In this document: positions 1-64,000 of the stretch, one piece after another | Numbering within the stretch: position 1 is the stretch's first letter | Layout of the letters: the number at the start of each line of letters is the position of its first letter | IMG/VR virus record: IMGVR_UViG_3300021137_000001 | Span: 248,001 to 312,000 of that record | DNA length: 64,000 bases | Reading direction: 5' to 3' (one strand) | Notes under the pieces: generated by a model | The model's database searches: none | What the model saw: the letters and a program-made list of their open reading frames with translations, nothing else | What the model was told of the DNA's origin: nothing | Position numbers and translations under genes: made by a program

Positions 1-6
1 CAGGCA

Positions 7-1290
7 ATGGCAACAGCAACTACAACAGCAGAAAAGAAAAAAACAGTTACAGTAACTGATGCACGTATTGATGGTATAGTACGTGAAAAACTTATTACGG
101 CACGTATTGCGCTGTTACTTAAAGCGCCGTTTTTCGGTAACTTAGCGACACGTTTAAAACTTGTTAATGCTGATGAGTGGCTAGGTACTGCGGCTACAGA
201 CGGGCGTAACTTTTATTACAATAGTGAATTTGTAAACAGACTGCCGCAAAAGCAATTGGAGTTTTTGGTTGGGCATGAAGTGTTACACGTAGTTTACGAT
301 CACATGGGACGTAGACAAGATAGAGATGGGCAGTTGTATAACATTGCGGCAGATTACTGTGTTAACGCTGACTTAATTGATAGCAAGATTGGTGAGAAAA
401 TTACAGTTGTGCCTGTGTTGTATGATAGAAAATATGCGGGTATGAGTAGTGAGCAAGTGTACGATTTGCTGTTTGAAAACGCAGACAAAATTGATATGGC
501 TGAACTAATGAAACAAGTGCTTGATGAGCATTTGGATGAAGATGGTGACGGCGATGATGAAGGTGAGGGCGGCGAAGGAAACAAAGAAGGTAAAGGTGGT
601 AGCGGTCCGGACAAAATGACTAAGGAAGAACGCAAAGCATTGCGTGATGAAGTACGCGAAGCTATTTTAAATGCGGCAGAAGCGGCAGGTGCAGGTGGCG
701 TTCCGGCTGGTGTTAAACGTTTGATTAAAGACTTAACAAACCCACAATTAAACTGGCGTGAGTTGATTAGACAACAAGTGCAAAGTTTAGTTAAAAGTGA
801 CTTTACTTGGGCACGTCCAAATCGCAAGGGTCAACACATGGATGCAATTTTGCCGGGCAATAGCTTTGCAGAAACAATTGACGTTAGCGTTAGTATTGAT
901 GCGTCGGGTAGTATGAGTAGCGAAATGTTACATGATATCTTAAGTGAAGTTAAAGGTATTATGGAAGCGTTTGATGACTTTAAACTTGATGTATGGACAT
1001 TTGATACTAAAGTATACGGTTACGAAAAGTACACTCCAGATAACATTGATGATATCGATGATTATGAATTACAAGGTGGTGGCGGTACAGACTTTGAATG
1101 TAATTGGGACTTTATGCGTGAAAATGAACTTACGCCAAAATTGTTTATTATGTTTACAGATGGTTACCCGAATGGTGGTTGGGGCGATGCAGACTTTGTA
1201 GATACATTGTTTGTTATACATGGCACTACAAGTATCGAAGCTCCGTTCGGAATGACTGCTTATTATGATTTGTCTAAAGGAACTGACTAA
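7..1290 (+). CDS. DUF2201-like putative metallopeptidase fused to a C-terminal VWA domain
   Basis: HEXXH (GHEVLHVVYDH), acidic/Gly linker, MIDAS-like DASGSM, GGGTDF and MFTDG motifs. Confidence 0.85.
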   Translation: MATATTTAEKKKTVTVTDARIDGIVREKLITARIALLLKAPFFGNLATRLKLVNADEWLGTAATDGRNFYYNSEFVNRLPQKQLEFLVGHEVLHVVYDHMGRRQDRDGQLYNIAADYCVNADLIDSKIGEKITVVPVLYDRKYAGMSSEQVYDLLFENADKIDMAELMKQVLDEHLDEDGDGDDEGEGGEGNKEGKGGSGPDKMTKEERKALRDEVREAILNAAEAAGAGGVPAGVKRLIKDLTNPQLNWRELIRQQVQSLVKSDFTWARPNRKGQHMDAILPGNSFAETIDVSVSIDASGSMSSEMLHDILSEVKGIMEAFDDFKLDVWTFDTKVYGYEKYTPDNIDDIDDYELQGGGGTDFECNWDFMRENELTPKLFIMFTDGYPNGGWGDADFVDTLFVIHGTTSIEAPFGMTAYYDLSKGTD

Positions 1291-1595
1291 TGGCAATATA
1301 CGAAAGTTTTACACATACTCCGGCTGAGTATGCAGGTGCGCTAACCAATCAAACTCATGCCACACTTGATTGGTTAGTGAATAACAAGTATATCACCTCA
1401 GAACAATGGAATAAGTTAACTGGTACACTTGTAGTTACTGCGATTCAAAATAATAAAACTTGGGGCACAAAGCTATTGGAACGCTTCTTTAAAGAGGCTG
1501 AAACTAACACTTATGTATTTCCGCTTGCACAGTTAGATGAGTATGTTGCTCCGACTAAAGCCAAACCAACCAAACCAAAGTTAGAGATTGTATAA
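1290..1595 (+). CDS. hypothetical protein
   Basis: 101-aa ORF coupled to upstream stop (TAATG). Confidence 0.6.
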   Translation: MAIYESFTHTPAEYAGALTNQTHATLDWLVNNKYITSEQWNKLTGTLVVTAIQNNKTWGTKLLERFFKEAETNTYVFPLAQLDEYVAPTKAKPTKPKLEIV

Positions 1596-1753
1596 TGATT
1601 AGACTATTTGAATTTTTATGGCATGGTTGTTGGCATCGCTGGGAAGAAACAAAACAATATAAAGTTGTAGACAATGATGGCATTGATATTGGATTTGCAA
1701 TGATTCAACAATGTACAAAGTGTGGGTATGCTAAACGTACTGATTTATATTAG
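1595..1753 (+). CDS. small hypothetical protein (52 aa, CTKC motif)
   Basis: Read by hand: MIRLFEFLWHGCWHRWEE...CTKCGYAKRTDLY*; TAATG coupling to upstream gene; not in ORF track. Confidence 0.5.
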   Translation: MIRLFEFLWHGCWHRWEETKQYKVVDNDGIDIGFAMIQQCTKCGYAKRTDLY

Positions 1754-1782
1754 TTGACTTTTAGTTAAAGTTCATGTATAAT
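1754..1782 (+). promoter_or_regulatory. sigma70-type (early) promoter
   Basis: TTGACT (1754-59), 17-bp spacer, TATAAT (1777-82). Confidence 0.8.
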
Positions 1783-1810
1783 AGCTATATTGAAATTAGG
1801 AAAGCTGTAT

Positions 1811-2161
1811 ATGACAATTAACGCTTACATTTTTGCATGGGACAATACGGGCATTGACAGCATTATCCCAATTACGCAATATGAGCAACATGACCGCGAT
1901 AACACAATGCGCATACTAAACGATGAGCCAGTTGTACGTAATCCGTTGAATAGTATTGTGCAAGGGGTAATGCTTCGCGCTCGTTACAATGCACAACGTT
2001 GTTACGAGATTTACAGCGTAGATTGTTCAGTTGAGATGGACGAGGCTTGGTGGAGAGAACAGTGGGACAATGATCCGCAAGGGTGCGCTGATTTAGTGCG
2101 CGAACGTGGGAACAAACTGTACAGCGACCGTGCTAATAAAAGTAAACAAGTAATTAGTTAA
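1811..2161 (+). CDS. hypothetical protein
   Basis: ORF; ATG at 1811 after AGGAAAG preferred to the TTG at 1790. Confidence 0.65.
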   Translation: MTINAYIFAWDNTGIDSIIPITQYEQHDRDNTMRILNDEPVVRNPLNSIVQGVMLRARYNAQRCYEIYSVDCSVEMDEAWWREQWDNDPQGCADLVRERGNKLYSDRANKSKQVIS

Positions 2162-2170
2162 GGAAACGTA

Positions 2171-2377
2171 ATGAATGAGAAAATTGCTAAACTGATTAAA
2201 GAATCTAACTTAGAAGAATGTATCGATGATGCATACCTGATGCGTGATGATTGGCAACCCTTTATCGAATACTTTGCTGAGTTGATTGTTAAAGAATCCA
2301 TTAAAGTTATGATAGAAAATGATTATCACGGTGAATGGTTAGGCAAAAAGATTAAACAACATTTTGGAATTGAATAA
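2171..2377 (+). CDS. hypothetical protein
   Basis: 68-aa ORF preceded by AAGGA. Confidence 0.55.
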   Translation: MNEKIAKLIKESNLEECIDDAYLMRDDWQPFIEYFAELIVKESIKVMIENDYHGEWLGKKIKQHFGIE

Positions 2378-2814
2378 TGGCAACGAATTGGAATAAGTTA
2401 CAGCAAATTAAACGTGTAGAAATTACTGCAAATAAGATGGGCTTTGAGTTTGCTCCTGGGCGAGATACATGGTCAGATCAAGGCGGCGAATTAATTTATC
2501 TTGTGCCGCTCGATGATAAATTTCCACATTACAGTCGCGGGGCTGAAATTTTTTGTGGCACTATTGAAGACATTGATCTTTGGCTTAAAGGTATTGAGTG
2601 GGCACGTACTTACGATATGATGCTTAGAATTAGCAGTGATAAGAAACGTGACGAACGTGAGCAAGTCGAACGTAATCGCCAACTTATGAAAATGGTCAAG
2701 ACAGGTAAGAAAGTTGATGGTTCTTATGTTAGTATTGATAATACGTATTTTGGTCTTGATAATGCGTATGATGGTGAAGACGGCGGTGTTGATTATGATG
2801 CAATCCCATTTTAG
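2377..2814 (+). CDS. hypothetical protein
   Basis: 145-aa ORF coupled to upstream stop. Confidence 0.6.
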   Translation: MATNWNKLQQIKRVEITANKMGFEFAPGRDTWSDQGGELIYLVPLDDKFPHYSRGAEIFCGTIEDIDLWLKGIEWARTYDMMLRISSDKKRDEREQVERNRQLMKMVKTGKKVDGSYVSIDNTYFGLDNAYDGEDGGVDYDAIPF

Positions 2815-2823
2815 GAGAATGAT

Positions 2824-3318
2824 ATGAATTTAAAAGATTTTATGACGGTAATTGATTACAAAATCACAGAGGGCAGTGTGTATCAGTGGTCATGCTTCGG
2901 CGATAACGCTTACTCATTGGATAGCTGGAATGGCGAGCAAGAAGGGCATACTGTTACAGCATTGTTTGACACAAAGGATCAAACAATATATCAAATGATG
3001 GCATATGATTACATTGCGAATCGTGCGTATCGCTGGATGAACCCAGAGTTTGTTGATGCGTACAAAGCAGAATGTGCGAGTAGAAATAGCAACGATGAAG
3101 CATGGGAAGGTGTTGAGTATACTGACTTAGAAGTTGAAGAAGACTTTTTAGAAAAAGCACGTGGTATTGTTACAGGGGCAGAGTACGATACACGTATTCA
3201 AATTCCGTTAGACTTTGACAAAGAAACAACATTTCAACTTATGCAACTTGCGCACGAAGCAGACTTAACGCTTAATAAGTATGTTGAGAAAATTCTACGT
3301 GATATGTTAGGAGTATAA
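2824..3318 (+). CDS. hypothetical protein with possible C-terminal HicB-like ribbon-helix-helix domain
   Basis: AGGAG SD; C-terminus ...QLMQLAHEADLTLNKYVEKILR resembles RHH/HicB pattern. Confidence 0.5.
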   Translation: MNLKDFMTVIDYKITEGSVYQWSCFGDNAYSLDSWNGEQEGHTVTALFDTKDQTIYQMMAYDYIANRAYRWMNPEFVDAYKAECASRNSNDEAWEGVEYTDLEVEEDFLEKARGIVTGAEYDTRIQIPLDFDKETTFQLMQLAHEADLTLNKYVEKILRDMLGV

Positions 3319-3319
3319 A

Positions 3320-3484
3320 ATGAATCCAGATAAAAATGAATGGGGTGTATGGAAGATTATGTACAAGCATAGCCTGACTCCGAGCTTTATCGAAATGAAG
3401 AAAGATGCTGTCGAAGAACAGCTAAAGACTAGTAACTATGTCGAAGCTAATGCTGAACTTAGTCGTATTATGAAGTTGAAATGA
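3320..3484 (+). CDS. small hypothetical protein (54 aa)
   Basis: Read by hand: MNPDKNEWGVWK...IMKLK*; AGGAG SD; fills gap and overlaps next ATG (ATGA). Confidence 0.5.
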   Translation: MNPDKNEWGVWKIMYKHSLTPSFIEMKKDAVEEQLKTSNYVEANAELSRIMKLK

Positions 3485-3699
3485 TACAAGAATATAGTTG
3501 GGACATGCACCCAACAGATCCAATGATTATATTGTTTAAGCATAACGGCAATATTGTGCAACGTGTATTTCTTGGTGAAGCAATGGAACTGGCAGGTAAA
3601 ACTGCTGTAATGAAACATGTCAATATATGTAATAATACGCCATGGCACATTACGTGGAATGATGAAATGTGGACTGCACTAAAGGAACAACATGCTTAA
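3481..3699 (+). CDS. hypothetical protein
   Basis: 72-aa ORF in a coupled series. Confidence 0.5.
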   Translation: MIQEYSWDMHPTDPMIILFKHNGNIVQRVFLGEAMELAGKTAVMKHVNICNNTPWHITWNDEMWTALKEQHA

Positions 3700-3985
3700 A
3701 CACAATGAACCTAATCCTTTAAACATACACGGGCTACGACAAGTTAATCATTGTCCGCCACACTTCACTACGGTGTATTTTGACCTTAGTGTAACTGAAA
3801 AAGACTTAACTGATTGGCTTTACGAAAACTTAGAAGGACGTTTCTATAGCGGACAGGTCGACGTTAAGCAAGAGTCAGGTAAGTATGCACGACAACAATG
3901 TATTGCGTTTGAACAGTCCTCCGAAGCGAGCTATTTCGCGCTCTTCTTACCGCAGATCAACAAGGGTGAATATTTAGAGTTTTAG
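3692..3985 (+). CDS. hypothetical protein
   Basis: 97-aa ORF with AAGGA SD. Confidence 0.6.
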   Translation: MLKHNEPNPLNIHGLRQVNHCPPHFTTVYFDLSVTEKDLTDWLYENLEGRFYSGQVDVKQESGKYARQQCIAFEQSSEASYFALFLPQINKGEYLEF

Positions 3986-4002
3986 AAAATATTTCCACCT
4001 AA

Positions 4003-4036
4003 TCTCCTCATGGTAAATAACTGTGTCCCAAGGAGA
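4003..4036 (+). promoter_or_regulatory. late promoter TAAATA inside an SD-sequestering hairpin
   Basis: TCTCCT-ca-TGG (4003-13) pairs with CCA-AGGAGA (4028-36); TAAATA at 4014-19 in the loop. Confidence 0.6.
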
Positions 4037-4044
4037 ACTTTTTA

Positions 4045-4308
4045 ATGGCTAATACAGAAACAACCGTAGTAGAAGAACCAACGACTGCTGAACAAGCAGC
4101 ACCAGAACAAACCCCACCAAGTTTAGCGTTACAAGATTTAATTCTTGTTGCACAAATCATTCAACTTACATCAGCTCGCGGTGCTTTTAAAGCCGAAGAG
4201 TTGCAGAACGTTGGTGTACTTTATAACAAATTAATTGCATTTTTAGACAGCGTTGGTGCAATTACTAAGCAAGAAGAAACTGCTGCTCCGGAGAAACAAG
4301 ATGATTAA
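4045..4308 (+). CDS. hypothetical protein
   Basis: 87-aa ORF, strong SD AGGAGA. Confidence 0.7.
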   Translation: MANTETTVVEEPTTAEQAAPEQTPPSLALQDLILVAQIIQLTSARGAFKAEELQNVGVLYNKLIAFLDSVGAITKQEETAAPEKQDD

Positions 4309-4900
4309 TGAATTTAAACCAACTTGGCTTTATATTAAACAACATAAAGTCTCTGGTTTAAAATATTTCGGAAAAACAACTCGCGATCCCATTAAATATA
4401 ATGGGTCCGGTGTATACTGGAAAAGACATTTAATCACACACGGAAGTGAAATAACCACATTGTGGAGCCAATTATTTAATAATAAAGAATCACTAATCGA
4501 ATATGCACTTAACTTTTCACAAGAAAATAACATTGTCGATTCGACTGAATGGGCTAATCTTATTATCGAAAATGGATTAGATGGCGGCAATTTTCCAGGA
4601 GTTGGAAAAGGAAGAGTAATGTCCGAAGAAACAAAACAAAAATTAAGATTGGCTAATTTAGGAAAAAAGCAATCCAAAGAATCTGGTATTGCAAAATCCA
4701 TTGCATTAACTGGTAAATCATTAACCGAGCAACATAAAGCAAAGTTACGTAAAGAAAAACCATTGCGAACTGAATTGCATTCGATTGCAATATCAACTGC
4801 TAGAAAAGGTAAGCCATGGTCAGATGCAAGGCGCAGTTCGCAAGAAAGAAGAGATGTAGATAAAAGTAACTCAAATAATTTAAAGGAAAATATAGTATGA
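4301..4900 (+). CDS. GIY-YIG-like homing endonuclease with NUMOD3-like repeats
   Basis: LYIK..KYFGKT..YNGSG..W and ANL..ENGLDGG; tail repeats MSEETKQKLR / LTEQHKAKLR; start moved to ATG 4301 after GGAG. Confidence 0.75.
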   Translation: MINEFKPTWLYIKQHKVSGLKYFGKTTRDPIKYNGSGVYWKRHLITHGSEITTLWSQLFNNKESLIEYALNFSQENNIVDSTEWANLIIENGLDGGNFPGVGKGRVMSEETKQKLRLANLGKKQSKESGIAKSIALTGKSLTEQHKAKLRKEKPLRTELHSIAISTARKGKPWSDARRSSQERRDVDKSNSNNLKENIV

Positions 4901-5601
4901 TAAAACATGTCGGCAGACACAATAACAAGAGAGTTGTTATTGCATATAAGCAAGTTCCAGATGAAGATCATATGTGTTTGGTAATTTACAGTGAATCATT
5001 ACCAATGCGTATTCATGATGAAGTAATGAAAGTATTAGAAAGCGAAGTTGGTCAGCAGGCAAATGATTTTGCTGATGCACTATTCCGTCATACTATGGCA
5101 GATGGTGTTAATTGCTTAAATGCAATTCATCGTGGTGGTTTATTATCTAAGGTACCAACTAACCAAGTTATCGTAACACCAACTTCAGCTAGTTCAGTAC
5201 GCTTAGATGAGTTAAACACAATCCTTAACGAAATGGCTAAAGGTAAAGAAGCAACTGAAAAATTAGCCAATGTTGATGCAGGTCAACGTTTCGAAGGCAG
5301 AGATTTGGGCGAGCCAGCAAAAGCGGCAAGTGTAAATACAACTTCAGCTAGTGTTAATACAGATGGTGTACTATCTGACGCAGACATTGCTAATCAACGT
5401 ACAGCTCAAGCTAACAAGTTACGTGCAGATGCACAAGGCTTACTAGCAGAAGCAACACGTTTAGATAACGAAGCAAACGCACTTGCACCTAAGGTAACTA
5501 AGGCAAAAGTAACTAAGGCAAAAGCAACTACTACAGCAACAACTACACCTGCGAAGAAAACAAATGCCAGAAAACCTGCCACCAAAAAAGCCGCGGCGTA
5601 A
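4897..5601 (+). CDS. hypothetical protein with Ala/Lys/Thr-rich C-terminal tail
   Basis: 234-aa ORF; tail KVTKAKVTKAKATT...KKAAA. Confidence 0.7.
   Translation: MIKHVGRHNNKRVVIAYKQVPDEDHMCLVIYSESLPMRIHDEVMKVLESEVGQQANDFADALFRHTMADGVNCLNAIHRGGLLSKVPTNQVIVTPTSASSVRLDELNTILNEMAKGKEATEKLANVDAGQRFEGRDLGEPAKAASVNTTSASVNTDGVLSDADIANQRTAQANKLRADAQGLLAEATRLDNEANALAPKVTKAKVTKAKATTTATTTPAKKTNARKPATKKAAA
5494..5523 (+). repeat. 15-bp tandem repeat x2 (GTAACTAAGGCAAAA), in frame
   Basis: Copies at 5494-5508 and 5509-5523 encode VTKAK twice. Confidence 0.85.
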
Positions 5602-5917
5602 GCCGACTCCCGGTAAGAAACTTAATTTAAATATTAAGAAGCGTTGGCAAGATATTGTTAGAGGTGTTGATAAAAAGGAAGTACCAGTAGATGTGTTACA
5701 ACGTATTGTTGTTAAGCTAATCGATGGTACTGACCTTAGTATTGATATTAAGCAATTACTTGCAGACGGACAGCACCCTGATGACATTGAGGATTTACTC
5801 AATTCTAAGTTTGCTGACCTCGACGAGTTTATCGAAACAGTAGACTTCTTTATTGATATCGATAAAGTAGTTAACACAGTTCAGCCTGAGACAGACAAGG
5901 TACTTAAAAACCTATGA
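5564..5917 (+). CDS. hypothetical protein
   Basis: 117-aa ORF overlapping both neighbours. Confidence 0.65.
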   Translation: MPENLPPKKPRRKPTPGKKLNLNIKKRWQDIVRGVDKKEVPVDVLQRIVVKLIDGTDLSIDIKQLLADGQHPDDIEDLLNSKFADLDEFIETVDFFIDIDKVVNTVQPETDKVLKNL

Positions 5918-6417
5918 TTATATCAATACTTGCCAGCACCAATACAGGCGGTATTGGGAATAGGGGTACCTTACCTTGGCCCAAACATTCCGAAGATATG
6001 AAGTGGTTTAAAGACCACACAGAGAATCAAATTGTTGTTATGGGTCGCAATACTTGGGATGATCCTAAAATGCCAAAGCCACTACCTAATCGCATTAATT
6101 GTGTTGTTAGTAGTAAGCACGTAGCAACTAAGTATCAACATCAAGTACGTTGGATTCCTAGTAACCCCATAGAGAATATACTACAGTTACAGAAAGATAA
6201 CCCAACTAAAGATGTTTATATCATCGGTGGTAAACAGTTATACGAAGCAACAGAAAGCATTGTTGAGAAAATTTATCTTACACGTATCAAAGGTGCATGG
6301 TTTACAGACACACGTATTCAGTTAGATAGTATGCTTGCATGCTTTCAAATTAAATCTGTCAGACCCGGTGAGAACTGTACGTACGAAACGTGGGATAGAT
6401 CCTTCTTTTTCAATTGA
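5914..6417 (+). CDS. folA: dihydrofolate reductase
   Basis: GGIG..GTLPWP..SEDMKWFK, VVMGRNTW, LPNRINCV, IIGG, IYLTRI. Confidence 0.95.
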   Translation: MIISILASTNTGGIGNRGTLPWPKHSEDMKWFKDHTENQIVVMGRNTWDDPKMPKPLPNRINCVVSSKHVATKYQHQVRWIPSNPIENILQLQKDNPTKDVYIIGGKQLYEATESIVEKIYLTRIKGAWFTDTRIQLDSMLACFQIKSVRPGENCTYETWDRSFFFN

Positions 6418-6442
6418 CCTTTTGAACTAATTATGTTATAAT
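6414..6442 (+). promoter_or_regulatory. sigma70-type promoter with extended -10
   Basis: TTGACC (6414-19), 17-bp spacer, TG-n-TATAAT (6437-42); predicted +1 = 6449. Confidence 0.8.
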
Positions 6443-6448
6443 AGTATT

Positions 6449-7297
6449 ATGAAAACCTATCTCGATTCACTCAAATTTGTACTAGACAATGGTACAGTAA
6501 GACCAGACCGCACATCAACAGGTACTATCGGTGTGTTTGGTATGCAACAACGTTATGACCTGTCACAGTCCTTTCCTGCTATTACTACTAAAAAACTAGC
6601 ATGGAAGGCTGTTGTCTCTGAACTACTTTGGTTTATCGAAGGCTCCGGTGATGAGCGCAGGCTTGCAGAAATATTGCACAGCACACGTGACGAAAGTAAA
6701 CGTACAATCTGGACAGACAATGCATCATCTCCGTACTGGATACTTAAATCTAAATTTGCAGGTGATTTAGGTCGAGTGTATGGTGTACAGTGGCGACATT
6801 GGCAAACACCAGACGGAAAGGAAGTAGATCAACTAGCAGAACTTATCCACAATATCAAAACAGACCCACACGGACGACGTCATATATTAACTGCATGGAA
6901 TCCCGGAGAATTAAACTCTATGGCCCTGCCACCGTGTCACTGTTTTGCACAGTTTTATGTCAGTGCCGACAATAAGTTGTCGTGTCAATTATACCAGCGA
7001 TCATGCGATATGTTTTTGGGAAATCCCTTTAACATAGCATCCTACAGCCTGCTAACGCATATGATTGCGCAAGTGTGCGGACTTGGGGTAGGCGAATTCG
7101 TTCACGTTCTCGGTGATGCACACGTATATTTGAATCATGTCGATCAGGTAAATGAACAACTGCAACGTGAACCTTTACCTGCACCTCAACTTATTATTAA
7201 CACTGATGTAACTGATATCAATAACTTTACTATGAAGGACTTTGCACTCAATGGCTATGAATCACTCGCAAGCATTAAAGCACCGATGGCAATCTAA
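6449..7297 (+). CDS. thyA: thymidylate synthase
   Basis: DRTSTGT, TTKK, ELLWF, LGRVYGVQWR, ALPPCH, YQRSCD, PFNIASY, GDAHVY. Confidence 0.97.
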   Translation: MKTYLDSLKFVLDNGTVRPDRTSTGTIGVFGMQQRYDLSQSFPAITTKKLAWKAVVSELLWFIEGSGDERRLAEILHSTRDESKRTIWTDNASSPYWILKSKFAGDLGRVYGVQWRHWQTPDGKEVDQLAELIHNIKTDPHGRRHILTAWNPGELNSMALPPCHCFAQFYVSADNKLSCQLYQRSCDMFLGNPFNIASYSLLTHMIAQVCGLGVGEFVHVLGDAHVYLNHVDQVNEQLQREPLPAPQLIINTDVTDINNFTMKDFALNGYESLASIKAPMAI

Positions 7298-7577
7298 AGT
7301 AGCCGACACTCATCGGGTGCGGTTTTTTACAAAAATGATGGATATGAATGACGTTGTTAACTTGCACAACAATGAGATATTTTGGAAGGTTGCAGAAGAA
7401 TTTAAACTAACTCCGCAAGCACAATGGGTCGAGGATAATGACATTAAACTTGCATTTATGGAAGATGAAATATATTATGCATGGGGCAAGATGTGTCTTA
7501 TATACGGCGATATAACAGAACGACAATATGTAGATTATAGCTTACGTTTCTTTCAACATCAGACGGACTGGAAGTGA
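7242..7577 (+). CDS. hypothetical protein (true start probably downstream)
   Basis: ORF filling the gap after thyA; start uncertain. Confidence 0.45.
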   Translation: MHSMAMNHSQALKHRWQSKVADTHRVRFFTKMMDMNDVVNLHNNEIFWKVAEEFKLTPQAQWVEDNDIKLAFMEDEIYYAWGKMCLIYGDITERQYVDYSLRFFQHQTDWK

Positions 7578-7756
7578 ACGTTACTCAAGCAGAAGCATTA
7601 ATTATAGAATCATGTATTCAATCTATCAATGAGCATGATAGACTATTAGGCATTATTTCTGGCATGAAAGGCAATGCTAAGTTTGAAAAGGCTAAAGCAA
7701 TTATCAAAGCACAACGTAAACATTTTATTATGATAAAGAGTATATTCGAATCATGA
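7574..7756 (+). CDS. hypothetical protein
   Basis: 60-aa ORF with GTGA/ATGA coupling on both sides. Confidence 0.45.
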   Translation: MNVTQAEALIIESCIQSINEHDRLLGIISGMKGNAKFEKAKAIIKAQRKHFIMIKSIFES

Positions 7757-7995
7757 GAATAATTGCTCATCAGTTTGGACTCGGTGATGTCGAAGACCCA
7801 GAAGTATATGCAGCACAGCCAATATATGAATGGGAGCAAACTGAACAAGGTCGTTGGCTACATGAACATAGTTACAAACAGATGGAATGGAAGATTGCAA
7901 TCAATTATGATACTTATGGTTACAAAGTAATAATATCAGCTTGGTTAGCAGAGAAAGACTTAACATACTATACGTTAAAGTGGAGTAGTAAATGA
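7753..7995 (+). CDS. hypothetical protein
   Basis: 80-aa ORF, coupled on both sides. Confidence 0.6.
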   Translation: MRIIAHQFGLGDVEDPEVYAAQPIYEWEQTEQGRWLHEHSYKQMEWKIAINYDTYGYKVIISAWLAEKDLTYYTLKWSSK

Positions 7996-8990
7996 TAGCA
8001 AAAGATAAATTAACAGTATTTGTTGGAGACATCGATGATGAGTTAGCAACATCTGCTAAATTACACGATTCAGCAGCATACTTGGTAGATTTTGCTAATT
8101 ATAACAAACAGCATACCGGTACTTGTTATACTAGTATAGCCGACTTGCCGGGACTTGTGGAATTTTCTGCTATATTAAGACAAGCATCTACTATAATATA
8201 TGTGCAACCAGAAAAATGGAATAATAATGAAACTAACAAATATTCATCGAAATATTGGACTGAATATTATTTAAATGTTTTTTCGTTAGATAAAACTAAA
8301 GAAGTAATTAATTTTTCCGAATCTATTAAATATCAACCAACAAATTTATCGATTATGCTAAATCTATTAGATAGCAGAAAAGATGAGCTATCTCAAATAT
8401 TATGGGTAGCTGGATGTTCTGTCACATACGGAGTTGGTGTAACTACAGAACAACGATACGGAAATTTACTAGCAAAACAATTAAATTTGCCGCTACGTAC
8501 ATTGGGGCGAGAATCATCATCAATTTCATATGCAGCTGATCAAATATTGCGGTCCGATATTAAGCAAGGGGACACAGTAGTATGGGGAATAACCAATCAA
8601 CTAAGAATAACATATTATGATCCAGCTAATCTAGAGTTAACACATATTACTACTAGTAACTATATTAAAGATCGTGCGCTCGATAAAATAATTAAATTAG
8701 ATTTCTTAGATAATCCTACCTTAATTTATTCAGCCGTAATAGCCATATACCAGGTAATTAATTTCTGTCAGAAAATTGGAGCAAAATTACTACTTGCTGG
8801 ATTATTAGTTGAACCCAAGTTAGCAGCATATTTTATAAATTTACCGGAATATATACATTTGTATAATTTTTACGGAGTAACATCATCTACATTATTCTTA
8901 GACACTGGGTCAGATAATATACATCCTGGTCCATTAACTCATCAATGGTATGCTGATAAAATATTAAACAAATTAAAGGAATTAGAATGA
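7992..8990 (+). CDS. SGNH/GDSL-like hydrolase or acyltransferase domain protein
   Basis: GCSVTYG (block I-like) and DNIHPG (DxxH block V). Confidence 0.6.
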   Translation: MIAKDKLTVFVGDIDDELATSAKLHDSAAYLVDFANYNKQHTGTCYTSIADLPGLVEFSAILRQASTIIYVQPEKWNNNETNKYSSKYWTEYYLNVFSLDKTKEVINFSESIKYQPTNLSIMLNLLDSRKDELSQILWVAGCSVTYGVGVTTEQRYGNLLAKQLNLPLRTLGRESSSISYAADQILRSDIKQGDTVVWGITNQLRITYYDPANLELTHITTSNYIKDRALDKIIKLDFLDNPTLIYSAVIAIYQVINFCQKIGAKLLLAGLLVEPKLAAYFINLPEYIHLYNFYGVTSSTLFLDTGSDNIHPGPLTHQWYADKILNKLKELE

Positions 8991-9970
8991 GAATATTAAT
9001 TACAGGTGGTGCAGGGTTTATTGGTCATAATGTAACTCGCATATTGGAAGAACAAGGACATACGTGCTTTGTTGTTGATAGCTTTACTAACTACGGATTC
9101 ATCCCACAACAAGAGATTAAATTTCTTAGTAAGGCGCGACTACAGCGTTTTAACTCGCAAGTTATAACTGCTGATATACGTGACACCACACGTATGTATA
9201 ATTTGTTTAAAGAATTACAACCAGATACTGTTATTCATCTTGCTAGTTTCCCTCGACAAAAAGTAGTAAGTGATGATCCGATTGCTGGGTCGGAAGTTAT
9301 GACTACTGGATTGATTAACTTACTGGAATGTTCAAAGCATAGTGGCGTTAAAAAGTTTGTGTACATTAGTAGCAGTATGGTCTACGGTGAATTTACTGAA
9401 GGATTGTTTGATGGCATTAACGAATATGTTGATTGCAAACCAATCGGACAGTATGGCATTATGAAGTATATGGGTGAGAAACTTGTAGCCGATTATACTC
9501 GTCGTGGTTGCTTTGCGCATACTATCATTCGCCCAAGTGCTGTATACGGACCTTGGGATGTCGAGGACAGAGTTGTTAGTAAGTTTATGCTTGCGGCAAT
9601 GCGTGATGAAGTATTAAAAGTTAAAGGTGCTAACGAAGTGCTAGACTTTACATACGTTGAAGATACTGCAATGGGCATTGCTCAAGCCGCTGTAAGTGAT
9701 AATGCAAACAATAAAATATACAATATCACACGTTCATCAGAAGCAGAATATACATTACTCGATGCCGCTAAACTTGCTATTAGTATTACAGGCAAAGGTA
9801 GCATCGATGTACAAGATAAAGACATTGCGTTTCCGTCGCGTGGTAGATTAAGTATTACAAGTGCAGTCATGGACTTTGGTTACAATCCTAAGGTCAATGT
9901 CGAGGATGGCTTTGCTCGTTATCATGAGTGGTTTAGTACAACTCCGTTTTGGATTAAAAAATTAAAATGA
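8987..9970 (+). CDS. NAD-dependent NDP-sugar epimerase/dehydratase
   Basis: TGGAGFIG, SSSMVYG, YGIMK (YxxxK), RPSAVYGP, DFTYVED. Confidence 0.93.
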   Translation: MRILITGGAGFIGHNVTRILEEQGHTCFVVDSFTNYGFIPQQEIKFLSKARLQRFNSQVITADIRDTTRMYNLFKELQPDTVIHLASFPRQKVVSDDPIAGSEVMTTGLINLLECSKHSGVKKFVYISSSMVYGEFTEGLFDGINEYVDCKPIGQYGIMKYMGEKLVADYTRRGCFAHTIIRPSAVYGPWDVEDRVVSKFMLAAMRDEVLKVKGANEVLDFTYVEDTAMGIAQAAVSDNANNKIYNITRSSEAEYTLLDAAKLAISITGKGSIDVQDKDIAFPSRGRLSITSAVMDFGYNPKVNVEDGFARYHEWFSTTPFWIKKLK

Positions 9971-11058
9971 TTCCGTTCTTTGGCATAGATAGACAATACA
10001 AAAATCTTCGCGAGGAGATACTTGATATTACTAATATTGTATATACGAGCGGGCAAGTTCTCGACGGCACATATACTAAAACGTTTGAGCAGACTATTGC
10101 TAAAATGACAGAGCGTAAGTATGCCATCGCTGTTAATAGTTGCACACAGGCGCTTATCTTTGCATTAAGAGCTATTGATCACTATTCATTATTTCGTAAA
10201 AACAAAGTACTAATCCCAGCGCAAAGTTTTGCCGCTACAGTCAATGTTGTTATTGAGGCGGGCTTTGAGCCTGTGTTCTGCGACGTTGATGCTGTTACTG
10301 GATTAATTAATCTCGATTCAATTCCAGTTGAGCCCGATGATATTGCGGCGGTTATGTACGTTAACTTGTTTGGTAATATTATCGACTACGATAAGTTACA
10401 GACTTATGTTACATTCTTTAATCAACATAAGATACCTGTAATCGAAGATGCTGCGCAATCGTTCGGTGCTTACTATCGTGGCGTTCCGAGTGGCAAGTTA
10501 GGTGACATTAGTTGTTTAAGTTTTGACCCAACAAAAAATCTTCCCAACTATGGAAGTGGCGGTATGATATTGTTAGATGACCCAGAGATTGCAATGTTAT
10601 GCTACAACTGGAGAGATAACGGAAAGATATCCGAACATAGTCTGTCTGGTACTAACAGCAAGATGAGTGAAGTTGATTGTGCGCAGATGTTAATTAAGTT
10701 AAAGTACTTTGATGAGTGGCAACAACGTCGTAAGAACATTGCAGAATACTATACAGAAGAATTAGATGGTCCGATTAAGTTAATCCCAATCGATAGTAAA
10801 GTAGAACATGCTTGGCATAAGTTTGTTATACACTATCCAGAGCGATCACGTCTATTCTCAGACTTGCAATCAATGAATATTGAAACTAAGATACATTATG
10901 TTGCACCATTACATCTAATGTCGCTAATTGGTGGGTATGAGGTATTGACTGGTGCTGAAGAATTTAGTAAGACTTGTTTAAGTTTGCCAATCTATCCTGA
11001 GATGACTGACGCAGAAGTTGAAGCAGTTGTTGATGCTATTAAAGAGTGTACTTGGTAG
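9967..11058 (+). CDS. DegT/DnrJ/EryC1/StrS PLP-dependent sugar aminotransferase
   Basis: AVNSCT, EDAAQSFG, SFDPTKNL (PLP lysine), GSGG, LSLPIYP. Confidence 0.93.
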   Translation: MIPFFGIDRQYKNLREEILDITNIVYTSGQVLDGTYTKTFEQTIAKMTERKYAIAVNSCTQALIFALRAIDHYSLFRKNKVLIPAQSFAATVNVVIEAGFEPVFCDVDAVTGLINLDSIPVEPDDIAAVMYVNLFGNIIDYDKLQTYVTFFNQHKIPVIEDAAQSFGAYYRGVPSGKLGDISCLSFDPTKNLPNYGSGGMILLDDPEIAMLCYNWRDNGKISEHSLSGTNSKMSEVDCAQMLIKLKYFDEWQQRRKNIAEYYTEELDGPIKLIPIDSKVEHAWHKFVIHYPERSRLFSDLQSMNIETKIHYVAPLHLMSLIGGYEVLTGAEEFSKTCLSLPIYPEMTDAEVEAVVDAIKECTW

Positions 11059-12367
11059 CGTAATACTGTTTTAGCCAATCCCATTCAAACGTAAGCATTA
11101 GTTTATCAGCATTACCATCAACTTCATCGTAAAATACAATTGCATCTTCTGCGCCTTTAATGCTCCATTCTGCATTTGCGCCCACTGCTTCATGTAACCA
11201 TTCATCGAGTCTGTAATCACTTTCGATATTACCAGTCTTACGCACATCATCACGTAGTTTAATACACTCTCTAAACGCAGTGCGCCATGTTAGTTCTGGT
11301 GTAGTGTTATAATGCGCTATAGCACTTACTACAGGTACTACAGCGTGTGCTTTGCTTAATGTAAAGTCAAGTCCACTGTCGTTTGTATCAAGTACTAATT
11401 GTTTGTTGTATGCAATCACACCCATGTGCCCATACTCTAATCCGTTTACTGGATTCTTACTGTGGAATATGTAATGCTTGGGCTCTTGTAAATAATCGGG
11501 TTGCCATTCCCAGTTAAAGTCAGGAACAACTTCTAACTTAGCAAACACCGCAAAGAACCACGGCGTTGTACTAAGTTCAGCAGCCGCTTTATATGCTTCG
11601 ACTCGCCCATTAACATTTTGTACACGTTTAATTCGAGTAAAGGTGCGAGCCGGATGAGTTTTGCCAAATATTGAAGTTACTAAGTGCCGATACCACTTTT
11701 CTGCGTCCGGTTCGCCGTTGCTGATATAGATAATATCAAGCAATTCTGGCTTCAAATAGTCTAATTTCTGCTTCGAAACGTGTGGATAATCGTAGATTTG
11801 AGTTACTAAATGCCCCATAATATCGCGGGGTGCTAACGATACGTTATTGCTTGCATTGAATGAGTAAAACACACGGTCTTTCCATAGTGGTGCGTCAAAT
11901 TTAGTACGTGCATTAACCCAAACGTATGGAGTATCGAAGTTATATGCTTTAAGTTCAGCAGTTATGTTCTCACTTGCACATTCTACCATGGCCCATGGTA
12001 GACGCATAACTCCATCTACATGCCAGTTAATATCCTTATACCATTCCAACATCTCAACATCTTTTTGTTTGTTAAATTCAGCAACGTTAACAAGAAATGT
12101 ATCACCAAACTCTTGTGTGCCGCTTGCCCAACAGTGTAGTTGATATGCTTCCCATGGTGCTGGCCGGTAATCAAAGTCAAAGTCATAGTAACTACAGCAA
12201 CTACTAATTACCCAAGCGTATTGTGTTCTACAACGTGTAATACAGCGTTTTAACGTGTCTAAATGATTGTTGTAGTAACGTACAACTTTTGCGTGAGGAT
12301 ATAGTGTACATAGGTTCTGCACGTTTTCATCGTGCCCGCCCATATCCATAATGAATACATCAAACAC
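11039..12367 (-). CDS. two-domain GT-A-like protein, paralog of 24498-25400 but lacking DxD
   Basis: RV.NVNG...AYKAAA, NPVNGLEYG, WRTAFRE shared with the 24498 ORF. Confidence 0.6.
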   Translation of the reverse strand: MFDVFIMDMGGHDENVQNLCTLYPHAKVVRYYNNHLDTLKRCITRCRTQYAWVISSCCSYYDFDFDYRPAPWEAYQLHCWASGTQEFGDTFLVNVAEFNKQKDVEMLEWYKDINWHVDGVMRLPWAMVECASENITAELKAYNFDTPYVWVNARTKFDAPLWKDRVFYSFNASNNVSLAPRDIMGHLVTQIYDYPHVSKQKLDYLKPELLDIIYISNGEPDAEKWYRHLVTSIFGKTHPARTFTRIKRVQNVNGRVEAYKAAAELSTTPWFFAVFAKLEVVPDFNWEWQPDYLQEPKHYIFHSKNPVNGLEYGHMGVIAYNKQLVLDTNDSGLDFTLSKAHAVVPVVSAIAHYNTTPELTWRTAFRECIKLRDDVRKTGNIESDYRLDEWLHEAVGANAEWSIKGAEDAIVFYDEVDGNADKLMLTFEWDWLKQYYATKYTL

Positions 12368-12860
12368 TAACTTTCTCTACTGTTAATCCGCACTCTACTA
12401 GAAACGCAAGCCCTATTGTATCGCGATATGATTCAGCATAGTACACTTCTGTAATGCCAGCTTGATAAATTGTTTTTGCACAAGTCAAGCAAGGGCAATG
12501 AGTAACAAAGATTGCGGCTCCTTTGCCGCCGCCATTTAGTTTTGCAAGTTTTGCCACTGCGTTCGACTCTGCGTGAAGCACAGTTGATTTTGTTTTCAAT
12601 CTGTATCTGAGTTGGTCTGCGGCAACAAATGGCCACTGTGACTCTATTTCATCTGAGTCAAGCCAACCACCAGCATCTTGTGCCATGTATTCCGGTTCTT
12701 CGCATACGTTATCCCATCCGCTGGGTTGACCGTTGTATCCAATAGAGATAATTGCATCATCTTTAACAATAATTGCGCCAACTTGTAAGCGTACAGCACT
12801 TGAACATTCAGCATAATTGTATGCTGTTTTCATGTGCGCCAATTTCATTTTATGTTTCAT
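12360..12860 (-). CDS. cd: dCMP deaminase
   Basis: VGAIIV, GYNG, HAESNA, PCLTC zinc motifs. Confidence 0.93.
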   Translation of the reverse strand: MKHKMKLAHMKTAYNYAECSSAVRLQVGAIIVKDDAIISIGYNGQPSGWDNVCEEPEYMAQDAGGWLDSDEIESQWPFVAADQLRYRLKTKSTVLHAESNAVAKLAKLNGGGKGAAIFVTHCPCLTCAKTIYQAGITEVYYAESYRDTIGLAFLVECGLTVEKVSV

Positions 12861-13263
12861 TTATATCCTTAGCAATCATATCTGCCCAACGTTCAGCATC
12901 TTGTTCTGTTACACGTATATCGTATGACTCTGGTGGTTCAAATAGTCGGTTTGTATCTTCAAATCGCCCTTCATTAATTGTGTCAACCCATATAACATAG
13001 TCGGCATCAAATATATCACGTATCTCTTGAGTAGGTGCAACAAAGTCGCATATACTATGTTGCCACCCATCGAACGCATCCATTGCTGCAAGTTGACTCA
13101 TTCTACTTGCTTGTCGCAGTCTACCTTCTATGCTAAAGTCCATATCGTTAAATTGTTTTCTTATCTCATCTGCATTGTGCCAAGTTGCATTTAATCTTTT
13201 TTGCAATGCTTCTGCTAGTGTTGTTTTACCTGCACCCGGCAAGCCCATTATTAGTATGTTCAT
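12850..13263 (-). CDS. adenylylsulfate-kinase-like P-loop kinase (short)
   Basis: GLPGAGKTT; NADEIR..F...DFS.EGR.RQ resembles CysC; 137 aa. Confidence 0.7.
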   Translation of the reverse strand: MNILIMGLPGAGKTTLAEALQKRLNATWHNADEIRKQFNDMDFSIEGRLRQASRMSQLAAMDAFDGWQHSICDFVAPTQEIRDIFDADYVIWVDTINEGRFEDTNRLFEPPESYDIRVTEQDAERWADMIAKDINET

Positions 13264-14756
13264 GATAACACTTTAACTCCGTATAGTTCTTCAAATCGAT
13301 CTGCATCAGCACGATCATTTACCATTGGTTCACCACGTACATTTAAACTTGTATTAAGCAACATCGGGCAACCTGTCCAAGTGTACCATAAGCATAATAG
13401 TTCACGTATGCCACTACCATCTCGCGGCACTGTCTGTACACGACTTGTACCATCAACATGTATTATAGCAGGAAATTCATTGGGACGCAAGCACTTTGCA
13501 GTTGTTTGCATATACGGGCTAGATTTAAATCCGTTAGGCATTTCAAAATACTCATCAGCAAACTCCTCCAGTATTATAGGAGCGAATGGGCGAAACTGTT
13601 GTCTACGTTTAATTAAGTTTACAGCATCTTTAATGTCAGTGCCACGTGGGTCAGCTAATAAACTTCTATTACCTAATGCTCTAGGACCAAACTCTGCACG
13701 TCCACTAGCAACACCAACAATCTTATTTGCCATTAACTCGGATACAACATCGGTGCAAGGATAAGGGCCAGGAATATCATGCCCAAGAAAAGCATTAGTC
13801 CAATTAAGTTTCCCACCATGCGCTAATGCTGCCGCTCCAAGGCTGCTACCAGCATCACCAGGATTAGGCATAATCCAAATGTTATCAAAGTATTCTCCTA
13901 AATCTCTATTAGCACTACAGTTAAGCGCAACACCGCCAGAGTATACTAAATTACTGTTAGGTGCGAGCATACTTGCTTTATACATTATATTATGTATTAG
14001 TTCTTCAGTAAGTGTTTGTGCTGCATTAGCAATCTCAAAGTCATTCCATTTAACTTTCATATCATTAGCGGGCAGCCCAATATGTAGATTGTGTTTTAAT
14101 GTTAGATTAAACTCATTGTTAACTAGCCAATGAGAAAGTTGATCGCTTAATCGGTGTGTTTTTTTCTTTGCCCAGCCAGCCATGCCCATTAATATGTATT
14201 CTTCATCCAGTGGACGTAAACCAACTTCTTTAGTAAATGCACTATACATCAAGCCGATACTATGCGGATATTTTTGTCCCCATACCTTATTATATTGTGC
14301 CCGACCGTTTTTGTAATATGCACTCCATATGCTTATTGTATCCCATTCACCAATTGCATCAATTACAACCACAGTTGCATCATCAAATGTACTTGTTTGA
14401 AAGCCTGCAGCCGCATGTGATAGATGATGATTGTATGTACTAATTGGGAGATGATATATCGGAGAGTTGGGTACCATCTTTTTAAGCATACCACGTACAG
14501 TCCACGGCGTTTTTAATTCACTGTATTGTCCAGCATAAAGCTGACGTGTCTTCTTAACCCACGGTCTTTCATAGTATGCAATTTGATCGGGCGAGCCGTA
14601 TGTTAATGCATCTGCTATTAGCGCACTGTTTAAGTTTGCGTCATGTTTAATCAGGCTATAGCGTTCAGCATGACCTGCAAAGACAATATCATCGCCTTTG
14701 ATTAATGTTACTGCTGCGTCATGAAACCCAGCACTAATTCCTAATATGTTGTGCAT
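13260..14756 (-). CDS. carbamoyltransferase (NodU/CmcH family)
   Basis: GFHDAA, ERYS, HHLSHA, DAIGE, GGVALN, PGDAG, EFGPRALGNRS, FRPFAP, LLNTSLN. Confidence 0.95.
   Translation of the reverse strand: MHNILGISAGFHDAAVTLIKGDDIVFAGHAERYSLIKHDANLNSALIADALTYGSPDQIAYYERPWVKKTRQLYAGQYSELKTPWTVRGMLKKMVPNSPIYHLPISTYNHHLSHAAAGFQTSTFDDATVVVIDAIGEWDTISIWSAYYKNGRAQYNKVWGQKYPHSIGLMYSAFTKEVGLRPLDEEYILMGMAGWAKKKTHRLSDQLSHWLVNNEFNLTLKHNLHIGLPANDMKVKWNDFEIANAAQTLTEELIHNIMYKASMLAPNSNLVYSGGVALNCSANRDLGEYFDNIWIMPNPGDAGSSLGAAALAHGGKLNWTNAFLGHDIPGPYPCTDVVSELMANKIVGVASGRAEFGPRALGNRSLLADPRGTDIKDAVNLIKRRQQFRPFAPIILEEFADEYFEMPNGFKSSPYMQTTAKCLRPNEFPAIIHVDGTSRVQTVPRDGSGIRELLCLWYTWTGCPMLLNTSLNVRGEPMVNDRADADRFEELYGVKVLS
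14740..14750. repeat. 11-bp direct repeat CCTAATATGTT, copy 1 (core of a ~30-bp degenerate duplication)
   Basis: Identical to 15564-15574; the two copies flank the HNH gene. Confidence 0.8.
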
Positions 14757-14785
14757 TTTGATAAATAAATTTAAAGGTGATTAAC

Positions 14786-15568
14786 ATGATATTTATTGAA
14801 AACAAATATACTAAAATTTATTATAGCATAATTGATTCTGCAAAGTCAAGAACTTTATCGCAGGAAACATACACAGAAAAACATCACACAATTCCCAAAT
14901 CACTTGGGGGCGACAATTCAACAGAAAACTTAGCGTCCTTGACTGCAAGAGAGCATTTTATATGCCATTGGTTGCTAACTAAAATGACTTCGGGCACATC
15001 AAAGCGTTCAATGGTTTTTGCACTAAGAATGTTAAAGGCTATGTCCACTAAGCACCAAAGATATGAAAGTTGTGTTACTGCCAAAGTGTATGAATCTATT
15101 AGAAAAGAGCACTCTGTATACCTTAGTAATATGCTTAAAGGGAGAATTGTTAGCGACGAAACTAGACACAAAATGTCTATTGCGGCAAAGAAAAAGACGC
15201 AAAATTCTTTTAAAGGGCATTCTCACAGTGAAGAAACAAAGGCTGCAATTGGGGATGCTAATAGGGGCAAACAAAGAACTGCCGAACAAAAAGAAAAAAT
15301 GTCGGCAGCACTTAGAGACATGTCAGTGAATCGTAGAGAAAAATTATCAGTTTATAAAAAGAATCATCCATTAACTGAGGATTCACTGAACAAAATTCGT
15401 AAATTATATGTCGTTACATTTCCAAACTGTACTACTGAGCAGACTAATAATTTAGCAGAATTTTGTAAAAACCACAAACTAAGTTTACCAGCAATGCGTG
15501 ATCAGGTTGCTAAAGGTAAACAAGAACATCACAATGGATACTGTGTTAAATCCATCCCAAAGACCTAA
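14786..15568 (+). CDS. HNH homing endonuclease (Mob-like) with NUMOD3-like repeats, antisense to the operon
   Basis: EKHHTIPKSLGG.N...NL..LTAREHFICH; repeats SDETRHKMS, HSEETKAAIG; TAAATA at 14762 and SD AAGGTG upstream. Confidence 0.88.
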   Translation: MIFIENKYTKIYYSIIDSAKSRTLSQETYTEKHHTIPKSLGGDNSTENLASLTAREHFICHWLLTKMTSGTSKRSMVFALRMLKAMSTKHQRYESCVTAKVYESIRKEHSVYLSNMLKGRIVSDETRHKMSIAAKKKTQNSFKGHSHSEETKAAIGDANRGKQRTAEQKEKMSAALRDMSVNRREKLSVYKKNHPLTEDSLNKIRKLYVVTFPNCTTEQTNNLAEFCKNHKLSLPAMRDQVAKGKQEHHNGYCVKSIPKT

Positions 15569-16184
15569 TATGTTCATAAATTTTATCCGCTACTATTGCA
15601 TGCCCTTCTTCTAAAAAATGACCGCCCGATCCCTGGGGTGTGCCGTATGTCCATTCAGCCATAGTTCCGATTGGCCACCCTATAAAGTTCGCTGAATCAA
15701 TTTGGTCTCGAATCGGTGCAAACTCGTCCGACCAACGCAGCATAATATTGTTGCCATATGCATCGAGCATAAGCAATTTCTTGCCTTGTTGTCGCACATA
15801 AGATTGTAATAAAATTATATTTGTCAGATATTGCTTATACAAATATTTGTCATTGTAATGTATTGTAATGTATTTTAATAATTCTGTTCGGTATGCAAGG
15901 TCTTTAGTAAATGTTAGTCCACGATATCCGGGCCATGTATCAAATATTCCATGCTCATCAGCAAATTCAATACGTGCAAAATGACTCCATGCAACAATTA
16001 TTAAATCATAATCTGCTGCCTGTTCAACTATTGTCCGTACCATACTAGTATTTCCCACACCGGGTTTCCCTAAATTAGTTAACTCACATGATAATTTAGT
16101 TTGTAATACATACGGCCATGCTTGCTTAACATCCGTTAGTTCGTCACCATATGTAAAGCTATCACCAACTGTTAATACTCTCAC
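15546..16184 (-). CDS. SGNH/GDSL-like protein
   Basis: GDSFTYG, G.GN, GHFLEEGH. Confidence 0.75.
   Translation of the reverse strand: MRVLTVGDSFTYGDELTDVKQAWPYVLQTKLSCELTNLGKPGVGNTSMVRTIVEQAADYDLIIVAWSHFARIEFADEHGIFDTWPGYRGLTFTKDLAYRTELLKYITIHYNDKYLYKQYLTNIILLQSYVRQQGKKLLMLDAYGNNIMLRWSDEFAPIRDQIDSANFIGWPIGTMAEWTYGTPQGSGGHFLEEGHAIVADKIYEHIRSLGWI
15564..15574. repeat. 11-bp direct repeat CCTAATATGTT, copy 2
   Basis: Identical to 14740-14750. Confidence 0.8.
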
Positions 16185-16282
16185 TTGTAAATAAATGGAT
16201 CGCGCTTACGTAACTCTTTTAATTTCTTACGATAGCGTAATTCCATCTTGACACGATTAATTATGTTTAGTAACCAATTCAT
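16181..16282 (-). CDS. 33-aa basic peptide MNWLLNIINRVKMELRYRKKLKELRKRDPFIYK
   Basis: Read by hand; fills the 72-bp gap between the two SGNH genes; its TGA overlaps the GTG start of the next gene; not in ORF track. Confidence 0.6.
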   Translation of the reverse strand: MNWLLNIINRVKMELRYRKKLKELRKRDPFIYK

Positions 16283-16955
16283 TGAACTTCTCCGTTATTA
16301 ATGTTGCTGCGATTTTGTGTGCATCGTCGAGTGGATGTAGTTGTACTCCAACTTTATACTTATTTTCAACTGCCCATCGATGGAAGCCAATTGGTGCACG
16401 AGTTTCATTTTCCTGCATACTGGCGGCAAACCAAAACCAGTTTTCCCAATTAATTTGATTATATAAGTTATCTAGACCAGCATCTCGGCGCCGGATATAG
16501 TTTTCGTGTTGGTAGAAATGATTATCAGCAGTCATAAACATATATGGTATCTTGTTTATTATACAATACTGCTGTAGAAAGACTATTTCTTTGAGTATAG
16601 AGTAAATTTCATAGTATTCACTATCACCAGCATGTTTAAAATAACTTTCACTAAATTCTTTAGCGTTAGTATGCCAACTGTTTATACTAATCCACTCATC
16701 GTTAATTCTAAATTCAGCACGTTGTGGGTAAGTCCATTCAACTAACAAAAACTTATCATCCTCTATTTTACTTAACGCATCAATTGCCATTCTACTAATT
16801 GCATTATTGGCATTGCCAGGGTGTGCCGTGCAAACATACTCCATATTAGATTGTTGTGCTAACAATGCCGGAAAAGTTTGTTTGCTATAGACGGCCCGGC
16901 AGTCTGCAAGCTCACTACCCCATATATAACTATCCCCTGCAGCTACTAAAATCAT
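16257..16955 (-). CDS. SGNH/GDSL-like protein
   Basis: GDSYIWG, PGNAN, LHPLDDAH. Confidence 0.72.
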   Translation of the reverse strand: MILVAAGDSYIWGSELADCRAVYSKQTFPALLAQQSNMEYVCTAHPGNANNAISRMAIDALSKIEDDKFLLVEWTYPQRAEFRINDEWISINSWHTNAKEFSESYFKHAGDSEYYEIYSILKEIVFLQQYCIINKIPYMFMTADNHFYQHENYIRRRDAGLDNLYNQINWENWFWFAASMQENETRAPIGFHRWAVENKYKVGVQLHPLDDAHKIAATLITEKFNELVTKHN

Positions 16956-16960
16956 AAAAT

Positions 16961-18052
16961 TCAGGCGATCTGATCAATTTGTTGATCAGCATAATCACTG
17001 TCTGACCAATCATATTCATATGTAACTGATGCATCCTTGGTTCTTATACTGTACACATTTAGATGTTCGCCTAACTGCAACCAAATATTTTTATACTTGT
17101 CGTTGCCAAAACTTTTAATTAAATCAACTTGCCCAACTTGCGGATGACCGATGGTTAATGTCTTATCATCCGGATCAAATCCATTATTCGATAACCATTG
17201 TTTAAAATCTTGCAAGGTTTTTATTTGCCATTGATATTTTCCTGGATTGTTTGACCATTCGATATCAAAATCGCCGGCGGCTTCAGTTTGTGAACGTAAT
17301 GTAGTGGTAGTCAATTCATCGATTCTATGGTTAAGGGGATTAGCAACTTCGTCACGAAATACTTCAAAATGATGTTTGCCAACTGCTTTGTTAACTCCAG
17401 CATATACACCGCCTAGCGGACGATTTAAACTTTCAATACCGAACAGTTCGAAATCATTTTCATCTAATACAAATCTCGGTGCACTTAACCAACACATTAA
17501 TTGACTGGGTCTACGCCACTCTGGGGCATGAACAGCTTTACGCATGCTCAATATAAGAGATTCATATTCATGACATAATAAGTTTAATTGTCGAATATGC
17601 CATCGAACTCGGCTGTCTGCTCGGTTATAAAATTCAGACATGCGGCCGCTAACTCCTTGTAAATCTTCAAAATATCTATGCAGATGATTCATCTTATCAT
17701 GTACTACACCACCAATTTCTTCAGTACCGTTGATTACTCCAGGAGATATAGTATTTTCCACAGTAAAATGATCGTTAATCTGATATCCAAGATTTGCTTG
17801 ATTAATTGCCGCGATTGATAGATTAATTTGATTAGTTATATATTCTGCATTTCTGTCAGATTCAATAAATCCGTGAAAGCAATAATTTTTCTCAAGATGA
17901 TAGTTTTGTTTGATTAATGTATTAAGCGCCGATAGCCATTTACGACTAAGAGAGTTATCATATACATCAATGTATATAGTAAGTATGTCGTTAGTTTTGT
18001 TATTTTTTAGATCAATTTCAATTTGATCAAGCAATGTTTTTATACCACTCAT
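16961..18052 (-). CDS. hypothetical protein in the modification cluster
   Basis: 363-aa ORF, no recognisable motif. Confidence 0.7.
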   Translation of the reverse strand: MSGIKTLLDQIEIDLKNNKTNDILTIYIDVYDNSLSRKWLSALNTLIKQNYHLEKNYCFHGFIESDRNAEYITNQINLSIAAINQANLGYQINDHFTVENTISPGVINGTEEIGGVVHDKMNHLHRYFEDLQGVSGRMSEFYNRADSRVRWHIRQLNLLCHEYESLILSMRKAVHAPEWRRPSQLMCWLSAPRFVLDENDFELFGIESLNRPLGGVYAGVNKAVGKHHFEVFRDEVANPLNHRIDELTTTTLRSQTEAAGDFDIEWSNNPGKYQWQIKTLQDFKQWLSNNGFDPDDKTLTIGHPQVGQVDLIKSFGNDKYKNIWLQLGEHLNVYSIRTKDASVTYEYDWSDSDYADQQIDQIA

Positions 18053-19316
18053 ATACTGCTGGTCTCTCTTTTAATATGTCTGCTAGTGTAAGCGTATCAT
18101 TACGTATACTTTCTAATTGTAACACACGTTGCTTACCTTTGTCAAGCTCTTTCTTATATGTATCAGGCCATTGCTCGTCAAACGTTGGTCGTGATTTTAA
18201 CTGTACAAGTACATCTTGCATAGCGCCGGAAGTCTGTGGAATTAGTTCGTCTAACCATGGATGTAGTAAGTCGCGTGGTAGAGCAAGGGGACTAAGGATA
18301 ATGTCGGGGCTAAAGCTGAAAACAACTTTAGCCAAGATGTCTACATTTTCTTCTGAAGCAAGGTTGGTAATGTTGATGATTTCGAACATACCGGGCAATG
18401 TGAGAGTGAAGTCGATTCGCATTTGTCGACGATGAGTAGCTGTTTTAATTCCTTCACGGAAGTTTTCAAGCCATTGATTATAATCAAGTCCTGTTCTAAT
18501 ATATTCTCCAATTGCTCCCGTTCCATCAAGGCTGGCACAGATTTGCCAGTCGCGTAACCCAGATAAAATATCGCTGAAGAGATTGATACCACGATAGTTG
18601 ACGCGGCTAAGATTAGTATTGTACCTTGCGTAAGCATGCTTGCCATCTCCTAAATCAATAATGCGTTTCATATAACGCCAATGTTGTTCGTACATTAGTG
18701 GTTCACCACCAACCCAATATACTTCTTCAACTTGATGATTCTCGACTGCTTGAGCAAACTCCTGTTCTATTTGACTATCTTGAAATGCTGTGATCTCTTG
18801 TTTTACTTCTGGTTTCATCCAATTATTCTTTGGGTTGTTCCAATTAATCATATTATGTTGTCGTTGTTCAGTTTCCCAAGCACTCGATAACATATCTCCG
18901 CACATGCGACACTTAAAATTACATAAGTTACTAAATCTATAGTCCCAACTTACAGGGCGCATAGTTGTGTAACCTGTTGTATCTGTTGTCTCTTGTACTT
19001 GTAAATACTTATTACCAAACATAGAATCAAAATAACTACGGTAAACTGATGTGTTCAATAGCTTGTCATTACACACTTCGCATTCAGGAAGTGTTTCCCC
19101 TGCCATCATACGCCGACGTACTGACTTCATATGCTCACTGTTCCAGTGTTCATCTAAGGTAATTGGAATGTATTTGCCTGTGCCAGCTCGAGTATCGATA
19201 TACTGTTCAAAGTTTTGCGCAGGCTCGCGACTAGCACAGCATATACGTCTTTCAGTTTGTGGTGAAAGATATGTGTGACACCATGCGGCAAGGCAAAGTG
19301 TACTAGGCTTCAACAT
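18027..19316 (-). CDS. radical SAM protein with N-terminal SPASM/twitch-like Cys cluster (rSAM-5)
   Basis: CNFKCRMC, GGEP; N-terminal C..W.H...ICC ... CEVC. Confidence 0.9.
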   Translation of the reverse strand: MLKPSTLCLAAWCHTYLSPQTERRICCASREPAQNFEQYIDTRAGTGKYIPITLDEHWNSEHMKSVRRRMMAGETLPECEVCNDKLLNTSVYRSYFDSMFGNKYLQVQETTDTTGYTTMRPVSWDYRFSNLCNFKCRMCGDMLSSAWETEQRQHNMINWNNPKNNWMKPEVKQEITAFQDSQIEQEFAQAVENHQVEEVYWVGGEPLMYEQHWRYMKRIIDLGDGKHAYARYNTNLSRVNYRGINLFSDILSGLRDWQICASLDGTGAIGEYIRTGLDYNQWLENFREGIKTATHRRQMRIDFTLTLPGMFEIINITNLASEENVDILAKVVFSFSPDIILSPLALPRDLLHPWLDELIPQTSGAMQDVLVQLKSRPTFDEQWPDTYKKELDKGKQRVLQLESIRNDTLTLADILKERPAVYEWYKNIA

Positions 19317-20502
19317 AACCCATTGCTAATGCAATTTCCTTATGTGTTGTTAGCATCGATTCTTTTCTAAATTCATCAGTCTGTTGCATTTTACGTAAGA
19401 ATTCTGTGCCATCACTGCCGTTGCCATTTTCGATAAACTTAATGATACGCATAATTTCTGCTTTGTGTTTACTGCTAAACTCATGTGTGCGCAATCTATT
19501 AATAACAAGTTCTTTTGCGGCTGGTGTCATTCTAGCAATACACATGTGCCACGGGTCGTGTAACATATTAAAGTAAACATTATCAAATGTTTGTTGCGCA
19601 ATCCAATCACATATCTCGGGTAAGTAATAAACGTTTTGTATGTTTATTGTTGTACATAAATGTATAGTTAATTTCTTACTTCTTAGTTCAATAAACTTAG
19701 CTATGTTTGCTTGTACTTCGTCCCACTTAGCAAGATAGCGTTCATATTCAAAACGTGCGCCCATATTGTCTATACTAAATGCAATCTCAACGTGCTTAAA
19801 TTCTTTCCACACATCGGCAAAATCTGGGAAGACAGTGCCGTTTGTATTGTAATGTATTTCAATATCTTTACTATAACCATGCTCTACTGCATAACGCAAT
19901 AGTTCAAAGTGTTCTTTAATTAAGAATGGCTCACCTCCCGTAAATTCAAAGTATTTAATGTTTGGTAGCAGTGCTCGTAAGTTATCCCAAAATTGTGGAT
20001 TCTCACGCGGCCATGCGCCTTGCTTAAGAAATGTATATGCTAAATGGTCTTTCTTTTTAACTTCTGGTAAGTATGCCATTTCTTCTTGTGCCCACGGACT
20101 GCTACTCCAGCTACCGCATATACGACATTTAAGATTACAAATATTGCCGAGCTTTAAGTCAATGAACCAAAGTTGATCAGGGTTAGTATTACTAAAGTCA
20201 ACTTTATCATAGTATTCTTTAAGACGTATGCGACTGTTAATGCGCTTGCTTACTCTGCCTGCCGCCTCTTCGTCCCAACATCTTTTGCATGTTGCCGGTT
20301 GCTTACCAAGTAAAAACTCTTGACGCAGGTCTTGCATATATCCACTTTGATATATTTGTGTAAGTGTGTGTTTGTTTAAATCGTACTTGACACCAGCTGC
20401 ATCTGTTATCTCATCTATAGCAAGACAACAAGGTCGACTTGTACCAATTGGACTAGTTTCAATACTAATCCAAGGTAGCATGCATATTTTACTTGACAAC
20501 AT
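19303..20502 (-). CDS. radical SAM protein with N-terminal SPASM/twitch-like Cys cluster (rSAM-4)
   Basis: CNLKCRIC, TGGEP; CMLPW...PCC ... CKRCW. Confidence 0.9.
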   Translation of the reverse strand: MLSSKICMLPWISIETSPIGTSRPCCLAIDEITDAAGVKYDLNKHTLTQIYQSGYMQDLRQEFLLGKQPATCKRCWDEEAAGRVSKRINSRIRLKEYYDKVDFSNTNPDQLWFIDLKLGNICNLKCRICGSWSSSPWAQEEMAYLPEVKKKDHLAYTFLKQGAWPRENPQFWDNLRALLPNIKYFEFTGGEPFLIKEHFELLRYAVEHGYSKDIEIHYNTNGTVFPDFADVWKEFKHVEIAFSIDNMGARFEYERYLAKWDEVQANIAKFIELRSKKLTIHLCTTINIQNVYYLPEICDWIAQQTFDNVYFNMLHDPWHMCIARMTPAAKELVINRLRTHEFSSKHKAEIMRIIKFIENGNGSDGTEFLRKMQQTDEFRKESMLTTHKEIALAMGYVEA

Positions 20503-21802
20503 ATGATTTTAAATCTATAAACTCAGGGAATACCTGTCGGAATCTTTCGTTACGATAAATGTCCATTTGTTCGTTTACTCGAAAAAATTCACTCAATAAT
20601 TCACTCTTATCATCGGCATCCATAAAGTGCAATAAACTCTGATATCCATTGGTGGCACGTTTTAAATAATCAGAAGGTGCTAACCATTGTATATGTTCTT
20701 CTATTTTTTCCCTAGCCCGATCTTTATATACCTTAGGCAATACATCAATACGGTCGCGTTCGGATCCTTGTAGAATATTAATGTTCCAATCTTGTGGTTT
20801 AATAAATCCACGCTCAACCCAATCTCTATGGAAATCTGTGATGTGTAATATATTATAGATACTAACAGTAGGACTTATATAAAAGTCTACATTAGGACAT
20901 TTTTCAATCATGCGGCGGCGATTATTTTCAATGTCTGCCCACTTAGTACCTTTGCGTATATATTCGCCTCGTTCACCCATACCATCTAAACTAGCACCTA
21001 CACTAACACTATCAAATAACTGCCAATAATCTAATACATCTTCATTTTTAAGATTAAGTCTGCTAAAGTTTGTGTTGTATACTAATTTAACATCAAAGCG
21101 TTCTTGACGCACTAACTCTTTTAATACTTTATAATGTTCTTCCATGATAAGCGGTTCGCCACCGGCAAAGTAAATCTGATCAAGATACGGAATGTGTTGT
21201 AGCATTTGCACCCACATGTCGTTTTCTGTACGACCTGCAAACATAATTTGTGGGTGATTACGTGGACCAAACAGTTTAGTTTCTTCTGTGTACCAACTAC
21301 TGCTAAACAAACTTCCACACGTTCTGCAACTAAAGTTACATAGATTACTAAAGCGTACATCATAGTAACGTAGTTTAAAGTCCTCTACTGTGCCGTTTGC
21401 TAGTGTGTTATCAACTAATGCAATGTGTTGCCCAAAGTTTTTATTTGAACTGTTGCGCATACTCATAAAGCCACTTGCTTCTTGCTCGTAGCACTTAGTA
21501 CATTCTTTACACGATTTTTCTGTAAGCATGTTTGTACGCATAGTTTTATATGCATCATCATTCCATACTTCTTCCATTGTGTTTTGTTTGAAGTTACCAA
21601 TTGGGTAATCCATTTCGCCGAGACAACAAGGATATGCTCGTCCGTCTGGGAAGCCATGCATGTGTATCCACGGGATTATGCAAAATGTATCACTATCAAC
21701 TAATCTCGCAAGTTGATCTTTACGTAAATCATCTTCGCTTATATAAACTGGCTTACGTGTATGATAGTTATGATTCTTATAATATTCTGTTTCTTTTGTC
21801 AA
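20489..21802 (-). CDS. radical SAM protein with N-terminal SPASM/twitch-like Cys cluster (rSAM-3)
   Basis: CNFSCRTC, AGGEP; CIIPW.H...PCC ... CTKCY. Confidence 0.9.
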   Translation of the reverse strand: MTKETEYYKNHNYHTRKPVYISEDDLRKDQLARLVDSDTFCIIPWIHMHGFPDGRAYPCCLGEMDYPIGNFKQNTMEEVWNDDAYKTMRTNMLTEKSCKECTKCYEQEASGFMSMRNSSNKNFGQHIALVDNTLANGTVEDFKLRYYDVRFSNLCNFSCRTCGSLFSSSWYTEETKLFGPRNHPQIMFAGRTENDMWVQMLQHIPYLDQIYFAGGEPLIMEEHYKVLKELVRQERFDVKLVYNTNFSRLNLKNEDVLDYWQLFDSVSVGASLDGMGERGEYIRKGTKWADIENNRRRMIEKCPNVDFYISPTVSIYNILHITDFHRDWVERGFIKPQDWNINILQGSERDRIDVLPKVYKDRAREKIEEHIQWLAPSDYLKRATNGYQSLLHFMDADDKSELLSEFFRVNEQMDIYRNERFRQVFPEFIDLKSYVVK

Positions 21803-23133
21803 AGTGTGTTATACCAGTTAGTTAATTGTGTAAACGTGTATTTAAAGTCTTTACCTCGGCGTTGGTCGTATTGCTGATAAAAATTCTTAAAGTCTTGTAA
21901 TAAGTTGTTGTCAACTGTTGTATCTTGTTGTAAGTAATCAATCAAACGTTTAATATGTTCAAGTTCATGCTCGTGTAATGCACTATTCTTACTATTGTTA
22001 ACTAAAAATTCACTAAGCTCTTTACTATATATTGCACGTAGCTCAGCTGGTAGTATCATCGGACTTTGAAAACTAGGGAAGCGCAGTATGTTTAATGTAA
22101 ATGACAATGCTTCGCGGCCATACTTCTCTTTAAGCTTCATCATGTTGTATAAAAATTCACTAAGGCTCGGCAAGCATAATGCGTTGATAGTACACATGAC
22201 ATGTATGCTACGCACTTTTTTACTGTTAAGTAAGAATATTAAATTGCCAACCCATTGTTTCCATTCTAGTCCATCACGTATATACTCTGCATGTGTGCCC
22301 ATTGACTCATTGCTAGTGTAGATATCAAGTTCAATACCCTGTGTGCTATCGAGCAAGCGTTCAAGTATATCACGCTTAAAGCCAAGATTACTATTAATAG
22401 CAAGACGTGTAGTACTCGCGCCTTTGTGTGCTTTAAACCAATCGATTAAGCGCCACGTGTTATCTGACATTAGTGGTTCGCCGCCTGTAATGCGTAGCTC
22501 TTTTAATGTTTTATGTAGGTCTGTTTCCCACCATTTGAAGAATGCTTCCACATACGGATTAACTTCATTGAGTTTAAATAATTGACTGCTACTATGCTCG
22601 TGAGTAAAATGATTTCTGCCGTCTGAAACCAAATTGGTGTATGCCCCGTTCTGATGTATGTCTCTAACCCAACTAGTGCTAAAAGCAGGGTTGCAGTAAG
22701 AACAAGCAAACTGGCAAGTTCTGTCAAAGGCAATTTCCAAAGTTTGTAAGTTAACATCTTCGTTTGCAGGTAAATTGTATGCATCATCTAAGTCCTTATC
22801 GTTATAAATTACAGTCTTATATACACGGTCACTAACTGCATCTGTGCTCATGTCTTCTATCTTCCAGCAGTAATCACAGCCCGCAGGTCGTTCTCCTGCT
22901 TGCATTTGTCTACGCTGTTCTTTCTTTTGCGGAGTATTATGTATTGCGCTTGGATTTGTTTTAATTGCTTCTATATCAATTGCATGAGGCAATGGGTGAT
23001 GACAACTTGTAGTTTGTCCACTTCCTAACCATATAGTAGCGTTGTACCATTTTGCCGCGCAGAAGCTAGCGGACTTAATGTCAATCACTCTACGCTTATA
23101 TGCTAAATCTGTTTCGTTATTAATTTTCGGCAT
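21799..23133 (-). CDS. radical SAM protein with N-terminal Cys/His cluster (rSAM-2)
   Basis: CQFACSYC, TGGEP; CAAKW...SCHHP ... CDYCW. Confidence 0.9.
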   Translation of the reverse strand: MPKINNETDLAYKRRVIDIKSASFCAAKWYNATIWLGSGQTTSCHHPLPHAIDIEAIKTNPSAIHNTPQKKEQRRQMQAGERPAGCDYCWKIEDMSTDAVSDRVYKTVIYNDKDLDDAYNLPANEDVNLQTLEIAFDRTCQFACSYCNPAFSTSWVRDIHQNGAYTNLVSDGRNHFTHEHSSSQLFKLNEVNPYVEAFFKWWETDLHKTLKELRITGGEPLMSDNTWRLIDWFKAHKGASTTRLAINSNLGFKRDILERLLDSTQGIELDIYTSNESMGTHAEYIRDGLEWKQWVGNLIFLLNSKKVRSIHVMCTINALCLPSLSEFLYNMMKLKEKYGREALSFTLNILRFPSFQSPMILPAELRAIYSKELSEFLVNNSKNSALHEHELEHIKRLIDYLQQDTTVDNNLLQDFKNFYQQYDQRRGKDFKYTFTQLTNWYNTL

Positions 23134-24505
23134 GGTATTTACACTCCTGCCAAAAATCTTTCATTTGTGGGAATGTGTTCAAAAAGTTTAATCCTCTACG
23201 TTTATCGTATTCATTAAAAAATCTATAGAAGTCTGCACGTTGCGTTTTTAAATAGGTCGCATCTAAGTCAGCTCCTTGTTTCATCCAATCAAGATTACGT
23301 TCCATACGTTGTATCTCATAGTCTTTAAAGCCCTCAAAGTTATCAGCACGTTCGTCTGCTTGGTTTGTTCGCATAAATGTAACAACATCTTCTAATATGC
23401 GAACATAACTTGCTGGCAGTATTTGTAAACTTTGATATGTTGGGCTACGTAACAGTGGCGTGTCAAACCATACACGTTGATACGTTGAGCTAAACTTTTT
23501 ACGCATATTTAGAATTGATTCTAACAAGCGTTGCAGGCCAAGTATGTTTAAATTGTTCATTGTAATAATAAATGTTAAACTATTGCGATATGGAATATCC
23601 GTTAGGTATCGTTGAACATACGACCCACATCTATTCCAGTCTAATCCATCCCGTATATATTCAGCATGATCGGCAATGCCCGTATCTAAACTAACATACT
23701 GCATAAAGTGTTCAATGCGCTCGCCTTCGCATAGTTGTTTAACTTTATCTAGATACTTATTAAACAACGCGGGTTCAACACTAAAGTTACTTGTAACATC
23801 AACGTGCAAATCACTTTTCGGCAAAGCAAGTATGTAATCAAACACACGATGCGTATTCTTATCCATAAGCGGTTCGCCACCAGTCATTCTAAAGTGTTTT
23901 AGTTTAGGATATAGCTCAGGCCACCAGGCCCAGAATGCATCAACATAGGGGTTAGCTTCACGTACTGGGATTGGCTTACGTCGACCTTGAAAGTGCTCAG
24001 GTGCATTGTGCGGAGTACTTGTTGGGTATGCACCCCAACGATCAATATCTTTGCCCCACTCTGTTGAATACTGTGGACTGCAATATGAACAAGCTAAGTT
24101 ACAGCCATGACTGAAGTTTACTTCAACATAACTTGGCACAACATCTTGGTCCCATGGTGCATTTACTATCGCTTCATAGTGTTCAGCCGCCCATGGTTCA
24201 CCAGAACGATAGTGTCTGTCGCTTAGTTGCTTGTTATCTTCTGCACTCCAACAGTAACTACATTCTGCTGGGCGTGTTTGCTCTAGCATAAGTTTACGTT
24301 GCTGTTTCTTGTAGTCAGTATTGTGTAGCGCACCTGGATTGAATAACAATGGCGCACTATCAATCTCGTGCAACGGAGGGTGATAACAACTGTTAGTCAT
24401 GCCAGTTGTTAAATGCAAACTTACTTGTTGCCACTTAGCCAAGCAGAGTGCAGGTCCTAACTTGTCCTTCATTTCTTCTGCAGCTGACATAAAATTGCTA
24501 CTCAC
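23120..24505 (-). CDS. radical SAM protein with N-terminal Cys/His cluster (rSAM-1)
   Basis: CNLACSYC, TGGEP; CLAKW...SCYHP ... CSYCW. Confidence 0.9.
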   Translation of the reverse strand: MSSNFMSAAEEMKDKLGPALCLAKWQQVSLHLTTGMTNSCYHPPLHEIDSAPLLFNPGALHNTDYKKQQRKLMLEQTRPAECSYCWSAEDNKQLSDRHYRSGEPWAAEHYEAIVNAPWDQDVVPSYVEVNFSHGCNLACSYCSPQYSTEWGKDIDRWGAYPTSTPHNAPEHFQGRRKPIPVREANPYVDAFWAWWPELYPKLKHFRMTGGEPLMDKNTHRVFDYILALPKSDLHVDVTSNFSVEPALFNKYLDKVKQLCEGERIEHFMQYVSLDTGIADHAEYIRDGLDWNRCGSYVQRYLTDIPYRNSLTFIITMNNLNILGLQRLLESILNMRKKFSSTYQRVWFDTPLLRSPTYQSLQILPASYVRILEDVVTFMRTNQADERADNFEGFKDYEIQRMERNLDWMKQGADLDATYLKTQRADFYRFFNEYDKRRGLNFLNTFPQMKDFWQECKYHAEN

Positions 24506-25400
24506 GTGTCATTATGCCTGTGTTCTTAAATACGCTTTTGTAATGATGCTTAAAGAATCTGCTTTGGTCTGCATTTAATTGTGGTGCAGGTAGACCCAAT
24601 CGTAAATTTAACGAAAGCGACATTTCCCCGCATTCCTCGACTAAGTTGTACACTTTATGTTGATGCCATATTCTGTTTAGTGCATCAAAGTCTTGCACTT
24701 CTCTATAATCCCAATCTGTAATCATTGTCATGTATGTACCAAGTTTAGCACCATACATTGCCCAGTCGCCATTCTCTACATCCATACCTACATTGTGCCA
24801 TATGCTTAAATGATCATAGTTGCGATTGTGTACCCGTTTCTCAAACTCTTGCAGGCTTGGCTTAGTACCTCGAGCTAAACACATTTTAACACCTTCCCTA
24901 AAGCCTGCTCGCCACGCTTGATACGGAGTTGCGTTTGGATATGTTGTGCTGTAACAATCGTTCATACTCCAATAGCGTGGATCAAAACAAAACTCAACAG
25001 CGGTATCATCGTCACCGTTACTTGCTTCGTGAGTACGCATATTGTTGACAAAGTCTTTAGTCCAACAACTCATGCCGCCATTGCCGTACATTAGTCCGTT
25101 TATTTCGTTACGTGCTTTCCAGCGAAATACCACGTCACTGTTTGTGTTATCAAGTTGTAATTGTAAATTGAAAAATGCAGGATCGGGTATATTATCGCCA
25201 TCGATAAGAATGAATCTATCTGTATCCGATATCGCTGCGGCGGCTTTGTGCGCAGCGTCACTACCTTTGACTCCATCTACACGTTTGGCCCACGGTACCA
25301 TATTTTGTATCTTAATCCAATTTTGCTCTTTGTTTGGCTCATCGTATGTTAGCATCACACAATCTAAATCTGCAATATCAATTAGTGGCATAGTATTCAA
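24498..25400 (-). CDS. GT-A-like glycosyltransferase
   Basis: FILIDGDN (DxD), RVDGVKG..AAHKAAA, NGLMYG, WRAGFRE. Confidence 0.7.
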   Translation of the reverse strand: MNTMPLIDIADLDCVMLTYDEPNKEQNWIKIQNMVPWAKRVDGVKGSDAAHKAAAAISDTDRFILIDGDNIPDPAFFNLQLQLDNTNSDVVFRWKARNEINGLMYGNGGMSCWTKDFVNNMRTHEASNGDDDTAVEFCFDPRYWSMNDCYSTTYPNATPYQAWRAGFREGVKMCLARGTKPSLQEFEKRVHNRNYDHLSIWHNVGMDVENGDWAMYGAKLGTYMTMITDWDYREVQDFDALNRIWHQHKVYNLVEECGEMSLSLNLRLGLPAPQLNADQSRFFKHHYKSVFKNTGIMTRE

Positions 25401-25728
25401 TCTCGTTATAAGTATCAGTTGGTTCTAATATTAATCCTGCGTGTTTCTTTACTACAGCATAACCCTCAGAGCTACTGATTAATTGTACATGATAACCGGG
25501 ATTGTTGTCAATCTTTTTTAGTTTACCATCTTTAATTGTGTAGCAGAAGTAGTTGTCATATTCATCTTTGCTAACAACAATATACGTTGTATCGGATGGG
25601 TGATTTATCATTGTACACATCGTAATATGCCCATCTTCATAGTGTATTCTGTATTCTTTGACTTCTTCCACAGTGGGTTGCAACATTGCAAATGCTTCAG
25701 CTAATGTATCATTTGAGTTCATCTTCAT
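25378..25728 (-). CDS. hypothetical protein
   Basis: 116-aa ORF overlapping both neighbours. Confidence 0.6.
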   Translation of the reverse strand: MKMNSNDTLAEAFAMLQPTVEEVKEYRIHYEDGHITMCTMINHPSDTTYIVVSKDEYDNYFCYTIKDGKLKKIDNNPGYHVQLISSSEGYAVVKKHAGLILEPTDTYNEIEYYATN

Positions 25729-26563
25729 ATTCCTTAACTAAAGCATCTGTTATCCAACTCTTTTCATGATAGTGAATGGGATGATATTGATTTGTATTTG
25801 CTATACGTATCATCGGTAAATCTGTTTCGCACATTACTAATTCGGGCCATGGCGTACTTGTCCACTTGTTAATAGCAGGTTTCATATGTACAAAGTTAAT
25901 AAAATCTGCGCTGGGCAATGTACAATTTTCTATGCCCAAGATCTTTGCCGCTAGTGCATACACTACATCAGTAGTCGGATTATTATCGCGACAGTTAAGT
26001 AATACCTTATCGCGAATGTGCGCCCAGTTTCTAAATAGTTGTTCTGCTAGTGTAAAAAATTGGGTTGCTTCGCGTGTGTATCTAAAATACATTAGTCCAT
26101 TGTAGGTGTCGGGCAATTCATTATCGTCAAACAACTTTCTGTATTCACGTGATCGACTTAACTCTTGTTTATAATCTCTATAGCCAGTGCTTAATACAAT
26201 GTTCTTTAATCTAAAAGCGGTCCACCAGTGTGCAATACTTCTAGTGAATACAATATCACTTTCAAGTTTAATTGTTTCTTTGAATGGTGTGAGATAAAAT
26301 GCTTGCCATTCGTTACTTAACTTCCAAGCTTCGTCTACGGCTAAGTCATTCTCAATTGTAATTACATAATCAAACACTCGACGATGCTGTTCGGTTACTC
26401 GCGCTAGTGTATTCTTATCAACTGCAACTGCGTATAAGCTATTGGGCATTGTAAGTTTAATGCTCATTGCCTGCACGTAAGCAAGACGCAAATAATCGAC
26501 ATCTGCGGTGTTTTGCGCAATTGTCATAAAGCCTTGCTGTGCTTGATGGGGTGTTATTCGCAT
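25709..26563 (-). CDS. GT-like protein (DxD changed to ESD)
   Basis: FYLTPFKETIKLESD; paralogous to 26554-27315. Confidence 0.6.
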   Translation of the reverse strand: MRITPHQAQQGFMTIAQNTADVDYLRLAYVQAMSIKLTMPNSLYAVAVDKNTLARVTEQHRRVFDYVITIENDLAVDEAWKLSNEWQAFYLTPFKETIKLESDIVFTRSIAHWWTAFRLKNIVLSTGYRDYKQELSRSREYRKLFDDNELPDTYNGLMYFRYTREATQFFTLAEQLFRNWAHIRDKVLLNCRDNNPTTDVVYALAAKILGIENCTLPSADFINFVHMKPAINKWTSTPWPELVMCETDLPMIRIANTNQYHPIHYHEKSWITDALVKEYEDELK

Positions 26564-27315
26564 AAGGTATCTACCAATTTATCAAAGTCGGCACTTAATA
26601 AGTAATCTTTATCCATTATGTGTACGTTTTGCAGGGCAATGACATGTGCTATATTTTCTTCACGTATAATCATCTTTTCACCTGTTATTTCGATGTTTTT
26701 GACTAGTTTATCTATGGTTAGCATAGTAAAAGGGATACTTTGTGATAGGTCAGTAGTGTAACCACTAATAATATTGTTAGCAATTGCAAATGCGTAATCA
26801 TTGCGAAAGTTGCGTTCTCTAATGTGATACAACTTTTGATAATAAGCATAGTTACGTTCAATTCTGCCTACTAAGTCAAACAATGCTTTCGTTTTATCAG
26901 TGCGCTTAAATGTTATAGCAGTTGCCCACACATAATCTAAACTCATTTGCCCCATGTTGCCCGACATTGACATTGTAGGACTTTGATTGTGATGCATTAA
27001 CTTGTAATCAATTGTAGTGTCAAGTATGTTTAATAAACTCGTATCAAATTGTAAATAATCGCTATCAAGTAATATAGTTTCATCATACGGACTAAGTTCA
27101 TACGCACGATATCTACCACCGTTCTTCCATTGTGTTCCACCTGCGTGACCTGTTCTAAAGTTTTTAGCAGATGTAACGCCAGTATCTGTTATAATAGTAG
27201 TTGGTAGATTTAATGTGTGCTCAATCAGTCGTGCGGCTTGCTCAGCGATTTTAATGTAATCAACTGTATCTGTGTTAACAGCAAATAATATTACGCCCTT
27301 AGACTTTTCTTGCAC
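26554..27315 (-). CDS. GT-A-like glycosyltransferase
   Basis: YELSPYDETILLDSDY (DxD), RNDYAFAIA. Confidence 0.65.
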   Translation of the reverse strand: MQEKSKGVILFAVNTDTVDYIKIAEQAARLIEHTLNLPTTIITDTGVTSAKNFRTGHAGGTQWKNGGRYRAYELSPYDETILLDSDYLQFDTSLLNILDTTIDYKLMHHNQSPTMSMSGNMGQMSLDYVWATAITFKRTDKTKALFDLVGRIERNYAYYQKLYHIRERNFRNDYAFAIANNIISGYTTDLSQSIPFTMLTIDKLVKNIEITGEKMIIREENIAHVIALQNVHIMDKDYLLSADFDKLVDTLCE

Positions 27316-27616
27316 GTTTAAGTTCTTCGTGTTGTATATGCCACAAGTTCATTGCCTGCTGATAGTGTTGTGTGCATATATCTAAAAATTCCGATCGTTG
27401 CACAAAGATTGGGTTCTCGTACGTATCTTCTAAGTATAGCGCAACACTGGGCCATGTTGAGAGAAACGCAATAAGCTCTGGTGTTACCTTAAAGAGCCCA
27501 TTGTTATATGGTACGTGCAGATCTGTTTGCACTTTCTCTTTAAGTATACGTTTGTTTGTTTGATAATCCGTTGCTTGTTTAATTTGAGCAACTAGTTGAT
27601 TGATTTCTGTTGTCAT
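27299..27616 (-). CDS. hypothetical protein
   Basis: 105-aa ORF; first gene below the 70-bp cassette. Confidence 0.65.
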   Translation of the reverse strand: MTTEINQLVAQIKQATDYQTNKRILKEKVQTDLHVPYNNGLFKVTPELIAFLSTWPSVALYLEDTYENPIFVQRSEFLDICTQHYQQAMNLWHIQHEELKRARKV

Positions 27617-27631
27617 AATAGTAATTAGCCA

Positions 27632-27662
27632 TAAAAATAGGTAAGTGTTTATTCTTACCTAT
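27632..27662 (-). terminator. hairpin plus U-tract in repeat copy 1 (terminator or operator)
   Basis: Minus strand ATAGGTAAG-8 nt-CTTACCTAT then T-run; AT-rich 9-bp stem. Confidence 0.55.
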
Positions 27663-27691
27663 AGTGTACTACATTTATACGAGTATGTCAA
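27663..27691 (-). promoter_or_regulatory. sigma70-type promoter in repeat copy 1
   Basis: Minus strand TTGACA, 17-bp spacer, TACACT. Confidence 0.7.
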
Positions 27692-27694
27692 CTA

Positions 27695-28648
27695 TTATGC
27701 AACTACCGGAGTGCCCCATTGAGATACCAAATATGTTGTTTCTGGGTAAACAATATCAACTCGATGATTAAGTGTTACACTTAACACTGCGTTAAGAGCA
27801 TGAGTTGGTGCGTTTAAATATAAGTTAAAAGAAACTACTGCACCTTTATCACCATGCGCCGATACATTTTGCGCACTTGATAGCATTTGAATTTGTGCGT
27901 AATCCGTAGTATATGCGGCAGTTGTACTTGTAACTTGTATAAGAGACACTGCGCCCGTTGTAAGTCCTTGATACCCAATTGTAGTCGAATTAGTATTAAG
28001 CGTACCCCCTGTGCCAGTACGTCCGCCATTTGATGCGTTACGGAATGCGGTCATACCACCGACATTAGTTACTAGTAATGTAGATACATCGACGCTACGT
28101 GCAGTAGCATTATTAGTCGATGATATTATAACAAGATTCAATTGCCCGCCTGCATTAAAAAAGTAACGTGCAGCATCACCACTGGCAAATGTTACTGTTC
28201 TAGTGGCAAATACTGCGGCATACGCCACACCTGTTGCTGCCGAAATTACTGGGGAAAATGTAGCACCAGTAGTAGTTGCGCCTTGTGCAGTAAATGTTGA
28301 ACTGTTGGTGTTAATTGTTGTAACTGCGGTATTTAATGCGGCGCTATATGTAGCGGTTGCGCCAGATGTAAGGGTTGGTACGGAGATAGCAGCGGCAGCC
28401 CCACTCTGATGTTGTACACATACATTAAGTGCTGTTAATAATCCGCTCCATTGTGTTGCTGTTACAATGCCTGCAGCCGATATAGTATTGAGATTAGTAA
28501 CTACTTGCCCATAGCCAACTGCTCCGGAACCAACACCGAGTACGTAGGCAATATTAACTGGCGAGGTAGTATAAGTGCCCTGTGTACCACCCCATGCTAA
28601 TGCATTAAAATCGGCTGCTTGAATTGTTCCAGTTGATGCGTATGACAT
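27695..28648 (-). CDS. virion structural / fibre-like protein, paralog B
   Basis: Thr/Ala/Ser/Gly-rich; AWGGTQGTY, AARYFFNAGG and VYPE.TYL shared with paralog A. Confidence 0.7.
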   Translation of the reverse strand: MSYASTGTIQAADFNALAWGGTQGTYTTSPVNIAYVLGVGSGAVGYGQVVTNLNTISAAGIVTATQWSGLLTALNVCVQHQSGAAAAISVPTLTSGATATYSAALNTAVTTINTNSSTFTAQGATTTGATFSPVISAATGVAYAAVFATRTVTFASGDAARYFFNAGGQLNLVIISSTNNATARSVDVSTLLVTNVGGMTAFRNASNGGRTGTGGTLNTNSTTIGYQGLTTGAVSLIQVTSTTAAYTTDYAQIQMLSSAQNVSAHGDKGAVVSFNLYLNAPTHALNAVLSVTLNHRVDIVYPETTYLVSQWGTPVVA

Positions 28649-28705
28649 TTTCTATTAATTCCTTTACTGCAATATAATAATTACTTATCTTCAATGCATT
28701 GCATT

Positions 28706-28775
28706 CATAAAAATAGGTAAGTGTTTATTCTTACCTATAGTGTACTACATTTATATTAGTATGTCAACTATTATG
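28706..28775. repeat. 70-bp direct repeat, copy 2 (same promoter plus hairpin)
   Basis: 68/70 identical to 27630-27699; -35 at 28762-67, -10 at 28739-44 (minus strand). Confidence 0.95.
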
Positions 28776-29727
28776 TAATTGACACTGTACCCCATGAGTT
28801 AGTTGTTAAGTAGGTTGATTCTGGATAAACAACATCAATCTGGAAGTTTAACGTAGCATTAATTGTGTCGTCCCATGCATGATCGGCAACTACATAGCCC
28901 AATCTAAAAGCAACACCATATCCAGCTGCACCGTTAGTAGTGTCGGGATTGAAGCCATAAACTTGTAAATATGAATAATTGGCAGTATATGCCGCAGTAG
29001 TGTCAGTTACTTGTACTAGTGTATTTGCCACGCCTTGTACATTATTTCTATATCCATATGCTGTATTATTTGTATTCTGTGTAAGGCCAGTACCGCTGCG
29101 CCCAGCATTTGTTGTTTGACGAAATTGTGTTATTCCGCCGACTGCATTAATTACACGTACAAAACTTTGGCTTGACAAAGATCCATTAAGATCAGTTGCA
29201 GAAACGCGAACATTTAAATAGCCGCCTGCATTAAAGAAGTAACGTGCAGCTTGTGCACCTGATGAAAAAGTCGCAAAGTGATCAGTATATGAGTTTACCC
29301 CTGTTGTACTACCGGCACCTATGTTTGTAGTTGCAAGCGAACCAGTAGTTGTAGCACCTTGCGCTGTATATAATGCAGAATTTGTGTTAATTGTTGTTAC
29401 AGCCGTTGCCACTGTACTAAAGTAAGTAATTTTATTACCAGCAGTAATAGTCGGGCTCACTGTTAATTGTGCGCCTGCGCCACTTTGATGACCCAACGCA
29501 GCATTTAATGTTGTTAACAACCCGCTCCACTGTACCGCAGTAACAGTACCTGCTGCTGCAACTGTGTTAATGGCAGTAACAGACTGGCCGTAGCCCACTG
29601 CGCCAGAACCAACTCCCATAACATAAGCAATGTTAGTTGGGCTTGCTGTGTAAGTACCTTGTGTACCACCCCATGCTAAGTTATTATAATCCGTTGCTTG
29701 TATTAAGCCAGCTGATGCGTATGACAT
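28771..29727 (-). CDS. virion structural / fibre-like protein, paralog A
   Basis: Aligns end to end with 27695-28648. Confidence 0.7.
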   Translation of the reverse strand: MSYASAGLIQATDYNNLAWGGTQGTYTASPTNIAYVMGVGSGAVGYGQSVTAINTVAAAGTVTAVQWSGLLTTLNAALGHQSGAGAQLTVSPTITAGNKITYFSTVATAVTTINTNSALYTAQGATTTGSLATTNIGAGSTTGVNSYTDHFATFSSGAQAARYFFNAGGYLNVRVSATDLNGSLSSQSFVRVINAVGGITQFRQTTNAGRSGTGLTQNTNNTAYGYRNNVQGVANTLVQVTDTTAAYTANYSYLQVYGFNPDTTNGAAGYGVAFRLGYVVADHAWDDTINATLNFQIDVVYPESTYLTTNSWGTVSIT

Positions 29728-29738
29728 ATTTGTTATCC

Positions 29739-31229
29739 TTAACTATTTAATTTAACTATTGCTTCAACAGTGCCTTCGCCCATTGATGTTTTATTTTCTA
29801 ACGCACGACCAATAACATTAAATGCTGTCATTTCGCTACGTGTTGCAGCTCGAGCTAAACCACGACCTGCACTTACTAACCTATCACCCTTTTTAACAGT
29901 ACCAATTACACGAACTGGCACACGACCATTGACTGCAACTGGTGGGTGAGTAACATCGTTACCTGCTCCACCGTTCATTAAGAAGCCTGCTTTCATACTT
30001 ATCACTCCAAACACTGCCTCGCTTAAATCCTGAACCACGGCAGTGATTTCTTTAAGTCCGCCAAGTTCAACAACTGTTCCTGGTGTATATGATGCGTCTG
30101 ATTCAAAGCGTTCCGCTAAGTCAGCGTATAATGAAGTAGTCGATGTACCAATTAAGTTACCGTAGAATGTAGAAGCAATTGCGTTAACTGCATATACGTT
30201 AGCAAATTTAGTACCAGTTGCACCAATGTTAATTGTATTTGGGCTGTTTGGTAAGATTGTGTTTGATGCAATAGTAATACCTTGATTTAATGTATAACCA
30301 GTTACTGTTAAGTTACCAGTAACACTTGCTGTACCTTGTGTAATAAAATTACCCGGTAATGTAACTGCTGAAGTAGTACCGTTAATACCAATTGCTTTAG
30401 TACTAACCCCACCCATCTTAACCCATAAGTTCAAGTCGCCGTTATTGAAACTGTTAGTTAAACTAACTGCTCCGCCAGTAGAAACAATAGTTAAATCACT
30501 ACTTACTACCAATCCACCATTTACTGAAAGTTGATAGTTAGTACTTGTATTTTGATCATTACGTAAGTACGAACCGCCAGTAACACCATTGACTGTTAGT
30601 GCGTTACTTGCATCGCCTGTAAATTGTGCGCCAGTAAGTGTACTTGAACTAATTAAGTTCATACCAGGTTTAACTGTTGTAAATCCTGCAATTGATGTTT
30701 GTGGAGTAAATGTACTATCTTTACTTAGAATAGCAATTACGCTATTTGAAATATAAAATTTAACAACAACGTGACTAATTGAACTACTATCTAAAATAGT
30801 TTCAACTACTGCACCACTTGTTCCCGATGTTGCAGTGTATGATGGGCCAATTGTTACCCACGCACTACCGCTCCATACTTTAAGTTGAGCATTATTAGTG
30901 TCCCACCATAAGTCACCAGTCACTGGGCTAGTCGGCGAACTGCTAGAAGCAGCAGAACTACTAATTGGTTTCCATCCTGCAGAACCACCAGCATAAACTT
31001 TCAATACATTATTAGTACTATCGTACCAAAGTTGACCAGTTAATGCAGCACTTGGTGCAGTTGTATTAGAAAAGTTTTCAAGCAACTTAATATAGTTTTC
31101 ATTTAAGAAAATACCATAACCTGCATAGTTTTTACCGATTAAAGTTAAACTAGTTGTTGTGGAATTGACTGTTCCGTCTGCTATAGTTGCGAGTGTAACA
31201 CCTGCTGTTGTAGTTATTGTATATGACAT
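29739..31229 (-). CDS. tail fibre-like protein with C-terminal peptidase G2-like intramolecular chaperone domain
   Basis: N-terminal GKNYAGYG..LNEN..KLLENF, G.LWWD repeats; C-terminal YADLAE..PGTVV..GG..GRVPVRV.G...KGD.LV. Confidence 0.7.
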   Translation of the reverse strand: MSYTITTTAGVTLATIADGTVNSTTTSLTLIGKNYAGYGIFLNENYIKLLENFSNTTAPSAALTGQLWYDSTNNVLKVYAGGSAGWKPISSSAASSSSPTSPVTGDLWWDTNNAQLKVWSGSAWVTIGPSYTATSGTSGAVVETILDSSSISHVVVKFYISNSVIAILSKDSTFTPQTSIAGFTTVKPGMNLISSSTLTGAQFTGDASNALTVNGVTGGSYLRNDQNTSTNYQLSVNGGLVVSSDLTIVSTGGAVSLTNSFNNGDLNLWVKMGGVSTKAIGINGTTSAVTLPGNFITQGTASVTGNLTVTGYTLNQGITIASNTILPNSPNTINIGATGTKFANVYAVNAIASTFYGNLIGTSTTSLYADLAERFESDASYTPGTVVELGGLKEITAVVQDLSEAVFGVISMKAGFLMNGGAGNDVTHPPVAVNGRVPVRVIGTVKKGDRLVSAGRGLARAATRSEMTAFNVIGRALENKTSMGEGTVEAIVKLNS

Positions 31230-31249
31230 TATTATTACCTATTATATGT

Positions 31250-31255
31250 TATTTA
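31250..31255 (-). promoter_or_regulatory. late promoter upstream of 31229
   Basis: TAAATA-ACA-TATAAT-AGG. Confidence 0.6.
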
Positions 31256-31261
31256 TCTGCA

Positions 31262-32659
31262 TTAAGCCGTACGTTGAAACCAAAAGTCGCCATCATGTGA
31301 ACCGCTATCGTTAACACCTGCTTGCGGAGCATCGACACTAACAATCTTAGCACTACCACCCCACCATTGTCCTGCTGTTCCTACATATTCAGTTGTTGCT
31401 ACCGCAGCATTGCCTGCACTTGTATAATCTTGTGATTGTGTCACTGCTACTGCGCCATTTCTTAAATTTAAACCGCTTGCACTTGCAGTTGCAACACTAG
31501 TGCCATCAATTACTAAATTGGCACTACCTGTATCTACATCAAGTATTTCCAAATAGCTGTTGCCTTGGTATATTTTATTCTTTAAGAATCCAGAGTTATT
31601 AACTACGTATTCTGTTGTTGCTACTGTAGTATTAACTGTGCCAGCAAGTTGTGTTGGTGCTGTTAAATCGCCTGAGTAAGAACCAGTGCCAATAACATTC
31701 AATGCACCAGTTACTGTCGCACCGGCACCTAGTAATAAGCCGCCCGATAGCGTCGCACTTAAAAGCGAAGCAGTACCAGTTGCGCCATCAATACCAAATG
31801 CCAATGTATTAACTCCACCTACTGCCGCATAAAAGTTAATATCGCCATTTGTAATATTATTTTTAACACTAACATCGCCTGCTGTGGTTGTTGTAATTTG
31901 TAAGTTACTAGTAAGTCCGACAGTAATGCCACCGTTATTAACAATAGCAAGTGTACCTGTACTACTATTGTTAATATCTGTACGTAAGTAGTTAGTTGCA
32001 ATAACGCCACCTAAGTAACTAGCATTGTTAGCAGTACCCCAAAACGTTTCGCCTGAATGTATGTTATAGCCTGTTTGAATAGTTGCGTAGCCAGCAATCG
32101 GAGTAAGTGGAGTAAATTCACTGTCTTGACTGATAATGCCAGAACGTGTTCCACCTACGTACATTGAGACAACATCATGCATAGCTGTCGTTGTATCTTC
32201 AATTCGTTCCCAAATTGCGCCTGCCTTGCCATATACTTTGCTCCATGTTGGACCAACTAATTGCCAACCAGCAAGTGCATATGGTGTAGTACCATCGTAT
32301 ACGTACAATTGATTAGCATAAGTATCCCACCAAATGTCGCCAGCAATTGTAGTTACTGGGGCACCAAGTGTACTGCTATTTTGTGCAGTTGCACTACTGA
32401 TGATTTTAAAATATGTGCCGGTATATACTTTCAATAAACTATCGGCTGTATCCCACCATAATTGTCCGCTCAGTGGATTACTTGGGGAAATGTCATACGC
32501 AAAGTTTTCAGTTAGTTTAACTAAGTCATCAGTCATTATCTGACCGTAGTTACTATAGTTACGACCAACTAATGTTAAACTAGTATGCGACGTATCCACT
32601 GTACCATCTAAAATAGTACCAAGTGTTGTTCCGTTTGTTTTTCTTATTATATACGACAT
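31262..32659 (-). CDS. tail fibre-like / structural protein, N-terminal paralog of 29739-31229
   Basis: GRNYSNYG....LVKLTENFA, GQLWWD, GDIWWD; TTEYV repeats. Confidence 0.7.
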   Translation of the reverse strand: MSYIIRKTNGTTLGTILDGTVDTSHTSLTLVGRNYSNYGQIMTDDLVKLTENFAYDISPSNPLSGQLWWDTADSLLKVYTGTYFKIISSATAQNSSTLGAPVTTIAGDIWWDTYANQLYVYDGTTPYALAGWQLVGPTWSKVYGKAGAIWERIEDTTTAMHDVVSMYVGGTRSGIISQDSEFTPLTPIAGYATIQTGYNIHSGETFWGTANNASYLGGVIATNYLRTDINNSSTGTLAIVNNGGITVGLTSNLQITTTTAGDVSVKNNITNGDINFYAAVGGVNTLAFGIDGATGTASLLSATLSGGLLLGAGATVTGALNVIGTGSYSGDLTAPTQLAGTVNTTVATTEYVVNNSGFLKNKIYQGNSYLEILDVDTGSANLVIDGTSVATASASGLNLRNGAVAVTQSQDYTSAGNAAVATTEYVGTAGQWWGGSAKIVSVDAPQAGVNDSGSHDGDFWFQRTA

Positions 32660-32672
32660 TGTCTTTTCCTAG

Positions 32673-33335
32673 TTATACTGTAGTGCTTAAATTAGTCAGT
32701 GTTTGTATGCGCACTGTGTAATCAATTTGTATTAGTCTGTTTAGCGATTTTTGCACTGGGCTAAAAATCACGTGTGTTAGTAGTTTACCGAGTCCTTCGC
32801 CTGATGCATTAAATCCTTTTAAACCCAATTCGTCAAATACAAATTGTCCGTTTAAGTCTTGACTGTTATCAAACACTGCTTGCCCATTTGGTTCGCCATA
32901 GTCTAATAGACAGCTTATAATAATATCACTATAAATTTGTCCCGGTACGTGGGTAATTGAAATTTTATTTCTTAGTGGGTCGCCGTTTGCAGCATTAGTA
33001 TCATCTACAATTTTGTAGTATTGCGGACTATATAAATCAGCATTTTGTACGTTTGTGTTTGTTGGCAAGTATGTAATAACACCAGTTGGATCAACTGTAG
33101 TTCCGCCATTACCAAAATGCATCTCAGTAATAAAATTATTACCTTTGTTGCCTAAACTTGTAGCAATTGCTTCACTCATATTTTCATAATGAATGGCATT
33201 GCGTTTGTTTACAAACACTTCTTTAGTCTCAGGGTCAAATATTTTAATATGCCCTTGCACACTGATTCCGCCGCGTTCATCGGGTTGTTTAGCTGGCTGT
33301 GGTTTAATTATTGATTCTTGCATTTTTTTATCCAT
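32673..33335 (-). CDS. virion structural protein (baseplate/tail associated)
   Basis: Position; NAIHYEN, FDELGL, LLTHVIF.PV.KSLNR.I.IDYT. Confidence 0.65.
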   Translation of the reverse strand: MDKKMQESIIKPQPAKQPDERGGISVQGHIKIFDPETKEVFVNKRNAIHYENMSEAIATSLGNKGNNFITEMHFGNGGTTVDPTGVITYLPTNTNVQNADLYSPQYYKIVDDTNAANGDPLRNKISITHVPGQIYSDIIISCLLDYGEPNGQAVFDNSQDLNGQFVFDELGLKGFNASGEGLGKLLTHVIFSPVQKSLNRLIQIDYTVRIQTLTNLSTTV

Positions 33336-33378
33336 ATACTTATTTATTTCATTCCTTTACGACTACTAACAGTTATAG

Positions 33379-33384
33379 TATTTA
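33379..33384 (-). promoter_or_regulatory. late promoter upstream of 33335
   Basis: TAAATA-C-TATAAC; further TAAATA at 33341-46. Confidence 0.6.
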
Positions 33385-33392
33385 CCGTATAT

Positions 33393-36300
33393 TTAAGGTG
33401 CAATTAATGTAGCTGTACTATTTTTTAAGAATAATACTTGCGGTGTTATTGCTCCATTAAATCCAGTTCCGTCTGTTGCTGTTGTTGCACCATGATTTTG
33501 CCATACATTTGCAGTAATTAGCGTTACATTTGCAGCAATAGTTACTGTACCCGCAGTGCCAACTAATCCAGCTTTTGTCATACTTAATGGATATACATTT
33601 CCTGTACTTGTTCCATTAATTATCAACGCAGATCCAACCGTTGGGTTAGTAGTTATAGTTACTGGGTATACTCTGCTATCAACTCCGTTAATTGCAATGT
33701 TTCCAGCGCCAGTTACTAATTTAGCCATACTATTATAGCTTACTGCTATAGTATTAATAGTTGCACTATCACGGGTTACATATAAGTTAGCGCCAGTTAA
33801 TCCCTGGGTTACGATATCACCAGTTACCACAGTAACATTGCCACTTAATTTTACATCATTTTCTAAATATCTAAATGGGTTCGTAGAATTTGATGTAACT
33901 AATACTATATTAGTTGATGTGTTGACACTAGATATTGTTGCGCTTGCACCTAATATTGATTGTGTAATAACATCACCGATATTAGCAGTAATTCTGCTTG
34001 ATAAATCAAGATAATATGACACAGTATCAGTGACCGAATATGTTGTAGTGCCTAATGTCATTGTACTGTTAGCAGTTGCATTCGGAACAAGTTGTGACGT
34101 ACTTGCATCAACTACACGCAATCCACTTACATGCATTAATGGAGTACTTGTTCCTTGTGTACCGCGACGTATTTGCCCTAATGTATTCGCAATTAAATTA
34201 ATTGTGTAATATGTTATTCGTTCACCATTGATAAACACTACGCCCGGAGTTGCACCAGCAAGATTAGGCACAGACAATAGACTTGCATTAGTTACAATAA
34301 TAGTTGTATCACCAATATGCAAATTAGCCGCAAGTGTTGTCGAATGTGCAGTCGCAATACGTAAATAACTTTCTTCACGCATCATGTTACTAAACATTCT
34401 GTATCCGATTACATCAACATTGCCATTGATTTTAGTATATACTTGCATATCTAATGTATCAAATACAATGCCCGGGACTAATTCTTCTGGAGCATGACTT
34501 GAATATGTATCAACATACGCACCACCAACAACATCAATATCTTCTGCACGTGTGCCAAGAGCTAAATCGGTGTAATTGCTTTGTATCAATGAATCAACTG
34601 TTGCGTCAGATAACATCGGCAAGCCATCTGCAGCATATTGAATGTTGTCAAACATACCATTATCAAATGGTGTTGCACCACTAAAGCCCGGAGCTTGTTC
34701 AAAACCAAGTCCTTGTACTTGTACACCCGGATAATCAATACCACGCAATAATTGTTTTAAATCTCTTGCTGGCATAGTTGCACCTGGTTCGTAGTAGCCA
34801 GTGATACGATCATTTGCATTAGTAAAGTTCGATGCATTATAAACAGTATAATCATTCGAAATAAACGTAGAACCAGTTGTTATATTTGCATTAACTGTAA
34901 ACGCTTGACGTTTTGCTCCGGCCAATGTACCGATATGAGTTATGATATCACCAGCAGTGTAAGATGTGTTTGCTGCCCATTCTTTAACTGAACTAGTGTA
35001 ACTAATTCTATCAAATTTCAGTGTTGTATCAAAGCTTCTAACTTGATTATTTTTAAGTACAGCATACGCAGTTGCTGGTGTTGTATTACTACCATTAAGA
35101 ACTACTGTTGGCGTTGTATAATATCCACTACCATTTTTAATCATATCAATTCTAATCACTGCACCGGTATCATAGTTAATAATTGCACGTGCTGTTGCAC
35201 CAGTACCAACACCAACGATAGTAACAATTGGTTCAGCAGTATAACCACTACCTGCATTTTCAACTAAAATACTCTCAACACGATGATTTCTATTTGCATA
35301 CCATTGATCGTATGGTGCAGTTTGCCATAGTGCTTCATCTTTGGCAACTTGCTCACCACTCGGACTACGGAATACTTTCATATCTGTATCATAATATGCT
35401 GGTAAATCAAAGTCAGTTACGCTACCAGCAAATTCATCTGTACTATTATAGCTAATTAAATATTCACGCAATTTAGTTGCGTACGGTTTAACTTCTGTAA
35501 TATAGTCTTGATAATAAGTTTGATTATCCTTAATATAGTTAGGGTATTGTACTAATGAACGCAATTGATGTATTACACTAATGAAACTAGTTTTAAATAT
35601 CCAATCAACATATTTTTGTTCATTGAATAGATAGTTAACCATTACAAAGAATAGTTTATTAAATTCGGCAGCTAGCTCGCCGATGAATATATCTTCTCTG
35701 AGTGCAGTAAGAATCGAACGTATTTCAATATTTGGGTTTTGGTCGAATCTCTTAGACGAAAATCCTTGATTGCCAAATCCTAATTCATTATCAGCAAAAT
35801 TGCCAATTGATGTATCTAGTTGCACAGTTCCGTTTTGTATTCCAACAACACTAAAACTAAGATTACTGTTTACAACAATTAAACTCCAGCCATGACTCCC
35901 GCCATTGCTTACTCTGACAAGTATTTCGTTGCCCGGAGCAACTGATAATTTTAATGCATCAACTAGTGTAGGTACAACATATGTAATTTGATCAGCGATG
36001 CTATATCCCGCTGCATACCAATCAACATAATGCCAGTATAAATTAGTTTTGTAACTTTGTACTCTACTAATTTCCCATGTTTTGCTCATTGATAATTCGT
36101 ACACTACCCATAAATTATCTTGTGTAGTATCTTGATCTACTAATACTTTATAACCTGTAGCCAATGTTACTGTATCGATATATGCTAGCTCTGCATCTGT
36201 TGCAATTTTTTGGTCGTATTCACCAAGTTTAGCACTAGGTTGTGGCTCTGATGAATTTAACATAGTTAAATCATATTCACGTGCAATAGGCTTAGTTATT

Positions 36301-39300
36301 AATACACTGTTAACATAATCCACTAAATTAGTTAATGCAGGCATTCTGTCAGAGAATACTGATTGACGTGGTCTAGTCCCTAGTCCAAATCTATCAGCTA
36401 AACTAAGTGTTGGGTCTGGCACCACTGCACCCATTATATCAACTCCAGCCAAACTATCAATTAATTTATTGATAATTTTAGGAGATATTATACTATCTGC
36501 ATTGCCTTTTTGTACCAATTCATATTCACTATGAATAATATTAGTATTCTTAATTGTATTGTAGTCAAGATGCAATATAGTATTTTGCGAAGATAGATAC
36601 GGACTCACATTGTATACCGCAAGTGCATTGTCCTGTATAATCGCTGCGTATGGTATGCCTTGATTTTTAGGATTAGCAATTATATCTTGTACAGCAACAA
36701 TAGGTAATTTTCTAGTAGAATTATTAGGATCTACTGTTGTTTTATTTTTAACCCAATAGTAGTACTTGATACTAATAATATTAGTAACTGGATCTACAAA
36801 AACAAGTTCAACATACGCACTATTATCTGCATATTTTGGTATGCCATCTGCACCACTAGCAACATACGCACTTGGTAATACAGTGCTTTCTACCCACTCC
36901 AATACTTCAACAGTTGAGCCCGGGAATAAACGACCCCAGTTAATACTGCGATATGTTAATGTATCTTGCTCATAATCAATATAGCTAAGTTGTGTTAAAT
37001 CCCACCACACGTTACCAAGTTGATTACTACTCCAATATATGCTGTTGTTTAAACTTACTGCACTATTAGTACCGCGATTATATACTGCTGGGTCAAATCC
37101 AGTTTTGTATGATATTTCTTGATCTGCACGTCCAAGTATTTTACCTTTTGCTGGATCGATAAATTCCAATGAAGATAAAATAGTATTTGATAAATTGCTG
37201 TATACGTATATTCTGTTAATAGCTTCTACATCTACGGTTGGTTGTTGATATCTAATTAAATTCCATCCACGTGTATGTAATGGGTTTTCAAATAGATATA
37301 CAGACCCTGCATCAGTAAGTATAGTATCGTCACTTGGTGCACTTGCTATTATATAACCACCAACAACATCAATTGCACTACCAAATTTGTCGCCTATGTT
37401 TAAATCACCGGTATTAAGTTGTTGACAGAATGCATAACGACCCGGATGAGTAAACGCATCGCGTGGGTCATCGTATAATTCATAAATGTATACGCTACCA
37501 CTACCAACAATACTATCAAATAAACTAGTAGAATTATTATCAAATGTTGTTGCATCAGTATCTATAATTGTATATGTACGTGTTGTACCGCGTTCACTTG
37601 ATATTACAAGCATATATGCATTTGATGCTAATATTACTTTGCTGCCAAAGTATTCGCCTGGGGTATGATATGGGTTAACAATAATCTGCATCTCAGCAAA
37701 TATTTTCATGCCTGCAGCAGCGTAAACACCAGTTGCTCCAGATGGTTGTCCAGATAAAATACGCAATCTATTTTTAGCAACTGTCTTATCACTTAATAAT
37801 AGTAAGTAGCCATTTTCATTTGCAGCAGTTACACCAAGCAAGTTAGCAGCGTTGATATCATATACTAACGAATCCAATGATGACATTAATACCGGCGCCA
37901 ATGTAATTGGGTCTATATGATCGACATGCAATGGTTGTACTTCGATAGAGAAGTTATCTAAACGAATTGTATTGCCCGGAGTAAACACTGGGTTGTGTAC
38001 GTAACCAATATTTGTACCGTATAATCTTCCTCTATTATGGAATTTAAATACTGCTCCGGTATTGTACGCTGTTCCACTATTATAATACGGAGCACCCACA
38101 TAAATTGCACAATTATTAGAACAGATAGTTAGTGCTGTACCAAATTGTGCTTGCGCAACTGGTGCATCACCAGTTAATACTTCAAGTAAATTAAATTGAT
38201 TTACTTCAACAAATATTATTTGCCCAACTGCTGGCGGAGTAATGAATCGAATTGTATTTGTTCCAACCACAAAATAATCAGTTGTTTCAATATTATCGAT
38301 TGTTACTCTATGTACTGGCCCGATATTACTATCAGTGATATAATCCGAAGTACCAGTACTATTAAATGCTTCAATTACTCTATCGTAAACATAAACAGCA
38401 CCTGCATTAGTTAATCCGTTACTTGAATCAAGCGGAGCACCAACGCCAAGTTGCGCACCGTCCCAGCTTGCATCTAACGCACTACCAAAGTTACTACTAG
38501 CATTACCTGTTAATGTAGTTACTCGTGTGTAGTATGGTTGTTGAACAATAGAAATATCATTTTGTACAATATTTGCCGCAAATGTAACCACGTTGCCCAA
38601 CACGGTGTAATCGATGTTTGGGATATATGTTTTATTAGACGTTGTAATTAACAATGAGTTTGCATCATCGGCAACGTCCGGTGTGAATACTGTGTTAAGT
38701 GTGTTAGTTATAGATAACGAGCTCGATGCTAGTGCATATTTTGTTGAATCAATTCCATCAACTAAAATAGTAGCAGTAATATTACCAACAATAATGTTTG
38801 TTAAGCTGCTAACTTTAAGTGCGGCCCAATTAGTAACAGATTCTAATAGTACCACACTAGCATCCGACGATGTTTGCGTAATAATCGCACCAGCATTGGC
38901 AGTAATGTTACCACTTAGTGTTAGTATGGTTTGATCGTTAACTGATATAATTGTTTGTTGTTTAGAAACAAATTTATTCAAGCCGTAAACATAAACTTTA
39001 TTATTACCCGGTGCGCCGATATATAACCATGTTCCGTGCTCGTCAAACGCAATACTTGAACCAAATCTGTCGCCTGATACTATGTTGCCTACAATGACCT
39101 GCGCTCTATTAAAGCTAGTTGTTGCTACTGGGTTGCTATAAACATAAACATAACCAGTATTACTATTTCCACCCGGTGCACCAACTGCTAATAAATTAGT
39201 TGCAAAATCTATACTATGTCCGTACTCTCGTGTGTTTGCCGCATCCGGAGATATAGTAAATTGTTGGGTGAATTCGCCAGTGTGTCCTTTGGCAAATGTA

Positions 39301-42300
39301 CTTACTGTTCCTGTTGATGCAGATAGCGGCGTACCTGTAGCTGCAATTAACCCATCTGCGCTCATTCTTACACTAGTTCCGAATCCATCATTTGCAGTAT
39401 ATTCAGTTTGACCTTTAATTAAACTTTGTTTAATATTCCATGGGTGTGTCTTTTCATATACTTTCCATGTGTTAGTCGGAGTCTCCGCAGGTTGCCCCTG
39501 ACCGATAGTTGTAGCGGCATCGTCGTCGATCCATATCTTTTCACCTACATGCCATCCGTGTGGTGGAAGATAATTACGTGAATCTTCCATATACGTAAAG
39601 CGTAAGCTATCAAGTGAAAACAATAATCCGTTACCAGAGATTGTATCTAATTTTGATGTGTTGCCTGTGTACTTAACTAATATATTGTTAAGATCGACTA
39701 CTGTATCGACTTGATAGAAGCCATCAAATGCAGCATTAAAGTTGCGAGTCATAAACACATCACCAACAACAAATGCATGCGGTAATGCTGTTGTAAATGT
39801 TATATAGCCACCAAGCGAGTTAGAAACTAATATAGTTTGATTATTGGTTTCAGTTATTCTGTATATATTCCATTGTTGTGCAAAGTCTCTTGCGCACCAG
39901 ATAGTATACCCACTGCCCATTGTACTTAATCTATCATCTAAGTTTACAAAATTAGCAAGGTCGAATATAGTAGTATTAACATCGTCGATGTTTACATATC
40001 CTGCTCCGGGAATGTCATTGCTGTAATCACTATTATCATTTCTGTTTAATGCAATCTTGCCATTAAATTGCTCAGTTGATTTATACAATTGCGACTTATT
40101 AAATATTGTAACTCCGTTGCCGTCAATACTGTCTGCACCAGCGACAAATTGTGCTGTGGCAGGGTTAACACCAAATGCTTTTTCATCAAGTGCAATTTCT
40201 AAATACGGATTAGTGTCTAATGCACCATACTCGCCTACGCGAATTGCCCACTCTTCGTAAAATGTAATTGCACTGTTTAAATTATTAAATTCTGCACTAG
40301 TTAATTGATTAATTGCATTTGCAGAACCTTTTTGCTTAATAAAGCCTTTATATAATTCAATTTGTGTTGTATCACTTAGTCCGAGATCTGCTAAGTATTG
40401 GCGCGGTTTAAAGCCAATTAAACCATGACTGTATTTGATTTGATCTGCATCTTTAAAGTTTGTATACGAATCATAGTACGCTTGAGATTTAGTTGCAATC
40501 GTAGCAAAGTTTGGCAACAAGCCTTTTTTAAGTTCACTTGCAGCAATTGTTTTCCAATATGCAAATACAAATTCAATCGATGCTACAACATTCTGTAACG
40601 CAACATAATATTGATTTTTATATTGTACTAAGTCGCCTTTTAAGTAATCTTTACTACCGACCCACGCCGGCACATTACCAGAATTATACATAAAGCCCGG
40701 TGCACTTAAACTACCATCCCAGTCTGCTGTTTTTTGTCCAATTAGTTTTAATCTAAATTGTCTATTACCTAGCTCTGGTTTGTAGATAATGTCGTTAAAC
40801 ACTGTTGTATTATCAAATACTAATACGTGTTCGTATTGTACTAAGTTTAGTTCAGCATAACCAACAACTGCATCGTTAGTTAGTGTTAGTTTAAATGCGG
40901 TTGGGCTACGTAATACATTATAATTTACGTTCTTAACTAAGTTAAAGTTTTGATCTAATACTTTTGAACCGTATTGTGTATCTGTGATACCGTCTGTAAT
41001 TGCACCAATGGTAATAGCATTTAATACATTAGCAACTGGGCTCAATACAATAATACTACCTGTTGCCCAACCTTGTTGTGCCCAGAATAAAAATTCTTTA
41101 GCTGATAGTTTAAAGTTACGTAGTTCATTTAATGTTTCGTCCGTGTCATTAAATGTAAAGCCTTGTGCAACTAAATGTCTTTCGTAGCTAATTAAGAAAT
41201 CAGCTATTTGTTGTAGACTATTAAATTCATAACCATATGATACTGTTAGTTTTAAGTTTTGATAATCCTTGAATACAGTTACTGATTGATCTAATACAGT
41301 AATTTTGTATCCATTTGAATTAACAACACTAGGAATAATAGTGAAGTACGGGTTGGCTAAGTTATATCCACGTACACTATAGCCATTACTAGTTTTTTCA
41401 ATAATAACACTACTATATACTATTTTTTGTACAGGCGTCGATTTATACAAATGTACATTATAGTTTTCATTTGGAATAATAATGCTGTCATTTGTGCTTG
41501 TTGGTGAGCTTTGTTCTGCTAATACTTGCAGATATTTTTGATCACTGAACCCAGCCATTTTATATGCAAGATTAACTTGATAATTTTTCAGTAGCGGAGT
41601 AATAACAGTAGACGGATTAATGCCTTGACTAACTAAGTAATCTGCAATCCAATTTATATAGCCCGCTGTTCTAACTAATGTACCAGATGATGCGTCGCCA
41701 TTAAACGTCAATGACGTTTGCTTAATATGATCATTTGTGTCAGTTAGATATTGATTTAATACATAATTTCTTGTATAGCGTGAGTTATCCATTAACAAGC
41801 CAAAGTATCTGGCTGGTTTGGCTAAGGCAAGGGCTTGCTGTGCCGCAAATGCATAGTCACTACTATTACGCCATGCTGTTTCAACCGGCCCAAAATTCCC
41901 CATTGCCCATGCTGTTGCGGCACGAGATGAAGTAAAGTTTGCTGTCATAATTGCAGCAGGGCTTAATAAAAAGCCATTTACATCTACAGGAATAACAGTA
42001 GACAAACCAGGACGTGCAAAGTTAGTATCTACACCCACACGTATTCCGCTTCGGACCATTCCTGCTTCTAAGTCATCCCATAGTAATTTATTTCCACCAG
42101 TATATGGCGCAGGGCCGTATTCAGCTTCCCACCATAACGGCATCGCAGTAAAGCCTAGCATTTCCCACGGTGATGTATGCGGGCGAATTGTATCGTAATA
42201 ATATTCATAACATGCCTTCCAACTGCCCGGCAATGCTTCGCCATCTAGTCTATCAACGAAACGACTATAGTTCCATGTAAACGGATCATTGCTTTGGAAT

Positions 42301-45300
42301 GTATCGTTTACTGTATAATCAATTTTGTTATTGCCAATCCATATAAGAAAGCTCTTAGATATTAATTGATTCGCTTCAGCAAGTGAGTAATAACTATTTC
42401 TAAATTTGCCCGGAACAATTTCAAAGATATCTTGGTAACTACCGACATCCGGTAATTTAATATTGTTGTATATACGTTTTTCTAATTCCAGTAAGAAACT
42501 ATCTCTATAATCTTCAAACGCTGGTGTTATACTACCATCATGTCCACGTATAACATTAATCGGTGTGCGATAGGTATCATCTAAAAAGATTTCTGGGATA
42601 TAGCGTGGGAACAATCCTAGTTTAGTAGGAGTTTCTGGAATATAACATCCGTTTGTGTCTTGATATTCCACAAATTTAACAACGTCGCCTACTAGCAAAA
42701 TAACTGCGTCAGTGAATGTTATCCCTGGACGAGTGGTATCAAAGGTATAATCATTGATGGCTATTAATTGCACATCATTTAAGTAAACAAGTACAGCTAA
42801 GTTACTTAATATATATGTGTCAAATACATTAGTGATTTCATATGATCGAACTAACGGATCAAATATTGAATAGGTAACTGTGTTTTGCAATGTGCCAAAC
42901 GGAACCATGTCACTATAATACCATGGAAATGATTTATTTTTAATTTTGTTAATTTCAGTTATAATTAAATCAACACTTGCTATCGGGTCAGTTGGTTGTA
43001 TGCCAGTTAATGTCGCACTTAATTCTAAGAATTTATTTTTAAATCTTGCGTATTCTTGTTGTGCATAACGTGTTGCATCAATAAAGTTTGTGCTATCATT
43101 TAATAGAAATAATGCGGCATTAGATACAGGAGCGGCATGTTGTAGTATGTTTCCACCTTGCGCTGTAATCTCAATATCTCGAAGATTACTTTGTCCTAGT
43201 ATATCACCCGCCACTTCTGTACTGTTTTGACTTAGTGCAACTAAGTGATTTCTAATTTGCCCAAGTGTCAATGATGTTAAGTCAATATTTTGTGCATTTA
43301 AATCTAAGTTAGTAGGGACTTGATATTGACCCAATTTACTTACTTCGTAACTGTATACTAAAATATCAATTTTATCACTAAGTGCAGGCGCAGTTACTAA
43401 TGTCAATGCTCCGTTACTAATAGACCATTGTGTTGTTTTTAAATATGTATTATTTTTATAAACTTTAACGTGTGGAATAGTTGTTTCTGGTGCAATAGCA
43501 ACATCAATCTTAAATGGACTGTTAATACCATCATAGATGTAAGTGATTAATTGATATTGAGTAGTTGGCTCAACTACGGTTGCCCAGTTATTGCGTGGCG
43601 CAAGTGTATATCTGTCTACTATTTTTTGTACAAAACCCGTTGCAACTGCTGGAGTATGTGTTACTTGATCGACTACGTAATTATACGTATCGGCATCAAA
43701 ATAGTTAGAAAATTCAATGTCGCCTTGCGCTTGAAATGTTCTGTATTTTAATGGGAATTTAAGTACTGTATCTACTACTGTACTTGTACTTGTTCTGTTA
43801 TACCCAAATAGTTTAGTACCGGCAAAAGTACTACGTGGGTAAGTTGCAAAACTAGTACCCGCTAAGTCAAGTACATCAAACAACGGGTCTTGCTGTAATG
43901 CTATTTTTTGTTGACTTTCTAACCACTGTGCGCCATCGTACCACCATTGTGTTCCTTTGTAGGCACCTTCAGTTACAACTACAGTATCATAAATTTCAAT
44001 AGCACTATCGGCGGCTAAGTTTAAATTTACATATATAGGACCAGACGGAGTACCATTGATATCAACCGCTGTTTGTACTAAACTAAGCACGTAAATTTTA
44101 TTGCGTACTAGTGGGTCTATATCATTGGCAAATATTACTCTCATACCATCAACTAGAGTAACACCAAATGCAACTGTTAACACTTGTCCTTCTAATTCAT
44201 TAAATGCATCGCGTGTTGTTGTATCAAGTATAGTAATTGGTGTTTTGCCAATTCTGCCTGCATTAAATAATTGTATGTCTGCTTCGAACTGTACAATCGG
44301 ACGTTGAGCACGATGAGTTTGATCATATGTAACTTGTACATTATTATAGTCAGCAGTTGCATTAATTACGTCACGGTGAAACCAACGATTGTTACGTGAC
44401 CATGCATTTAAATCTTTACTTGCACGATTGATTGTAATATAGTTAGCATTAGGAATATTTCCCGGTAATCCAGTAGGATAGTTTAACGCTAGTTCATCAT
44501 TGTACAGCTCAGGAGTAACTAATAAAGTTACATCAACTAAGCGTATGCCAGATGGTGCGCCAACTCCTTCAACATAATATTCTTTATTTTGATATGTTGT
44601 TGGAGTAACATCAGTGCCAAACTTTACTTTTAATCCACTTGTAAAGATTATGCCATTAGGACTAGTATACGTGGTTTTTCCTAAAATGTCAACCTCAATA
44701 TCAATGTCCCATCCTGCAATATCAACAAGTTTAATTGTTCCATAAATTGCAGGGTTAACGCCATCTTGAAAGTATAATGTATTTTGTATACTTGATATTA
44801 CAGGAACGACATGCAAGAAGTCATCGTAGTCCTTAAAGAATTCTTTATTAGCATTCATAAGACCCGACTTGATGTATACTTTTTCATTAAGCAATACATC
44901 TTGTACATGCACCAATCGTATTAGTGGATCAAATGCAGCCGCATCAGTAAATTGTACACGCCACACACCAAAGCGTTGTGCATCTGGGATTATTGTTCCG
45001 GCATCGTACCCAGGTATAACTAAACTAGTATTTGGATCGATAACTTCAGGCATTGTCCATGCTGCTTCGCCTGCGTTTGTTAATAACTCTTGATTAACAA
45101 AAATCATTGTCTTACCATCAAGTTGACCTGTAAGACCAGCATACTGTGGATATAGTGCAATAAATTGACTTAGATATTGATTTTGTATTTCTGAGTATGC
45201 GATCGGAAGCGCATATTCTACATTAGCAACTACATTCATTAATACATATCTATCTTGTGCATTTGCTTGTGGTACATTAAATGTAACTGTGCCTGCTTCT

Positions 45301-45983
45301 GCCCCATTGTTAACAACACCAAATACATCGCGTGTACTGATTGTTGGGGTTGCATTCACTAAACCATCTACTCCCGGTTCAGTTTGTATCCAAAAGCCTG
45401 CGCCCATTTGATCTACATTAAATGTGTAGCTTCCGCCACGTGCAAGTGTTAGTGTGTTTTTTACTAATCCGCCTGTTGTAAAATCATAACGTGAAGTATT
45501 CCCATTACGAACAACGTCAAATGTTCGTGTTAACTCAACTCCACCAGTATTAACATCTACTGGGTCCGGGCCATTAGCAAGCCAATAGTATTGACTAAAG
45601 TTAACAAATTTATCAAATGATATTAGTGGAGCAAAACTATAGTATTCGCCGTCAAACATTCTGTTATGATTGCTGGCTAAACCACTATAGTAATCAATTT
45701 TATTTAATACATCAATATAGCTAGCAAAGAATGTAATTTCATTTTGTTCATCACGTACAACAATGCTTGGCTCAAGTTGATACTTTTGTCTTTCGGCTGA
45801 GCTCTCGATAACATAGCTATCTTTACTCTTATATGTAGGAGCAAACGTTCTTCCGATATAACCATATATGTTTCTTAAATTAGGTTCAGTTACTAACTGA
45901 TCTAACGTAGCAGACAAAAACTTATTGTTAGTGTCTGTTTGAAATATGGTAGGAAGAAAATTGGAGGTCTTTTTTGTCGCCAT
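33393..45983 (-). CDS. giant baseplate wedge / structural protein (4196 aa) with FG-GAP propeller
   Basis: Uninterrupted 12.6-kb ORF next to gp6-like gene; seven FG-GAP-like repeats; GSGY repeats. Confidence 0.8.
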   Translation of the reverse strand: MATKKTSNFLPTIFQTDTNNKFLSATLDQLVTEPNLRNIYGYIGRTFAPTYKSKDSYVIESSAERQKYQLEPSIVVRDEQNEITFFASYIDVLNKIDYYSGLASNHNRMFDGEYYSFAPLISFDKFVNFSQYYWLANGPDPVDVNTGGVELTRTFDVVRNGNTSRYDFTTGGLVKNTLTLARGGSYTFNVDQMGAGFWIQTEPGVDGLVNATPTISTRDVFGVVNNGAEAGTVTFNVPQANAQDRYVLMNVVANVEYALPIAYSEIQNQYLSQFIALYPQYAGLTGQLDGKTMIFVNQELLTNAGEAAWTMPEVIDPNTSLVIPGYDAGTIIPDAQRFGVWRVQFTDAAAFDPLIRLVHVQDVLLNEKVYIKSGLMNANKEFFKDYDDFLHVVPVISSIQNTLYFQDGVNPAIYGTIKLVDIAGWDIDIEVDILGKTTYTSPNGIIFTSGLKVKFGTDVTPTTYQNKEYYVEGVGAPSGIRLVDVTLLVTPELYNDELALNYPTGLPGNIPNANYITINRASKDLNAWSRNNRWFHRDVINATADYNNVQVTYDQTHRAQRPIVQFEADIQLFNAGRIGKTPITILDTTTRDAFNELEGQVLTVAFGVTLVDGMRVIFANDIDPLVRNKIYVLSLVQTAVDINGTPSGPIYVNLNLAADSAIEIYDTVVVTEGAYKGTQWWYDGAQWLESQQKIALQQDPLFDVLDLAGTSFATYPRSTFAGTKLFGYNRTSTSTVVDTVLKFPLKYRTFQAQGDIEFSNYFDADTYNYVVDQVTHTPAVATGFVQKIVDRYTLAPRNNWATVVEPTTQYQLITYIYDGINSPFKIDVAIAPETTIPHVKVYKNNTYLKTTQWSISNGALTLVTAPALSDKIDILVYSYEVSKLGQYQVPTNLDLNAQNIDLTSLTLGQIRNHLVALSQNSTEVAGDILGQSNLRDIEITAQGGNILQHAAPVSNAALFLLNDSTNFIDATRYAQQEYARFKNKFLELSATLTGIQPTDPIASVDLIITEINKIKNKSFPWYYSDMVPFGTLQNTVTYSIFDPLVRSYEITNVFDTYILSNLAVLVYLNDVQLIAINDYTFDTTRPGITFTDAVILLVGDVVKFVEYQDTNGCYIPETPTKLGLFPRYIPEIFLDDTYRTPINVIRGHDGSITPAFEDYRDSFLLELEKRIYNNIKLPDVGSYQDIFEIVPGKFRNSYYSLAEANQLISKSFLIWIGNNKIDYTVNDTFQSNDPFTWNYSRFVDRLDGEALPGSWKACYEYYYDTIRPHTSPWEMLGFTAMPLWWEAEYGPAPYTGGNKLLWDDLEAGMVRSGIRVGVDTNFARPGLSTVIPVDVNGFLLSPAAIMTANFTSSRAATAWAMGNFGPVETAWRNSSDYAFAAQQALALAKPARYFGLLMDNSRYTRNYVLNQYLTDTNDHIKQTSLTFNGDASSGTLVRTAGYINWIADYLVSQGINPSTVITPLLKNYQVNLAYKMAGFSDQKYLQVLAEQSSPTSTNDSIIIPNENYNVHLYKSTPVQKIVYSSVIIEKTSNGYSVRGYNLANPYFTIIPSVVNSNGYKITVLDQSVTVFKDYQNLKLTVSYGYEFNSLQQIADFLISYERHLVAQGFTFNDTDETLNELRNFKLSAKEFLFWAQQGWATGSIIVLSPVANVLNAITIGAITDGITDTQYGSKVLDQNFNLVKNVNYNVLRSPTAFKLTLTNDAVVGYAELNLVQYEHVLVFDNTTVFNDIIYKPELGNRQFRLKLIGQKTADWDGSLSAPGFMYNSGNVPAWVGSKDYLKGDLVQYKNQYYVALQNVVASIEFVFAYWKTIAASELKKGLLPNFATIATKSQAYYDSYTNFKDADQIKYSHGLIGFKPRQYLADLGLSDTTQIELYKGFIKQKGSANAINQLTSAEFNNLNSAITFYEEWAIRVGEYGALDTNPYLEIALDEKAFGVNPATAQFVAGADSIDGNGVTIFNKSQLYKSTEQFNGKIALNRNDNSDYSNDIPGAGYVNIDDVNTTIFDLANFVNLDDRLSTMGSGYTIWCARDFAQQWNIYRITETNNQTILVSNSLGGYITFTTALPHAFVVGDVFMTRNFNAAFDGFYQVDTVVDLNNILVKYTGNTSKLDTISGNGLLFSLDSLRFTYMEDSRNYLPPHGWHVGEKIWIDDDAATTIGQGQPAETPTNTWKVYEKTHPWNIKQSLIKGQTEYTANDGFGTSVRMSADGLIAATGTPLSASTGTVSTFAKGHTGEFTQQFTISPDAANTREYGHSIDFATNLLAVGAPGGNSNTGYVYVYSNPVATTSFNRAQVIVGNIVSGDRFGSSIAFDEHGTWLYIGAPGNNKVYVYGLNKFVSKQQTIISVNDQTILTLSGNITANAGAIITQTSSDASVVLLESVTNWAALKVSSLTNIIVGNITATILVDGIDSTKYALASSSLSITNTLNTVFTPDVADDANSLLITTSNKTYIPNIDYTVLGNVVTFAANIVQNDISIVQQPYYTRVTTLTGNASSNFGSALDASWDGAQLGVGAPLDSSNGLTNAGAVYVYDRVIEAFNSTGTSDYITDSNIGPVHRVTIDNIETTDYFVVGTNTIRFITPPAVGQIIFVEVNQFNLLEVLTGDAPVAQAQFGTALTICSNNCAIYVGAPYYNSGTAYNTGAVFKFHNRGRLYGTNIGYVHNPVFTPGNTIRLDNFSIEVQPLHVDHIDPITLAPVLMSSLDSLVYDINAANLLGVTAANENGYLLLLSDKTVAKNRLRILSGQPSGATGVYAAAGMKIFAEMQIIVNPYHTPGEYFGSKVILASNAYMLVISSERGTTRTYTIIDTDATTFDNNSTSLFDSIVGSGSVYIYELYDDPRDAFTHPGRYAFCQQLNTGDLNIGDKFGSAIDVVGGYIIASAPSDDTILTDAGSVYLFENPLHTRGWNLIRYQQPTVDVEAINRIYVYSNLSNTILSSLEFIDPAKGKILGRADQEISYKTGFDPAVYNRGTNSAVSLNNSIYWSSNQLGNVWWDLTQLSYIDYEQDTLTYRSINWGRLFPGSTVEVLEWVESTVLPSAYVASGADGIPKYADNSAYVELVFVDPVTNIISIKYYYWVKNKTTVDPNNSTRKLPIVAVQDIIANPKNQGIPYAAIIQDNALAVYNVSPYLSSQNTILHLDYNTIKNTNIIHSEYELVQKGNADSIISPKIINKLIDSLAGVDIMGAVVPDPTLSLADRFGLGTRPRQSVFSDRMPALTNLVDYVNSVLITKPIAREYDLTMLNSSEPQPSAKLGEYDQKIATDAELAYIDTVTLATGYKVLVDQDTTQDNLWVVYELSMSKTWEISRVQSYKTNLYWHYVDWYAAGYSIADQITYVVPTLVDALKLSVAPGNEILVRVSNGGSHGWSLIVVNSNLSFSVVGIQNGTVQLDTSIGNFADNELGFGNQGFSSKRFDQNPNIEIRSILTALREDIFIGELAAEFNKLFFVMVNYLFNEQKYVDWIFKTSFISVIHQLRSLVQYPNYIKDNQTYYQDYITEVKPYATKLREYLISYNSTDEFAGSVTDFDLPAYYDTDMKVFRSPSGEQVAKDEALWQTAPYDQWYANRNHRVESILVENAGSGYTAEPIVTIVGVGTGATARAIINYDTGAVIRIDMIKNGSGYYTTPTVVLNGSNTTPATAYAVLKNNQVRSFDTTLKFDRISYTSSVKEWAANTSYTAGDIITHIGTLAGAKRQAFTVNANITTGSTFISNDYTVYNASNFTNANDRITGYYEPGATMPARDLKQLLRGIDYPGVQVQGLGFEQAPGFSGATPFDNGMFDNIQYAADGLPMLSDATVDSLIQSNYTDLALGTRAEDIDVVGGAYVDTYSSHAPEELVPGIVFDTLDMQVYTKINGNVDVIGYRMFSNMMREESYLRIATAHSTTLAANLHIGDTTIIVTNASLLSVPNLAGATPGVVFINGERITYYTINLIANTLGQIRRGTQGTSTPLMHVSGLRVVDASTSQLVPNATANSTMTLGTTTYSVTDTVSYYLDLSSRITANIGDVITQSILGASATISSVNTSTNIVLVTSNSTNPFRYLENDVKLSGNVTVVTGDIVTQGLTGANLYVTRDSATINTIAVSYNSMAKLVTGAGNIAINGVDSRVYPVTITTNPTVGSALIINGTSTGNVYPLSMTKAGLVGTAGTVTIAANVTLITANVWQNHGATTATDGTGFNGAITPQVLFLKNSTATLIAP

Positions 45984-46009
45984 GTTGTTATAATCTCAAG
46001 TGTTATATG

Positions 46010-46015
46010 TATTTA
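46010..46015 (-). promoter_or_regulatory. late promoter upstream of the 4196-aa gene
   Basis: TAAATA-CA-TATAAC, overlapping the gp6 stop codon. Confidence 0.6.
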
Positions 46016-49000
46016 AGCCAGAACAGTTTGGTTGATTTGTGCCGCGGTAATTGCAGTAATTATTTGCACATTATCAACAGTTGCTGCACTAACAATAATT
46101 TCATTGTATTCTGCATTAATTTGTAGCAAGCTACCAAATGTACTAGTTGCACTAAATGGTACAATAGTTATACTTGCAATGTTTGGGGCAAGTACACTAT
46201 GCAAATATGCACTTAATTCACTGAAGTAAAACGTTTCGCCAAAGTCCCAGTTTGCAACATCAAAGTAACTATTAATAGCAGCAATTACACTGGTTTTAAT
46301 ATCATTATCACTAATAACAATACTTGGATTTTTAACTACTTTAAATGTTGCTTGCAATGCTATCGGGGCTTTTGCTCCGAAGATTGGTTTAAACTTAGCA
46401 GGGTTGTAAATAATTGTATCTGTTAAACTCTTATAATTTTCCAGTGTTCCGAACTCTATACCCAATGATTCTACGCTCGGAGCAGTCGGCTCGACTATTG
46501 TATTAGTCGAATCTTGAATCCATGCTGTGTAATCAGTTGAGTATTGTTTTGTTAACAAGTATAAGTCAATAATATTATTTGGGCTAGGATCAATACGACG
46601 ATAGTTTGGACTGTTGTGTCTATACTGGAAGTAAATGTCTTGTCTACCAGTCTTAGCGGTATAATCAGTAACTAGATTTAACACGTATGCTGAACCAGTT
46701 ACAGTTAACTGATAGAATGCATTATCAGGAGCAATATAAAATAATTGCCCAGATGCATATAATGTTGCAGATATTTGTGCATCTCGCAATGTTAAATAAG
46801 TGGCATTAACAAGCGCATTACTAACTGGAGTTTGTGTTACAAAATTATCATATCCATAAGTAGCTTGAAAATATACATATTTGTTTGTTGTATCAATCGA
46901 TGGATTAACAATTAACTCAAATAGTTCTGGGTTATCCGGAATGCCATTACTATCAGCATCAGGAAATGTTATTAAAATTTTATTTGGATTTTCGTATCCA
47001 TCAACTTCGATGATATTTTTATATATGTACCATGTATAATCCAATGCAAGCGGATTAGCATCATCTGGATTAGCATTTACTTTTAATACCTTAACTTGAT
47101 CGTGTACAGTAAGTCCAGTCTTTGGATCGAATACTTTAACTGTATTGTCAAAGTAAAAATTAGTTTCTTTTACACTTTCAAATATATAGTTTAATCCTTG
47201 ATAGTAAACTGTATATGTTTGTCCTACTGTTTGGAATCGAATTAACCAGCTTGCATCTAATCCTTGACCGCTAGTATCGCCTGTGTATGCTAGACTAAAA
47301 TTCCCAGTATTTAAATCACCAGGTAAAATTAATACCCAACTTGTAGTATTAATGTCATAACGTAGTCCAAAATCTTCATATGCTTGTATATAGCCTACCA
47401 TAGAATCTACTAGAGTAATCGGAAAATCAACGTTGAACACTGCATAAACTGTAGTGGCAATTGCACCTTCTGGAACAATTTCATTTAATACAAGTGGGCC
47501 ACTTCCGTTAGACAAGTTACCTGTGCCGCCATTTGTGCCATCACCAACTAATTGTTGAACAGCCGCATAGATATAATATTTGTCGCCAGACTTGCTCGGT
47601 GTTCCAACCCGAATAATATTTCTCGCGTCGAAATAATTGCCTAGTCCTGCACTAAATTTAATAATAGCACTTTGCTTAATATATTTGTTATTGTTTTCTA
47701 CTGCACCATCTACTTGTAATATTGACCCTGCTTGATTATATAAGTAACCAGTAGATCCGTTTGCTATAGTAGTCGAATAATGCCAGTATGCATCACTAAT
47801 AGTAATCGCAGGATATTGACTATAGAAAAACTGTAGTGTTTCTTGTGCAGCCGCAACTGGTTTAACTTGATTATAAATTGCTTTGTAAATATCATTTTTT
47901 GTGTTATAATCAAACGAGAACGTATTAACGAATGGGTCGCGATATAACATACCATCTTCTGCAAAGATGTTAGTACTTGAATATTTTCCAGTTGTATCAA
48001 TAACATCTAAGTAACGACTGATACCGCTTGATGTACGATTAACTGCTTTAACTTTAAGCACATTACTAAACAACGTATAAGGAAGAATATTGTAATCTTC
48101 GCCTGTAACCATACGATCTTGTGTGTAATATTGTTGTGGTGCTTTTTGACGTATTTCCTCAAGTGTTTCACGTGAGCTAGCATTAGCAACTGTATAATGT
48201 AAACTAGCACGAACCGTTAAAGTTTCAACTCTACCAGAACGACTTGTATAGTTAATAGGCATAATAACACCCTGCATTTCATTTGGTGTAATTTTATAGT
48301 CTGCGCCGTTACTTACTCTATAATATAATCTGTAATTACCTTGTGGAATGTTAGCAAAACTGCCATCACCAAATGTTAAATCAACTTGGTCATTTGCGCG
48401 AGTATTAACTTGATACACAGTCTTGCTAGTACTCTTATTATAGATAACATTTGTGTTACCGACTGATGGAACTTGTGTCCATAATGTGTGTGGTAATCCT
48501 TGTCCGTCTAAACTATATAGCCATAGATCAGTATTATTAACATTATCTACATTAACACTATACACACGATTTGGAGTGCTTTCTTGGAAAGTAAAGTCGA
48601 GTGTCTTTAATTCGCCTTGTTTAAAGTATGTGAAGAAGCCTGTGTTTGCACTTGAATTTCCTAAATTATCATTTTTGTATAACAAATTAAATGGCTGATT
48701 TGGGCGAGGAGCGATTTCATATATATAAGTTTTACCTGCACTAGTAGGGCTAGTCATTTCAAACTTAGAAGTTGTTCCTTCTATACTGGCTGCAAAACTA
48801 TAGGTTGCAATAATACTCGAAACTAAATTAACTTGATATTCATCATTTGTAATTCCATTAATAATTTGACTATTGCTTGGTTTCCCAATCATTTGATTTG
48901 ATATTAATCCTGCATTAATTACCGCAGTGAATTGTTCCTGCCAGTTATCGTTGCCACTGTCTGCCCATGAAATTACCAAGCCTGCTAAATTAATGCCGTT

Positions 49001-49396
49001 GCTATCGTAAACAGTTTCGGTTGTACTTACACTATTAATTTTTAAAAAGCCGCTTGATGGAATATTACGTTTAGGGTTATAGCTAATTAGTTTAGCAAGT
49101 TTAAGAATACTATCACGACGTTGTGCAGTATCCATAAAGTTTTCACGTGCGTTTAAATCGCCACGGAAAGCAAGCGATTGGCCTAAGAATGCAACTAAGT
49201 CAATTAATGCAATGAACTCACTTGATTCAATAAAGTCGTTAAAATCTTCTGGGTAGTATAAGCGTAAATAATCAATCATTGACTTACGAAGTGTTTCGTA
49301 GTCATAGCTCTGAAAGTCCGCATTACGGAAGGTTTGATACAGTTTAGTCCAGTCTTCTGCAACTAGTAAACCTGTTTGTCGTGTAGTAATAGCCAT
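46013..49396 (-). CDS. baseplate wedge subunit, T4 gp6-like
   Basis: N-terminal DFQSYDY..LR..MI.YL...YPEDFND, ENF..TAQRRDS...LA; RMVTGEDY; adjacent to gp25. Confidence 0.85.
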   Translation of the reverse strand: MAITTRQTGLLVAEDWTKLYQTFRNADFQSYDYETLRKSMIDYLRLYYPEDFNDFIESSEFIALIDLVAFLGQSLAFRGDLNARENFMDTAQRRDSILKLAKLISYNPKRNIPSSGFLKINSVSTTETVYDSNGINLAGLVISWADSGNDNWQEQFTAVINAGLISNQMIGKPSNSQIINGITNDEYQVNLVSSIIATYSFAASIEGTTSKFEMTSPTSAGKTYIYEIAPRPNQPFNLLYKNDNLGNSSANTGFFTYFKQGELKTLDFTFQESTPNRVYSVNVDNVNNTDLWLYSLDGQGLPHTLWTQVPSVGNTNVIYNKSTSKTVYQVNTRANDQVDLTFGDGSFANIPQGNYRLYYRVSNGADYKITPNEMQGVIMPINYTSRSGRVETLTVRASLHYTVANASSRETLEEIRQKAPQQYYTQDRMVTGEDYNILPYTLFSNVLKVKAVNRTSSGISRYLDVIDTTGKYSSTNIFAEDGMLYRDPFVNTFSFDYNTKNDIYKAIYNQVKPVAAAQETLQFFYSQYPAITISDAYWHYSTTIANGSTGYLYNQAGSILQVDGAVENNNKYIKQSAIIKFSAGLGNYFDARNIIRVGTPSKSGDKYYIYAAVQQLVGDGTNGGTGNLSNGSGPLVLNEIVPEGAIATTVYAVFNVDFPITLVDSMVGYIQAYEDFGLRYDINTTSWVLILPGDLNTGNFSLAYTGDTSGQGLDASWLIRFQTVGQTYTVYYQGLNYIFESVKETNFYFDNTVKVFDPKTGLTVHDQVKVLKVNANPDDANPLALDYTWYIYKNIIEVDGYENPNKILITFPDADSNGIPDNPELFELIVNPSIDTTNKYVYFQATYGYDNFVTQTPVSNALVNATYLTLRDAQISATLYASGQLFYIAPDNAFYQLTVTGSAYVLNLVTDYTAKTGRQDIYFQYRHNSPNYRRIDPSPNNIIDLYLLTKQYSTDYTAWIQDSTNTIVEPTAPSVESLGIEFGTLENYKSLTDTIIYNPAKFKPIFGAKAPIALQATFKVVKNPSIVISDNDIKTSVIAAINSYFDVANWDFGETFYFSELSAYLHSVLAPNIASITIVPFSATSTFGSLLQINAEYNEIIVSAATVDNVQIITAITAAQINQTVLA

Positions 49397-49416
49397 ACTA
49401 TTTCCCTGTTATAATG

Positions 49417-49426
49417 TATTTATTTA
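49417..49426 (-). promoter_or_regulatory. late promoter (tandem TAAATA) upstream of gp6-like gene
   Basis: TAAATAAATA-CAT-TATAAC-AGGG. Confidence 0.65.
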
Positions 49427-49446
49427 AGGAAAAAGTGCGCAGTTTA

Positions 49447-49824
49447 TTAGCGGGCAGTAAGTGTTCTACTTTGATTATCGAATCGAAGATTCATTAAATT
49501 AGTTTGATTCGTTTGTAAATATCGTAATTCAAGTTCAATTTGTATACCTGTTTCAAACTCTGTAATTACAATATTATCAATAGCAACCCGTGGATCGTAA
49601 CTAGCAATTGCTTTTACATCTGCTGCAATGGCACTTCTAAGCGATTCAGTAAATGGATCGTATAATACATTCCAGATAATAGTGCCAAAATTTGGATTCA
49701 TCAATTTCTCGCCCTTGCGAATTTGAAAGTGATTCATTAAGTCTTGTTTAACTAGCTCAAAGTCAGTTAGACGAAACTTTTTGTCGCGTCCAACAGTTGA
49801 GAAACCTTTATAGAATATAGCCAT
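49447..49824 (-). CDS. baseplate wedge subunit, gp25/GpW-like
   Basis: LVKQDL.N......GEK.MNP.FG..I...L, YDPRV. Confidence 0.88.
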   Translation of the reverse strand: MAIFYKGFSTVGRDKKFRLTDFELVKQDLMNHFQIRKGEKLMNPNFGTIIWNVLYDPFTESLRSAIAADVKAIASYDPRVAIDNIVITEFETGIQIELELRYLQTNQTNLMNLRFDNQSRTLTAR

Positions 49825-49832
49825 AATAATAT

Positions 49833-51968
49833 TTATCCTGCTCTAAGTGCTGCTACTTTTGGTGCCATAACTGCAACGGCATATTTTCCTTTTTGGAAGT
49901 AACTTTCGCCGGATGTGCCATTATTAATATCTGAACCAACTCCTGTACGTGCAAATGTATTTGCTCCACCGGCGCCTAACATATGAGCTGCCATTAGTAA
50001 TCCACCAATTTCTTCATTTGATGTAGAAGTTGTAATTGCTTTTTTAGATACTAATATGTTATAGTTAGATTTAGTAAAGTTAAAAATTGCCTGCTCTTGT
50101 ATTGCTGGAGTATTAAGAAACTTATCTCGACTTAGCCCGCCTAGCCACATTGCATCATTGCCCAAACTTGCAGTGCCTTTACAGTTACTACTAACAAAGC
50201 CAGCAGTTTGTAATGCAGCATAGCCCATCTGATACTTGCCTAAGAATCCGCATTGATTAATTGCCATATACCCTGCTTGTCCATTTTGTAAGCGTGGAGA
50301 ATATGACTGTGGTACTTTACAATCTACACTCATCGGAGTTGCACCACTACTTTCACTTTTGGCAATTTGCGCTAGCAAAGCAATTACTTCATCTTTGCTT
50401 AACGGTCCTATCACACCAAGTCCATCAGCATTAATTAATTGATCTCTAACATTCGTATCAGTTAGTGTACCCGACACTCCTTTTAACTTTTTATACGCCG
50501 GAGTAAAACTAGTATCTGGTGTGCCCGGTGGAGTTGATACCGGTGCTGTTTCTTCAGTAGCCCTACCTCCACGATTAAATGGTTCGTGAGTCGGTGCTAC
50601 AGATACAATGGTTGACAATTTTTCAGATTGAGTGTATAATCCAGTACTACTAAGCGCCACATCAGTTAAACTATTTGGAGTTATTGGTGTCGGTGCAGTA
50701 ACAGGTGCACCAGCAACTGAATTTTGAAGTATTGTTCCGTTTAGTACTAGTTTACCACTTGCATTTATCGATACCGTTGCTGCATCAATATTATATGCAC
50801 CACCCGATTTAAATTCTATTCCACTTGCGCCTACACTTAGTTTGCCAGTCGATAGTAGATTAATACCCGCCGCATTAATTTGTAATTTATTGCCTGCGTT
50901 TATGTTAATATTATTAGTTGCATTAAGATTGATATTAGTATCTGAATGAATATTAACAGTACCCTCACTTCTTACATTAAATCCAGCTTTTGAATATATA
51001 TGCACTTGCCCATCATTTGATAACTCGATCCAACTTGTTCCGTCACTGTGTGCAATATATAAAGTGTTTTGTATATCGTTCATCATTATCTGATGCCCAG
51101 TCGCAGTACGTAATCTAATTAACTGATCTTCGCCTGTTACACTTCCGTCATCCATGACAAATGTGTGACCTCCTCGACGAGTTGTGTATCTATAATCATC
51201 TTCAGTAAGCGTACCTGCATTTACTTTAGCTAGAAATGCTGCAGGATTATCGGCAGGATCATCATACGGGCGACCTGGGGTACTAATACCAAATACAGTA
51301 CTTGGACTTTCGCGTTGACTACTACTAGAAATTGTGCCGCGAGCAGTATCTCTATCTAGTCCTTGCTTTTTTAATATATCATATTGTGGTTCGTGAATTG
51401 GTTTAGGATTACTAAAAAAGTTTGACTTTTGAGCAATAATAGGATCATTTTCATTAAATTCAACTACCGGAGCATTTGTTCCAGGTTGATATGATTGTTT
51501 AGTTGCATCATTTGCTCCAGATAAATCAACATTGACGCTACTTGCCAATCCTGGTAACATAGTTCTGCTTATATGTGAGTTAACACACGCAATAAAGTAT
51601 CCACGCAATGGGTCGCCGCCAATAAACATTACAATAACTTCTATACCAACATCAGGCGGAACCATCCACATACCATATGTATGTGGTACATTTCTAAATT
51701 TGTTGTCAGTATTAGGTAATTTATTTGCTGTTTTTGCAATATCTGTTGTACCCATAAATGGGCTTGCATAACTTACAGTACGCCAATTTTGCGGTTCATC
51801 AGGATTACCACCAAAGTCCGGAATCCAAACTTGAAGCCTACCGCAGCGGGTTGGGTCAAGATTATTTTTTACAACCCCTATATACGGATGTGGGTCAACT
51901 CTGGTTGCAGCAGCTTCTTCTTTACGCAACTGTTTACTAACTTTATTACCGACTCTATGATCTAACAT
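49833..51968 (-). CDS. baseplate central spike (gp5/VgrG-like OB fold) with C-terminal lysozyme-like domain
   Basis: DP...GRLQVWIP, MWMVPPDVG..V.V.F..GD, GHTFVMDDG, RLRT..GHQI; C-terminal SES.G...N..G.LGKYQ. Confidence 0.8.
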   Translation of the reverse strand: MLDHRVGNKVSKQLRKEEAAATRVDPHPYIGVVKNNLDPTRCGRLQVWIPDFGGNPDEPQNWRTVSYASPFMGTTDIAKTANKLPNTDNKFRNVPHTYGMWMVPPDVGIEVIVMFIGGDPLRGYFIACVNSHISRTMLPGLASSVNVDLSGANDATKQSYQPGTNAPVVEFNENDPIIAQKSNFFSNPKPIHEPQYDILKKQGLDRDTARGTISSSSQRESPSTVFGISTPGRPYDDPADNPAAFLAKVNAGTLTEDDYRYTTRRGGHTFVMDDGSVTGEDQLIRLRTATGHQIMMNDIQNTLYIAHSDGTSWIELSNDGQVHIYSKAGFNVRSEGTVNIHSDTNINLNATNNININAGNKLQINAAGINLLSTGKLSVGASGIEFKSGGAYNIDAATVSINASGKLVLNGTILQNSVAGAPVTAPTPITPNSLTDVALSSTGLYTQSEKLSTIVSVAPTHEPFNRGGRATEETAPVSTPPGTPDTSFTPAYKKLKGVSGTLTDTNVRDQLINADGLGVIGPLSKDEVIALLAQIAKSESSGATPMSVDCKVPQSYSPRLQNGQAGYMAINQCGFLGKYQMGYAALQTAGFVSSNCKGTASLGNDAMWLGGLSRDKFLNTPAIQEQAIFNFTKSNYNILVSKKAITTSTSNEEIGGLLMAAHMLGAGGANTFARTGVGSDINNGTSGESYFQKGKYAVAVMAPKVAALRAG

Positions 51969-51987
51969 TATTTACTTCCTTATTTTA

Positions 51988-54900
51988 TTATGCCGCTCTT
52001 GAATATGCATCTAACGCATTAACATAAGTAGTCTGCGCGGCTTTGTTGGCTGTGTCTAATGAATTAAAATTTGACTGCGCAGCGGGTAACTGGGCTTGCA
52101 TTGCTGGCAGATCAGCTTGAAGTTGTGCCAAGTTTGTTGTTGCAGTTGCTTGGAGTCCTGCATTGATATTAGGATTAGTCAATTGAGTTTGATATCTTGC
52201 AATCCTCGACTGCGTATATTCAATATTACTTTGTAGTGTATTAAGTGAGTCTAACGCAGTATTTGCCGCTGCTTGTGCAGTATTTCTATCAGCAAGGGCC
52301 TGATCTGACAGGGCTTTTAGTGATAGTTTAGCATCACTCGGTGGAACCGGACTCGGCATGGCTATTGGTTCAGTAGTAGATGTAATTGCAGTTTCGGGTG
52401 CAGTAGAATCAACTTTAGCTAGTGCCTTTTCTTCTGCGGTTTGTGTCGGTGCTTCTTTGTCTACAGTCGGATTACTACCAGGTGCTTTATCGTCACCTGT
52501 TGTTTTAGCTGGCTGTGCAGTTGGCGGCGCATTAGTAGTATCAACAGGTGCAACAGCTCCTGCGACTTCAGTTCGCTCAACACTAACTGGTTTAGGTTTA
52601 TTCACATAATCGTACATCGTTTGTCGTGGTAAGCGTACTATGTTTAAGGTTTGTGTGAATTGTCCACCAGAAAATACACTATCGACAGTCAATACTTTAT
52701 ACATACCCGTAAATACACTTTGCTGATATTTTGATTCAAACTTCATTAACCCAGTTTCTTCGTCTATGTCTGACGGGGTTCTAAATGTTATTTGTATATA
52801 TACTTCGCCAGAATCCATTTCTAAGCTACCATTTGCAATAAGTCTTGAGTCAGGACCGGTATTGTCAACTTGTTCGGATGTTACTTCCATGTTAGGTGCA
52901 CGAAATACATCATCTTGTTTAATATATTGCGGATCGCCTATAATTTTCAATGTAACCCCAATCATATCTCCACTCCAACTAGAATACAATGATTGTTCAA
53001 CATCACTTGCAGCAATTTGATGTATACTCGTGTCGCCACCAGTGGCACGTGCCGCCGAGTTAGTAGTTTCGGGACGTTCTTTTTGTTTTTGTAACGCCGT
53101 CGGGTCTGCACTAGCACTATAATTTGCTGGATTATTTACTTGATCAGACGAATCAGTGGCGCCAGCAACTACTCCCATACTCCCTTTGTATGCGGTAGTT
53201 GCATTATAATACAATGCCTTAAATTCAACATTAAAGTCAAGTATATCATCATTTTTACCAGTATACCAATAATTGTGCTCTTTAACCGGAGATTCAATTA
53301 TGCCCTGAGGAGCAATTGATAATTTAGCATTATATATTTTATATGGAATTACATTGTATGTAATTGTTCTTGCCCATGTTCCTTTTATATCATCATAATC
53401 GCCTAATATTACAGATGGAACAATCTTAAACCATTTAAGCGGTTCGTTAAGTACTTTCTTCTTAGCATCGCCCCATTTTTTCATATCGCCAGCAAAATCC
53501 TCAGGTACCACTAGCTGATCCTGAATGTAATTACTGTTACGCATAACAAAGTTGATTACTTGATCGATACTAGTCCCAGTATTAATCGAAAATATTCTCG
53601 AATTATACGACATCGCCGCTGTTTCTGCACCAATATTACCTTTTCTAATATTTGCAGTGTCACGAACATTGCCCATCTGTGTATCTTTTGGACTTAATTT
53701 TTTCTCAAGTACAAGGGTCGAATTAGCGATATCAGGATGAAAATTAAATACATACTTGTCTGCATGTGTAATTTTATTTGTGTTAACCAATTCATCATTC
53801 CATGCGTTAATTGCACTTGCGTAAGATTTTACATCATATACTGGATCGTTTGCTATCGAATTAATACCAGCGGCACTTACTTTACTCATTAACGCAAGTC
53901 CAACAACTTCGTTTGTACCACCGTTTACAGTTAATGTTCCATTTGCTGCCTGAGTGTATGCTCCTGTTGCACCAACTACTTTTTCTCGTTCTGCGGCTAC
54001 ATCAGCAAATGATGTTTCTTTTTCATTGCCTTGAAACATTGATGCAACTGTACCTGCTGCAATTTCAAAGTGGGCAGGTGTCTGCACTGTTTGTACATCA
54101 TATGCAGAATGATTATATGCAGCGGCAGTTATATTATATTCGCTTCCTTTACTGGATGCTTTAATTTCCATTGTCAGAATACGAATCGGGATATGTTTAG
54201 TTTGTCCAGGAATAGCACCTATTATTTCTCCTGCATTATTAATTGCAAAGAAATCAATTTGCAACATATACGGTTGCTCTGTATAGTTTGGTGTTTTCAT
54301 TTCATCGGATGCACACATATCAATGATACGATTCAATAATGTCATTCCATATGGTTCCATTATGGAAAATGATATTTCAACTGCATTAGTCGCACGATTG
54401 TTATCATTCATACCAATGACTGTTTTCATATTAAGCTGTTCAAAGTAAAAATCTTCATTAAAAAATGAACTACGGACAAACTGGCTCGCGCCAACTGTGT
54501 TGTTGTATCTTCCTGCACTAGCAATAATCACCCGATTCGGAACATACGATTCTGGCTTTTTAACTATATCGTTATATTCTTTTTTTGTTAACATAGCAAG
54601 GCTAAGCCCGTATGTATATGAAGGGTAATCTAATAAAGGGTTAGGAATTGGTTTACTCTGATCAACTGTCGACTTTGGAGTAGTTTTTACTGCATCTGCA
54701 GCAGTTACTTCGGATGCCTTTGAAAAGTTTGGAGCAATGTCGTAATTATTAAGAGCTACTCCTGCACCTGCGGTATTAACTTTTAGATTAGTTTGCTCAC
54801 CGGCTGACAATGTGCTGTCTTCGGCTGGTGGTGCAGGAGGTGCCACAGTATTTTGTGTAGCAACTGTTGGTTCGGCCGTTGGCGGATCGTTTGCTACTTT

Positions 54901-55188
54901 ATTTGCTGCTGTATCCGATGTCACAACCGGTGCTTCTTGTAATTGCGTATTTAAGTCTGCGATTGCCAATCCTTGTCGACGCACAATATCAGAGGAATTT
55001 GCAATTTCTACTTGTAAATCTTCAGCATCTTGAAGTAAATTTGCTCGCATACTACTATTGCCGGGCGAGTTAGCTGCTATCACTTTTGCATCATACTGAC
55101 TTTGCAAACTTGCAAGAGTAGCTTGATTAGCTGAAAGATTTTGTTGAGCTATTGATATCTGTTGCTGTAATTGTGCTGCCGTTGCCAT
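51988..55188 (-). CDS. baseplate hub-like protein (gp27/VgrG-like) with coiled-coil termini
   Basis: Position; NPL..Y.SYTY, ISFSIMEPYG..L, LKIIGDP.YI, G.YKVL.V.S.FSGG.FTQ.L. Confidence 0.65.
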   Translation of the reverse strand: MATAAQLQQQISIAQQNLSANQATLASLQSQYDAKVIAANSPGNSSMRANLLQDAEDLQVEIANSSDIVRRQGLAIADLNTQLQEAPVVTSDTAANKVANDPPTAEPTVATQNTVAPPAPPAEDSTLSAGEQTNLKVNTAGAGVALNNYDIAPNFSKASEVTAADAVKTTPKSTVDQSKPIPNPLLDYPSYTYGLSLAMLTKKEYNDIVKKPESYVPNRVIIASAGRYNNTVGASQFVRSSFFNEDFYFEQLNMKTVIGMNDNNRATNAVEISFSIMEPYGMTLLNRIIDMCASDEMKTPNYTEQPYMLQIDFFAINNAGEIIGAIPGQTKHIPIRILTMEIKASSKGSEYNITAAAYNHSAYDVQTVQTPAHFEIAAGTVASMFQGNEKETSFADVAAEREKVVGATGAYTQAANGTLTVNGGTNEVVGLALMSKVSAAGINSIANDPVYDVKSYASAINAWNDELVNTNKITHADKYVFNFHPDIANSTLVLEKKLSPKDTQMGNVRDTANIRKGNIGAETAAMSYNSRIFSINTGTSIDQVINFVMRNSNYIQDQLVVPEDFAGDMKKWGDAKKKVLNEPLKWFKIVPSVILGDYDDIKGTWARTITYNVIPYKIYNAKLSIAPQGIIESPVKEHNYWYTGKNDDILDFNVEFKALYYNATTAYKGSMGVVAGATDSSDQVNNPANYSASADPTALQKQKERPETTNSAARATGGDTSIHQIAASDVEQSLYSSWSGDMIGVTLKIIGDPQYIKQDDVFRAPNMEVTSEQVDNTGPDSRLIANGSLEMDSGEVYIQITFRTPSDIDEETGLMKFESKYQQSVFTGMYKVLTVDSVFSGGQFTQTLNIVRLPRQTMYDYVNKPKPVSVERTEVAGAVAPVDTTNAPPTAQPAKTTGDDKAPGSNPTVDKEAPTQTAEEKALAKVDSTAPETAITSTTEPIAMPSPVPPSDAKLSLKALSDQALADRNTAQAAANTALDSLNTLQSNIEYTQSRIARYQTQLTNPNINAGLQATATTNLAQLQADLPAMQAQLPAAQSNFNSLDTANKAAQTTYVNALDAYSRAA

Positions 55189-55191
55189 TTA

Positions 55192-55497
55192 TTATAATCC
55201 TAATGCTGCGGTAATAGTTGCTTTTTTAGGAATATATATTGTTGTTCCCGGAACAAAATCAAATACTGGATCTTGTATTGTATTTGGATTACGCATGGCA
55301 AATACCCACCATAATGCACTATCACCATATAAGTCAAATGATAGCAGGTCTGGACGATATTTGTATATTGCGTCAATTTGATATACTACATCAGCCGGAT
55401 CAGCTGGAATATCCCTAAATGTTGTAATATCTAAAAAGAAACTGTAAGTCGATGTATCTGAATATGGACTAGTTTTACTGTATGTTACTGCGGCCAT
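55192..55497 (-). CDS. baseplate wedge gp53/LysM-like protein
   Basis: YRPDLLSFDLYGDSALWWVFA.RN ... PGTTIYIP. Confidence 0.85.
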   Translation of the reverse strand: MAAVTYSKTSPYSDTSTYSFFLDITTFRDIPADPADVVYQIDAIYKYRPDLLSFDLYGDSALWWVFAMRNPNTIQDPVFDFVPGTTIYIPKKATITAALGL

Positions 55498-56699
55498 TAT
55501 AGGAATCCTCCATAACCCAAATCTTTATCTTGTAGCAATCTACCTGCAGCAAACGAGTCAAGATTGAATCTATCATGCAGATTTTTACGACTGTATACTG
55601 GTTTTAATGTAATCGATATTGTACTTGTTGCAGGAACACGAGTCGATGTTGTTACTGATTTATATGCTGTTTTTGTTTTGTTTGCAACACTCATAGGAGT
55701 TTCGGGTGTAACTAATGATTCTGTTAACGTTGCTGTAGTAACTGGAATTTCTATATAATCTACCTCGTTAGGCAAAGTATGCGAAAAGTTACTAATTACA
55801 CACGGAATATGTGGGAAATAATGACTACCGTATCCATCTAAGAATACAATTGGTGGTGGGTTACCTGCATTAGCACCTTGTCCAAAAAACATTTTAGTGG
55901 CCGATCTAAAAAAGTATATTGCAGCAAGCAAGTATTTGCCCTCATCAATACCTTGAACTGTAAATTCACCAGAAATAGTAATATCGCTTACTTCACTGTT
56001 ATTATAGAATTGTTGCGGATAGTTACTATGAGTTGGAGTTGCTGGAGTGTAGTTTGCTACATGCGAAGTAGTAATGCTTGGTGTATAAGGGAAAATTACA
56101 CCGTTAGTATCTTTAAGTGGTGCCATAAGACTATTTGGATTAGGGCCAGTTTCTTTATAAAATATAGTCGACAGATCAGCTAAACTTATGCGAACTCTCC
56201 AATCATCGGATGCACCGGAGCTATCTCCTCCGGTTTGAGTTTGAAATGCAACTTGTGGTGCTGTCTTGGCATCACTTGCAGCTCCGCCATCCTTAAGTCC
56301 TGAAATTGCTTTACGTGCATCTGTTGATTCGTATGAGCCTGCATCTTTTGATGGATCATATCCGCCGTTAACTGATTCTTCTTGTCCGGGAATATATCCA
56401 CCACGTGTATCATATGTTCCAGCTAATGCACTGCCAGTTGTATAATCCTGACTAATTGCAGCCTGGCCGCCAATTGAATCAGTTCCTGTTAAATATGCAC
56501 TCGGGTTACTTGCATTGTATCCGCCACCACTACTTAATGCTTGCGCACCGTTATATCCGCCGGCAAAACTTGGCGCATACGCACCGGTATAGTTTTGCGG
56601 AGCATAAGGGTCGTAGCCACCATTGGTAGAATCAACTTGTCCGGGCACGTAACCACCTCTATTATCAAATATAGGTGCGTCTGTAGGATTTAGAGCCAT
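55497..56699 (-). CDS. tail tube initiator / baseplate-tube protein (gp48/gp54-like) with GGY-rich N-terminal extension
   Basis: GVIFPYTP.I, HSNY....Y, PPIVFL.GYG, PCVI.NFS..LP..VDYI; position next to LysM gene. Confidence 0.6.
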   Translation of the reverse strand: MALNPTDAPIFDNRGGYVPGQVDSTNGGYDPYAPQNYTGAYAPSFAGGYNGAQALSSGGGYNASNPSAYLTGTDSIGGQAAISQDYTTGSALAGTYDTRGGYIPGQEESVNGGYDPSKDAGSYESTDARKAISGLKDGGAASDAKTAPQVAFQTQTGGDSSGASDDWRVRISLADLSTIFYKETGPNPNSLMAPLKDTNGVIFPYTPSITTSHVANYTPATPTHSNYPQQFYNNSEVSDITISGEFTVQGIDEGKYLLAAIYFFRSATKMFFGQGANAGNPPPIVFLDGYGSHYFPHIPCVISNFSHTLPNEVDYIEIPVTTATLTESLVTPETPMSVANKTKTAYKSVTTSTRVPATSTISITLKPVYSRKNLHDRFNLDSFAAGRLLQDKDLGYGGFL

Positions 56700-56720
56700 A
56701 GTAAAACCTCTGTTATAGTG

Positions 56721-56726
56721 TATTTA
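56721..56726 (-). promoter_or_regulatory. late promoter TAAATA heading the structural operon
   Basis: TAAATA-CAC-TATAAC-AGAGG upstream of ATG 56699. Confidence 0.7.
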
Positions 56727-56771
56727 TTGTCGGAGAAATAGTAGCAGTTAAAGAATAACCAGATAAATAGG

Positions 56772-56800
56772 TTGTATAGCGCAATACTATATGTTATAAT
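56772..56800 (+). promoter_or_regulatory. sigma70-type promoter with extended -10
   Basis: TTGTAT (56772-77), 17-bp spacer, TG-n-TATAAT (56795-800). Confidence 0.75.
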
Positions 56801-56821
56801 AATTAAAAGGAATCTATTCAC

Positions 56822-56857
56822 ATCATAATAAGTAAAGTAAATTACCTAAATAGATAA
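56822..56857 (+). pseudogene. remnant 5' end of the gp55-like gene (..ISKVNYLNR*)
   Basis: Encodes KVNYLN, matching RVNYLN at the start of 57561; follows an orphan AAGGA. Confidence 0.6.
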
Positions 56858-56879
56858 ATATATAAAAGGTAATATAAAT

Positions 56880-57557
56880 ATGACAACTTATTATGTATAT
56901 GCATATATTCGTAGCAAAACTTCGCTAACTGCTAGCATCGGCACCCCGTATTATATAGGTAAAGGAATAGGGCAACGTGCGTTTACTAAACATAATTGTC
57001 CAGTTCCGATAGATAAAACAAATATTTTGTTTATTAAAGAAAATTTAACAGAAATTGACGCACATTTATTAGAAATACAGCTCATAGAACAATATGGGAG
57101 AAAAGATTTAGGCAACGGAATATTACATAATCAAACGAATGGCGGAGAAGGCATAAGCAATCCATCTAGCACTACTAGAGAAAAAATGGCGGCTGCTAAA
57201 AGAAATGAATCCGCTGATACTAGATTAAAACGATCAATTGCAGCAAAGAATAGAATCCGCACACCACTTAGCGATGAAACAAAACGTAAGATTAGCGAGG
57301 CTAATACAGGTAAAAAAAGAACAGACGATGCTAAATTAAAGCAGTCGGTTGCTAAGAAAGGTAGAACGTGGGAAGATATTTTTGGTATCGAAGAGGCAGC
57401 TAGAAGAAGGGATATACTTGCAAGTGACGAAGTTAAGTTAAAAATGAGTATAGCTGCGTGTAACAGAAGTGACGAAGGTGCCGCCAATATAGCTGAAGCA
57501 AATAGGAAAATTGGTATATTAAGAAAAGAAGCAAATAACAAATTAAAGGGTGTATAA
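56880..57557 (+). CDS. GIY-YIG homing endonuclease with NUMOD3-like repeats
   Basis: YYVYAY...PYYIGKG..R, E..LI..YGRKD, N.TNGGEG; SDETKRKIS repeats. Confidence 0.88.
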   Translation: MTTYYVYAYIRSKTSLTASIGTPYYIGKGIGQRAFTKHNCPVPIDKTNILFIKENLTEIDAHLLEIQLIEQYGRKDLGNGILHNQTNGGEGISNPSSTTREKMAAAKRNESADTRLKRSIAAKNRIRTPLSDETKRKISEANTGKKRTDDAKLKQSVAKKGRTWEDIFGIEEAARRRDILASDEVKLKMSIAACNRSDEGAANIAEANRKIGILRKEANNKLKGV

Positions 57558-57560
57558 TAT

Positions 57561-58460
57561 ATGGCAAGACGTGTGAACTATTTGAATAATAAAGACATTT
57601 TAAAAGAAATCGCTAAAAGTAAATTAACATATTGTAGTTTCATTAATAAAGATGTAACTATGTACGATGCTATTGTATTAAACGTAAGTGCAATTACTAA
57701 AAAATCCGTAGCAGAAGCCAGAGCAACAAGAGCAACAAGGCTTGCTAAAGAAGCACAAGAAGCTGAATTATTGCTCGGTAACAAACGCAAGTTAGATGAA
57801 TTTGCAATCCCAGTAGAAAATATCCCAGTAACAGACATTGTATTCCGTGTTATGACATGGGAACATATACCAATCGACGAAGTTAAACAGAAAAAATCCG
57901 ACGCTAAAGCACAAGAAGCGTACGACGAAGATTTGTTCGAAACTGAATACGATGAGCCTGCACCAGTTGTTAAAGTCAAAGGTGCTGTTAAGTACGTTAA
58001 ACTAAACTTTCCTCCTTTCTTTCATTATTCAGTAACCGAAGACTTAACTCCAATTGTTGTTGGTAAGAGTCACTGGAAAGGCGACTTTGAAACTGGCGGT
58101 TTTGTTAAAGATCATGGTAGCATGACGGCTAAGTTAGCTCATATGTTTGTTAAACTATGTGAACGCTATGCTACACGTAGTAACTGGCGTGGTTATACAT
58201 ACAATGACGAGATGCGTAGCCAAGCATTACTTCAATTAAGTCAAATTGGGCTACAGTTTGACGAAAGTAAATCAGACAATCCATTTGCTTATTATACAGC
58301 CGCAATTACAAACAGCTTTACTCGTGTATTAAACATCGAAAAGCGCAATCAAAATATTCGTGATGACATTTTAGAGATGAACAACTACGCACCAAGCTAT
58401 ACTCGACAGAATCAAGGCGGTAACTGGGGCGGTGGTGGTGGACACGGAGCCGACGAATAA
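57561..58460 (+). CDS. 55: late-transcription sigma factor, T4 gp55-like
   Basis: VNYLNNKD.L, NWRGYTY.DEM, FDESKSDNPFAYYT...NSF.R....EK; synteny with gp47/gp46. Confidence 0.9.
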   Translation: MARRVNYLNNKDILKEIAKSKLTYCSFINKDVTMYDAIVLNVSAITKKSVAEARATRATRLAKEAQEAELLLGNKRKLDEFAIPVENIPVTDIVFRVMTWEHIPIDEVKQKKSDAKAQEAYDEDLFETEYDEPAPVVKVKGAVKYVKLNFPPFFHYSVTEDLTPIVVGKSHWKGDFETGGFVKDHGSMTAKLAHMFVKLCERYATRSNWRGYTYNDEMRSQALLQLSQIGLQFDESKSDNPFAYYTAAITNSFTRVLNIEKRNQNIRDDILEMNNYAPSYTRQNQGGNWGGGGGHGADE

Positions 58461-58473
58461 CCGCAAATTATTT

Positions 58474-58525
58474 TATCTGCCAGTCGCCCATAACTAAATA
58501 CATTTACAGGGGATTGGCAGATATG
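58474..58525 (+). promoter_or_regulatory. late promoter inside SD/ATG-sequestering hairpin
   Basis: TATCTGCCAGTC-g-CCC pairs with GGG-GATTGGCAGATA; TAAATA at 58495-500 in the loop; ATG at 58523. Confidence 0.8.
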
Positions 58526-59185
58526 AAATACAAAAAAGATTACTATGGTTATGTATATGAATGGATAAATTCCACTAATAATATGAAATATATCGGATCG
58601 CATTACGGAGCAGTCGATGATTATTATAAAGGATCCGGCAAAGATTTTATGGTAGCATATAAAAATAACCCACAACACTTTACTATGAGAGTATTAGAAT
58701 ATGTTTCTGAAAACAATAAAAAATTAGTATTAGAAACAGAAAAAAAATGGCTTGATACAGTAGTAAATATTAAAGATGATCCAACATATTATAATCTCAA
58801 TAATGATGCGACAGGCGGATTTGGGTATTTAGATGAATCTCATATCGTTAAACGAGCAGAAACATTAAAGAAGAAACACGCTATCCACGGATTAAGTACC
58901 GAAGAAATACAATCATATAAGCAAAAAATACAAACCAGACTCGATAGAATAGCAACTACTGGGTTTACCGATAAAGAAAAAGAACAACATGCAAAATACG
59001 GAATTAAATTACAAGTCACCTTACCCTCAGGAGAAGTACGAATATATAATTCCATCGGGGCTGCCGAACGTGAGTTAAAACTTAACATTAAGTATGGATT
59101 AAAAATATGTGCCAAAAAACTTGACTTCAAAGGGTACATTCTAGTAAAATTAAATGAACCACTAATCGATTGTAGGAAAAAATGA
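58523..59185 (+). CDS. GIY-YIG (Seg-like) homing endonuclease
   Basis: GYVYEW.N..N.MKYIGSH, Y.GSG, E..WL, YYNLNN.A.GG; start moved to ATG 58523. Confidence 0.85.
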   Translation: MKYKKDYYGYVYEWINSTNNMKYIGSHYGAVDDYYKGSGKDFMVAYKNNPQHFTMRVLEYVSENNKKLVLETEKKWLDTVVNIKDDPTYYNLNNDATGGFGYLDESHIVKRAETLKKKHAIHGLSTEEIQSYKQKIQTRLDRIATTGFTDKEKEQHAKYGIKLQVTLPSGEVRIYNSIGAAERELKLNIKYGLKICAKKLDFKGYILVKLNEPLIDCRKK

Positions 59186-60195
59186 ATTTATTCAAAAAAG
59201 CTGCGGTATTTACAGATTTACATCTAGGACTAAAGTCAAATAGTACACAACATAATGAAGATTGCCTTGCGTACATTAAATGGTTTATTAGTAATGCAAA
59301 AAAAGAAGGGTGCGATGTTTGCTTTTTTCTTGGAGACTATCATAATAATCGAGCGGCAATTAATGTAGTCACGTTAAACTATAGCCTAACAGCGTTAGAG
59401 TTGTTGGGCAAAGCGTTTGACCGTGTTATCTTTATTCCGGGCAATCATGATTTATATTATCGTGACAAGCGTGATATACAATCTGCACAATGGGCAAAGC
59501 ATATTCCAAACATTGAGATTATTAATGATTTCTATCAAGAGGGTGATGTAAGCATTGTTCCGTGGCTAGTAGGAGATGATCATAAAAAGATACAAAAGAT
59601 CAATGCAAAGTATATGTTCGGGCACTTTGAGTTACCGGGCTATTATATGAATGCAATGGTGCAAATGCCAGAGCACGGTGAGATTAGACGTGAGGATTTT
59701 GGGCATATTGATCATGTGTACAGTGGGCATTTTCATAAACGTCAAACAGGTAAGAATATTACATATATTGGCAATGCGTTTCCACATAATTATGCAGATG
59801 CAGGTGATGATGAACGTGGTATGATGATACTTAACTGGGGAGAAGAGCCAACGTTTCATGCATGGCCTGATCAACCCAAGTATCGTGTATACACACTAAG
59901 CGACATTTTGCAAACTCCAGATACGTTGTTACAAAAAGGTATGCACTGTCGAGTAAACATCGACGTGGATATTTCATATGAAGAAGCAACATTTATTAAA
60001 GAAACTTTTGTAGGTACATATAATTTGCGTGAGCTTACATTAATTCCAGTAAAGCACACTGATATCGGCACAGATATTATGCTAGGCAATATTCAATTCG
60101 AAAGTATTGATACAATCGTGACAAGTCAACTAACAGCTATCAACAGTGAGCATTATAATCCAGCATTGTTATTAGACATCTATAGGAATTTATAA
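59182..60195 (+). CDS. 47: recombination endonuclease subunit, gp47/Mre11/SbcD-like
   Basis: DLH, GD, GNHD, GHFE, GHFH metallophosphoesterase motifs. Confidence 0.93.
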   Translation: MNLFKKAAVFTDLHLGLKSNSTQHNEDCLAYIKWFISNAKKEGCDVCFFLGDYHNNRAAINVVTLNYSLTALELLGKAFDRVIFIPGNHDLYYRDKRDIQSAQWAKHIPNIEIINDFYQEGDVSIVPWLVGDDHKKIQKINAKYMFGHFELPGYYMNAMVQMPEHGEIRREDFGHIDHVYSGHFHKRQTGKNITYIGNAFPHNYADAGDDERGMMILNWGEEPTFHAWPDQPKYRVYTLSDILQTPDTLLQKGMHCRVNIDVDISYEEATFIKETFVGTYNLRELTLIPVKHTDIGTDIMLGNIQFESIDTIVTSQLTAINSEHYNPALLLDIYRNL

Positions 60196-60231
60196 TTGTT
60201 TAAAATAAAAAATCTTACAGTTAACAGGTAA
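60196..60231 (+). pseudogene. remnant 5' end of gp46 (TTG-FKIKNLTVNR*)
   Basis: Matches MAFRIKNLTV at 60851; 14-bp exact repeat at 60205-18 and 60863-76; AGGAA 7 nt upstream. Confidence 0.7.
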
Positions 60232-60234
60232 ATG

Positions 60235-60242
60235 TATAAATA
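60235..60242 (+). promoter_or_regulatory. T4-consensus late promoter TATAAATA
   Basis: Exact consensus upstream of AGGAG and ATG 60261. Confidence 0.75.
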
Positions 60243-60260
60243 GTTATATAGGAGTAATAT

Positions 60261-60851
60261 ATGGCTAAAAGAAGAATATTTACAGAGGACGAATTGAATT
60301 TAATCATTGATTTACAACGGTCGGTTACTGAGATATGCTTACTAGTTAGTGCATCACATCCAACAATAACTAAGATCAGAAAAGAGGTAGGTATCGTTAC
60401 TATTAGAGGTAGGAGAGGTGGGTCTGTTGTTCCGTCTCAACGAAGAACTATTTACTGTGTATGCCAGAATGCGGCGTGTAAAAAAGAATTCGAATCAATA
60501 AAATCAACTCCTCGTAAATTTTGTAGCCACACGTGCCAACAACGAGCTGCAAATGTTGCTGCAAAAGGAATCGGTTCAAGAAAAATGCGTAACCCTAACA
60601 CTCCTGTATATAAAAAATATGCTAGAATAGTACATGGGATGAGTCATAAGATATATTTGTCAAACATAGCTATTATTAACCCTAATGGATATGTTAGAAC
60701 ATTATGCGGAGTTAAAGATGGATGGCAATTAGATCATATCATTCCTATTAAGGAATGTTTTGAAAGAAATATACCCCCAGAAGAGGCAGCTAGTATTAAT
60801 AATCTTAGGATGCTTCCATGGAAAGATAATTTAATGAGACAATATAAATAA
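60261..60851 (+). CDS. HNH homing endonuclease with N-terminal HTH-like and Cys-rich DNA-binding region
   Basis: C....C..EF......KFCS..CQ; C-terminal LDHIIP........NNL..L....N. Confidence 0.8.
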   Translation: MAKRRIFTEDELNLIIDLQRSVTEICLLVSASHPTITKIRKEVGIVTIRGRRGGSVVPSQRRTIYCVCQNAACKKEFESIKSTPRKFCSHTCQQRAANVAAKGIGSRKMRNPNTPVYKKYARIVHGMSHKIYLSNIAIINPNGYVRTLCGVKDGWQLDHIIPIKECFERNIPPEEAASINNLRMLPWKDNLMRQYK

Positions 60852-62623
60852 TGGCATTCCGTATAAAAAATCTTACCGTGAAAAATTTCATGAGTGTTGG
60901 TAATGCAACGCAAGCAGTGGACTTTGATCGCAATGATCTCACGTTAGTGCTTGGTGTCAATGTTGATTTAGGTGGTGACGACAGCGGCGCACGTAACGGC
61001 ACTGGTAAAACAACTATCATCAATGCGTTAAGCTACAGTTTGTTTGGGCAAGCGTTGACTAATATTAAACGTGATAACTTAATTAATAAAACTAATGGTA
61101 AGAACATGTTAGTCACAGTTGAGTTCGAACATAACGGGCAAGATTATAAGATTGAGCGTGGACGTAAGCCAAACGTAATGAAGTTTTACGTGGGTGATGA
61201 AGAAAAAGAAATTACAGACGAATCGCAAGGTGATAGCAGAGAAACGCAAGCTGAGATTGAGCGTATGTTAAGCATGAAGCATGATATGTTTAAACACATT
61301 GTTGCTCTTAACACGTACACTGAACCGTTCCTTAGTTTAAAGTCGGGTGATCAACGTGAGATCATCGAGCAGCTACTCGGTATTACTATGCTTAGTGAAA
61401 AGGCTGAGAATTTAAAAGAGTTGACTCGTGCTACAAAGGATGCAATTCAGCAAGAAGAATACAGTATTAAGGCGATTGCAGACGCAAACGGACGCATAAA
61501 AGAACAAATTGAGAGCTTAATTCGTCGACAAAATATGTGGACTACTAAGCACACAGATGATGCAGCAAAGTTAGAAAATGCGTTAGCAGAGTTGCATAAA
61601 ATTGATATTGAACAAGAACTTGCAGCACACACTGCGCTTACTGCATATAATCAACAGCGCAAAGACTTAGATGATTTGGGTAAAGCTATATTGCGTGGTG
61701 AGGCAGATATTGCTCGCGAACAAAAAACTATAGACAAAGTTACTAAAGAAATTGCCGATTTAGAAGCGCACACTTGCTATGCTTGCGGGCAACATTTTCA
61801 TGATGATAAACATGAGTCGGTATTAGCGGCTAAACGTGTTTCACTTGAAACCGCAACAAATCAATATTTGTCAGATCAATCACAGTTGCTTGCACTTACT
61901 GGTGCTAAGGCAGAAATTGGTGCCCTTGGTGCACAACCTCGAGTATATTATGATAAAGAAGCAGATGCATTCCATCATAAAGGTTCAATTACTAGTTTAG
62001 AAACACAGTTAGCAACTAAGAGTGCGGAAGTTGACCCATATGCTGAACAGATTGAAGAAATGACGCATACTGCTATGGCAGAAACTGATTTTACTACAAT
62101 GAATGAGCTCGTTAAGTTAAAGGAACATCAAGACTTCTTGTTAAAACTATTAACTAACAAAGATAGCTTTATCCGTAAGCGTATTATTGATCAGAACTTG
62201 TCGCATCTAAACGCAAGATTAAGTCAATACTTAGATCGCATCGGATTGCCACACACAGTAACGTTCTTAAATGATTTAAGCGTTGAAATTACAGAGCTTG
62301 GGCGCGAGTTAGACTTTGATAATTTATCACGTGGTGAACGTAATCGCTTGATCTTAAGTTTAAGCTGGGCGTTCCGTGATGTGTGGGAGAGTTTATACAA
62401 TCCGATTAACTTATTGTTTATTGATGAGCTTATTGATAGTGGCATGGACAGTAGCGGAGTTGAAAGTTCACTAGGCATACTTAAAAAGATGTCGCGTGAA
62501 CATGAGAAAAGTATTTGGCTTGTTTCGCACAAAGACGAACTTGCGGGTCGTGTAAACAATATCATGACTGTAACAAAAGAGAATGGGTTTACTACATACA
62601 GCACCGACGTTGAAGTAATTTAA
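60851..62623 (+). CDS. 46: recombination ATPase subunit, gp46/Rad50/SbcC-like
   Basis: NGTGKTT, coiled coil with CYAC zinc hook, LSRGE, LFIDE, SHK. Confidence 0.95.
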   Translation: MAFRIKNLTVKNFMSVGNATQAVDFDRNDLTLVLGVNVDLGGDDSGARNGTGKTTIINALSYSLFGQALTNIKRDNLINKTNGKNMLVTVEFEHNGQDYKIERGRKPNVMKFYVGDEEKEITDESQGDSRETQAEIERMLSMKHDMFKHIVALNTYTEPFLSLKSGDQREIIEQLLGITMLSEKAENLKELTRATKDAIQQEEYSIKAIADANGRIKEQIESLIRRQNMWTTKHTDDAAKLENALAELHKIDIEQELAAHTALTAYNQQRKDLDDLGKAILRGEADIAREQKTIDKVTKEIADLEAHTCYACGQHFHDDKHESVLAAKRVSLETATNQYLSDQSQLLALTGAKAEIGALGAQPRVYYDKEADAFHHKGSITSLETQLATKSAEVDPYAEQIEEMTHTAMAETDFTTMNELVKLKEHQDFLLKLLTNKDSFIRKRIIDQNLSHLNARLSQYLDRIGLPHTVTFLNDLSVEITELGRELDFDNLSRGERNRLILSLSWAFRDVWESLYNPINLLFIDELIDSGMDSSGVESSLGILKKMSREHEKSIWLVSHKDELAGRVNNIMTVTKENGFTTYSTDVEVI

Positions 62624-62647
62624 TTTTACCATCCACTACAGGGTGGT

Positions 62648-62661
62648 TAAATACATATAAC
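62648..62661 (+). promoter_or_regulatory. late promoter TAAATA-CA-TATAAC
   Basis: Upstream of AAGGAG and ATG 62679; preceded by small hairpin 62628-47. Confidence 0.65.
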
Positions 62662-62678
62662 AACAAGGAGAAGTAAAC

Positions 62679-62864
62679 ATGGCAATTCATGATGATATTT
62701 TAGCAGCAGTAGAATTATACGTTTCAGAATCAGAAAAATTTGAAGTTAAAGGTGTTAAAGCTGCAGCGGCACGTGCTCGCGGTGCATTAGGCGATTTAGG
62801 TAAGTTAACTAAAGCTCGTCGTGCAGAAATTCAAACCAAAAAGAACGAACTGTCCGCTAAGTAA
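62679..62864 (+). CDS. histone H1-like Hc1-family small basic protein
   Basis: KG.KAAAARAR.AL..L.KL.K.RR.EIQ..K pattern. Confidence 0.7.
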   Translation: MAIHDDILAAVELYVSESEKFEVKGVKAAAARARGALGDLGKLTKARRAEIQTKKNELSAK

Positions 62865-62873
62865 TAACGGAAA

Positions 62874-62958
62874 ATGCTGACATTTTGAATAAATAGTAGT
62901 GTAGTTCGCGGGTGTAGGAACCCCAACTACTCTAACATTGTAAAGGAATGTCAGCATG
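62874..62958 (+). promoter_or_regulatory. structured leader: 11-bp outer stem, late promoter and inner hairpin
   Basis: ATGCTGACATT (62874-84) is the reverse complement of AATGTCAGCAT (62947-57); TAAATA 62890-95; GTAGTT..GGGT/ACCC..AACTAC 62901-30. Confidence 0.8.
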
Positions 62959-63534
62959 AATATTTATTACGTATACCAGTACCTTAGAGAAAAGGATTCG
63001 TCTACTGCTCTAGCAGGTACACCATACTATATAGGAAAAGGTAAGAACAACCGAGCATATATAGGACACAATAATAGAATACCTTCAAATAAAGAATATA
63101 TTCAAATTATTAAAGATAATTTAACTGAACAAGAAGCAATGGACCTTGAAATTATGCTAATTAAAAAATATGGTCGTAAAGATTTAGTAACAGGTATTTT
63201 AATAAATCTTTCAAACGGCGGCGAAGGAGCAAGCGGATCTGTTCGTTCGCAAGAGCACAAGACACGTATATCTCAAGCACAAACAGGAAAAATTGTTTCA
63301 GATTCAACAAGAGAAAAATTAAGTAAGGCATTATCAGGTAAAAAACGATCAGATATTGCTAAGTTTAATATTAGCAAAGCACACATAGGTCAAGTTCCTT
63401 GGAATAAAAACATACAAATGACAGAAGAGTGGAAGGCAAAACGCCCTTGGCATAGTTGTGATATTTGTGGTATTCAATCCCAAAACCTTACTAATATTAA
63501 AAGATTTCACAATAGCAATTGTAAAAATAAATAG
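62956..63534 (+). CDS. GIY-YIG homing endonuclease with NUMOD3-like repeats (same subfamily as 56880)
   Basis: YYVYQY...PYYIGKG..R, KYGRKD...GIL.N.SNGGEG; C-terminal CDIC..HNSNC. Confidence 0.88.
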   Translation: MNIYYVYQYLREKDSSTALAGTPYYIGKGKNNRAYIGHNNRIPSNKEYIQIIKDNLTEQEAMDLEIMLIKKYGRKDLVTGILINLSNGGEGASGSVRSQEHKTRISQAQTGKIVSDSTREKLSKALSGKKRSDIAKFNISKAHIGQVPWNKNIQMTEEWKAKRPWHSCDICGIQSQNLTNIKRFHNSNCKNK

Positions 63535-63538
63535 CATT

Positions 63539-63991
63539 ATGGCATATGATAATCCCTGGATCTATAATGGTACAACTTTTGATTCAGGGGATATCGGTGA
63601 ATACTACGGCTTCATTTATAGAATAACTAATATCACTAACGGACACGATTATGTGGGCCGCAAATATTTTAAAACTATTAAAAAAAGACCACCACTAAAA
63701 GGTAAGAAGAACAAACGTTTAGAAACAATTGAAACTGATTGGAAAGACTATTGGGGTTCATCAAATCGTTTAGTAGCAGATATACTAGCACTAGGTAAAG
63801 AACAGTTTACCCGTGAAATTATACATTTATGTAAAAGTCGCGGTGAAACTAACTATATGGAAGCGCATTATCAATTTAAAGAAGAAGTACTGTTAAGGGA
63901 AGATAACTATAATGGTATTATACAACTTAAACTAGGTAAAAACTCCGTTAAAGATGTAAAAATTAATAAATCAGTTGACCAACGACACTAA
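63539..63991 (+). CDS. stand-alone GIY-YIG catalytic-domain protein (Seg-like, no DNA-binding tail)
   Basis: GFIYRITN....YVGRK, DWKDYWGSS, F.REII.LC, Y.E...QF...VL, YN; start moved to ATG 63539. Confidence 0.8.
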   Translation: MAYDNPWIYNGTTFDSGDIGEYYGFIYRITNITNGHDYVGRKYFKTIKKRPPLKGKKNKRLETIETDWKDYWGSSNRLVADILALGKEQFTREIIHLCKSRGETNYMEAHYQFKEEVLLREDNYNGIIQLKLGKNSVKDVKINKSVDQRH

Positions 63992-64000
63992 ACGTAATAC

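What the first reader, a model, noticed from the sequence alone, without database searches (positions are those of the whole stretch)
27630..28775. Duplicated 70-bp promoter/terminator cassette after each fibre paralog
Seen: the copies are 68/70 identical, although the paralogous proteins upstream of them are only about half identical by eye. Each copy has stop TAA TAG, TTGACA-17-TACACT, then a 9-bp hairpin plus T-run that overlaps the predicted +1. Inference: (a) read-through late RNA terminates while RNA started at this promoter lacks the 5' arm and escapes, so the modification cluster would get its own host-RNAP (early) promoter; (b) the direct repeats allow recombinational loss or gain of paralog B (a fibre accordion); (c) the high identity implies gene conversion or strong selection.
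Basis: partly seen in the sequence, partly recalled or inferred. Interest (0 to 1): 0.7.

Follow-up and report, generated by a model that had tools for sequence, protein, structure and literature searches.

The report
Repeated promoter-terminator cassette in jumbo phage
Two near-identical 70-bp cassettes, each joining a host-type promoter to an overlapping terminator hairpin, follow two diverged tail-module genes of an uncultured freshwater jumbo phage; they match the "PeSL" regulatory cassettes of T4-type phages, which insulate genes and act as recombination joints for swapping them.

Summary
Window 27630-27699 and 28706-28775 (minus strand) are 68/70 identical. Each reads TAA TAG, TTGACA-17-TACACT, then a 9-bp hairpin plus T-run starting right after the -10. 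The two genes upstream are 54% identical proteins.

Thirteen cassette variants from related phages conserve exactly the -35, the -10, both stem arms and the T-run, while spacer and loop vary freely. More distant relatives carry unrelated promoter-plus-overlapping-hairpin sequences at the same gene junction. This architecture is a described subclass of PeSL (promoter-early stem-loop) cassettes of T4-type phages.

Similarity between related phages switches abruptly at or inside the cassette, so it works as a recombination joint. The two paralogs are not sister genes. The copies share loop and spacer bases that differ between lineages, so their identity reflects recent recombination or conversion, not selection alone.

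One low-depth metagenome contig joins the flanks and skips exactly one 1076-bp unit, but an assembly chimera is not excluded. No RNA data exist, so promoter and terminator activity remain predictions.

The genes are not shown to be fibres. The gene after the cassette looks like a fibre-assembly chaperone, not a modification gene.

Verdict: real feature, new member of a known kind.

The parts
28771..29727 (-). Paralog A, 318 aa, uncharacterised phage protein of the tail-fibre module: helical N-terminal part plus C-terminal beta-sandwich
   Evidence: ORF. 54% identical to B. Groups with the single-copy homologues of L045, L065 and L043. Model pLDDT 88.6.
28706..28775 (-). Cassette copy A. It includes the last codon of paralog A, its TAA stop and a second in-frame TAG.
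   Evidence: 68/70 identical to copy B.
28739..28767 (-). Sigma-70-type promoter of copy A: -35 TTGACA (28762-28767), 17-nt spacer, -10 TACACT (28739-28744)
   Evidence: The -35 and the T-A-x-A-x-T of the -10 are invariant in 13 cassette variants.
28706..28738 (-). Hairpin of copy A (28713-28738; 9 bp, 8-nt loop) followed by the T-run TTTTATG (28706-28712)
   Evidence: Both stem arms and the T-run are invariant in 13 variants, with one compensatory pair.
28649..28705 (-). 57-nt spacer between copy A and the start of paralog B. It is a decayed copy of the last ~48 nt of the upstream fibre-like gene plus its ribosome-binding region.
   Evidence: Local alignment score 36 against 22.4 +/- 3.8 for shuffles, p about 0.002.
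27695..28648 (-). Paralog B, 317 aa. It is an intact gene under purifying selection.
   Evidence: ORF. 25 of 32 listed differences from a ~94% identical strain fall at third codon positions. It branches outside paralog A and its relatives.
27630..27699 (-). Cassette copy B
   Evidence: 67/70 identical to the single cassette of relative L043.
27663..27691 (-). Sigma-70-type promoter of copy B: -35 TTGACA (27686-27691), 17-nt spacer, -10 TACACT (27663-27668)
27630..27662 (-). Hairpin of copy B (27637-27662) followed by the T-run (27630-27636)
27299..27616 (-). 105-aa gene that follows the cassette in nearly all relatives. Its helix/beta-hairpin/helix model resembles DUF4376 and tail-fibre assembly proteins. 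It has no Shine-Dalgarno sequence.
   Evidence: Synteny. Model pLDDT 91.9. AFDB cluster hits to DUF4376 and prophage tail proteins. Atlas lead.
29739..31256 (-). Upstream 496-aa fibre-like gene (Peptidase_G2 intramolecular-chaperone domain) with the nearest late-promoter motif ATAAATA at 31250-31256. Paralog A is probably co-transcribed from here.
   Evidence: Late motif.

Best explanation
Each cassette is a composite promoter-terminator element of the PeSL type. [quoted passage not shown] A terminator hairpin has its 5' arm between the -10 and the transcription start. RNA arriving from upstream (late transcripts of the fibre module) contains the whole hairpin plus U-run and is terminated or attenuated. 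RNA started at the cassette's own promoter begins inside the 5' arm, cannot form the hairpin, and runs into the next gene. The element therefore insulates the variable receptor-binding-like gene from the conserved 105-aa chaperone-like gene and what lies behind it. Because the cassette is conserved between otherwise diverged alleles and lineages, it also serves as a patch of homology where modules are exchanged. Two copies exist because a 1076-bp unit stands in tandem: the tail end of the upstream gene, a paralog and a cassette. The copies are near-identical because the arrangement was assembled or homogenised by recombination recently, relative to the age of the two alleles. Recombination within the 50-bp identical core would remove or add paralog B. 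Shown: the sequence anatomy, the conservation pattern, the mosaic boundaries and the non-sister status of A and B. Inferred: promoter activity, termination, escape of promoter-started RNA, and the deletion variant.
For: Anatomy and exact repeat. The genome uses sigma-70-type promoters heavily (40 matches against 0 for the control; list) and encodes a gp55-like late sigma factor, which suggests a T4-like early/late programme. No late motif precedes any minus-strand gene between 15546 and 27616, so cassette B is the first recognisable promoter of that block. In alignment A2 of 13 cassette variants, the -35, the -10 key bases, both stem arms and the T-run are invariant, while spacer and loop vary. 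At the same gene junction, unrelated sequences in distant relatives again combine a TTGACA-type promoter with a hairpin plus T-run. The hairpin encloses or follows the -10 in L002, L004, L006, L014, L022 and L020, and lies in the spacer in L031, L034 and L037. Folding gives -9.9 kcal/mol for read-through RNA and -0.3 for RNA from the predicted +1. [quoted passage not shown] They demonstrated promoter and terminator activity and PeSL-PeSL recombination (PMC2839356; PMC4122927). Mosaic boundaries are sharp. Window versus L043 is 58% identical in the last 450 nt of the paralog, 96% in the cassette and 96% in the downstream gene. L060 is L043-like up to the -10 (98%) and L066-like from the loop onward (93%, same loop), so a crossover lies inside the cassette. 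A and B are not sisters. The copies differ at 2 of 25 freely varying positions, P about 1e-5 if they had diverged as cross-lineage pairs do. The X17 contig joins 27629 to 28706, skipping 1076 bp, with 50 nt fitting both sides.
Against: There is no transcript evidence of any kind; no RNA run was listed. The stem is AU-rich (3 G-C pairs, 8-nt loop), so termination may be weak. The -10 TACACT matches only 4 of 6 consensus positions. Only two copies exist in the genome, and only about 5 of 57 intergenic strong promoters carry an overlapping hairpin, whereas classical PeSLs form multi-copy families in hyperplastic early regions. If termination were efficient, paralog B, apparently a virion-module gene, would depend on an early-type promoter, which is odd. 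The deletion contig is single, at depth 3.3, from a mixed-strain run, and its repeat core (50 nt) is longer than the assembler's k of 31 (note). Stem arms are invariant even where flanks are about 65% identical. That is more conservation than an RNA hairpin alone requires.
Confidence: 0.6

Rival explanations
1. The element is a plain intrinsic terminator at the end of the late fibre operon. The TTGACA-17-TACACT match is not a working promoter, or only a negligible one. Downstream genes are expressed by read-through.
For: Hairpin plus T-run pass the terminator scan. The -10 is imperfect. Sigma-70-like matches in this AT-rich window are no more frequent than in shuffles overall (52 found against 59.6 expected).
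Against: The -35 and the A2/T6 positions of the -10 are invariant across 13 variants while the 17-nt spacer between them varies at up to 9 positions. Distant relatives with unrelated sequence again have near-consensus promoters at this junction, several without any hairpin (L017, L030, L033, L041). The exact consensus pattern is enriched 40 to 0 in the genome. No other promoter is recognisable for the downstream block.
Confidence: 0.12
2. The inverted repeat ATAGGTAAG-N8-CTTACCTAT is a protein-binding site on DNA or RNA. It could be an operator that represses the promoter it overlaps, or a target of a recombination or homing protein. Its terminator-like look would then be secondary.
For: It overlaps the expected +1, the classical operator position. 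Both arms are sequence-invariant in 13 variants, including lineages with about 65% identical flanks, with only one compensatory change. PeSL authors also speculated that a protein targets the stem (PMC2839356).
Against: The T-run lies only on the 3' side of the coding strand, as for a one-directional terminator. The half-site is not enriched elsewhere in the genome (two stray copies), so no regulon is visible. Other lineages have quite different hairpins at the same place, always with a T-run. The half-site spacing (17 bp centre to centre) is unusual for helix-turn-helix dimers; this last point rests on my general knowledge.
Confidence: 0.1
3. On the origin of the identity: the pair arose by an old in-place tandem duplication of gene plus cassette. 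The paralogs then diverged under diversifying selection. The cassettes are kept identical by continuing gene conversion plus purifying selection, not by a recent recombination that brought together alleles already diverged.
For: The repeat unit is a clean head-to-tail 1076-bp unit that includes a vestige of the upstream gene's end. Both cassettes are of the type linked to this backbone. Tandem paralogs are common in relatives such as L003, L005, L025, L026 and L029.
Against: B branches outside the clade that unites A with single-copy genes of at least four other lineages (support 93/93 and 100/98), and B's branch is not longer than A's. In a ~94% identical strain, cassette A has two loop changes that cassette B lacks, so conversion is not continuous. 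The vestigial 57 nt are heavily decayed while the cassette is not.
Confidence: 0.3
4. The TATAAATG inside the promoter spacer is a T4-type late promoter. The cassette would then restart late transcription for the next gene rather than early host-type transcription.
For: The phage has a gp55-like late sigma factor. Its late motif is (N)TAAATA, at about 100 gene-proximal sites. Genome position 124941 shows a true ATAAATA placed inside a TTGACA-17-TACACT promoter.
Against: The cassette has TAAATG, not TAAATA. The stretch is not conserved in relatives (ACAAATG, CTAAAAT, TAATATA). A start about 6-8 nt after it would include the whole hairpin, so such RNA would terminate at once.
Confidence: 0.06

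Closest known systems
PeSL (promoter-early stem-loop) cassettes of T4-type phages: RB49/phi1, PST/T4 and nt-1/KVP40 (Arbiol et al. 2010, PMC2839356; Comeau et al. 2014, PMC4122927)
   Same: The order of parts matches: upstream stop codon(s), near-consensus sigma-70 promoter, a stem-loop with terminator features overlapping or just after the -10, then the start of the next gene. [quoted passage not shown] Repeated copies flank a dispensable or variable gene. Indels and replacements between close relatives have their boundaries in the element.
   Different: The host phage is not a T4-type phage. It is a 329-kb freshwater jumbo phage whose baseplate protein is about 36% identical to that of Agrobacterium phage Atu_ph07 and the Rak2/BF-like jumbo phages. 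Only two copies exist rather than dozens. They lie in the virion tail module, not in an early hyperplastic region, and published PeSLs were said to be rare there. The stem is AU-rich (TAGGTAAG), not G-tract/C-tract. The same element is kept at one orthologous junction across many lineages. Promoter activity, terminator activity and mini-circles are untested here.
Modular exchange of host-range determinants in T4-superfamily tail fibres (gp37/gp38 adhesin locus; Trojet et al. 2011, PMC3157838, seen by title and abstract only)
   Same: A highly variable distal tail-module gene sits after a fibre gene and before a small assembly-type gene. Alleles are swapped between otherwise similar backbones.
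   Different: There is no sequence or confident fold similarity of the paralogs to gp38 or gp37. The exchange boundary here is a regulatory cassette rather than conserved glycine-rich motifs inside the gene; that comparison rests on my knowledge of the paper.
Intrinsic (Rho-independent) terminators and sigma-70 promoters of bacteria
   Same: Stem-loop followed by a U-run. TTGACA, 17 nt, then TAnnnT.
   Different: The two overlap so that the promoter's own transcript lacks the 5' arm. The stem has only 3 G-C pairs.

Membership tests
PeSL (promoter-early stem-loop) cassette | Near-consensus sigma-70-type promoter (-35, about 17 nt, -10) | tested here: met
   TTGACA-17-TACACT in both copies. Key bases are invariant in 13 variants. 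This is a sequence-level test only.
PeSL (promoter-early stem-loop) cassette | Stem-loop able to act as terminator or attenuator, placed within or next to the promoter (five published positions) | tested here: met
   9-bp stem, -9.9 kcal/mol, T-run; the 5' arm starts right after the -10. This matches the published subclass 'downstream of the -10'.
PeSL (promoter-early stem-loop) cassette | [quoted passage not shown] | tested here: met
   TAA TAG directly precede the -35. The ATG of the 105-aa gene lies 13 nt after copy B.
PeSL (promoter-early stem-loop) cassette | Many conserved copies per genome, concentrated in hyperplastic early regions | tested here: not met
   There are only two copies, in the tail module. 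Three other promoter-overlapping hairpins in the genome (64618, 93498, 206009) have unrelated sequences.
PeSL (promoter-early stem-loop) cassette | Boundaries of insertions, deletions and replacements between close relatives lie in the element | tested here: met
   Window versus L043 is 58% / 96% / 96% across the cassette. L060 is a mosaic with its crossover inside the cassette. Every relative recovered with this cassette has one copy of it, and the loci long enough to judge show one paralog. The X17 contig skips 1076 bp (weak).
PeSL (promoter-early stem-loop) cassette | Promoter and terminator activity demonstrated; mini-circles formed by recombination between copies | not testable with these tools
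   No RNA run was listed. Only assembled contigs were available, not raw reads.
PeSL (promoter-early stem-loop) cassette | Carried by a T4-type phage with an early (sigma-70) / late (gp55) programme | tested here: inconclusive
   A gp55-like late sigma factor and T4-like baseplate genes are present, and the late motif TAAATA is found. The phage is nevertheless a distant jumbo relative, about 36% identical to Atu_ph07 in the baseplate wedge protein.
Intrinsic terminator | Stable stem-loop immediately followed by a U-run on the transcribed strand | tested here: met
   The stem is weak (3 G-C pairs); efficiency is unknown.
   No PHROG, Pfam or NCBIfam hit. Foldseek against PDB gave E above 0.05. 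VIA-align gave at best Z 5.2-5.4 to C-terminal domains of Acinetobacter phage tailspikes and to Csp jelly-roll domains. Only the context (after two fibre-like genes, before a DUF4376-like gene) suggests the role.

The most novel reading that the evidence does not exclude
The cassette may be more than a passive patch of homology. Its invariant stem and T-run (ATAGGTAAG...CTTACCTATTTTTATGG) are kept letter for letter in lineages whose flanks are only about 65% identical. This could be a recognition site for a dedicated protein that promotes cassette-to-cassette exchange. The unit of receptor-binding gene plus cassette would then be a mobile, self-insulated host-range cartridge that jumbo phages gain, lose and swap in natural lake populations.
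Probability: 0.12. Interest if true: 0.6.

Novelty: new member of a known kind. Interest (0 to 1): 0.36.

Why it matters
It extends PeSL-type composite promoter-terminator cassettes to a distant, uncultured group of jumbo phages and to the virion tail module, where published work found such elements to be rare. Here one element appears to set a transcription boundary and also to mark where a fast-evolving tail-module gene, whose receptor-binding role is only suggested by context, is replaced, duplicated or lost. If confirmed, this gives a simple handle for predicting swap points of such genes in metagenomic phage genomes. It is also a natural example of a one-way transcriptional valve, which stops incoming RNA polymerase and lets its own transcripts through. 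The practical caution is that such 50-70-bp exact repeats break short-read assemblies exactly at variable tail-module genes.

Tried and rejected
- **Isolate phage searches.** Megablast and tblastn of the region and of paralog A against the INPHARED phage collection gave no match. No cultured close relative is available, and the host is unknown.
- **Family libraries.** PHROG, Pfam and NCBIfam gave nothing for the paralogs or the five genes after them.
- **Rfam.** No match at E up to 1 over window 26500-30000.
- **RNA runs.** None was listed, so transcription starts and termination could not be examined.
- **Read laying.** Only Logan contigs were served. They break inside the 50-nt identical core, so copy-number junctions cannot be resolved.
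- **Depth dip in run X3.** I first read the dip over paralog B as a sign of deletion. I rejected this, because strain divergence in the variable genes explains it equally well.
- **Automatic scan for composite elements.** My scan of intergenic regions of related loci was too strict and missed cases evident by eye and by RNAfold. I did not use its counts.
- **Covariation test of the hairpin.** It is uninformative: 8 of 9 pairs never vary.
- **Late-promoter and operator readings.** Both were considered and ranked low; see the rival explanations.
- **Gene conversion at the N-termini of A and B.** Not supported. A is as similar to L045 and L064 there as it is to B.
Full report
**Setting.** The window is bases 248001-312000 of a complete 329,321-bp virus genome with direct terminal repeats and 37.4% G+C. 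It was assembled from freshwater metagenomes. It has no close relative among sequenced isolates. Its baseplate wedge protein is about 36% identical to those of Agrobacterium phage Atu_ph07, Sinorhizobium phage Phosso, Salicola phage SCTP-2, Serratia phage BF and Erwinia jumbo phages. It encodes T4-like baseplate proteins and a gp55-like late sigma factor.

The genome shows two promoter vocabularies. One is dozens of near-consensus sigma-70 promoters: TTGACA-N17-TAYAMT occurs 40 times against 0 for the reversed control. The other is a T4-like late motif, (N)TAAATA, 11-30 nt upstream of about 100 genes, including the baseplate and fibre genes of this window.

**Observation.** All genes in the finding lie on the minus strand. 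In the direction of transcription the order is as follows.
- A 465-aa and a 496-aa fibre-like gene. They share an N-terminal domain, and the second has a Peptidase_G2 intramolecular-chaperone domain and an ATAAATA late motif.
- Paralog A (28771-29727).
- Cassette copy A (28706-28775).
- A 57-nt spacer.
- Paralog B (27695-28648).
- Cassette copy B (27630-27699).
- A 105-aa gene (27299-27616).

The copies are 68/70 identical and there is no third copy in the genome. Each reads TAA-TAG-TTGACA-17-TACACT-A-TAGGTAAG-AATAAACA-CTTACCTA-TTTTTATG. The paralogs are 54% identical as proteins. The rest of the 1076-bp repeat unit is 25-73% identical per 60-nt window.

**What the conserved parts are.** A scan of IMG/VR and JGI metagenome contigs for the hairpin, together with a protein-based search for paralog homologues, recovered the same junction in many uncultured phages. 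Thirteen distinct cassette variants align without difficulty (alignment A2).
- Invariant or nearly so: the stop codon, the first four bases (TTGA) of the -35, T-A-x-A-x-T of the -10, both 9-nt stem arms, the T-run and the following ATGG.
- Free to vary: the 17-nt spacer (up to 9 differences) and the loop (8 or 9 nt, six unrelated sequences).

This is the pattern expected if the promoter hexamers and the hairpin are the selected parts. The stem gives little covariation evidence: 8 of 9 pairs never vary and one shows a compensatory change.

Stronger support comes from more distant relatives, whose paralogs are 27-45% identical. At the same position their sequences are unrelated, yet they again combine a TTGACA-type promoter with a hairpin plus T-run. 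The hairpin encloses the -10 in L002, L004, L006, L014/L022 and L020. It lies in the spacer in L031, L034 and L037, and directly precedes the -35 in L008-13 and L029. A few relatives have only a promoter, and a few only a hairpin.

**How it probably works.** The 5' arm begins directly after the -10, so the expected start, about 7 nt downstream, lies inside that arm. RNA that includes the whole element folds into the hairpin (-9.9 kcal/mol) followed by UUUUAU. RNA from the predicted start is unstructured at -0.3 kcal/mol. The T-run is on the 3' side of the coding strand only. Read-through transcripts should therefore terminate or be attenuated, while promoter-started transcripts escape. This part is inference, because no RNA run was listed.

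No late motif precedes any minus-strand gene from 27616 down to 15546. The cassette promoter is therefore the first recognisable promoter of that block; weaker sigma-70-like sites lie at 25511 and about 18145.

**What the neighbouring genes are.** The paralogs have no family assignment. The model has pLDDT 88.6 and shows a helical N-terminal part and a C-terminal beta-sandwich. It has no Foldseek match among solved structures. Its VIA-align matches are weak, Z up to 5.4, to C-terminal domains of Acinetobacter phage tailspikes, Csp protease jelly-rolls and galectins. 'Fibre paralog' is thus a guess from context; 'variable distal tail-module protein' is safer.

Paralog B is a working gene: 25 of 32 listed differences from a ~94% identical strain fall at third codon positions. 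The 105-aa protein models well (pLDDT 91.9) as helix, beta-hairpins, helix. It matches DUF4376 proteins and prophage tail or tail-fibre proteins in AlphaFold clusters (E about 1e-2, TM 0.5-0.6; Atlas lead). It did not match Pfam by sequence. It is most likely a fibre-assembly or chaperone-type protein.

**Evolution of the pair.** The 57 nt between copy A and paralog B align with the last ~48 nt of the upstream fibre gene plus its ribosome-binding region, as found in front of paralog A and of the single-copy genes of relatives (score 36 against 22.4 +/- 3.8). The repeat unit is therefore the tail of the upstream gene, a paralog and a cassette.

In a maximum-likelihood tree of 36 homologues, A groups with the single-copy genes of L045, L065, L051-53, L043 and L060 (support 100/98). 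L001 and L064 join next (93/93), and B lies outside all of these. A and B are thus old alleles, not a recent duplicate pair.

Yet their cassettes share the 8-nt loop exactly and 15 of 17 spacer bases, although these positions differ at half or more of sites between lineages. The probability of at most 2 differences in 25 is about 1e-5 at that rate. Purifying selection cannot explain identity at positions that are demonstrably free. The copies must share recent ancestry through recombination or conversion.

Both copies are of the type found in L043, the closest backbone relative. L043 has one paralog, one cassette that is 67/70 identical, and a 105-aa gene that is 96% identical. In the ~94% identical strain, which also carries both paralogs, cassette A has two loop substitutions that cassette B lacks. 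Homogenisation is therefore not continuous.

**The cassette as a recombination joint.** Between the window and L043, identity is 58% in the last 450 nt of the paralog, 96% in the cassette and 96% in the downstream gene. L060 is 98% identical to L043 up to the -10 but only 71% beyond the hairpin. Beyond the hairpin it is 93% identical to L066 and has L066's loop. The crossover therefore lies inside the cassette, in the invariant 5' arm. Cassette type follows the downstream backbone, whereas the paralog allele is reassorted.

**Structural variation.** Every relative recovered with this cassette has one copy of it, and the loci long enough to judge show a single paralog. More distant relatives have one or two paralogs, sometimes in tandem without a cassette between them.

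In lake metagenome run X17, a 392-nt contig at depth 3.3 joins 27629 to 28706. It skips exactly 1076 bp, has 0-1 mismatches, and 50 nt fit both sides. No mismatch-free contig covers paralog B in that run. This is what a form lacking B would look like.

However, the run holds mixed strains, the repeat core exceeds the assembler's word length, and the other strain's B 3' end is not assembled. A chimeric assembly path is therefore possible (note). I count it as suggestive only.

**Comparison with known systems.** The element fits the published description of PeSLs in T4-type phages. These are small cassettes made of the upstream stop codon, a strong sigma-70 promoter and a stem-loop. [quoted passage not shown] Promoter and terminator activity were demonstrated, and recombination between copies deletes, inserts or replaces the genes between them and yields mini-circles (PMC2839356; PMC4122927).

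It differs in four respects: the host phage group, the copy number (two), the location in the tail module, and the AU-rich stem that is conserved at one orthologous junction. The multi-copy criterion is not met. The activity and mini-circle criteria could not be tested.

**Verdict.** This is a real, non-chance feature. Reading (b) is supported by comparative mosaics and weakly by one contig. For reading (c), recombination or conversion is favoured over selection. The finding is a new member of a known kind, of moderate interest.

Noticed in passing
window 18027-24505 (-): Five tandem radical-SAM genes. At least two match NCBIfam NF033640, 'twitch domain-containing radical SAM protein', at 1e-87 and 1e-121, and two have an N-terminal SPASM domain. 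They are followed by a DUF6071/GDSL-like gene, a Nol-like carbamoyltransferase (13260-14756), a P-loop kinase-like gene and a dCMP deaminase. Their substrate (DNA, nucleotide or protein) is unknown.
   Followed up: partly
window 33393-45983 (-): A single 4196-aa ORF lies between the baseplate wedge gene and the fibre-like genes. It was not analysed.
   Followed up: no
window 27617-27636 (-) and the same place in L043, L045, L050, L064, L069: The 105-aa gene has no Shine-Dalgarno sequence. The conserved ATG within TTTTTATGG, right after the T-run, opens a short upstream ORF in most relatives. In L050 and L069 its stop overlaps the main start (ATGA), which suggests translational coupling.
   Followed up: partly
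L073, L076, L078 (genome 6280, 45752, 91598); also genome 131103, 140380, 145303, 161296: A multi-copy family of early promoter plus 5' leader (TTGACA...gctgTATAATgctatacatacactaacaacaaggag...ATG) lies in the early region. This looks more like the classical multi-copy PeSL situation, but without an obvious stem-loop.
   Followed up: partly
genome 64618, 93498, 206009 (outside the window): Three further strong sigma-70-type promoters have a hairpin plus T-run overlapping the -10. Their sequences are unrelated to the cassette. The one at 206009 also has TAATAG directly before TTGACA and a TACACT -10.
   Followed up: partly
window about 62880-62925 (+); also genome 58378, 68496, 236832, 239338 and 245821 upstream regions: A repeated motif, TAAATA(n)2-3 followed by a core close to GTGTAGTTCGCGAT (it varies by 1-3 bases between copies), lies about 57-68 nt upstream of several small genes. 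It may be a late promoter with a conserved leader or a small RNA element. No Rfam search was run there.
   Followed up: no
window 56880-57557 (+): A homing-endonuclease-like gene (phrog_314) lies immediately upstream of the gp55-like late sigma factor gene at 57561-58460.
   Followed up: no
L043:11375-14393: Relative L043 carries about 3 kb (four ORFs of 153-344 aa) that is absent from the window between the 300-aa gene and the first radical-SAM gene, at about window 24505-24517. This is another indel in the downstream block.
   Followed up: no
L003, L005, L025, L026, L029: Distant relatives carry two tandem paralogs of the same family with no cassette between them; the genes abut or overlap. 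In L026 and L029 the two copies form two orthologous pairs, so that duplication is old.
   Followed up: partly
genome 124941 (outside the window): A true late motif, ATAAATA, sits inside the spacer of a TTGACA-17-TACACT promoter. This may be a dual early/late promoter.
   Followed up: no
window 28637-28775, run X4 contig 26: A further strain carries a cassette-A-like copy preceded by a different paralog allele, whose C-terminus reads ...WGTPVV, and followed by a B-like start. Several two-paralog haplotypes therefore co-occur in these lakes.
   Followed up: no

Follow-up and report, generated by a model that had tools for sequence, protein, structure and literature searches.

A mobile GIY-YIG endonuclease cassette probably supplies a substitute start to the late sigma factor gene of a freshwater jumbo phage

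The late sigma factor gene (gp55 homologue) of a freshwater jumbo phage is preceded by a homing endonuclease gene (HEG) and by a second, dead copy of its own start. This layout is best explained by a mobile, free-standing Seg-like GIY-YIG cassette that occupies a fixed site after gp55 codon 8 (nt 25) and brings along a substitute start for the gene, a reading to which we assign a probability of about 0.82. The window, that is, the whole stretch of 64,000 nucleotides analyzed here, is part of the 329-kb phage genome (329,321 bp). From 5' to 3', the cassette would consist of a fossil of gp55 codons 1-8 whose start codon is dead, the T4-type late-promoter motif ATAAATA with a Shine-Dalgarno sequence (SD), and the HEG reading frame, while its 3' part would hold an SD for gp55 within the last HEG codons and a new start with recoded codons 1-8, in frame with the resident gene body. 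Below, WIN denotes the locus in the window, and L-numbers (L002, L170, etc.) denote relative loci from metagenomes.

The genes flanking the site and the signals attributed to the resident gp55 are as follows.

55497..56699, minus strand: virion structural protein gene (phrog_12050, E 2.7e-51)
56721..56727, minus strand: late-promoter-like ATAAATA of the structural gene, 21 nt ahead of its ATG, a motif that all relatives have
56772-56777, plus strand: weak -35 element TTGTAT, with a 17-nt spacer to TATAAT
56795..56800, plus strand: TATAAT, putative -10 element of the resident gp55 promoter, identical in the HEG-less L002
56805..56812, plus strand: orphaned resident gp55 SD, AAAAGGAA, recognized by comparison with L002
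57561..58460, plus strand: late sigma factor gene, gp55 homologue, 299 aa, intact (phrog_12791, E 4e-79)

The order structural gene (minus), gp55 (plus), gp47 (plus) was kept in about 80 loci, and the divergently transcribed structural gene was the left neighbor of gp55 in all relatives. The gp55 product shares 38-44% identity with the late sigma factors of PA5oct-like and RaK2-like jumbo phages; these being the closest isolates, metagenomic contigs supplied every comparison. No near-identical isolate phage emerged when the locus was compared by megablast with 50,697 phage records. A sequence-only reading of this DNA had pointed to a sigma70 promoter, an orphan SD, a gp55 remnant, CTAAATA, ATTACCT, the HEG and gp55, and a check of the coordinates found every one of these elements where it had been placed.

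The nearest HEG-less relative, L002, whose gp55 is 94.9% identical to that of WIN over 780 nt, shows what the site looks like when empty. In L002, the same 17 nt, AAAAGGAATCTATTCAC, run directly into the gp55 ATG. In WIN, the shared SD is followed by four parts, namely, the dead start, ATAAATA, the 225-aa HEG, and then the new SD with ATG and recoded codons 1-8. The structural gene and gp55 are 861 nt apart in WIN; in about 70 HEG-less loci the distance is 52-147 nt, a single locus standing out with 266 nt. The sequence-only reading would have been in difficulty had HEG-less relatives carried an upstream KVNYLN segment in addition to a separate gp55 start, but they have a single start, located where WIN has its dead one. 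The resident promoter, which a consensus scan missed because its -35 matches at only 3/6 positions, would in WIN have to read through the HEG to reach gp55.

The elements attributed to the cassette are listed next.

56822..56853, plus strand: dead gp55 start, fossil of codons 1-8, with ATC where L002 has ATG
56841..56873, plus strand: possible weak hairpin, in which ATTACCT (56841-56847) pairs with AGGTAAT (56867-56873)
56854..56860, plus strand: late-promoter-like ATAAATA of the HEG, 19 nt before the HEG ATG; its TAA closes the frame of the remnant
56880..57557, plus strand: free-standing Seg-like GIY-YIG and NUMOD3 HEG, 225 aa (NUMOD3 PF07460, phrog_314)
57545..57550, plus strand: presumed cassette-borne gp55 SD, AAAGGG, inside the last HEG codons (K-L-K-G)
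57561..57584, plus strand: presumed cassette-borne gp55 codons 1-8 (M A R R V N Y L), whose recoding sets them apart from both the remnant and HEG-less alleles

With its stop, the remnant (56822-56857) reads ATC ATA ATA AGT AAA GTA AAT TAC CTA AAT AGA TAA, and the live gene opens with ATG GCA AGA CGT GTG AAC TAT TTG AAT AAT; as had been proposed, four of the five VNYLN codons differ synonymously between the two copies. Across all six reading frames of the 329,321-bp genome, VNYLN is encoded just three times, twice at this locus. Taken by itself, the local peptide score of the remnant is borderline, level with the best of 60 random 230-nt genomic segments, and a chance match in AT-rich intergenic DNA had to be considered. 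The comparative evidence is decisive in indicating that the remnant is more than chance. All 14 distinct HEG+ loci that we found have the HEG at the same site, with both a remnant and a live copy. A regular expression ([NK]Y[LF][NT]) recovered a copy 642-741 nt upstream of the functional one in 18/19 HEG+ records; L179, the sole distinct HEG+ locus that it missed, has a shorter TAC TTA AAT relic detectable by eye. Among HEG-less loci, 2/75 gave a chance match, both at other distances, so that none (0/75) had one in a comparable position. In addition, the remnant is positionally homologous to the starts of HEG-less alleles, behind an identical SD, and its residues follow the known resident types (RKV, RH, KH). 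The comparative data had us reject the chance-match reading, which we consider hardly conceivable.

The HEG product matched PHROG 314 ("homing endonuclease") with an E value of 3e-15, and NUMOD3 (PF07460) scored above its cut-off and is repeated in relatives. Invariant in 43 HEG homologues were Y7 and Y9 (YVYAY), YYIGKG at 24-29, R33, E65 and N84. A profile of these 43 sequences had GIY-YIG proteins, aligned via the same motifs, as its best matches among PDB sequences, albeit weakly (E 0.018), and a three-sequence profile returned only an irrelevant match among solved structures. The Pfam GIY-YIG family (PF01541) was not reached: only the protein of L091 matched, with an E value of 0.96 and 10.2 bits versus a cut-off of 22.6. 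In an AF2 model of the product (pLDDT 86), residues 1-84 superimposed on PD-T4-3 (Z 7.0, rmsd 2.6 A, 71 residues), the UvrC N-domain (Z 5.0) and R.Eco29kI (Z 3.0), Z values that are moderate and go with weak Foldseek E-values; the catalytic domain is thus predicted to adopt the GIY-YIG alpha/beta fold. Homologues in phages carry annotations as Seg-like or intron-associated endonucleases. The family forms a divergent branch of the Seg-like type, and its sequences point to an I-TevI/Seg-like architecture, with an N-terminal nuclease domain followed by NUMOD-type modules. Sequence comparison also indicated that the HEG is under purifying selection (dN/dS 0.1-0.26). It ends 3 nt ahead of the gp55 start in WIN and overlaps that start out of frame in other loci.

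GIY-YIG HEGs are often intron-encoded, and the upstream copy retains its ATG and SD in L082 and L090, as might be expected if the upstream KVNYLN were exon 1 of gp55 and the HEG lay in a (possibly decayed) group I intron. Against this, codon 9 is directly preceded in every locus by a second start that is complete and has its own SD, and the start codon of the upstream copy is dead in WIN, L170, L175, L177 and L091. The HEG is a separate reading frame with its own start and stop, and outside it the insert amounts to only about 25 nt plus 3 nt, too little for an intron core. A search of 56600-59300 gave no Rfam match at E <= 1, on which ground an intron-encoded endonuclease was rejected; we hold it to be very improbable.

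That the cassette had carried a replacement 5' end was a central proposal of the sequence-only reading, and it was borne out. Compared with L002, the gp55 genes of WIN and L170 each showed 7 mismatches in nt 1-24 and 0 in nt 25-80 (7/24 versus 0/56; binomial p 3.7e-4), and all 7 were common to WIN and L170. L170 and L002 are near-isogenic, being the closest pair in gp55 (95.7% nt) and sharing a TAGAAG indel, and the flanks of WIN, L170 and L002 are nearly identical. This near-isogenic comparison gives no direction, as L002 may have lost the HEG or WIN and L170 may have gained it. Cassette-type codons in L002 may also be the trace of a repair event that did not bring in the HEG. As an observation of its own, the 7 differences in nt 1-24 form a short co-conversion-like tract.

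Three cassette types, defined by their C-terminal modules, bring their own gp55 starts into unrelated gp55 lineages: RRV, ATT CGN AAA RTT, and GTG AAA TCA (GTG-K-S), respectively. The nearest HEG-less relatives start with ATG AGA AAG GTN instead. The RRV start, which includes a K-to-R change, is common to type-i cassettes across unrelated gp55 lineages, and overall the start type of the live copy follows the cassette type and not the gp55 lineage. WIN, L082, L173 and L091 share a homologous AAATTAA(A/G)(A/G)GG at the 3' end of the HEG. Together, these comparisons strongly support the view that the replacement 5' end belongs to the cassette. TTR serves as the Leu codon in 9/13 new copies, compared with 2/12 remnants and 14/72 HEG-less alleles (Fisher p 7e-4). 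Phylogenetic independence is not given for these counts, as the cassettes fall into only about three lineages, and common ancestry could therefore account for the "recoding" with no need of selection for resistance. The synonymous differences do not exceed the natural variation among HEG-less alleles: L031 and L041 already have AAC TAT TTG.

We then turn to the origin of the dead start. The fossil in WIN is identical at 38/39 nt to L175 1444-1482, and the same 39-nt fossil is present in WIN, L170, L175 and L177, although the backgrounds of L175 and L177 differ from that of WIN. In L175 it sits behind a second, fresher resident remnant, so that this locus has the gp55 start in triplicate, with one live copy and two dead ones. 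These comparisons indicate that the dead start of WIN is a fossil travelling with the cassette and not the abandoned start of this genome itself. The proposal that an old start had been left behind consequently stands in part: the upstream SD is resident and the dead start is real, but the dead start is itself a cassette fossil, as L175 and L177 reveal. The fossil is conserved far above the HEG synonymous sites (dS about 1.0), a level that indicates constraint. Since it is far more conserved than neutral sites, reuse of the fossil as regulatory DNA for the HEG is plausible, with a role that is putative. A remnant extending past AAT A, with the HEG promoter and SD derived from gp55 codons 9-17, was rejected: local alignment of each 5' UTR to gp55 nt 25-72, compared with shuffles, gave no consistent signal (p 0.04-0.85). 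N-terminal duplication was likewise rejected as a general HEG trait, the other HEGs of the WIN genome not rising above the null; among 25 testable metagenomic loci, only the gp55-linked ones showed it, and the duplication thus appears specific to the clade of HEGs at the gp55 site.

Close homologues of the HEG (about 55% identity or more) were located between the structural gene and gp55 in 13/13 cases looked up, and the nearest relative of every HEG+ locus was HEG-less. The HEG and gp55 trees were incongruent at supported nodes. L172 and L178 are sisters in gp55 (100/100), but their HEGs fall into different supported clades, placing two cassette types in one tight lineage; L179 and L181 are a distant pair in gp55, with HEGs nested among the others. 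The same lake metagenomes hold HEG+ variants and HEG-less relatives. By these comparisons, the distribution of the cassette is sporadic and tree-incongruent, amounting to a presence/absence polymorphism at one fixed site.

The same data bear on an opposite scenario, in which the layout is old and vertically inherited, the HEG is immobile or rarely mobile, and HEG-less genomes, L002 among them, lost the gene by recombination either between the diverged start copies or with HEG-less phages. Codon differences would then reflect drift between old duplicates, which would have lasted because repeats that have diverged do not recombine the HEG out. The divergence of the HEGs (61-72% aa) is indeed of the same order as that of gp55 among HEG+ loci, the 5' end of L002 resembles a hybrid of resident-type and cassette-type codons, and the natural range of the synonymous variants is compatible with drift. 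What speaks against it is the tree incongruence, the two cassette types in the L172/L178 lineage, the HEG-less nearest relatives of all HEG+ loci, the recurrence of one fossil in different backgrounds with nested remnants in L175, and the low dN/dS of the HEG, whose catalytic residues are all invariant. Taken together, we judge this scenario improbable.

The expression signals of the HEG were in part other than proposed. The remnant had been said to contain a late promoter, and CTAAATA is present at 56846-56852, but it is a weaker candidate than ATAAATA at 56854-56860, which is the conserved and correctly spaced motif. In 12/14 distinct HEG+ loci, the remnant is followed at a distance of 2 or 6-7 nt by an exact ATAAATA, the exceptions being L172, with GTAAATA, and L179, with none. 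Genome-wide, 47% of ATAAATA occurrences lie 5-60 nt upstream of an ORF start, versus 8-11% for control heptamers. The spacing of 19 nt to the ATG falls into an 18-24 nt mode and that of leaderless-type cassettes is about 5 nt, matching the two genomic modes. Judged by motif, the HEG would have a late promoter directly upstream, and ATAAATA would belong to the cassette. One metatranscriptome contig spans 56703-56966, but such contigs have no direction and may derive from DNA, so that it shows neither a transcript start nor read-through.

The data on the proposed anti-SD arm are ambiguous. ATTACCT and AGGTAAT are complementary, the latter overlapping the HEG SD and the loop containing ATAAATA, and the 7-bp helix is the minimum-free-energy (MFE) structure in WIN, but it is weak (-5.5 kcal/mol, z -0.7) and 42/200 shuffles folded as well. 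RNAalifold gave no consensus structure for the HEG 5' UTR. The pairing is kept in 87.9% of cells (9 distinct sequences) versus 38-56% in slid registers; column composition accounts for most of it, 31/500 shuffles reaching 87.9%. For the neighboring second HEG (58523-59185), by comparison, the predicted fold is a classic T4-type hairpin (-22.9 kcal/mol, z -5.6) whose loop contains the late motif. A gp47-start remnant ahead of this second HEG was considered and rejected, as the upstream DNA aligns to the start of the normal gp55-gp47 spacer.

These measurements bear on what the remnant might do. In one possible but doubtful scenario it acts in RNA, keeping the HEG silent on early read-through transcripts, and late transcripts starting after ATAAATA escape. 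This could happen by either of two routes: AAUUACCU pairs with the SD region, as the anti-SD arm would have it, or, in loci that retain the old ATG, ribosomes on an upstream ORF pass over the HEG start out of frame. The first route can draw on the MFE helix, on its excess over slid registers and on the hairpin of the neighboring HEG, for which T4 offers a precedent (PMC2988022), and the second on L082, L173, L180, L090 and L178, in which an intact old ATG opens an ORF crossing the HEG start out of frame. The weakness of the helix, the lacking RNAalifold consensus and the share of pairing explained by column composition count against silencing, as do the leaderless-type cassettes L091, L178 and L182, which have no SD to sequester.

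About equally tentative is the idea that the fossil is a protein operator, by which the enzyme would bind a homing-site-like sequence overlapping its own late promoter and repress itself without cutting, as I-TevI does. This is a subhypothesis on the role of the remnant and is compatible with the main model. By construction, the remnant is half of the presumed homing site, it ends just before ATAAATA in the 12/14 loci mentioned above, and its near identity between cassettes contrasts with HEG synonymous sites near saturation. The precedent is close, since the I-TevI operator is identical to the homing site at 15/20 positions and overlaps its late promoter (PMC2988022). The sharing of a fossil is more awkward: three different C-terminal modules, presumed to bind DNA, share one site and, partly, one fossil, WIN and L175/L177 having it in common despite unrelated modules, and a protein operator fits this poorly.

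The mobile-cassette model suggests the following course of events. The enzyme would cut HEG-less gp55 alleles in or near the invariant coding stretch NYLNNKDILKEI, and in a mixed infection, repair from the HEG+ genome would copy the cassette. Immunity of the HEG+ allele would follow from the splitting of the old site and the recoding of the restored one (AAR to CGY, CTN to TTR, and a new upstream context). Originally, a HEG upstream of a donor gp55 SD may have entered a genome with a left flank too divergent to recombine, and the gp55 start of the recipient would thereby have been left behind. At present, gp55 would be expressed from transcripts that begin at the resident promoter and read through the HEG, which for its part would depend mainly on its own late promoter.

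The closest known analogue is the fungal mitochondrial mobile ORF (mORF) that replaces the 3' end of a gene. Such mORFs replace the C-terminus in atp6 of Allomyces macrogynus and in atp6, atp9 (GIY-YIG), cox2 and nad3 of Glomus (PMC3630166). In both systems, an endonuclease gene is inserted in conserved coding sequence and brings with it a foreign copy of the gene end that it displaces, the native end persists next to it as an unused duplicate, the copies differ mostly synonymously, and movement between lineages makes hybrid genes. The gp55 locus also has the gene-end duplicate on both sides of the HEG reading frame, with the inner, functional copy being cassette-borne. It is nevertheless a mirror image, since the 5' end (start codon, SD and 8 codons) and not the 3' end is replaced, and the host is a phage and not an organelle. 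Moreover, the HEG is a separate ORF, whereas the endonuclease ORF of a mORF is frequently in phase with its host gene, the duplicate spans only about 25 nt, the displaced copy is itself carried along under constraint, and nested fossils record successive events.

Among phage systems, the Seg (GIY-YIG) and Mob (HNH) endonucleases of T4-like phages resemble the gp55 HEG in being free-standing ORFs beside an essential conserved gene, in their sporadic occurrence among close relatives, in the late-promoter motif in front, and in the expression signals of the downstream host gene embedded in the HEG coding region (PMC2988022). In T4, the seg and mob genes are either intergenic or divide a gene so that two polypeptides result, and duplication or replacement of a neighboring start is not described for them (PMC2988022); the gp55 HEG, in contrast, is inserted inside a reading frame, and the gene is kept whole by the substitute that it carries. 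Control of I-TevI combines a late promoter inside or after an RBS-sequestering hairpin with an operator resembling the homing site (PMC2988022). The gp55 HEG shares the late-promoter motif just upstream and the abutting homing-site-like sequence, and the neighboring HEG at 58523 shows the full hairpin arrangement, but at the gp55 HEG the hairpin is weak and not conserved and the operator is putative, and I-TevI is intron-encoded. Genes split by a HEG, such as nrdA of phage Aeh1 by mobE and T4 gene 60/39 by mobA (PMC2988022), also have a HEG inside a formerly continuous essential gene, without intron or intein. There, both pieces are translated and reassemble, whereas in gp55 the upstream piece (8 codons, often startless) is discarded and replaced.

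Synthetic cleave-and-rescue and home-and-rescue gene drives rely on a recoded, cleavage-resistant copy of an essential target. The gp55 cassette would follow the same logic, linking a nuclease for an essential gene to a recoded, presumably uncuttable substitute, with the differences that it occurs in nature, works through a protein endonuclease and exchanges no more than the first 8 codons. Tentatively, and at somewhat less than even odds for the combination as a whole, we suggest that it is a natural drive, in which HEGs with at least three module types target the invariant first codons of gp55, the recoded and presumably uncuttable start avoids self-cleavage and damage to the host gene, and the discarded start is kept under selection in the mobile unit as a cis element. 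This element would be an operator or decoy of the enzyme, an RNA silencer and/or the only left homology arm beside a hypervariable flank. If this is true, nested fossils such as those of L175 would record successive invasions.

A spare gene start would be a third way, besides introns and inteins, for a HEG to occupy the coding sequence that it targets, and the literature searched held no account of a carried gene-start substitute for a phage or for a 5' end. By this route, the start, the SD, the start-codon type (ATG or ATT) and even one amino acid of an essential regulator could be overwritten by a selfish element, and annotators may meet several dead starts ahead of one gene. The data supply matched site variants for cleavage assays, namely, presumed sensitive, presumed resistant and fossil, and this abundant HEG family could serve as a natural, testable model of the recoded-rescue logic in synthetic gene drives. 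About 80 protein clusters of the family are present in freshwater metagenomes from 2012 to 2022.

The window derives from a single contig of 329,321 bp (37% G+C) belonging to a jumbo phage assembled from freshwater metagenomes, and DNA almost identical to it occurs in lake and sediment runs spanning 2012 to 2022. No isolate phage close at the DNA level was found; the top protein matches of its late sigma factor (gp55), 38 to 44% identical, are from Sinorhizobium, PA5oct-like and RaK2-like jumbo phages. A sequence-only reading had proposed that a homing endonuclease gene (HEG) sits inside the 5' end of gp55 together with a recoded replacement start. The observation is confirmed, all its elements being found in the window:

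55497-56699, minus strand: virion structural protein gene
56795-56800: TATAAT
56805-56812: orphan SD, AAAAGGAA
56822-56857: dead frame, ATC ATA ATA AGT AAA GTA AAT TAC CTA AAT AGA TAA
56841-56847: ATTACCT, facing AGGTAAT at 56867-56873
56846-56852: CTAAATA
56880-57557, plus strand: 225-aa ORF (the HEG)
57561-58460, plus strand: gp55 homologue (phrog_12791, E 4e-79), with the live start ATG GCA AGA CGT GTG AAC TAT TTG AAT AAT at 57561
58523-59185: second Seg-like endonuclease gene
from 59182: gp47/SbcD-like nuclease gene

In the six-frame translation of the genome VNYLN occurs three times, twice at this locus. Chance could not be excluded from the peptide score by itself, but judging from the comparative data it is excluded.

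The 225-aa protein matched NUMOD3 above the Pfam cut-off and PHROG 314, "homing endonuclease" (E 3e-15), while the Pfam GIY-YIG model gave no significant match. The hallmark residues YVYAY, YYIGKG, R33, E65 and N84 are nevertheless invariant in 43 homologues, the best PDB matches of the homologue profile are GIY-YIG proteins, and residues 1-84 of a confident predicted model (pLDDT 86) superpose on GIY-YIG domains (Z 7.0 and 5.0). Annotated phage homologues are named Seg-like or intron-associated endonucleases. An intron-encoded HEG was ruled out, since no Rfam match was found at the locus and an intron core would not fit.

Scanning viral contigs for gp55 gave 80 loci in which the order structural gene (minus), gp55 (plus), gp47 (plus) is conserved. 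In the approximately 70 loci with enough flank for the count, the distance from the structural-gene start to gp55 is 52 to 147 nt, with one outlier of 266 nt, and no ORF lies between the two genes; the corresponding distance in the window is 861 nt. The nearest HEG-less locus, L002, is 98% identical in amino acids and 94.9% in nucleotides over 780 nt of gp55 (94.7% over a segment of the gp55 body), and the last 300 nt of its left flank are almost identical to the window. L002 carries the same AAAAGGAATCTATTCAC, followed immediately by ATG GCA CGT AAA GTC AAC TAT TTA AAT AAT, its ATG occupying exactly the position of the window's ATC at 56822. HEG-less relatives with both the upstream segment and a separate gp55 start, which would have counted against the proposal, were looked for and do not occur: a NYLN-like tetrapeptide was found in the upstream 1.1 kb of only 2 of 75 HEG-less loci, at unrelated distances, whereas 18 of 19 HEG-containing records have one 642 to 741 nt upstream of the live copy.

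Several features of these relatives were noted in passing. The start of L002 (4001-4030) resembles a hybrid of resident-type ATG GCA CGT AAA GT and cassette-type C AAC TAT TTA AAT AAT, the kind of trace expected if the HEG was lost or if a break was mended from the live copy with no HEG acquired, though the informative sites are too few for a decision. The N-terminal third of the structural protein is hypervariable and Gly/Tyr-rich (55497-56400 and relatives), with 20 to 40 mismatches per 50 nt even among the window, L002 and the HEG-containing locus L170; the final 300 nt ahead of the gp55 spacer are nearly identical among the three. Positions 56736-56760 match, in decayed form (20/24), the -10/SD block directly preceding gp55 in L005 to L008, and in the window, L002 to L004 and L170 they are followed by an insert of about 52 nt carrying ATAAATA (56763-56769), TATAAT and a fresh SD, indicating that one replacement of the gp55 initiation region predates the HEG. 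ATT is apparently the start codon of many gp55 genes in this group of phages (AGGAGA-N6-ATT AAA CAY AAY TAY), namely, L016, L021, L025, L027, L030, L031, L040, L049 and L050 near 4001, L175 at 2191, and L177, L180 and L181. A stop codon two codons upstream of the ATT rules out a canonical start in L025, and such a non-canonical start suggests that late sigma factor synthesis is controlled at translation.

A protein search, together with scans of viral and metagenome sequences, gave many relatives of the 225-aa protein. Those sharing roughly 55% identity or more form about 80 clusters, and each of the 13 clusters checked is flanked by the structural gene and gp55, while remoter family members (47% or less) lie elsewhere, not adjoining gp55. 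Among 14 distinct HEG-containing loci, every one has a gp55-start relic ahead of the HEG, whose end falls at or beside ...TAY YTN AAT (A). An exact ATAAATA follows the relic by 2 or 6-7 nt in 12 loci; the exceptions are L172 (GTAAATA) and L179 (a sigma-70-like promoter). At the HEG 3' end, all 14 show an SD within or just past the last codons, then a start codon, with codons 1 to 8 copied in full and in frame with NNKDILKEI.

The claim that the cassette brought its own 5' end was borne out by two comparisons. The gp55 bodies of the window, L170 and L002 are about equidistant (4 to 5% of nucleotides); of the three, L170 and L002 lie closest together and have a promoter indel, TAGAAG, in common, and the L170 HEG is 97% identical to that of the window. 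All 7 differences from L002 in gp55 nt 1-24 (positions 7, 9-12, 15 and 24) are common to the window and L170, with none in nt 25-80 (binomial p 3.7e-4). The TAGAAG indel and the HEG are also joined on one contig of a 2020 lake run. In addition, the C-terminal modules define three cassette types, each with its own gp55 start regardless of gp55 lineage. Type i has AGA/CGY CGY GTN AAY TAT TTG (R-R-V), against AGA AAG GTN AAT TAT CTW (R-K-V) in its nearest HEG-less relatives; type ii, present in four lineages whose relatives use ATG AGA AAG or ATG AAA AGA, has ATT CGN AAA RTT AAY TAT TTR behind GGAGAATCAAA; type iii has GTG AAA TCA. The recoding is thus partly non-synonymous and can even alter the type of start codon. 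From the near-isogenic comparison and the cassette types, we conclude that the replacement start is part of the cassette.

The comparisons likewise indicate that the dead start is itself cassette-borne. The window's ATCATAATAAGTAAAGTAAATTACCTAAATAGATAAATA was found again in L175 (1444-1482) with one change and in L177 with two, preceded by different resident SDs. The gp55 start is present three times in L175:

1416-1438: resident copy, intact SD and ATG, truncated at AAC TAT TT
1444-1482: fossil
2191: live copy, ATT start

Synonymous divergence between the window and L175 HEGs is about 1.0 (first 150 codons), yet 38 of 39 fossil positions are identical (p 7e-4 even against 78% overall coding identity), pointing to a constrained non-coding element rather than decaying debris. 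This constraint supports the proposed reuse of the old start as HEG regulatory DNA, but no specific role is supported.

Two such roles had been suggested, a late promoter (CTAAATA) and an anti-SD arm (ATTACCT). ATAAATA has 126 genomic copies, 47% of them 5 to 60 nt upstream of a same-strand ORF start, compared to 22% for CTAAATA and 8 to 11% for GTAAATA and TTAAATA, and thus appears to behave as the late-promoter core in this genome. Its spacing to the start codon is bimodal genome-wide, about 5 nt or 18 to 24 nt (e.g., window 56721-56727, minus strand; genome 64707, 119171, 133572 and 323517); the copy ahead of the HEG (56854-56860) precedes the HEG's ATG by 19 nt, while in L091, L178 and L182 the distance is about 5 nt, as in the leaderless-like class. 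Enrichment and spacing make ATAAATA, which lies just outside the remnant, the better-supported late promoter; CTAAATA, which straddles the remnant's end, may be its weaker twin, and the neighbouring HEG has CTAAATA where L082 has ATAAATA. As a side observation, the spacing of about 5 nt, found for at least 16 genes, leaves no room for the SD seen in the 18- to 24-nt class and suggests leaderless late mRNAs. The ATTACCT/AGGTAAT helix belongs to the predicted MFE structure but is weak, shuffled sequences folding as well, and RNAalifold did not predict it across ten loci; explicit counts of paired positions gave an ambiguous signal. Where the old ATG survives (L082, L173, L180, L090 and L178), it opens an ORF crossing the HEG start out of frame, which could serve the same silencing purpose.

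The interpretation is supported with four refinements: the fossil travels with the cassette, ATAAATA is the better candidate for the late promoter, the hairpin is tentative and cleavage resistance is presumed. In the mechanism we propose, the enzyme would cut gp55 of HEG-less genomes within or close to the invariant NYLNNKDILKEI coding segment; rightward of the hypervariable structural-gene N-terminus and the variable spacer, no other DNA is well conserved. Repair from a co-infecting HEG-containing genome would copy the cassette, homology being supplied on the right by the gp55 body and on the left by the fossil or SD region. The invaded allele would be immune because the old site is split and because the restored site differs (AAR to CGY, CTN to TTR, new upstream context). 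Leucine TTR is found in 9/13 live copies, 2/12 remnants and 14/72 HEG-less alleles, counts that are not phylogenetically independent, and the synonymous variants of the live copy fall within the natural range of HEG-less alleles. The layout probably originated when a HEG upstream of the donor's gp55 SD entered a genome with an unpairable left flank, so that the recipient's own start was left behind; L175 would be such an event repeated. Since gp55 is needed before late transcription, it would have to be translated from resident-promoter read-through transcripts, the HEG late promoter then adding late transcription of both genes.

The distribution points to a mobile cassette. The nearest relatives of every HEG-containing locus are HEG-less, and the trees of the HEG catalytic half and gp55 conflict at supported nodes. 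L172 and L178 are gp55 sisters (100/100), whereas in the HEG tree L172 groups with the window and L170, and L178 falls in a different clade (99/97); L179 and L181 are a distant gp55 pair (99/98), whose HEGs both nest among the remaining ones. Nor does the C-terminal type track the catalytic-domain tree, which makes the enzymes mosaics. In the alignment of the 14 cassettes, one homologous catalytic/NUMOD3 half is joined to C-terminal modules of three unrelated kinds, among them a zinc-finger-like tail (CxxC...WHFxKCK). The HEG ORFs are intact (dN/dS 0.1 to 0.26), and gp55 starts of HEG-less relatives were seen as loose ends in the HEG-containing phage's own metagenomes, making mixed infections plausible.

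The closest analogue is the fungal mitochondrial mORF, which inserts into atp6, atp9, cox2 or nad3, supplies a foreign C-terminus and leaves the native one downstream (PMC3630166); the phage cassette mirrors this at the 5' end, its HEG being a separate ORF and its fossil constrained. With T4 seg/mob genes it shares the free-standing GIY-YIG format, host-gene expression signals within the HEG and late-promoter control, but replacement of a neighbour's start is not described for them (PMC2988022). In the HEG-split genes mobE/nrdA and mobA/gene 60-39 both pieces are used, unlike here. We found no phage precedent for a start-replacing HEG in the literature searched, whose coverage is incomplete. 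The arrangement is relevant to phage genome evolution, to work on homing endonucleases and to the design of gene drives.

At least 12 HEG-like ORFs are present in the genome (window 62956-63534; genome 68496-70108, 71469-72173, 85003-85659, 158298-158963, 239338-240015 and others), including paralogues of the gp55-site GIY-YIG family at 39 to 51% identity; at every other one tested, a duplicated N-terminus of the downstream gene was absent. The second HEG (58523-59185) occupies the place of the normal gp47 promoter spacer, its stop overlapping the gp47 ATG. It is preceded by a strong hairpin (58474-58523; -22.9 kcal/mol, z -5.6), with an equivalent in the L082 region 2561-3274 (-23.6 kcal/mol, z -7.2), that holds a late-promoter motif in its loop (CTAAATA, 58494-58500) and the SD in its 3' arm, like classic T4 late-promoter/RBS-hairpin control. 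Approximately 18 of the 80 relatives have 0.7 to 1.3 kb inserted between gp55 and gp47, marking this spacer as an insertion hot spot.

What the first reader, a model, noticed from the sequence alone, without database searches (positions are those of the whole stretch)
58474..58525. Late-only translation switch for the Seg-like HEG
Seen: a ~15-bp stem (one G-U pair, one bulge) buries SD GGGGA and the A of ATG, with TAAATA in the loop. Known: T4 I-TevI, e and soc are silenced on early read-through transcripts by RBS hairpins and translated from a late promoter that omits the 5' arm. Inference: the HEG is silent on gp55-gp47 polycistronic mRNA and turns on late.
Basis: partly seen in the sequence, partly recalled or inferred. 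Interest (0 to 1): 0.65.

Follow-up and report, generated by a model that had tools for sequence, protein, structure and literature searches.

The report
Late-only RBS hairpin on a homing endonuclease
A selfish endonuclease gene in an uncultured giant phage hides its ribosome-binding site in an RNA hairpin whose loop holds a late promoter, the same trick phage T4 uses, so it is a well-supported but ordinary new example.

Summary
A 15-bp stem (58474-58489 with 58509-58523) has one G-U pair and one bulged G. It buries the SD GGGGA and the A of the ATG, and TAAATA sits in the 19-nt loop. MFE is -23.2 kcal/mol, z = -4.85.

The window comes from a complete 329-kb metagenomic jumbo phage that carries a T4 gp55-type late sigma factor. 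In this genome NTAAATA is the late-promoter box, lying 18-24 nt before the start codons of structural genes. The CTAAATA variant found here is used elsewhere at the same spacing. By T4 geometry the late start is A58506. That leaves out the 5' arm and opens the RBS (unpaired probability 0.15 rising to 0.75).

gp55 upstream has a conserved sigma70-type promoter, and no terminator lies before the hairpin.

Homologues of this Seg-like GIY-YIG gene give 25 distinct upstream sequences. Wherever the flanks could be checked, the gene sits between gp55 and gp47. All 25 keep TAAATA in the loop, and 21 keep a strong arm-RBS duplex. Relatives with an empty site, or with non-endonuclease cargo at that site, lack both features.

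No transcript data could be obtained, and formal covariation is not significant.

This is a new member of the known T4 I-TevI / segB / mobE design.

The parts
56772..56800 (+). Putative sigma70-type (early) promoter: TTGTAT, 17-nt spacer, TGn-extended TATAAT. It lies upstream of HEG1 and gp55.
   Evidence: Read. The same block sits directly before gp55 in relatives that lack HEG1. More distant relatives have a clear TTGACA-N17-TAGTAT there.
56880..57557 (+). HEG1, a GIY-YIG/NUMOD3 homing-endonuclease-like ORF. It has a weaker copy of the same design: arms 56841-56847 and 56867-56873, late box 56853-56860.
   Evidence: Pfam NUMOD3 and PHROG 314. 7-bp duplex of -7.8 kcal/mol, z = -2.4.
57561..58460 (+). 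gp55-type late sigma factor (299 aa). Its mRNA must be made before the late phase.
   Evidence: phrog_12791, E = 4e-79. tblastn finds jumbo-phage late sigma factors at 39-44% identity.
58474..58489 (+). 5' arm of the hairpin. It is present only on transcripts that start upstream.
58493..58500 (+). Late-promoter box ACTAAATA in the loop, equivalent to T4 TATAAATA at -13 to -6.
   Evidence: CTAAATA lies 15-26 nt before gene starts at 8 of 58 sites, against 0.44 expected. TAAATA is invariant in all 25 homologue sequences.
58506..58506 (+). Predicted late transcription start (+1), 3 nt before the 3' arm.
   Evidence: Inferred from T4 geometry, where the first T of the box is at -13 (PMC2988020). 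Not mapped.
58509..58523 (+). 3' arm. It contains the SD GGGGA (58509-58513) and the A of the ATG.
   Evidence: From 58506 onward the RBS is unpaired. Unpaired probability is 0.15 on the long RNA and 0.75 on the late RNA.
58523..59185 (+). Seg-like GIY-YIG homing endonuclease gene (220 aa). Its stop overlaps the gp47 ATG.
   Evidence: PF19835 in all 9 family members scanned, NUMOD-like domains in 4-5 of them. PHROG 314. Present or absent at this site among relatives.
59121..59150 (+). Sigma70-like promoter (TTGACT, 18-nt spacer, TAAAAT) embedded in the 3' coding end of the endonuclease gene, 31 nt before gp47.
   Evidence: It is recognisable in the 11 HEG2 homologues compared (TTGACT in nine, TTGATT in two; one has GTAAAGT), although synonymous codons were available; L103 lacks it. 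Empty sites carry a promoter-like TTGAC...TAtACT directly before gp47.
59182..60195 (+). gp47 (Mre11/SbcD-like nuclease), the downstream host gene.
   Evidence: Metallophos and phrog_100.
62876..62955 (+). Second strong instance of the design, before the HEG at 62956-63534: 5' arm 62876-62884, late box 62889-62895, 3' arm 62947-62955.
   Evidence: MFE -34.7 kcal/mol. Duplex -17.8 kcal/mol, z = -5.0. Five antisense paralogues with the same leader lack the arm.

Best explanation
The hairpin is the translational half of a self-contained regulatory cassette that travels with a free-standing GIY-YIG homing endonuclease gene inserted between gp55 and gp47. Transcripts that start upstream carry both arms. 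These include the sigma70-type promoter that expresses the late sigma factor gp55, and any other upstream promoter. On them the SD and AUG are locked in a stem of about -23 kcal/mol, so the endonuclease is not translated. Once gp55 is made, RNA polymerase starts at the ACTAAATA box in the loop, at about A58506. That RNA lacks the 5' arm, begins 3 nt before the SD, and is translated. What is shown: the structure and its rarity, the status of the promoter motif in this genome, the geometry, the conservation, and the link to endonuclease genes. What is inferred: the start site, the early read-through, and late-only translation.
For: Structure.

Promoter: ATAAATA is the most enriched 7-mer upstream of genes (13-fold) and peaks sharply 18-24 nt before the ATG. 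It precedes baseplate and virion genes. The CTAAATA variant is enriched at the same spacing (8 observed against 0.44 expected, p = 2e-8). The box here lies 22 nt before the ATG.

T4 geometry puts +1 six nt after the box (PMC2988020).

Upstream transcription: a sigma70-type promoter before gp55 is conserved across the clade. There is no terminator-like site on the + strand in 56500-64000.

Conservation: homologues were found in 23 viral-contig and 29 metagenome loci. All those checked for flanks have gp55 and/or gp47 on the expected side, as far as the contig reaches. They give 25 distinct upstream sequences at 52-100% aa identity. All have TAAATA 18-28 nt before the ATG, with the predicted +1 between the arms. 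21 of 25 have an arm-RBS duplex of -14 kcal/mol or stronger and z of -3.2 or lower. L125/L126 carry a C-G to A-U double change. L129 has an 11-bp stem in its own register in which four pairs differ on both sides from the window.

Specificity: relatives with an empty site have neither the arms nor the box. Among 86 distinct ORFs in the gp55-gp47-gp46 gaps of 80 related loci, all 7 HEG-like ORFs have TAAATA 18-24 nt upstream, against 1 of 79 others (p = 1.5e-9).

Paralogue control: of six HEG paralogues that share one leader, only the one co-oriented with its upstream genes has a 5' arm.

Precedent: the same layout is established for I-TevI, II and III, T4 segB and Aeh1 mobE (PMC2988022).
Against: There is no RNA evidence.

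The box differs from this genome's main form (ATAAATA) and from the T4 consensus at two positions.

Formal covariation on MAFFT and covariance-model alignments is no better than shuffles, because the arms are nearly invariant in sequence.

Four of 25 homologues have only a weak stem, so the device can be lost.

The minus strand folds almost as well (-21.7 kcal/mol, z = -3.1), so strand specificity rests mainly on wobble pairs seen in homologues.

The host and its ribosome are unknown.
Confidence: 0.72

Rival explanations
1. The hairpin is a constitutive translational attenuator. It keeps endonuclease synthesis low at all times, and the TAAATA in the loop is not an active promoter.
For: The hairpin is real. 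The box is a non-consensus variant. No TSS data exist.
Against: TAAATA is invariant in 25 homologue sequences while its loop flanks vary, and its distance to the 3' arm is held at 6-8 nt in most. CTAAATA is enriched at promoter spacing genome-wide. All 7 HEG-like ORFs in this gene cluster in relatives carry the box, against 1 of 79 other ORFs.
Confidence: 0.12
2. The inverted repeat acts at the DNA level. It would be an operator for a dimeric regulator or for the endonuclease itself (autorepression of its late promoter, as for I-TevI), or part of the endonuclease's recognition site.
For: The repeat brackets the promoter. The arms are conserved in sequence rather than covarying. The minus strand folds nearly as well. 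I-TevI has an operator over its late promoter (PMC2988022).
Against: There is no significant similarity between this region and the empty gp55/gp47 junctions that would be the homing site. G-U and U-G pairs occur at several stem positions in homologues and only pair on the + strand RNA. L129 keeps complementarity with different arm sequences. The 3' arm always coincides with the SD and AUG.
Confidence: 0.07
3. The stem-loop belongs to gp55. It would be a 3' stabiliser, an RNase processing site or a weak terminator for the gp55 message, and its overlap with the endonuclease RBS is incidental.
For: It starts 13 nt after the gp55 stop codon. One relative (L012) has a terminator-like hairpin after gp55.
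Against: No U-tract follows the stem, and the terminator scan finds nothing on this strand. Relatives with 92-93% identical gp55 but no endonuclease gene lack the hairpin. The hairpin is found only together with the HEG.
Confidence: 0.06

Closest known systems
T4 I-TevI (td intron) late-promoter / RBS-hairpin switch, and the same layout in I-TevII and I-TevIII
   Same: A stable hairpin sequesters the SD. A gp55-type late promoter immediately upstream starts a transcript too short to form it. The gene is embedded in an early/middle transcription unit (PMC2988022).
   Different: Here the gene is free-standing, not inside an intron, so the splicing rationale proposed for I-TevI does not apply. 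The phage is a distant 329-kb jumbo phage whose gp55 is only 39-44% identical to its nearest sequenced relatives. The box is ACTAAATA. No operator-like similarity to the homing site was found.
T4 segB and Aeromonas phage Aeh1 mobE (free-standing endonucleases with RBS hairpins)
   Same: A free-standing HEG sits between conserved genes, with its RBS sequestered and a late promoter placed so that late RNA lacks the inhibitory arm (PMC2988022). Promoters for the downstream host gene embedded in the HEG coding region are also known in T4 (segG, segA, segE, mobB, mobC).
   Different: The insertion site is different (gp55/gp47), as is the phage lineage. Here there is comparative evidence from 25 natural variants, but no experiment.
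T4 late genes e, soc, 39, 25 and 26, whose RBS hairpins form on early read-through transcripts
   Same: The same logic: a late gene lies on long early/middle polycistronic RNA and is unmasked by a proximal late start (PMC2988022).
   Different: Those are phage genes, not selfish elements. In this genome the two strongest cases are both HEGs.

Membership tests
T4-type late-promoter-bypassed RBS hairpin (I-TevI / segB / mobE design) | A stable RNA stem that includes the SD and/or the start codon | tested here: met
   15-bp stem, -23.2 kcal/mol, z = -4.85. SD 58509-58513 and A58523 are paired.
T4-type late-promoter-bypassed RBS hairpin (I-TevI / segB / mobE design) | A gp55-type late promoter placed so that the late transcript lacks the 5' arm | tested here: met
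   Met at sequence level only. The ACTAAATA box is at 58493-58500, the genome uses NTAAATA at this spacing, and the predicted +1 at 58506 lies between the arms.
T4-type late-promoter-bypassed RBS hairpin (I-TevI / segB / mobE design) | A mapped late 5' end inside or after the loop | not testable with these tools
T4-type late-promoter-bypassed RBS hairpin (I-TevI / segB / mobE design) | The gene lies on read-through transcripts from an earlier promoter class | tested here: inconclusive
   A sigma70-type promoter upstream of gp55 is conserved, and there is no terminator-like site before the hairpin. Transcripts themselves were not observed.
T4-type late-promoter-bypassed RBS hairpin (I-TevI / segB / mobE design) | Translation is repressed on long RNA and permitted on short RNA | not testable with these tools
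   Only computed accessibility is available: 0.15 against 0.75.
Free-standing GIY-YIG (Seg-like) homing endonuclease | A GIY-YIG catalytic domain plus a NUMOD-type DNA-binding region | tested here: met
   PF19835 hits in 9 of 9 family members (the window protein scores 26 bits against a cut-off of 25). I-HmuI NUMOD-like hits in 5 and NUMOD1 in 4. PHROG 314, E = 4e-15. A profile search against PDB sequences found nothing.
Free-standing GIY-YIG (Seg-like) homing endonuclease | Presence/absence polymorphism at one site between conserved genes | tested here: met
   Relatives with 92-93% identical gp55 have a gap of about 60 nt there (L003, L005, L008). 23 viral-contig loci carry the gene next to gp55 and/or gp47 at that site.
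Free-standing GIY-YIG (Seg-like) homing endonuclease | Site-specific cleavage of the allele that lacks the endonuclease gene | not testable with these tools
   Needs purified protein and an empty-site substrate.
Intrinsic (rho-independent) terminator | A GC-rich stem followed by a U-tract | tested here: not met
   The stem is followed by AUGAAAUAC. The scan reports no terminator on the + strand.

The most novel reading that the evidence does not exclude
The hairpin is only one of three late-only designs that homing endonuclease genes use in this phage lineage. The second appears undescribed. Nine of the 32 HEG-like genes carry ATAAATA 4-5 nt (eight of them exactly 5 nt) before an ATG and have no SD. 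By T4 geometry the transcript would then start at the A of the AUG. Such a gene would be translated only as a leaderless late mRNA and would be silent on read-through RNA without needing any hairpin. The third design is an antisense orientation with the gene's own late promoter and a conserved structured leader.
Probability: 0.35. Interest if true: 0.6.

Novelty: new member of a known kind. Interest (0 to 1): 0.4.

Why it matters
It shows that the T4 solution for keeping a selfish endonuclease silent until late also operates in a deeply divergent, uncultured freshwater jumbo-phage clade. That solution is an RBS hairpin bypassed by a late promoter. Here it behaves as a portable cassette made of the 5' arm, the late box, the RBS, the ORF and a replacement promoter for the downstream gene. 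The cassette has been kept across 52-100% protein divergence. This supports the view that late-restricted expression is a general requirement for homing endonucleases that live inside early replication and recombination operons. It also gives a sequence signature for annotating late promoters and HEG cassettes in metagenomic phages. It does not reveal a new mechanism.

Tried and rejected
I did not try another route.
- Near-identical phage records: none found. tblastn of the HEG against phage records gave only partial, distant hits.
- Covariation: counts on the MAFFT alignments and on a covariance-model alignment were no better than shuffles. The model alignment also picked up minus-strand matches and did not re-register L129, so I report compensatory changes only by inspection.
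- I-TevI-style operator idea (promoter region resembling the homing site): local alignments to empty junctions were not significant, with 97 to 682 of 1000 shuffles scoring as well. Rejected.
- HEGs as a class do not have stronger arm-RBS duplexes than other late-box genes (Mann-Whitney p = 0.32). Only a few HEGs carry the strong device.
- A profile search against PDB sequences gave no meaningful hit.
- The large protein searches, structure prediction and complex prediction were not needed and were not run.
- No alternative genetic code was used.

Full report
**What is in the sequence**

The region after the gp55-like gene (stop codon at 58458-58460) contains an inverted repeat, 58474-58489 paired with 58509-58523. 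It gives 15 pairs, with one G-U pair (58483/58514) and one bulged G (58486). The 19-nt loop holds TAAATA at 58495-58500. The 3' arm contains the SD GGGGA (58509-58513) and the first base of the ATG at 58523.

RNAfold gives -23.2 kcal/mol for 58461-58545, and none of 200 dinucleotide shuffles is as stable (z = -4.85). The MFE adds six weak pairs that also cover the rest of the start codon. An RNA beginning at 58506 has no structure over the RBS.

**Context**

The window is bases 248001-312000 of a single 329,321-bp contig. It has direct terminal repeats and is estimated to be 100% complete. It is a JGI metagenome contig, and no phage record matches it closely.

The genes around the hairpin, in order, are:
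- HEG1, a GIY-YIG/NUMOD3 endonuclease-like ORF (56880-57557)
- a 299-aa gp55-type late sigma factor (57561-58460; phrog_12791, E = 4e-79)
- the 220-aa SegE-type GIY-YIG ORF (58523-59185)
- gp47 (59182-60195)
- an HNH-like ORF (60261-60851)
- gp46 (60851-62623)

The nearest sequenced late sigma factors, from Sinorhizobium phage Phosso and the PA5oct and RaK2 groups, are only 39-44% identical. The genome carries about 32 HEG-like ORFs.

**Is TAAATA a late promoter here?**

- ATAAATA is the most enriched 7-mer within 80 nt upstream of called genes (13-fold).
- The gap between the motif and the ATG peaks sharply at 18-24 nt.
- The motif precedes a baseplate wedge gene, virion structural genes and others on the structural strand.
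- ATAAATA lies 15-26 nt before a start at 31 of 126 sites, against 0.95 expected. The CTAAATA variant found in this loop does so at 8 of 58 sites, against 0.44 expected (p = 2e-8).
- The box here ends 22 nt before the ATG.

In T4 the 8-bp box begins at -13 (PMC2988020), so its last A is at -6. That predicts +1 at A58506, which is 3 nt before the 3' arm and 17 nt after the end of the 5' arm. The computed unpaired probability of the SD-to-AUG stretch is 0.15 on RNA that starts upstream and 0.75 on RNA that starts at the predicted +1.

**Does pre-late transcription enter the hairpin?**

The late sigma factor must itself be made from a promoter that is not late. A sigma70-type promoter lies at 56772-56800 (TTGTAT, 17-nt spacer, TGn-TATAAT). 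In relatives that lack HEG1 the same block sits directly in front of gp55. In more distant relatives it is a clear TTGACA-N17-TAGTAT.

No terminator-like site exists on the + strand between there and the end of the window, and the hairpin is not followed by a U-tract. Read-through is therefore a well-grounded inference, but it was not observed.

**Comparative evidence**

The gp55-gp47-gp46 order is conserved in 80 IMG/VR loci, with gp47 at 61-100% identity. The gp55-gp47 gap is either about 60-100 nt or 0.7-2.4 kb.

Homologues of the endonuclease were found in 23 viral-contig and 29 metagenome loci. In the loci checked for flanks, gp55 and/or gp47 lie on the expected side as far as the contig reaches. 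Their divergence tracks that of gp47 (Spearman 0.89), which suggests long residence at this site.

These loci yield 25 distinct upstream sequences:
- All have TAAATA 18-28 nt before the ATG, with the predicted start between the arms.
- 21 have an arm-RBS duplex of -14 to -28 kcal/mol (z from -3.2 to -8.1).
- Four are weak.
- TAAATA and the core of both arms are nearly invariant, while the loop flanks vary.

Because the arms barely vary, formal covariation is not significant. On the two alignments, 81.7% and 79% of cells pair, against 31-47% when the partner column is slid, but shuffles match the observed scores. A covariance-model alignment did not change this.

By inspection, L125 and L126 carry a C-G to A-U double change. 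L129, the most divergent homologue (52% aa identity), forms an 11-bp stem in its own register, and four of its pairs differ on both sides from the window. G-U and U-G pairs at several positions pair only on the + strand RNA. The window's own minus strand nevertheless folds almost as well.

**Specificity to endonuclease genes**

- Relatives with 92-93% identical gp55 but an empty site diverge from the window immediately after the gp55 stop codon and have neither arms nor box. Instead they carry a promoter-like element directly before gp47.
- Other cargo at the same site consists of radical-SAM/SPASM and DUF6071 proteins. These start at an ATG overlapping the end of gp55, with no box and no hairpin.
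- Among 86 distinct ORFs in the two gaps of the cluster, all 7 HEG-like ORFs have TAAATA 18-24 nt upstream, against 1 of 79 others (p = 1.5e-9).
- One of the seven, L010:1142, is a different HEG-like ORF at the same site. It has its own hairpin of -21.6 kcal/mol, with TATAAATA at the top.

Within this genome, the two strongest duplexes between the region upstream of the box and the RBS, out of 88 late-box genes, are this gene and the HEG at 62956. The 62956 HEG belongs to a set of six paralogues with a shared leader. The five copies that lie antisense to their neighbours lack any 5' arm (duplexes of -3.6 to -7.4 kcal/mol, z above -0.8). The one co-oriented copy has it (-17.8 kcal/mol, z = -5.0; whole structure -34.7 kcal/mol). 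This is what one expects if the arm exists to silence read-through RNA.

**Mechanism and comparison with known systems**

Long RNA from upstream promoters is translationally silent for the endonuclease, and RNA started by gp55-RNAP inside the loop is translatable.

This is the design established for I-TevI, I-TevII, I-TevIII, T4 segB and Aeh1 mobE. It is also known for the T4 genes e, soc, 39, 25 and 26 (PMC2988022).

One refinement concerns gp47. The 3' coding end of the endonuclease gene contains TTGACT-N18-TAAAAT at 59121-59150. This element is recognisable in the 11 HEG2 homologues compared although synonymous codons were available, with TTGATT in two and one changed base in the -10 of one; L103 lacks it. 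gp47 therefore probably has its own early promoter supplied by the cassette. Embedded promoters of this kind are also known for T4 seg and mob genes.

**Rivals**

- Constitutive attenuator: argued against by the invariance, spacing and genome-wide status of the box.
- DNA-level operator: no similarity to the empty junction, and wobble pairs favour an RNA structure.
- A gp55 3' element or terminator: no U-tract, and the hairpin is absent wherever the HEG is absent.

**Verdict**

It is a new member of a known kind, and interest is moderate to low. The limits are the lack of any transcript data, the non-consensus box, and the weak formal covariation.

The most interesting lead lies outside the finding: a class of predicted leaderless late mRNAs that is strongly enriched in HEGs.

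Noticed in passing
Genome-wide. In the window: ATG at 63539 (+), 49824 (-) and 33335 (-).: Twenty genes have NTAAATA 3-7 nt before the ATG, 16 of them at exactly 5 nt. The 16 at N5 have T at -1, and none has an SD. By T4 geometry the transcript would start at the A of the AUG, giving a leaderless late mRNA. Nine of the 20 are HEG-like (odds ratio 13, p = 3e-6). For the gene at 63539, the 4-5 nt spacing is kept in most of 80 related loci while the intervening bases vary. No paper in the held library links leaderless mRNAs to homing endonucleases.
   Followed up: partly
window 62876-63534: A second, even more stable promoter-in-loop hairpin (-34.7 kcal/mol) precedes a GIY-YIG/NUMOD3 HEG. Its five paralogues share the leader but lie antisense to their neighbours, and they lack the 5' arm.
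   Followed up: yes
whole genome (G000): There are about 32 homing-endonuclease-like ORFs (29 GIY-YIG/NUMOD and 3 HNH-like) among about 414 called genes. Many are single genes lying antisense within + strand blocks.
   Followed up: partly
window 59121-59150: A sigma70-like promoter is embedded in the 3' coding end of the endonuclease gene and is recognisable in 11 of its 12 compared homologues. It apparently replaces the promoter that sits directly before gp47 in empty-site relatives.
   Followed up: partly
Genome 58378, 158298, 236832, 239338, 245821 (all - strand) and window 62889-62955: Six HEG paralogues share a conserved leader of about 60 nt. It starts at a GATAAATA box and contains its own conserved stem-loop (AGTGTAGTT paired with AACTACTCT). 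The function of this inner hairpin is unknown.
   Followed up: no
window 63539-63991: This 150-aa protein has a strong SegE-type GIY-YIG domain (E = 1e-36). It is conserved at 76-100% identity in 120 related contigs, which fits a core or domesticated gene better than a mobile one. Its C-terminal part gives the genome's only hit to the gp33 late-coactivator family PF16805, and that hit is below the cut-off.
   Followed up: partly
L006, L013, L021, L051 (radical SAM/SPASM); L025, L049 (DUF6071); all at the gp55/gp47 junction: In relatives the same junction holds non-HEG cargo. In most, the ATG overlaps the last codons of gp55, which suggests translational coupling to the sigma factor gene. None has a late box or a hairpin.
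   Followed up: partly
window 56801-56880 compared with L003, L005 and L008 upstream of gp55: HEG1 appears to have been inserted between gp55's promoter and SD block and the gp55 start codon. It has a 7-bp version of the same device, with arms 56841-56847 and 56867-56873 and the box 56853-56860 in the loop.
   Followed up: partly
L010:1067-1141: A different HEG-like ORF (257 aa, no Pfam hit, phmmer E = 1e-6 to this genome's HEGs) sits at the same gp55/gp47 site. It has its own hairpin of -21.6 kcal/mol with a consensus TATAAATA at its top. This looks like independent use of the same design.
   Followed up: partly
L083-L085 compared with L003 and L004: Relatives that carry the HEG have gp47 98% identical to the window. 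Relatives without it have 93%. gp55 is 93% identical in both groups. This fits co-conversion of the gp47 flank during homing.
   Followed up: no
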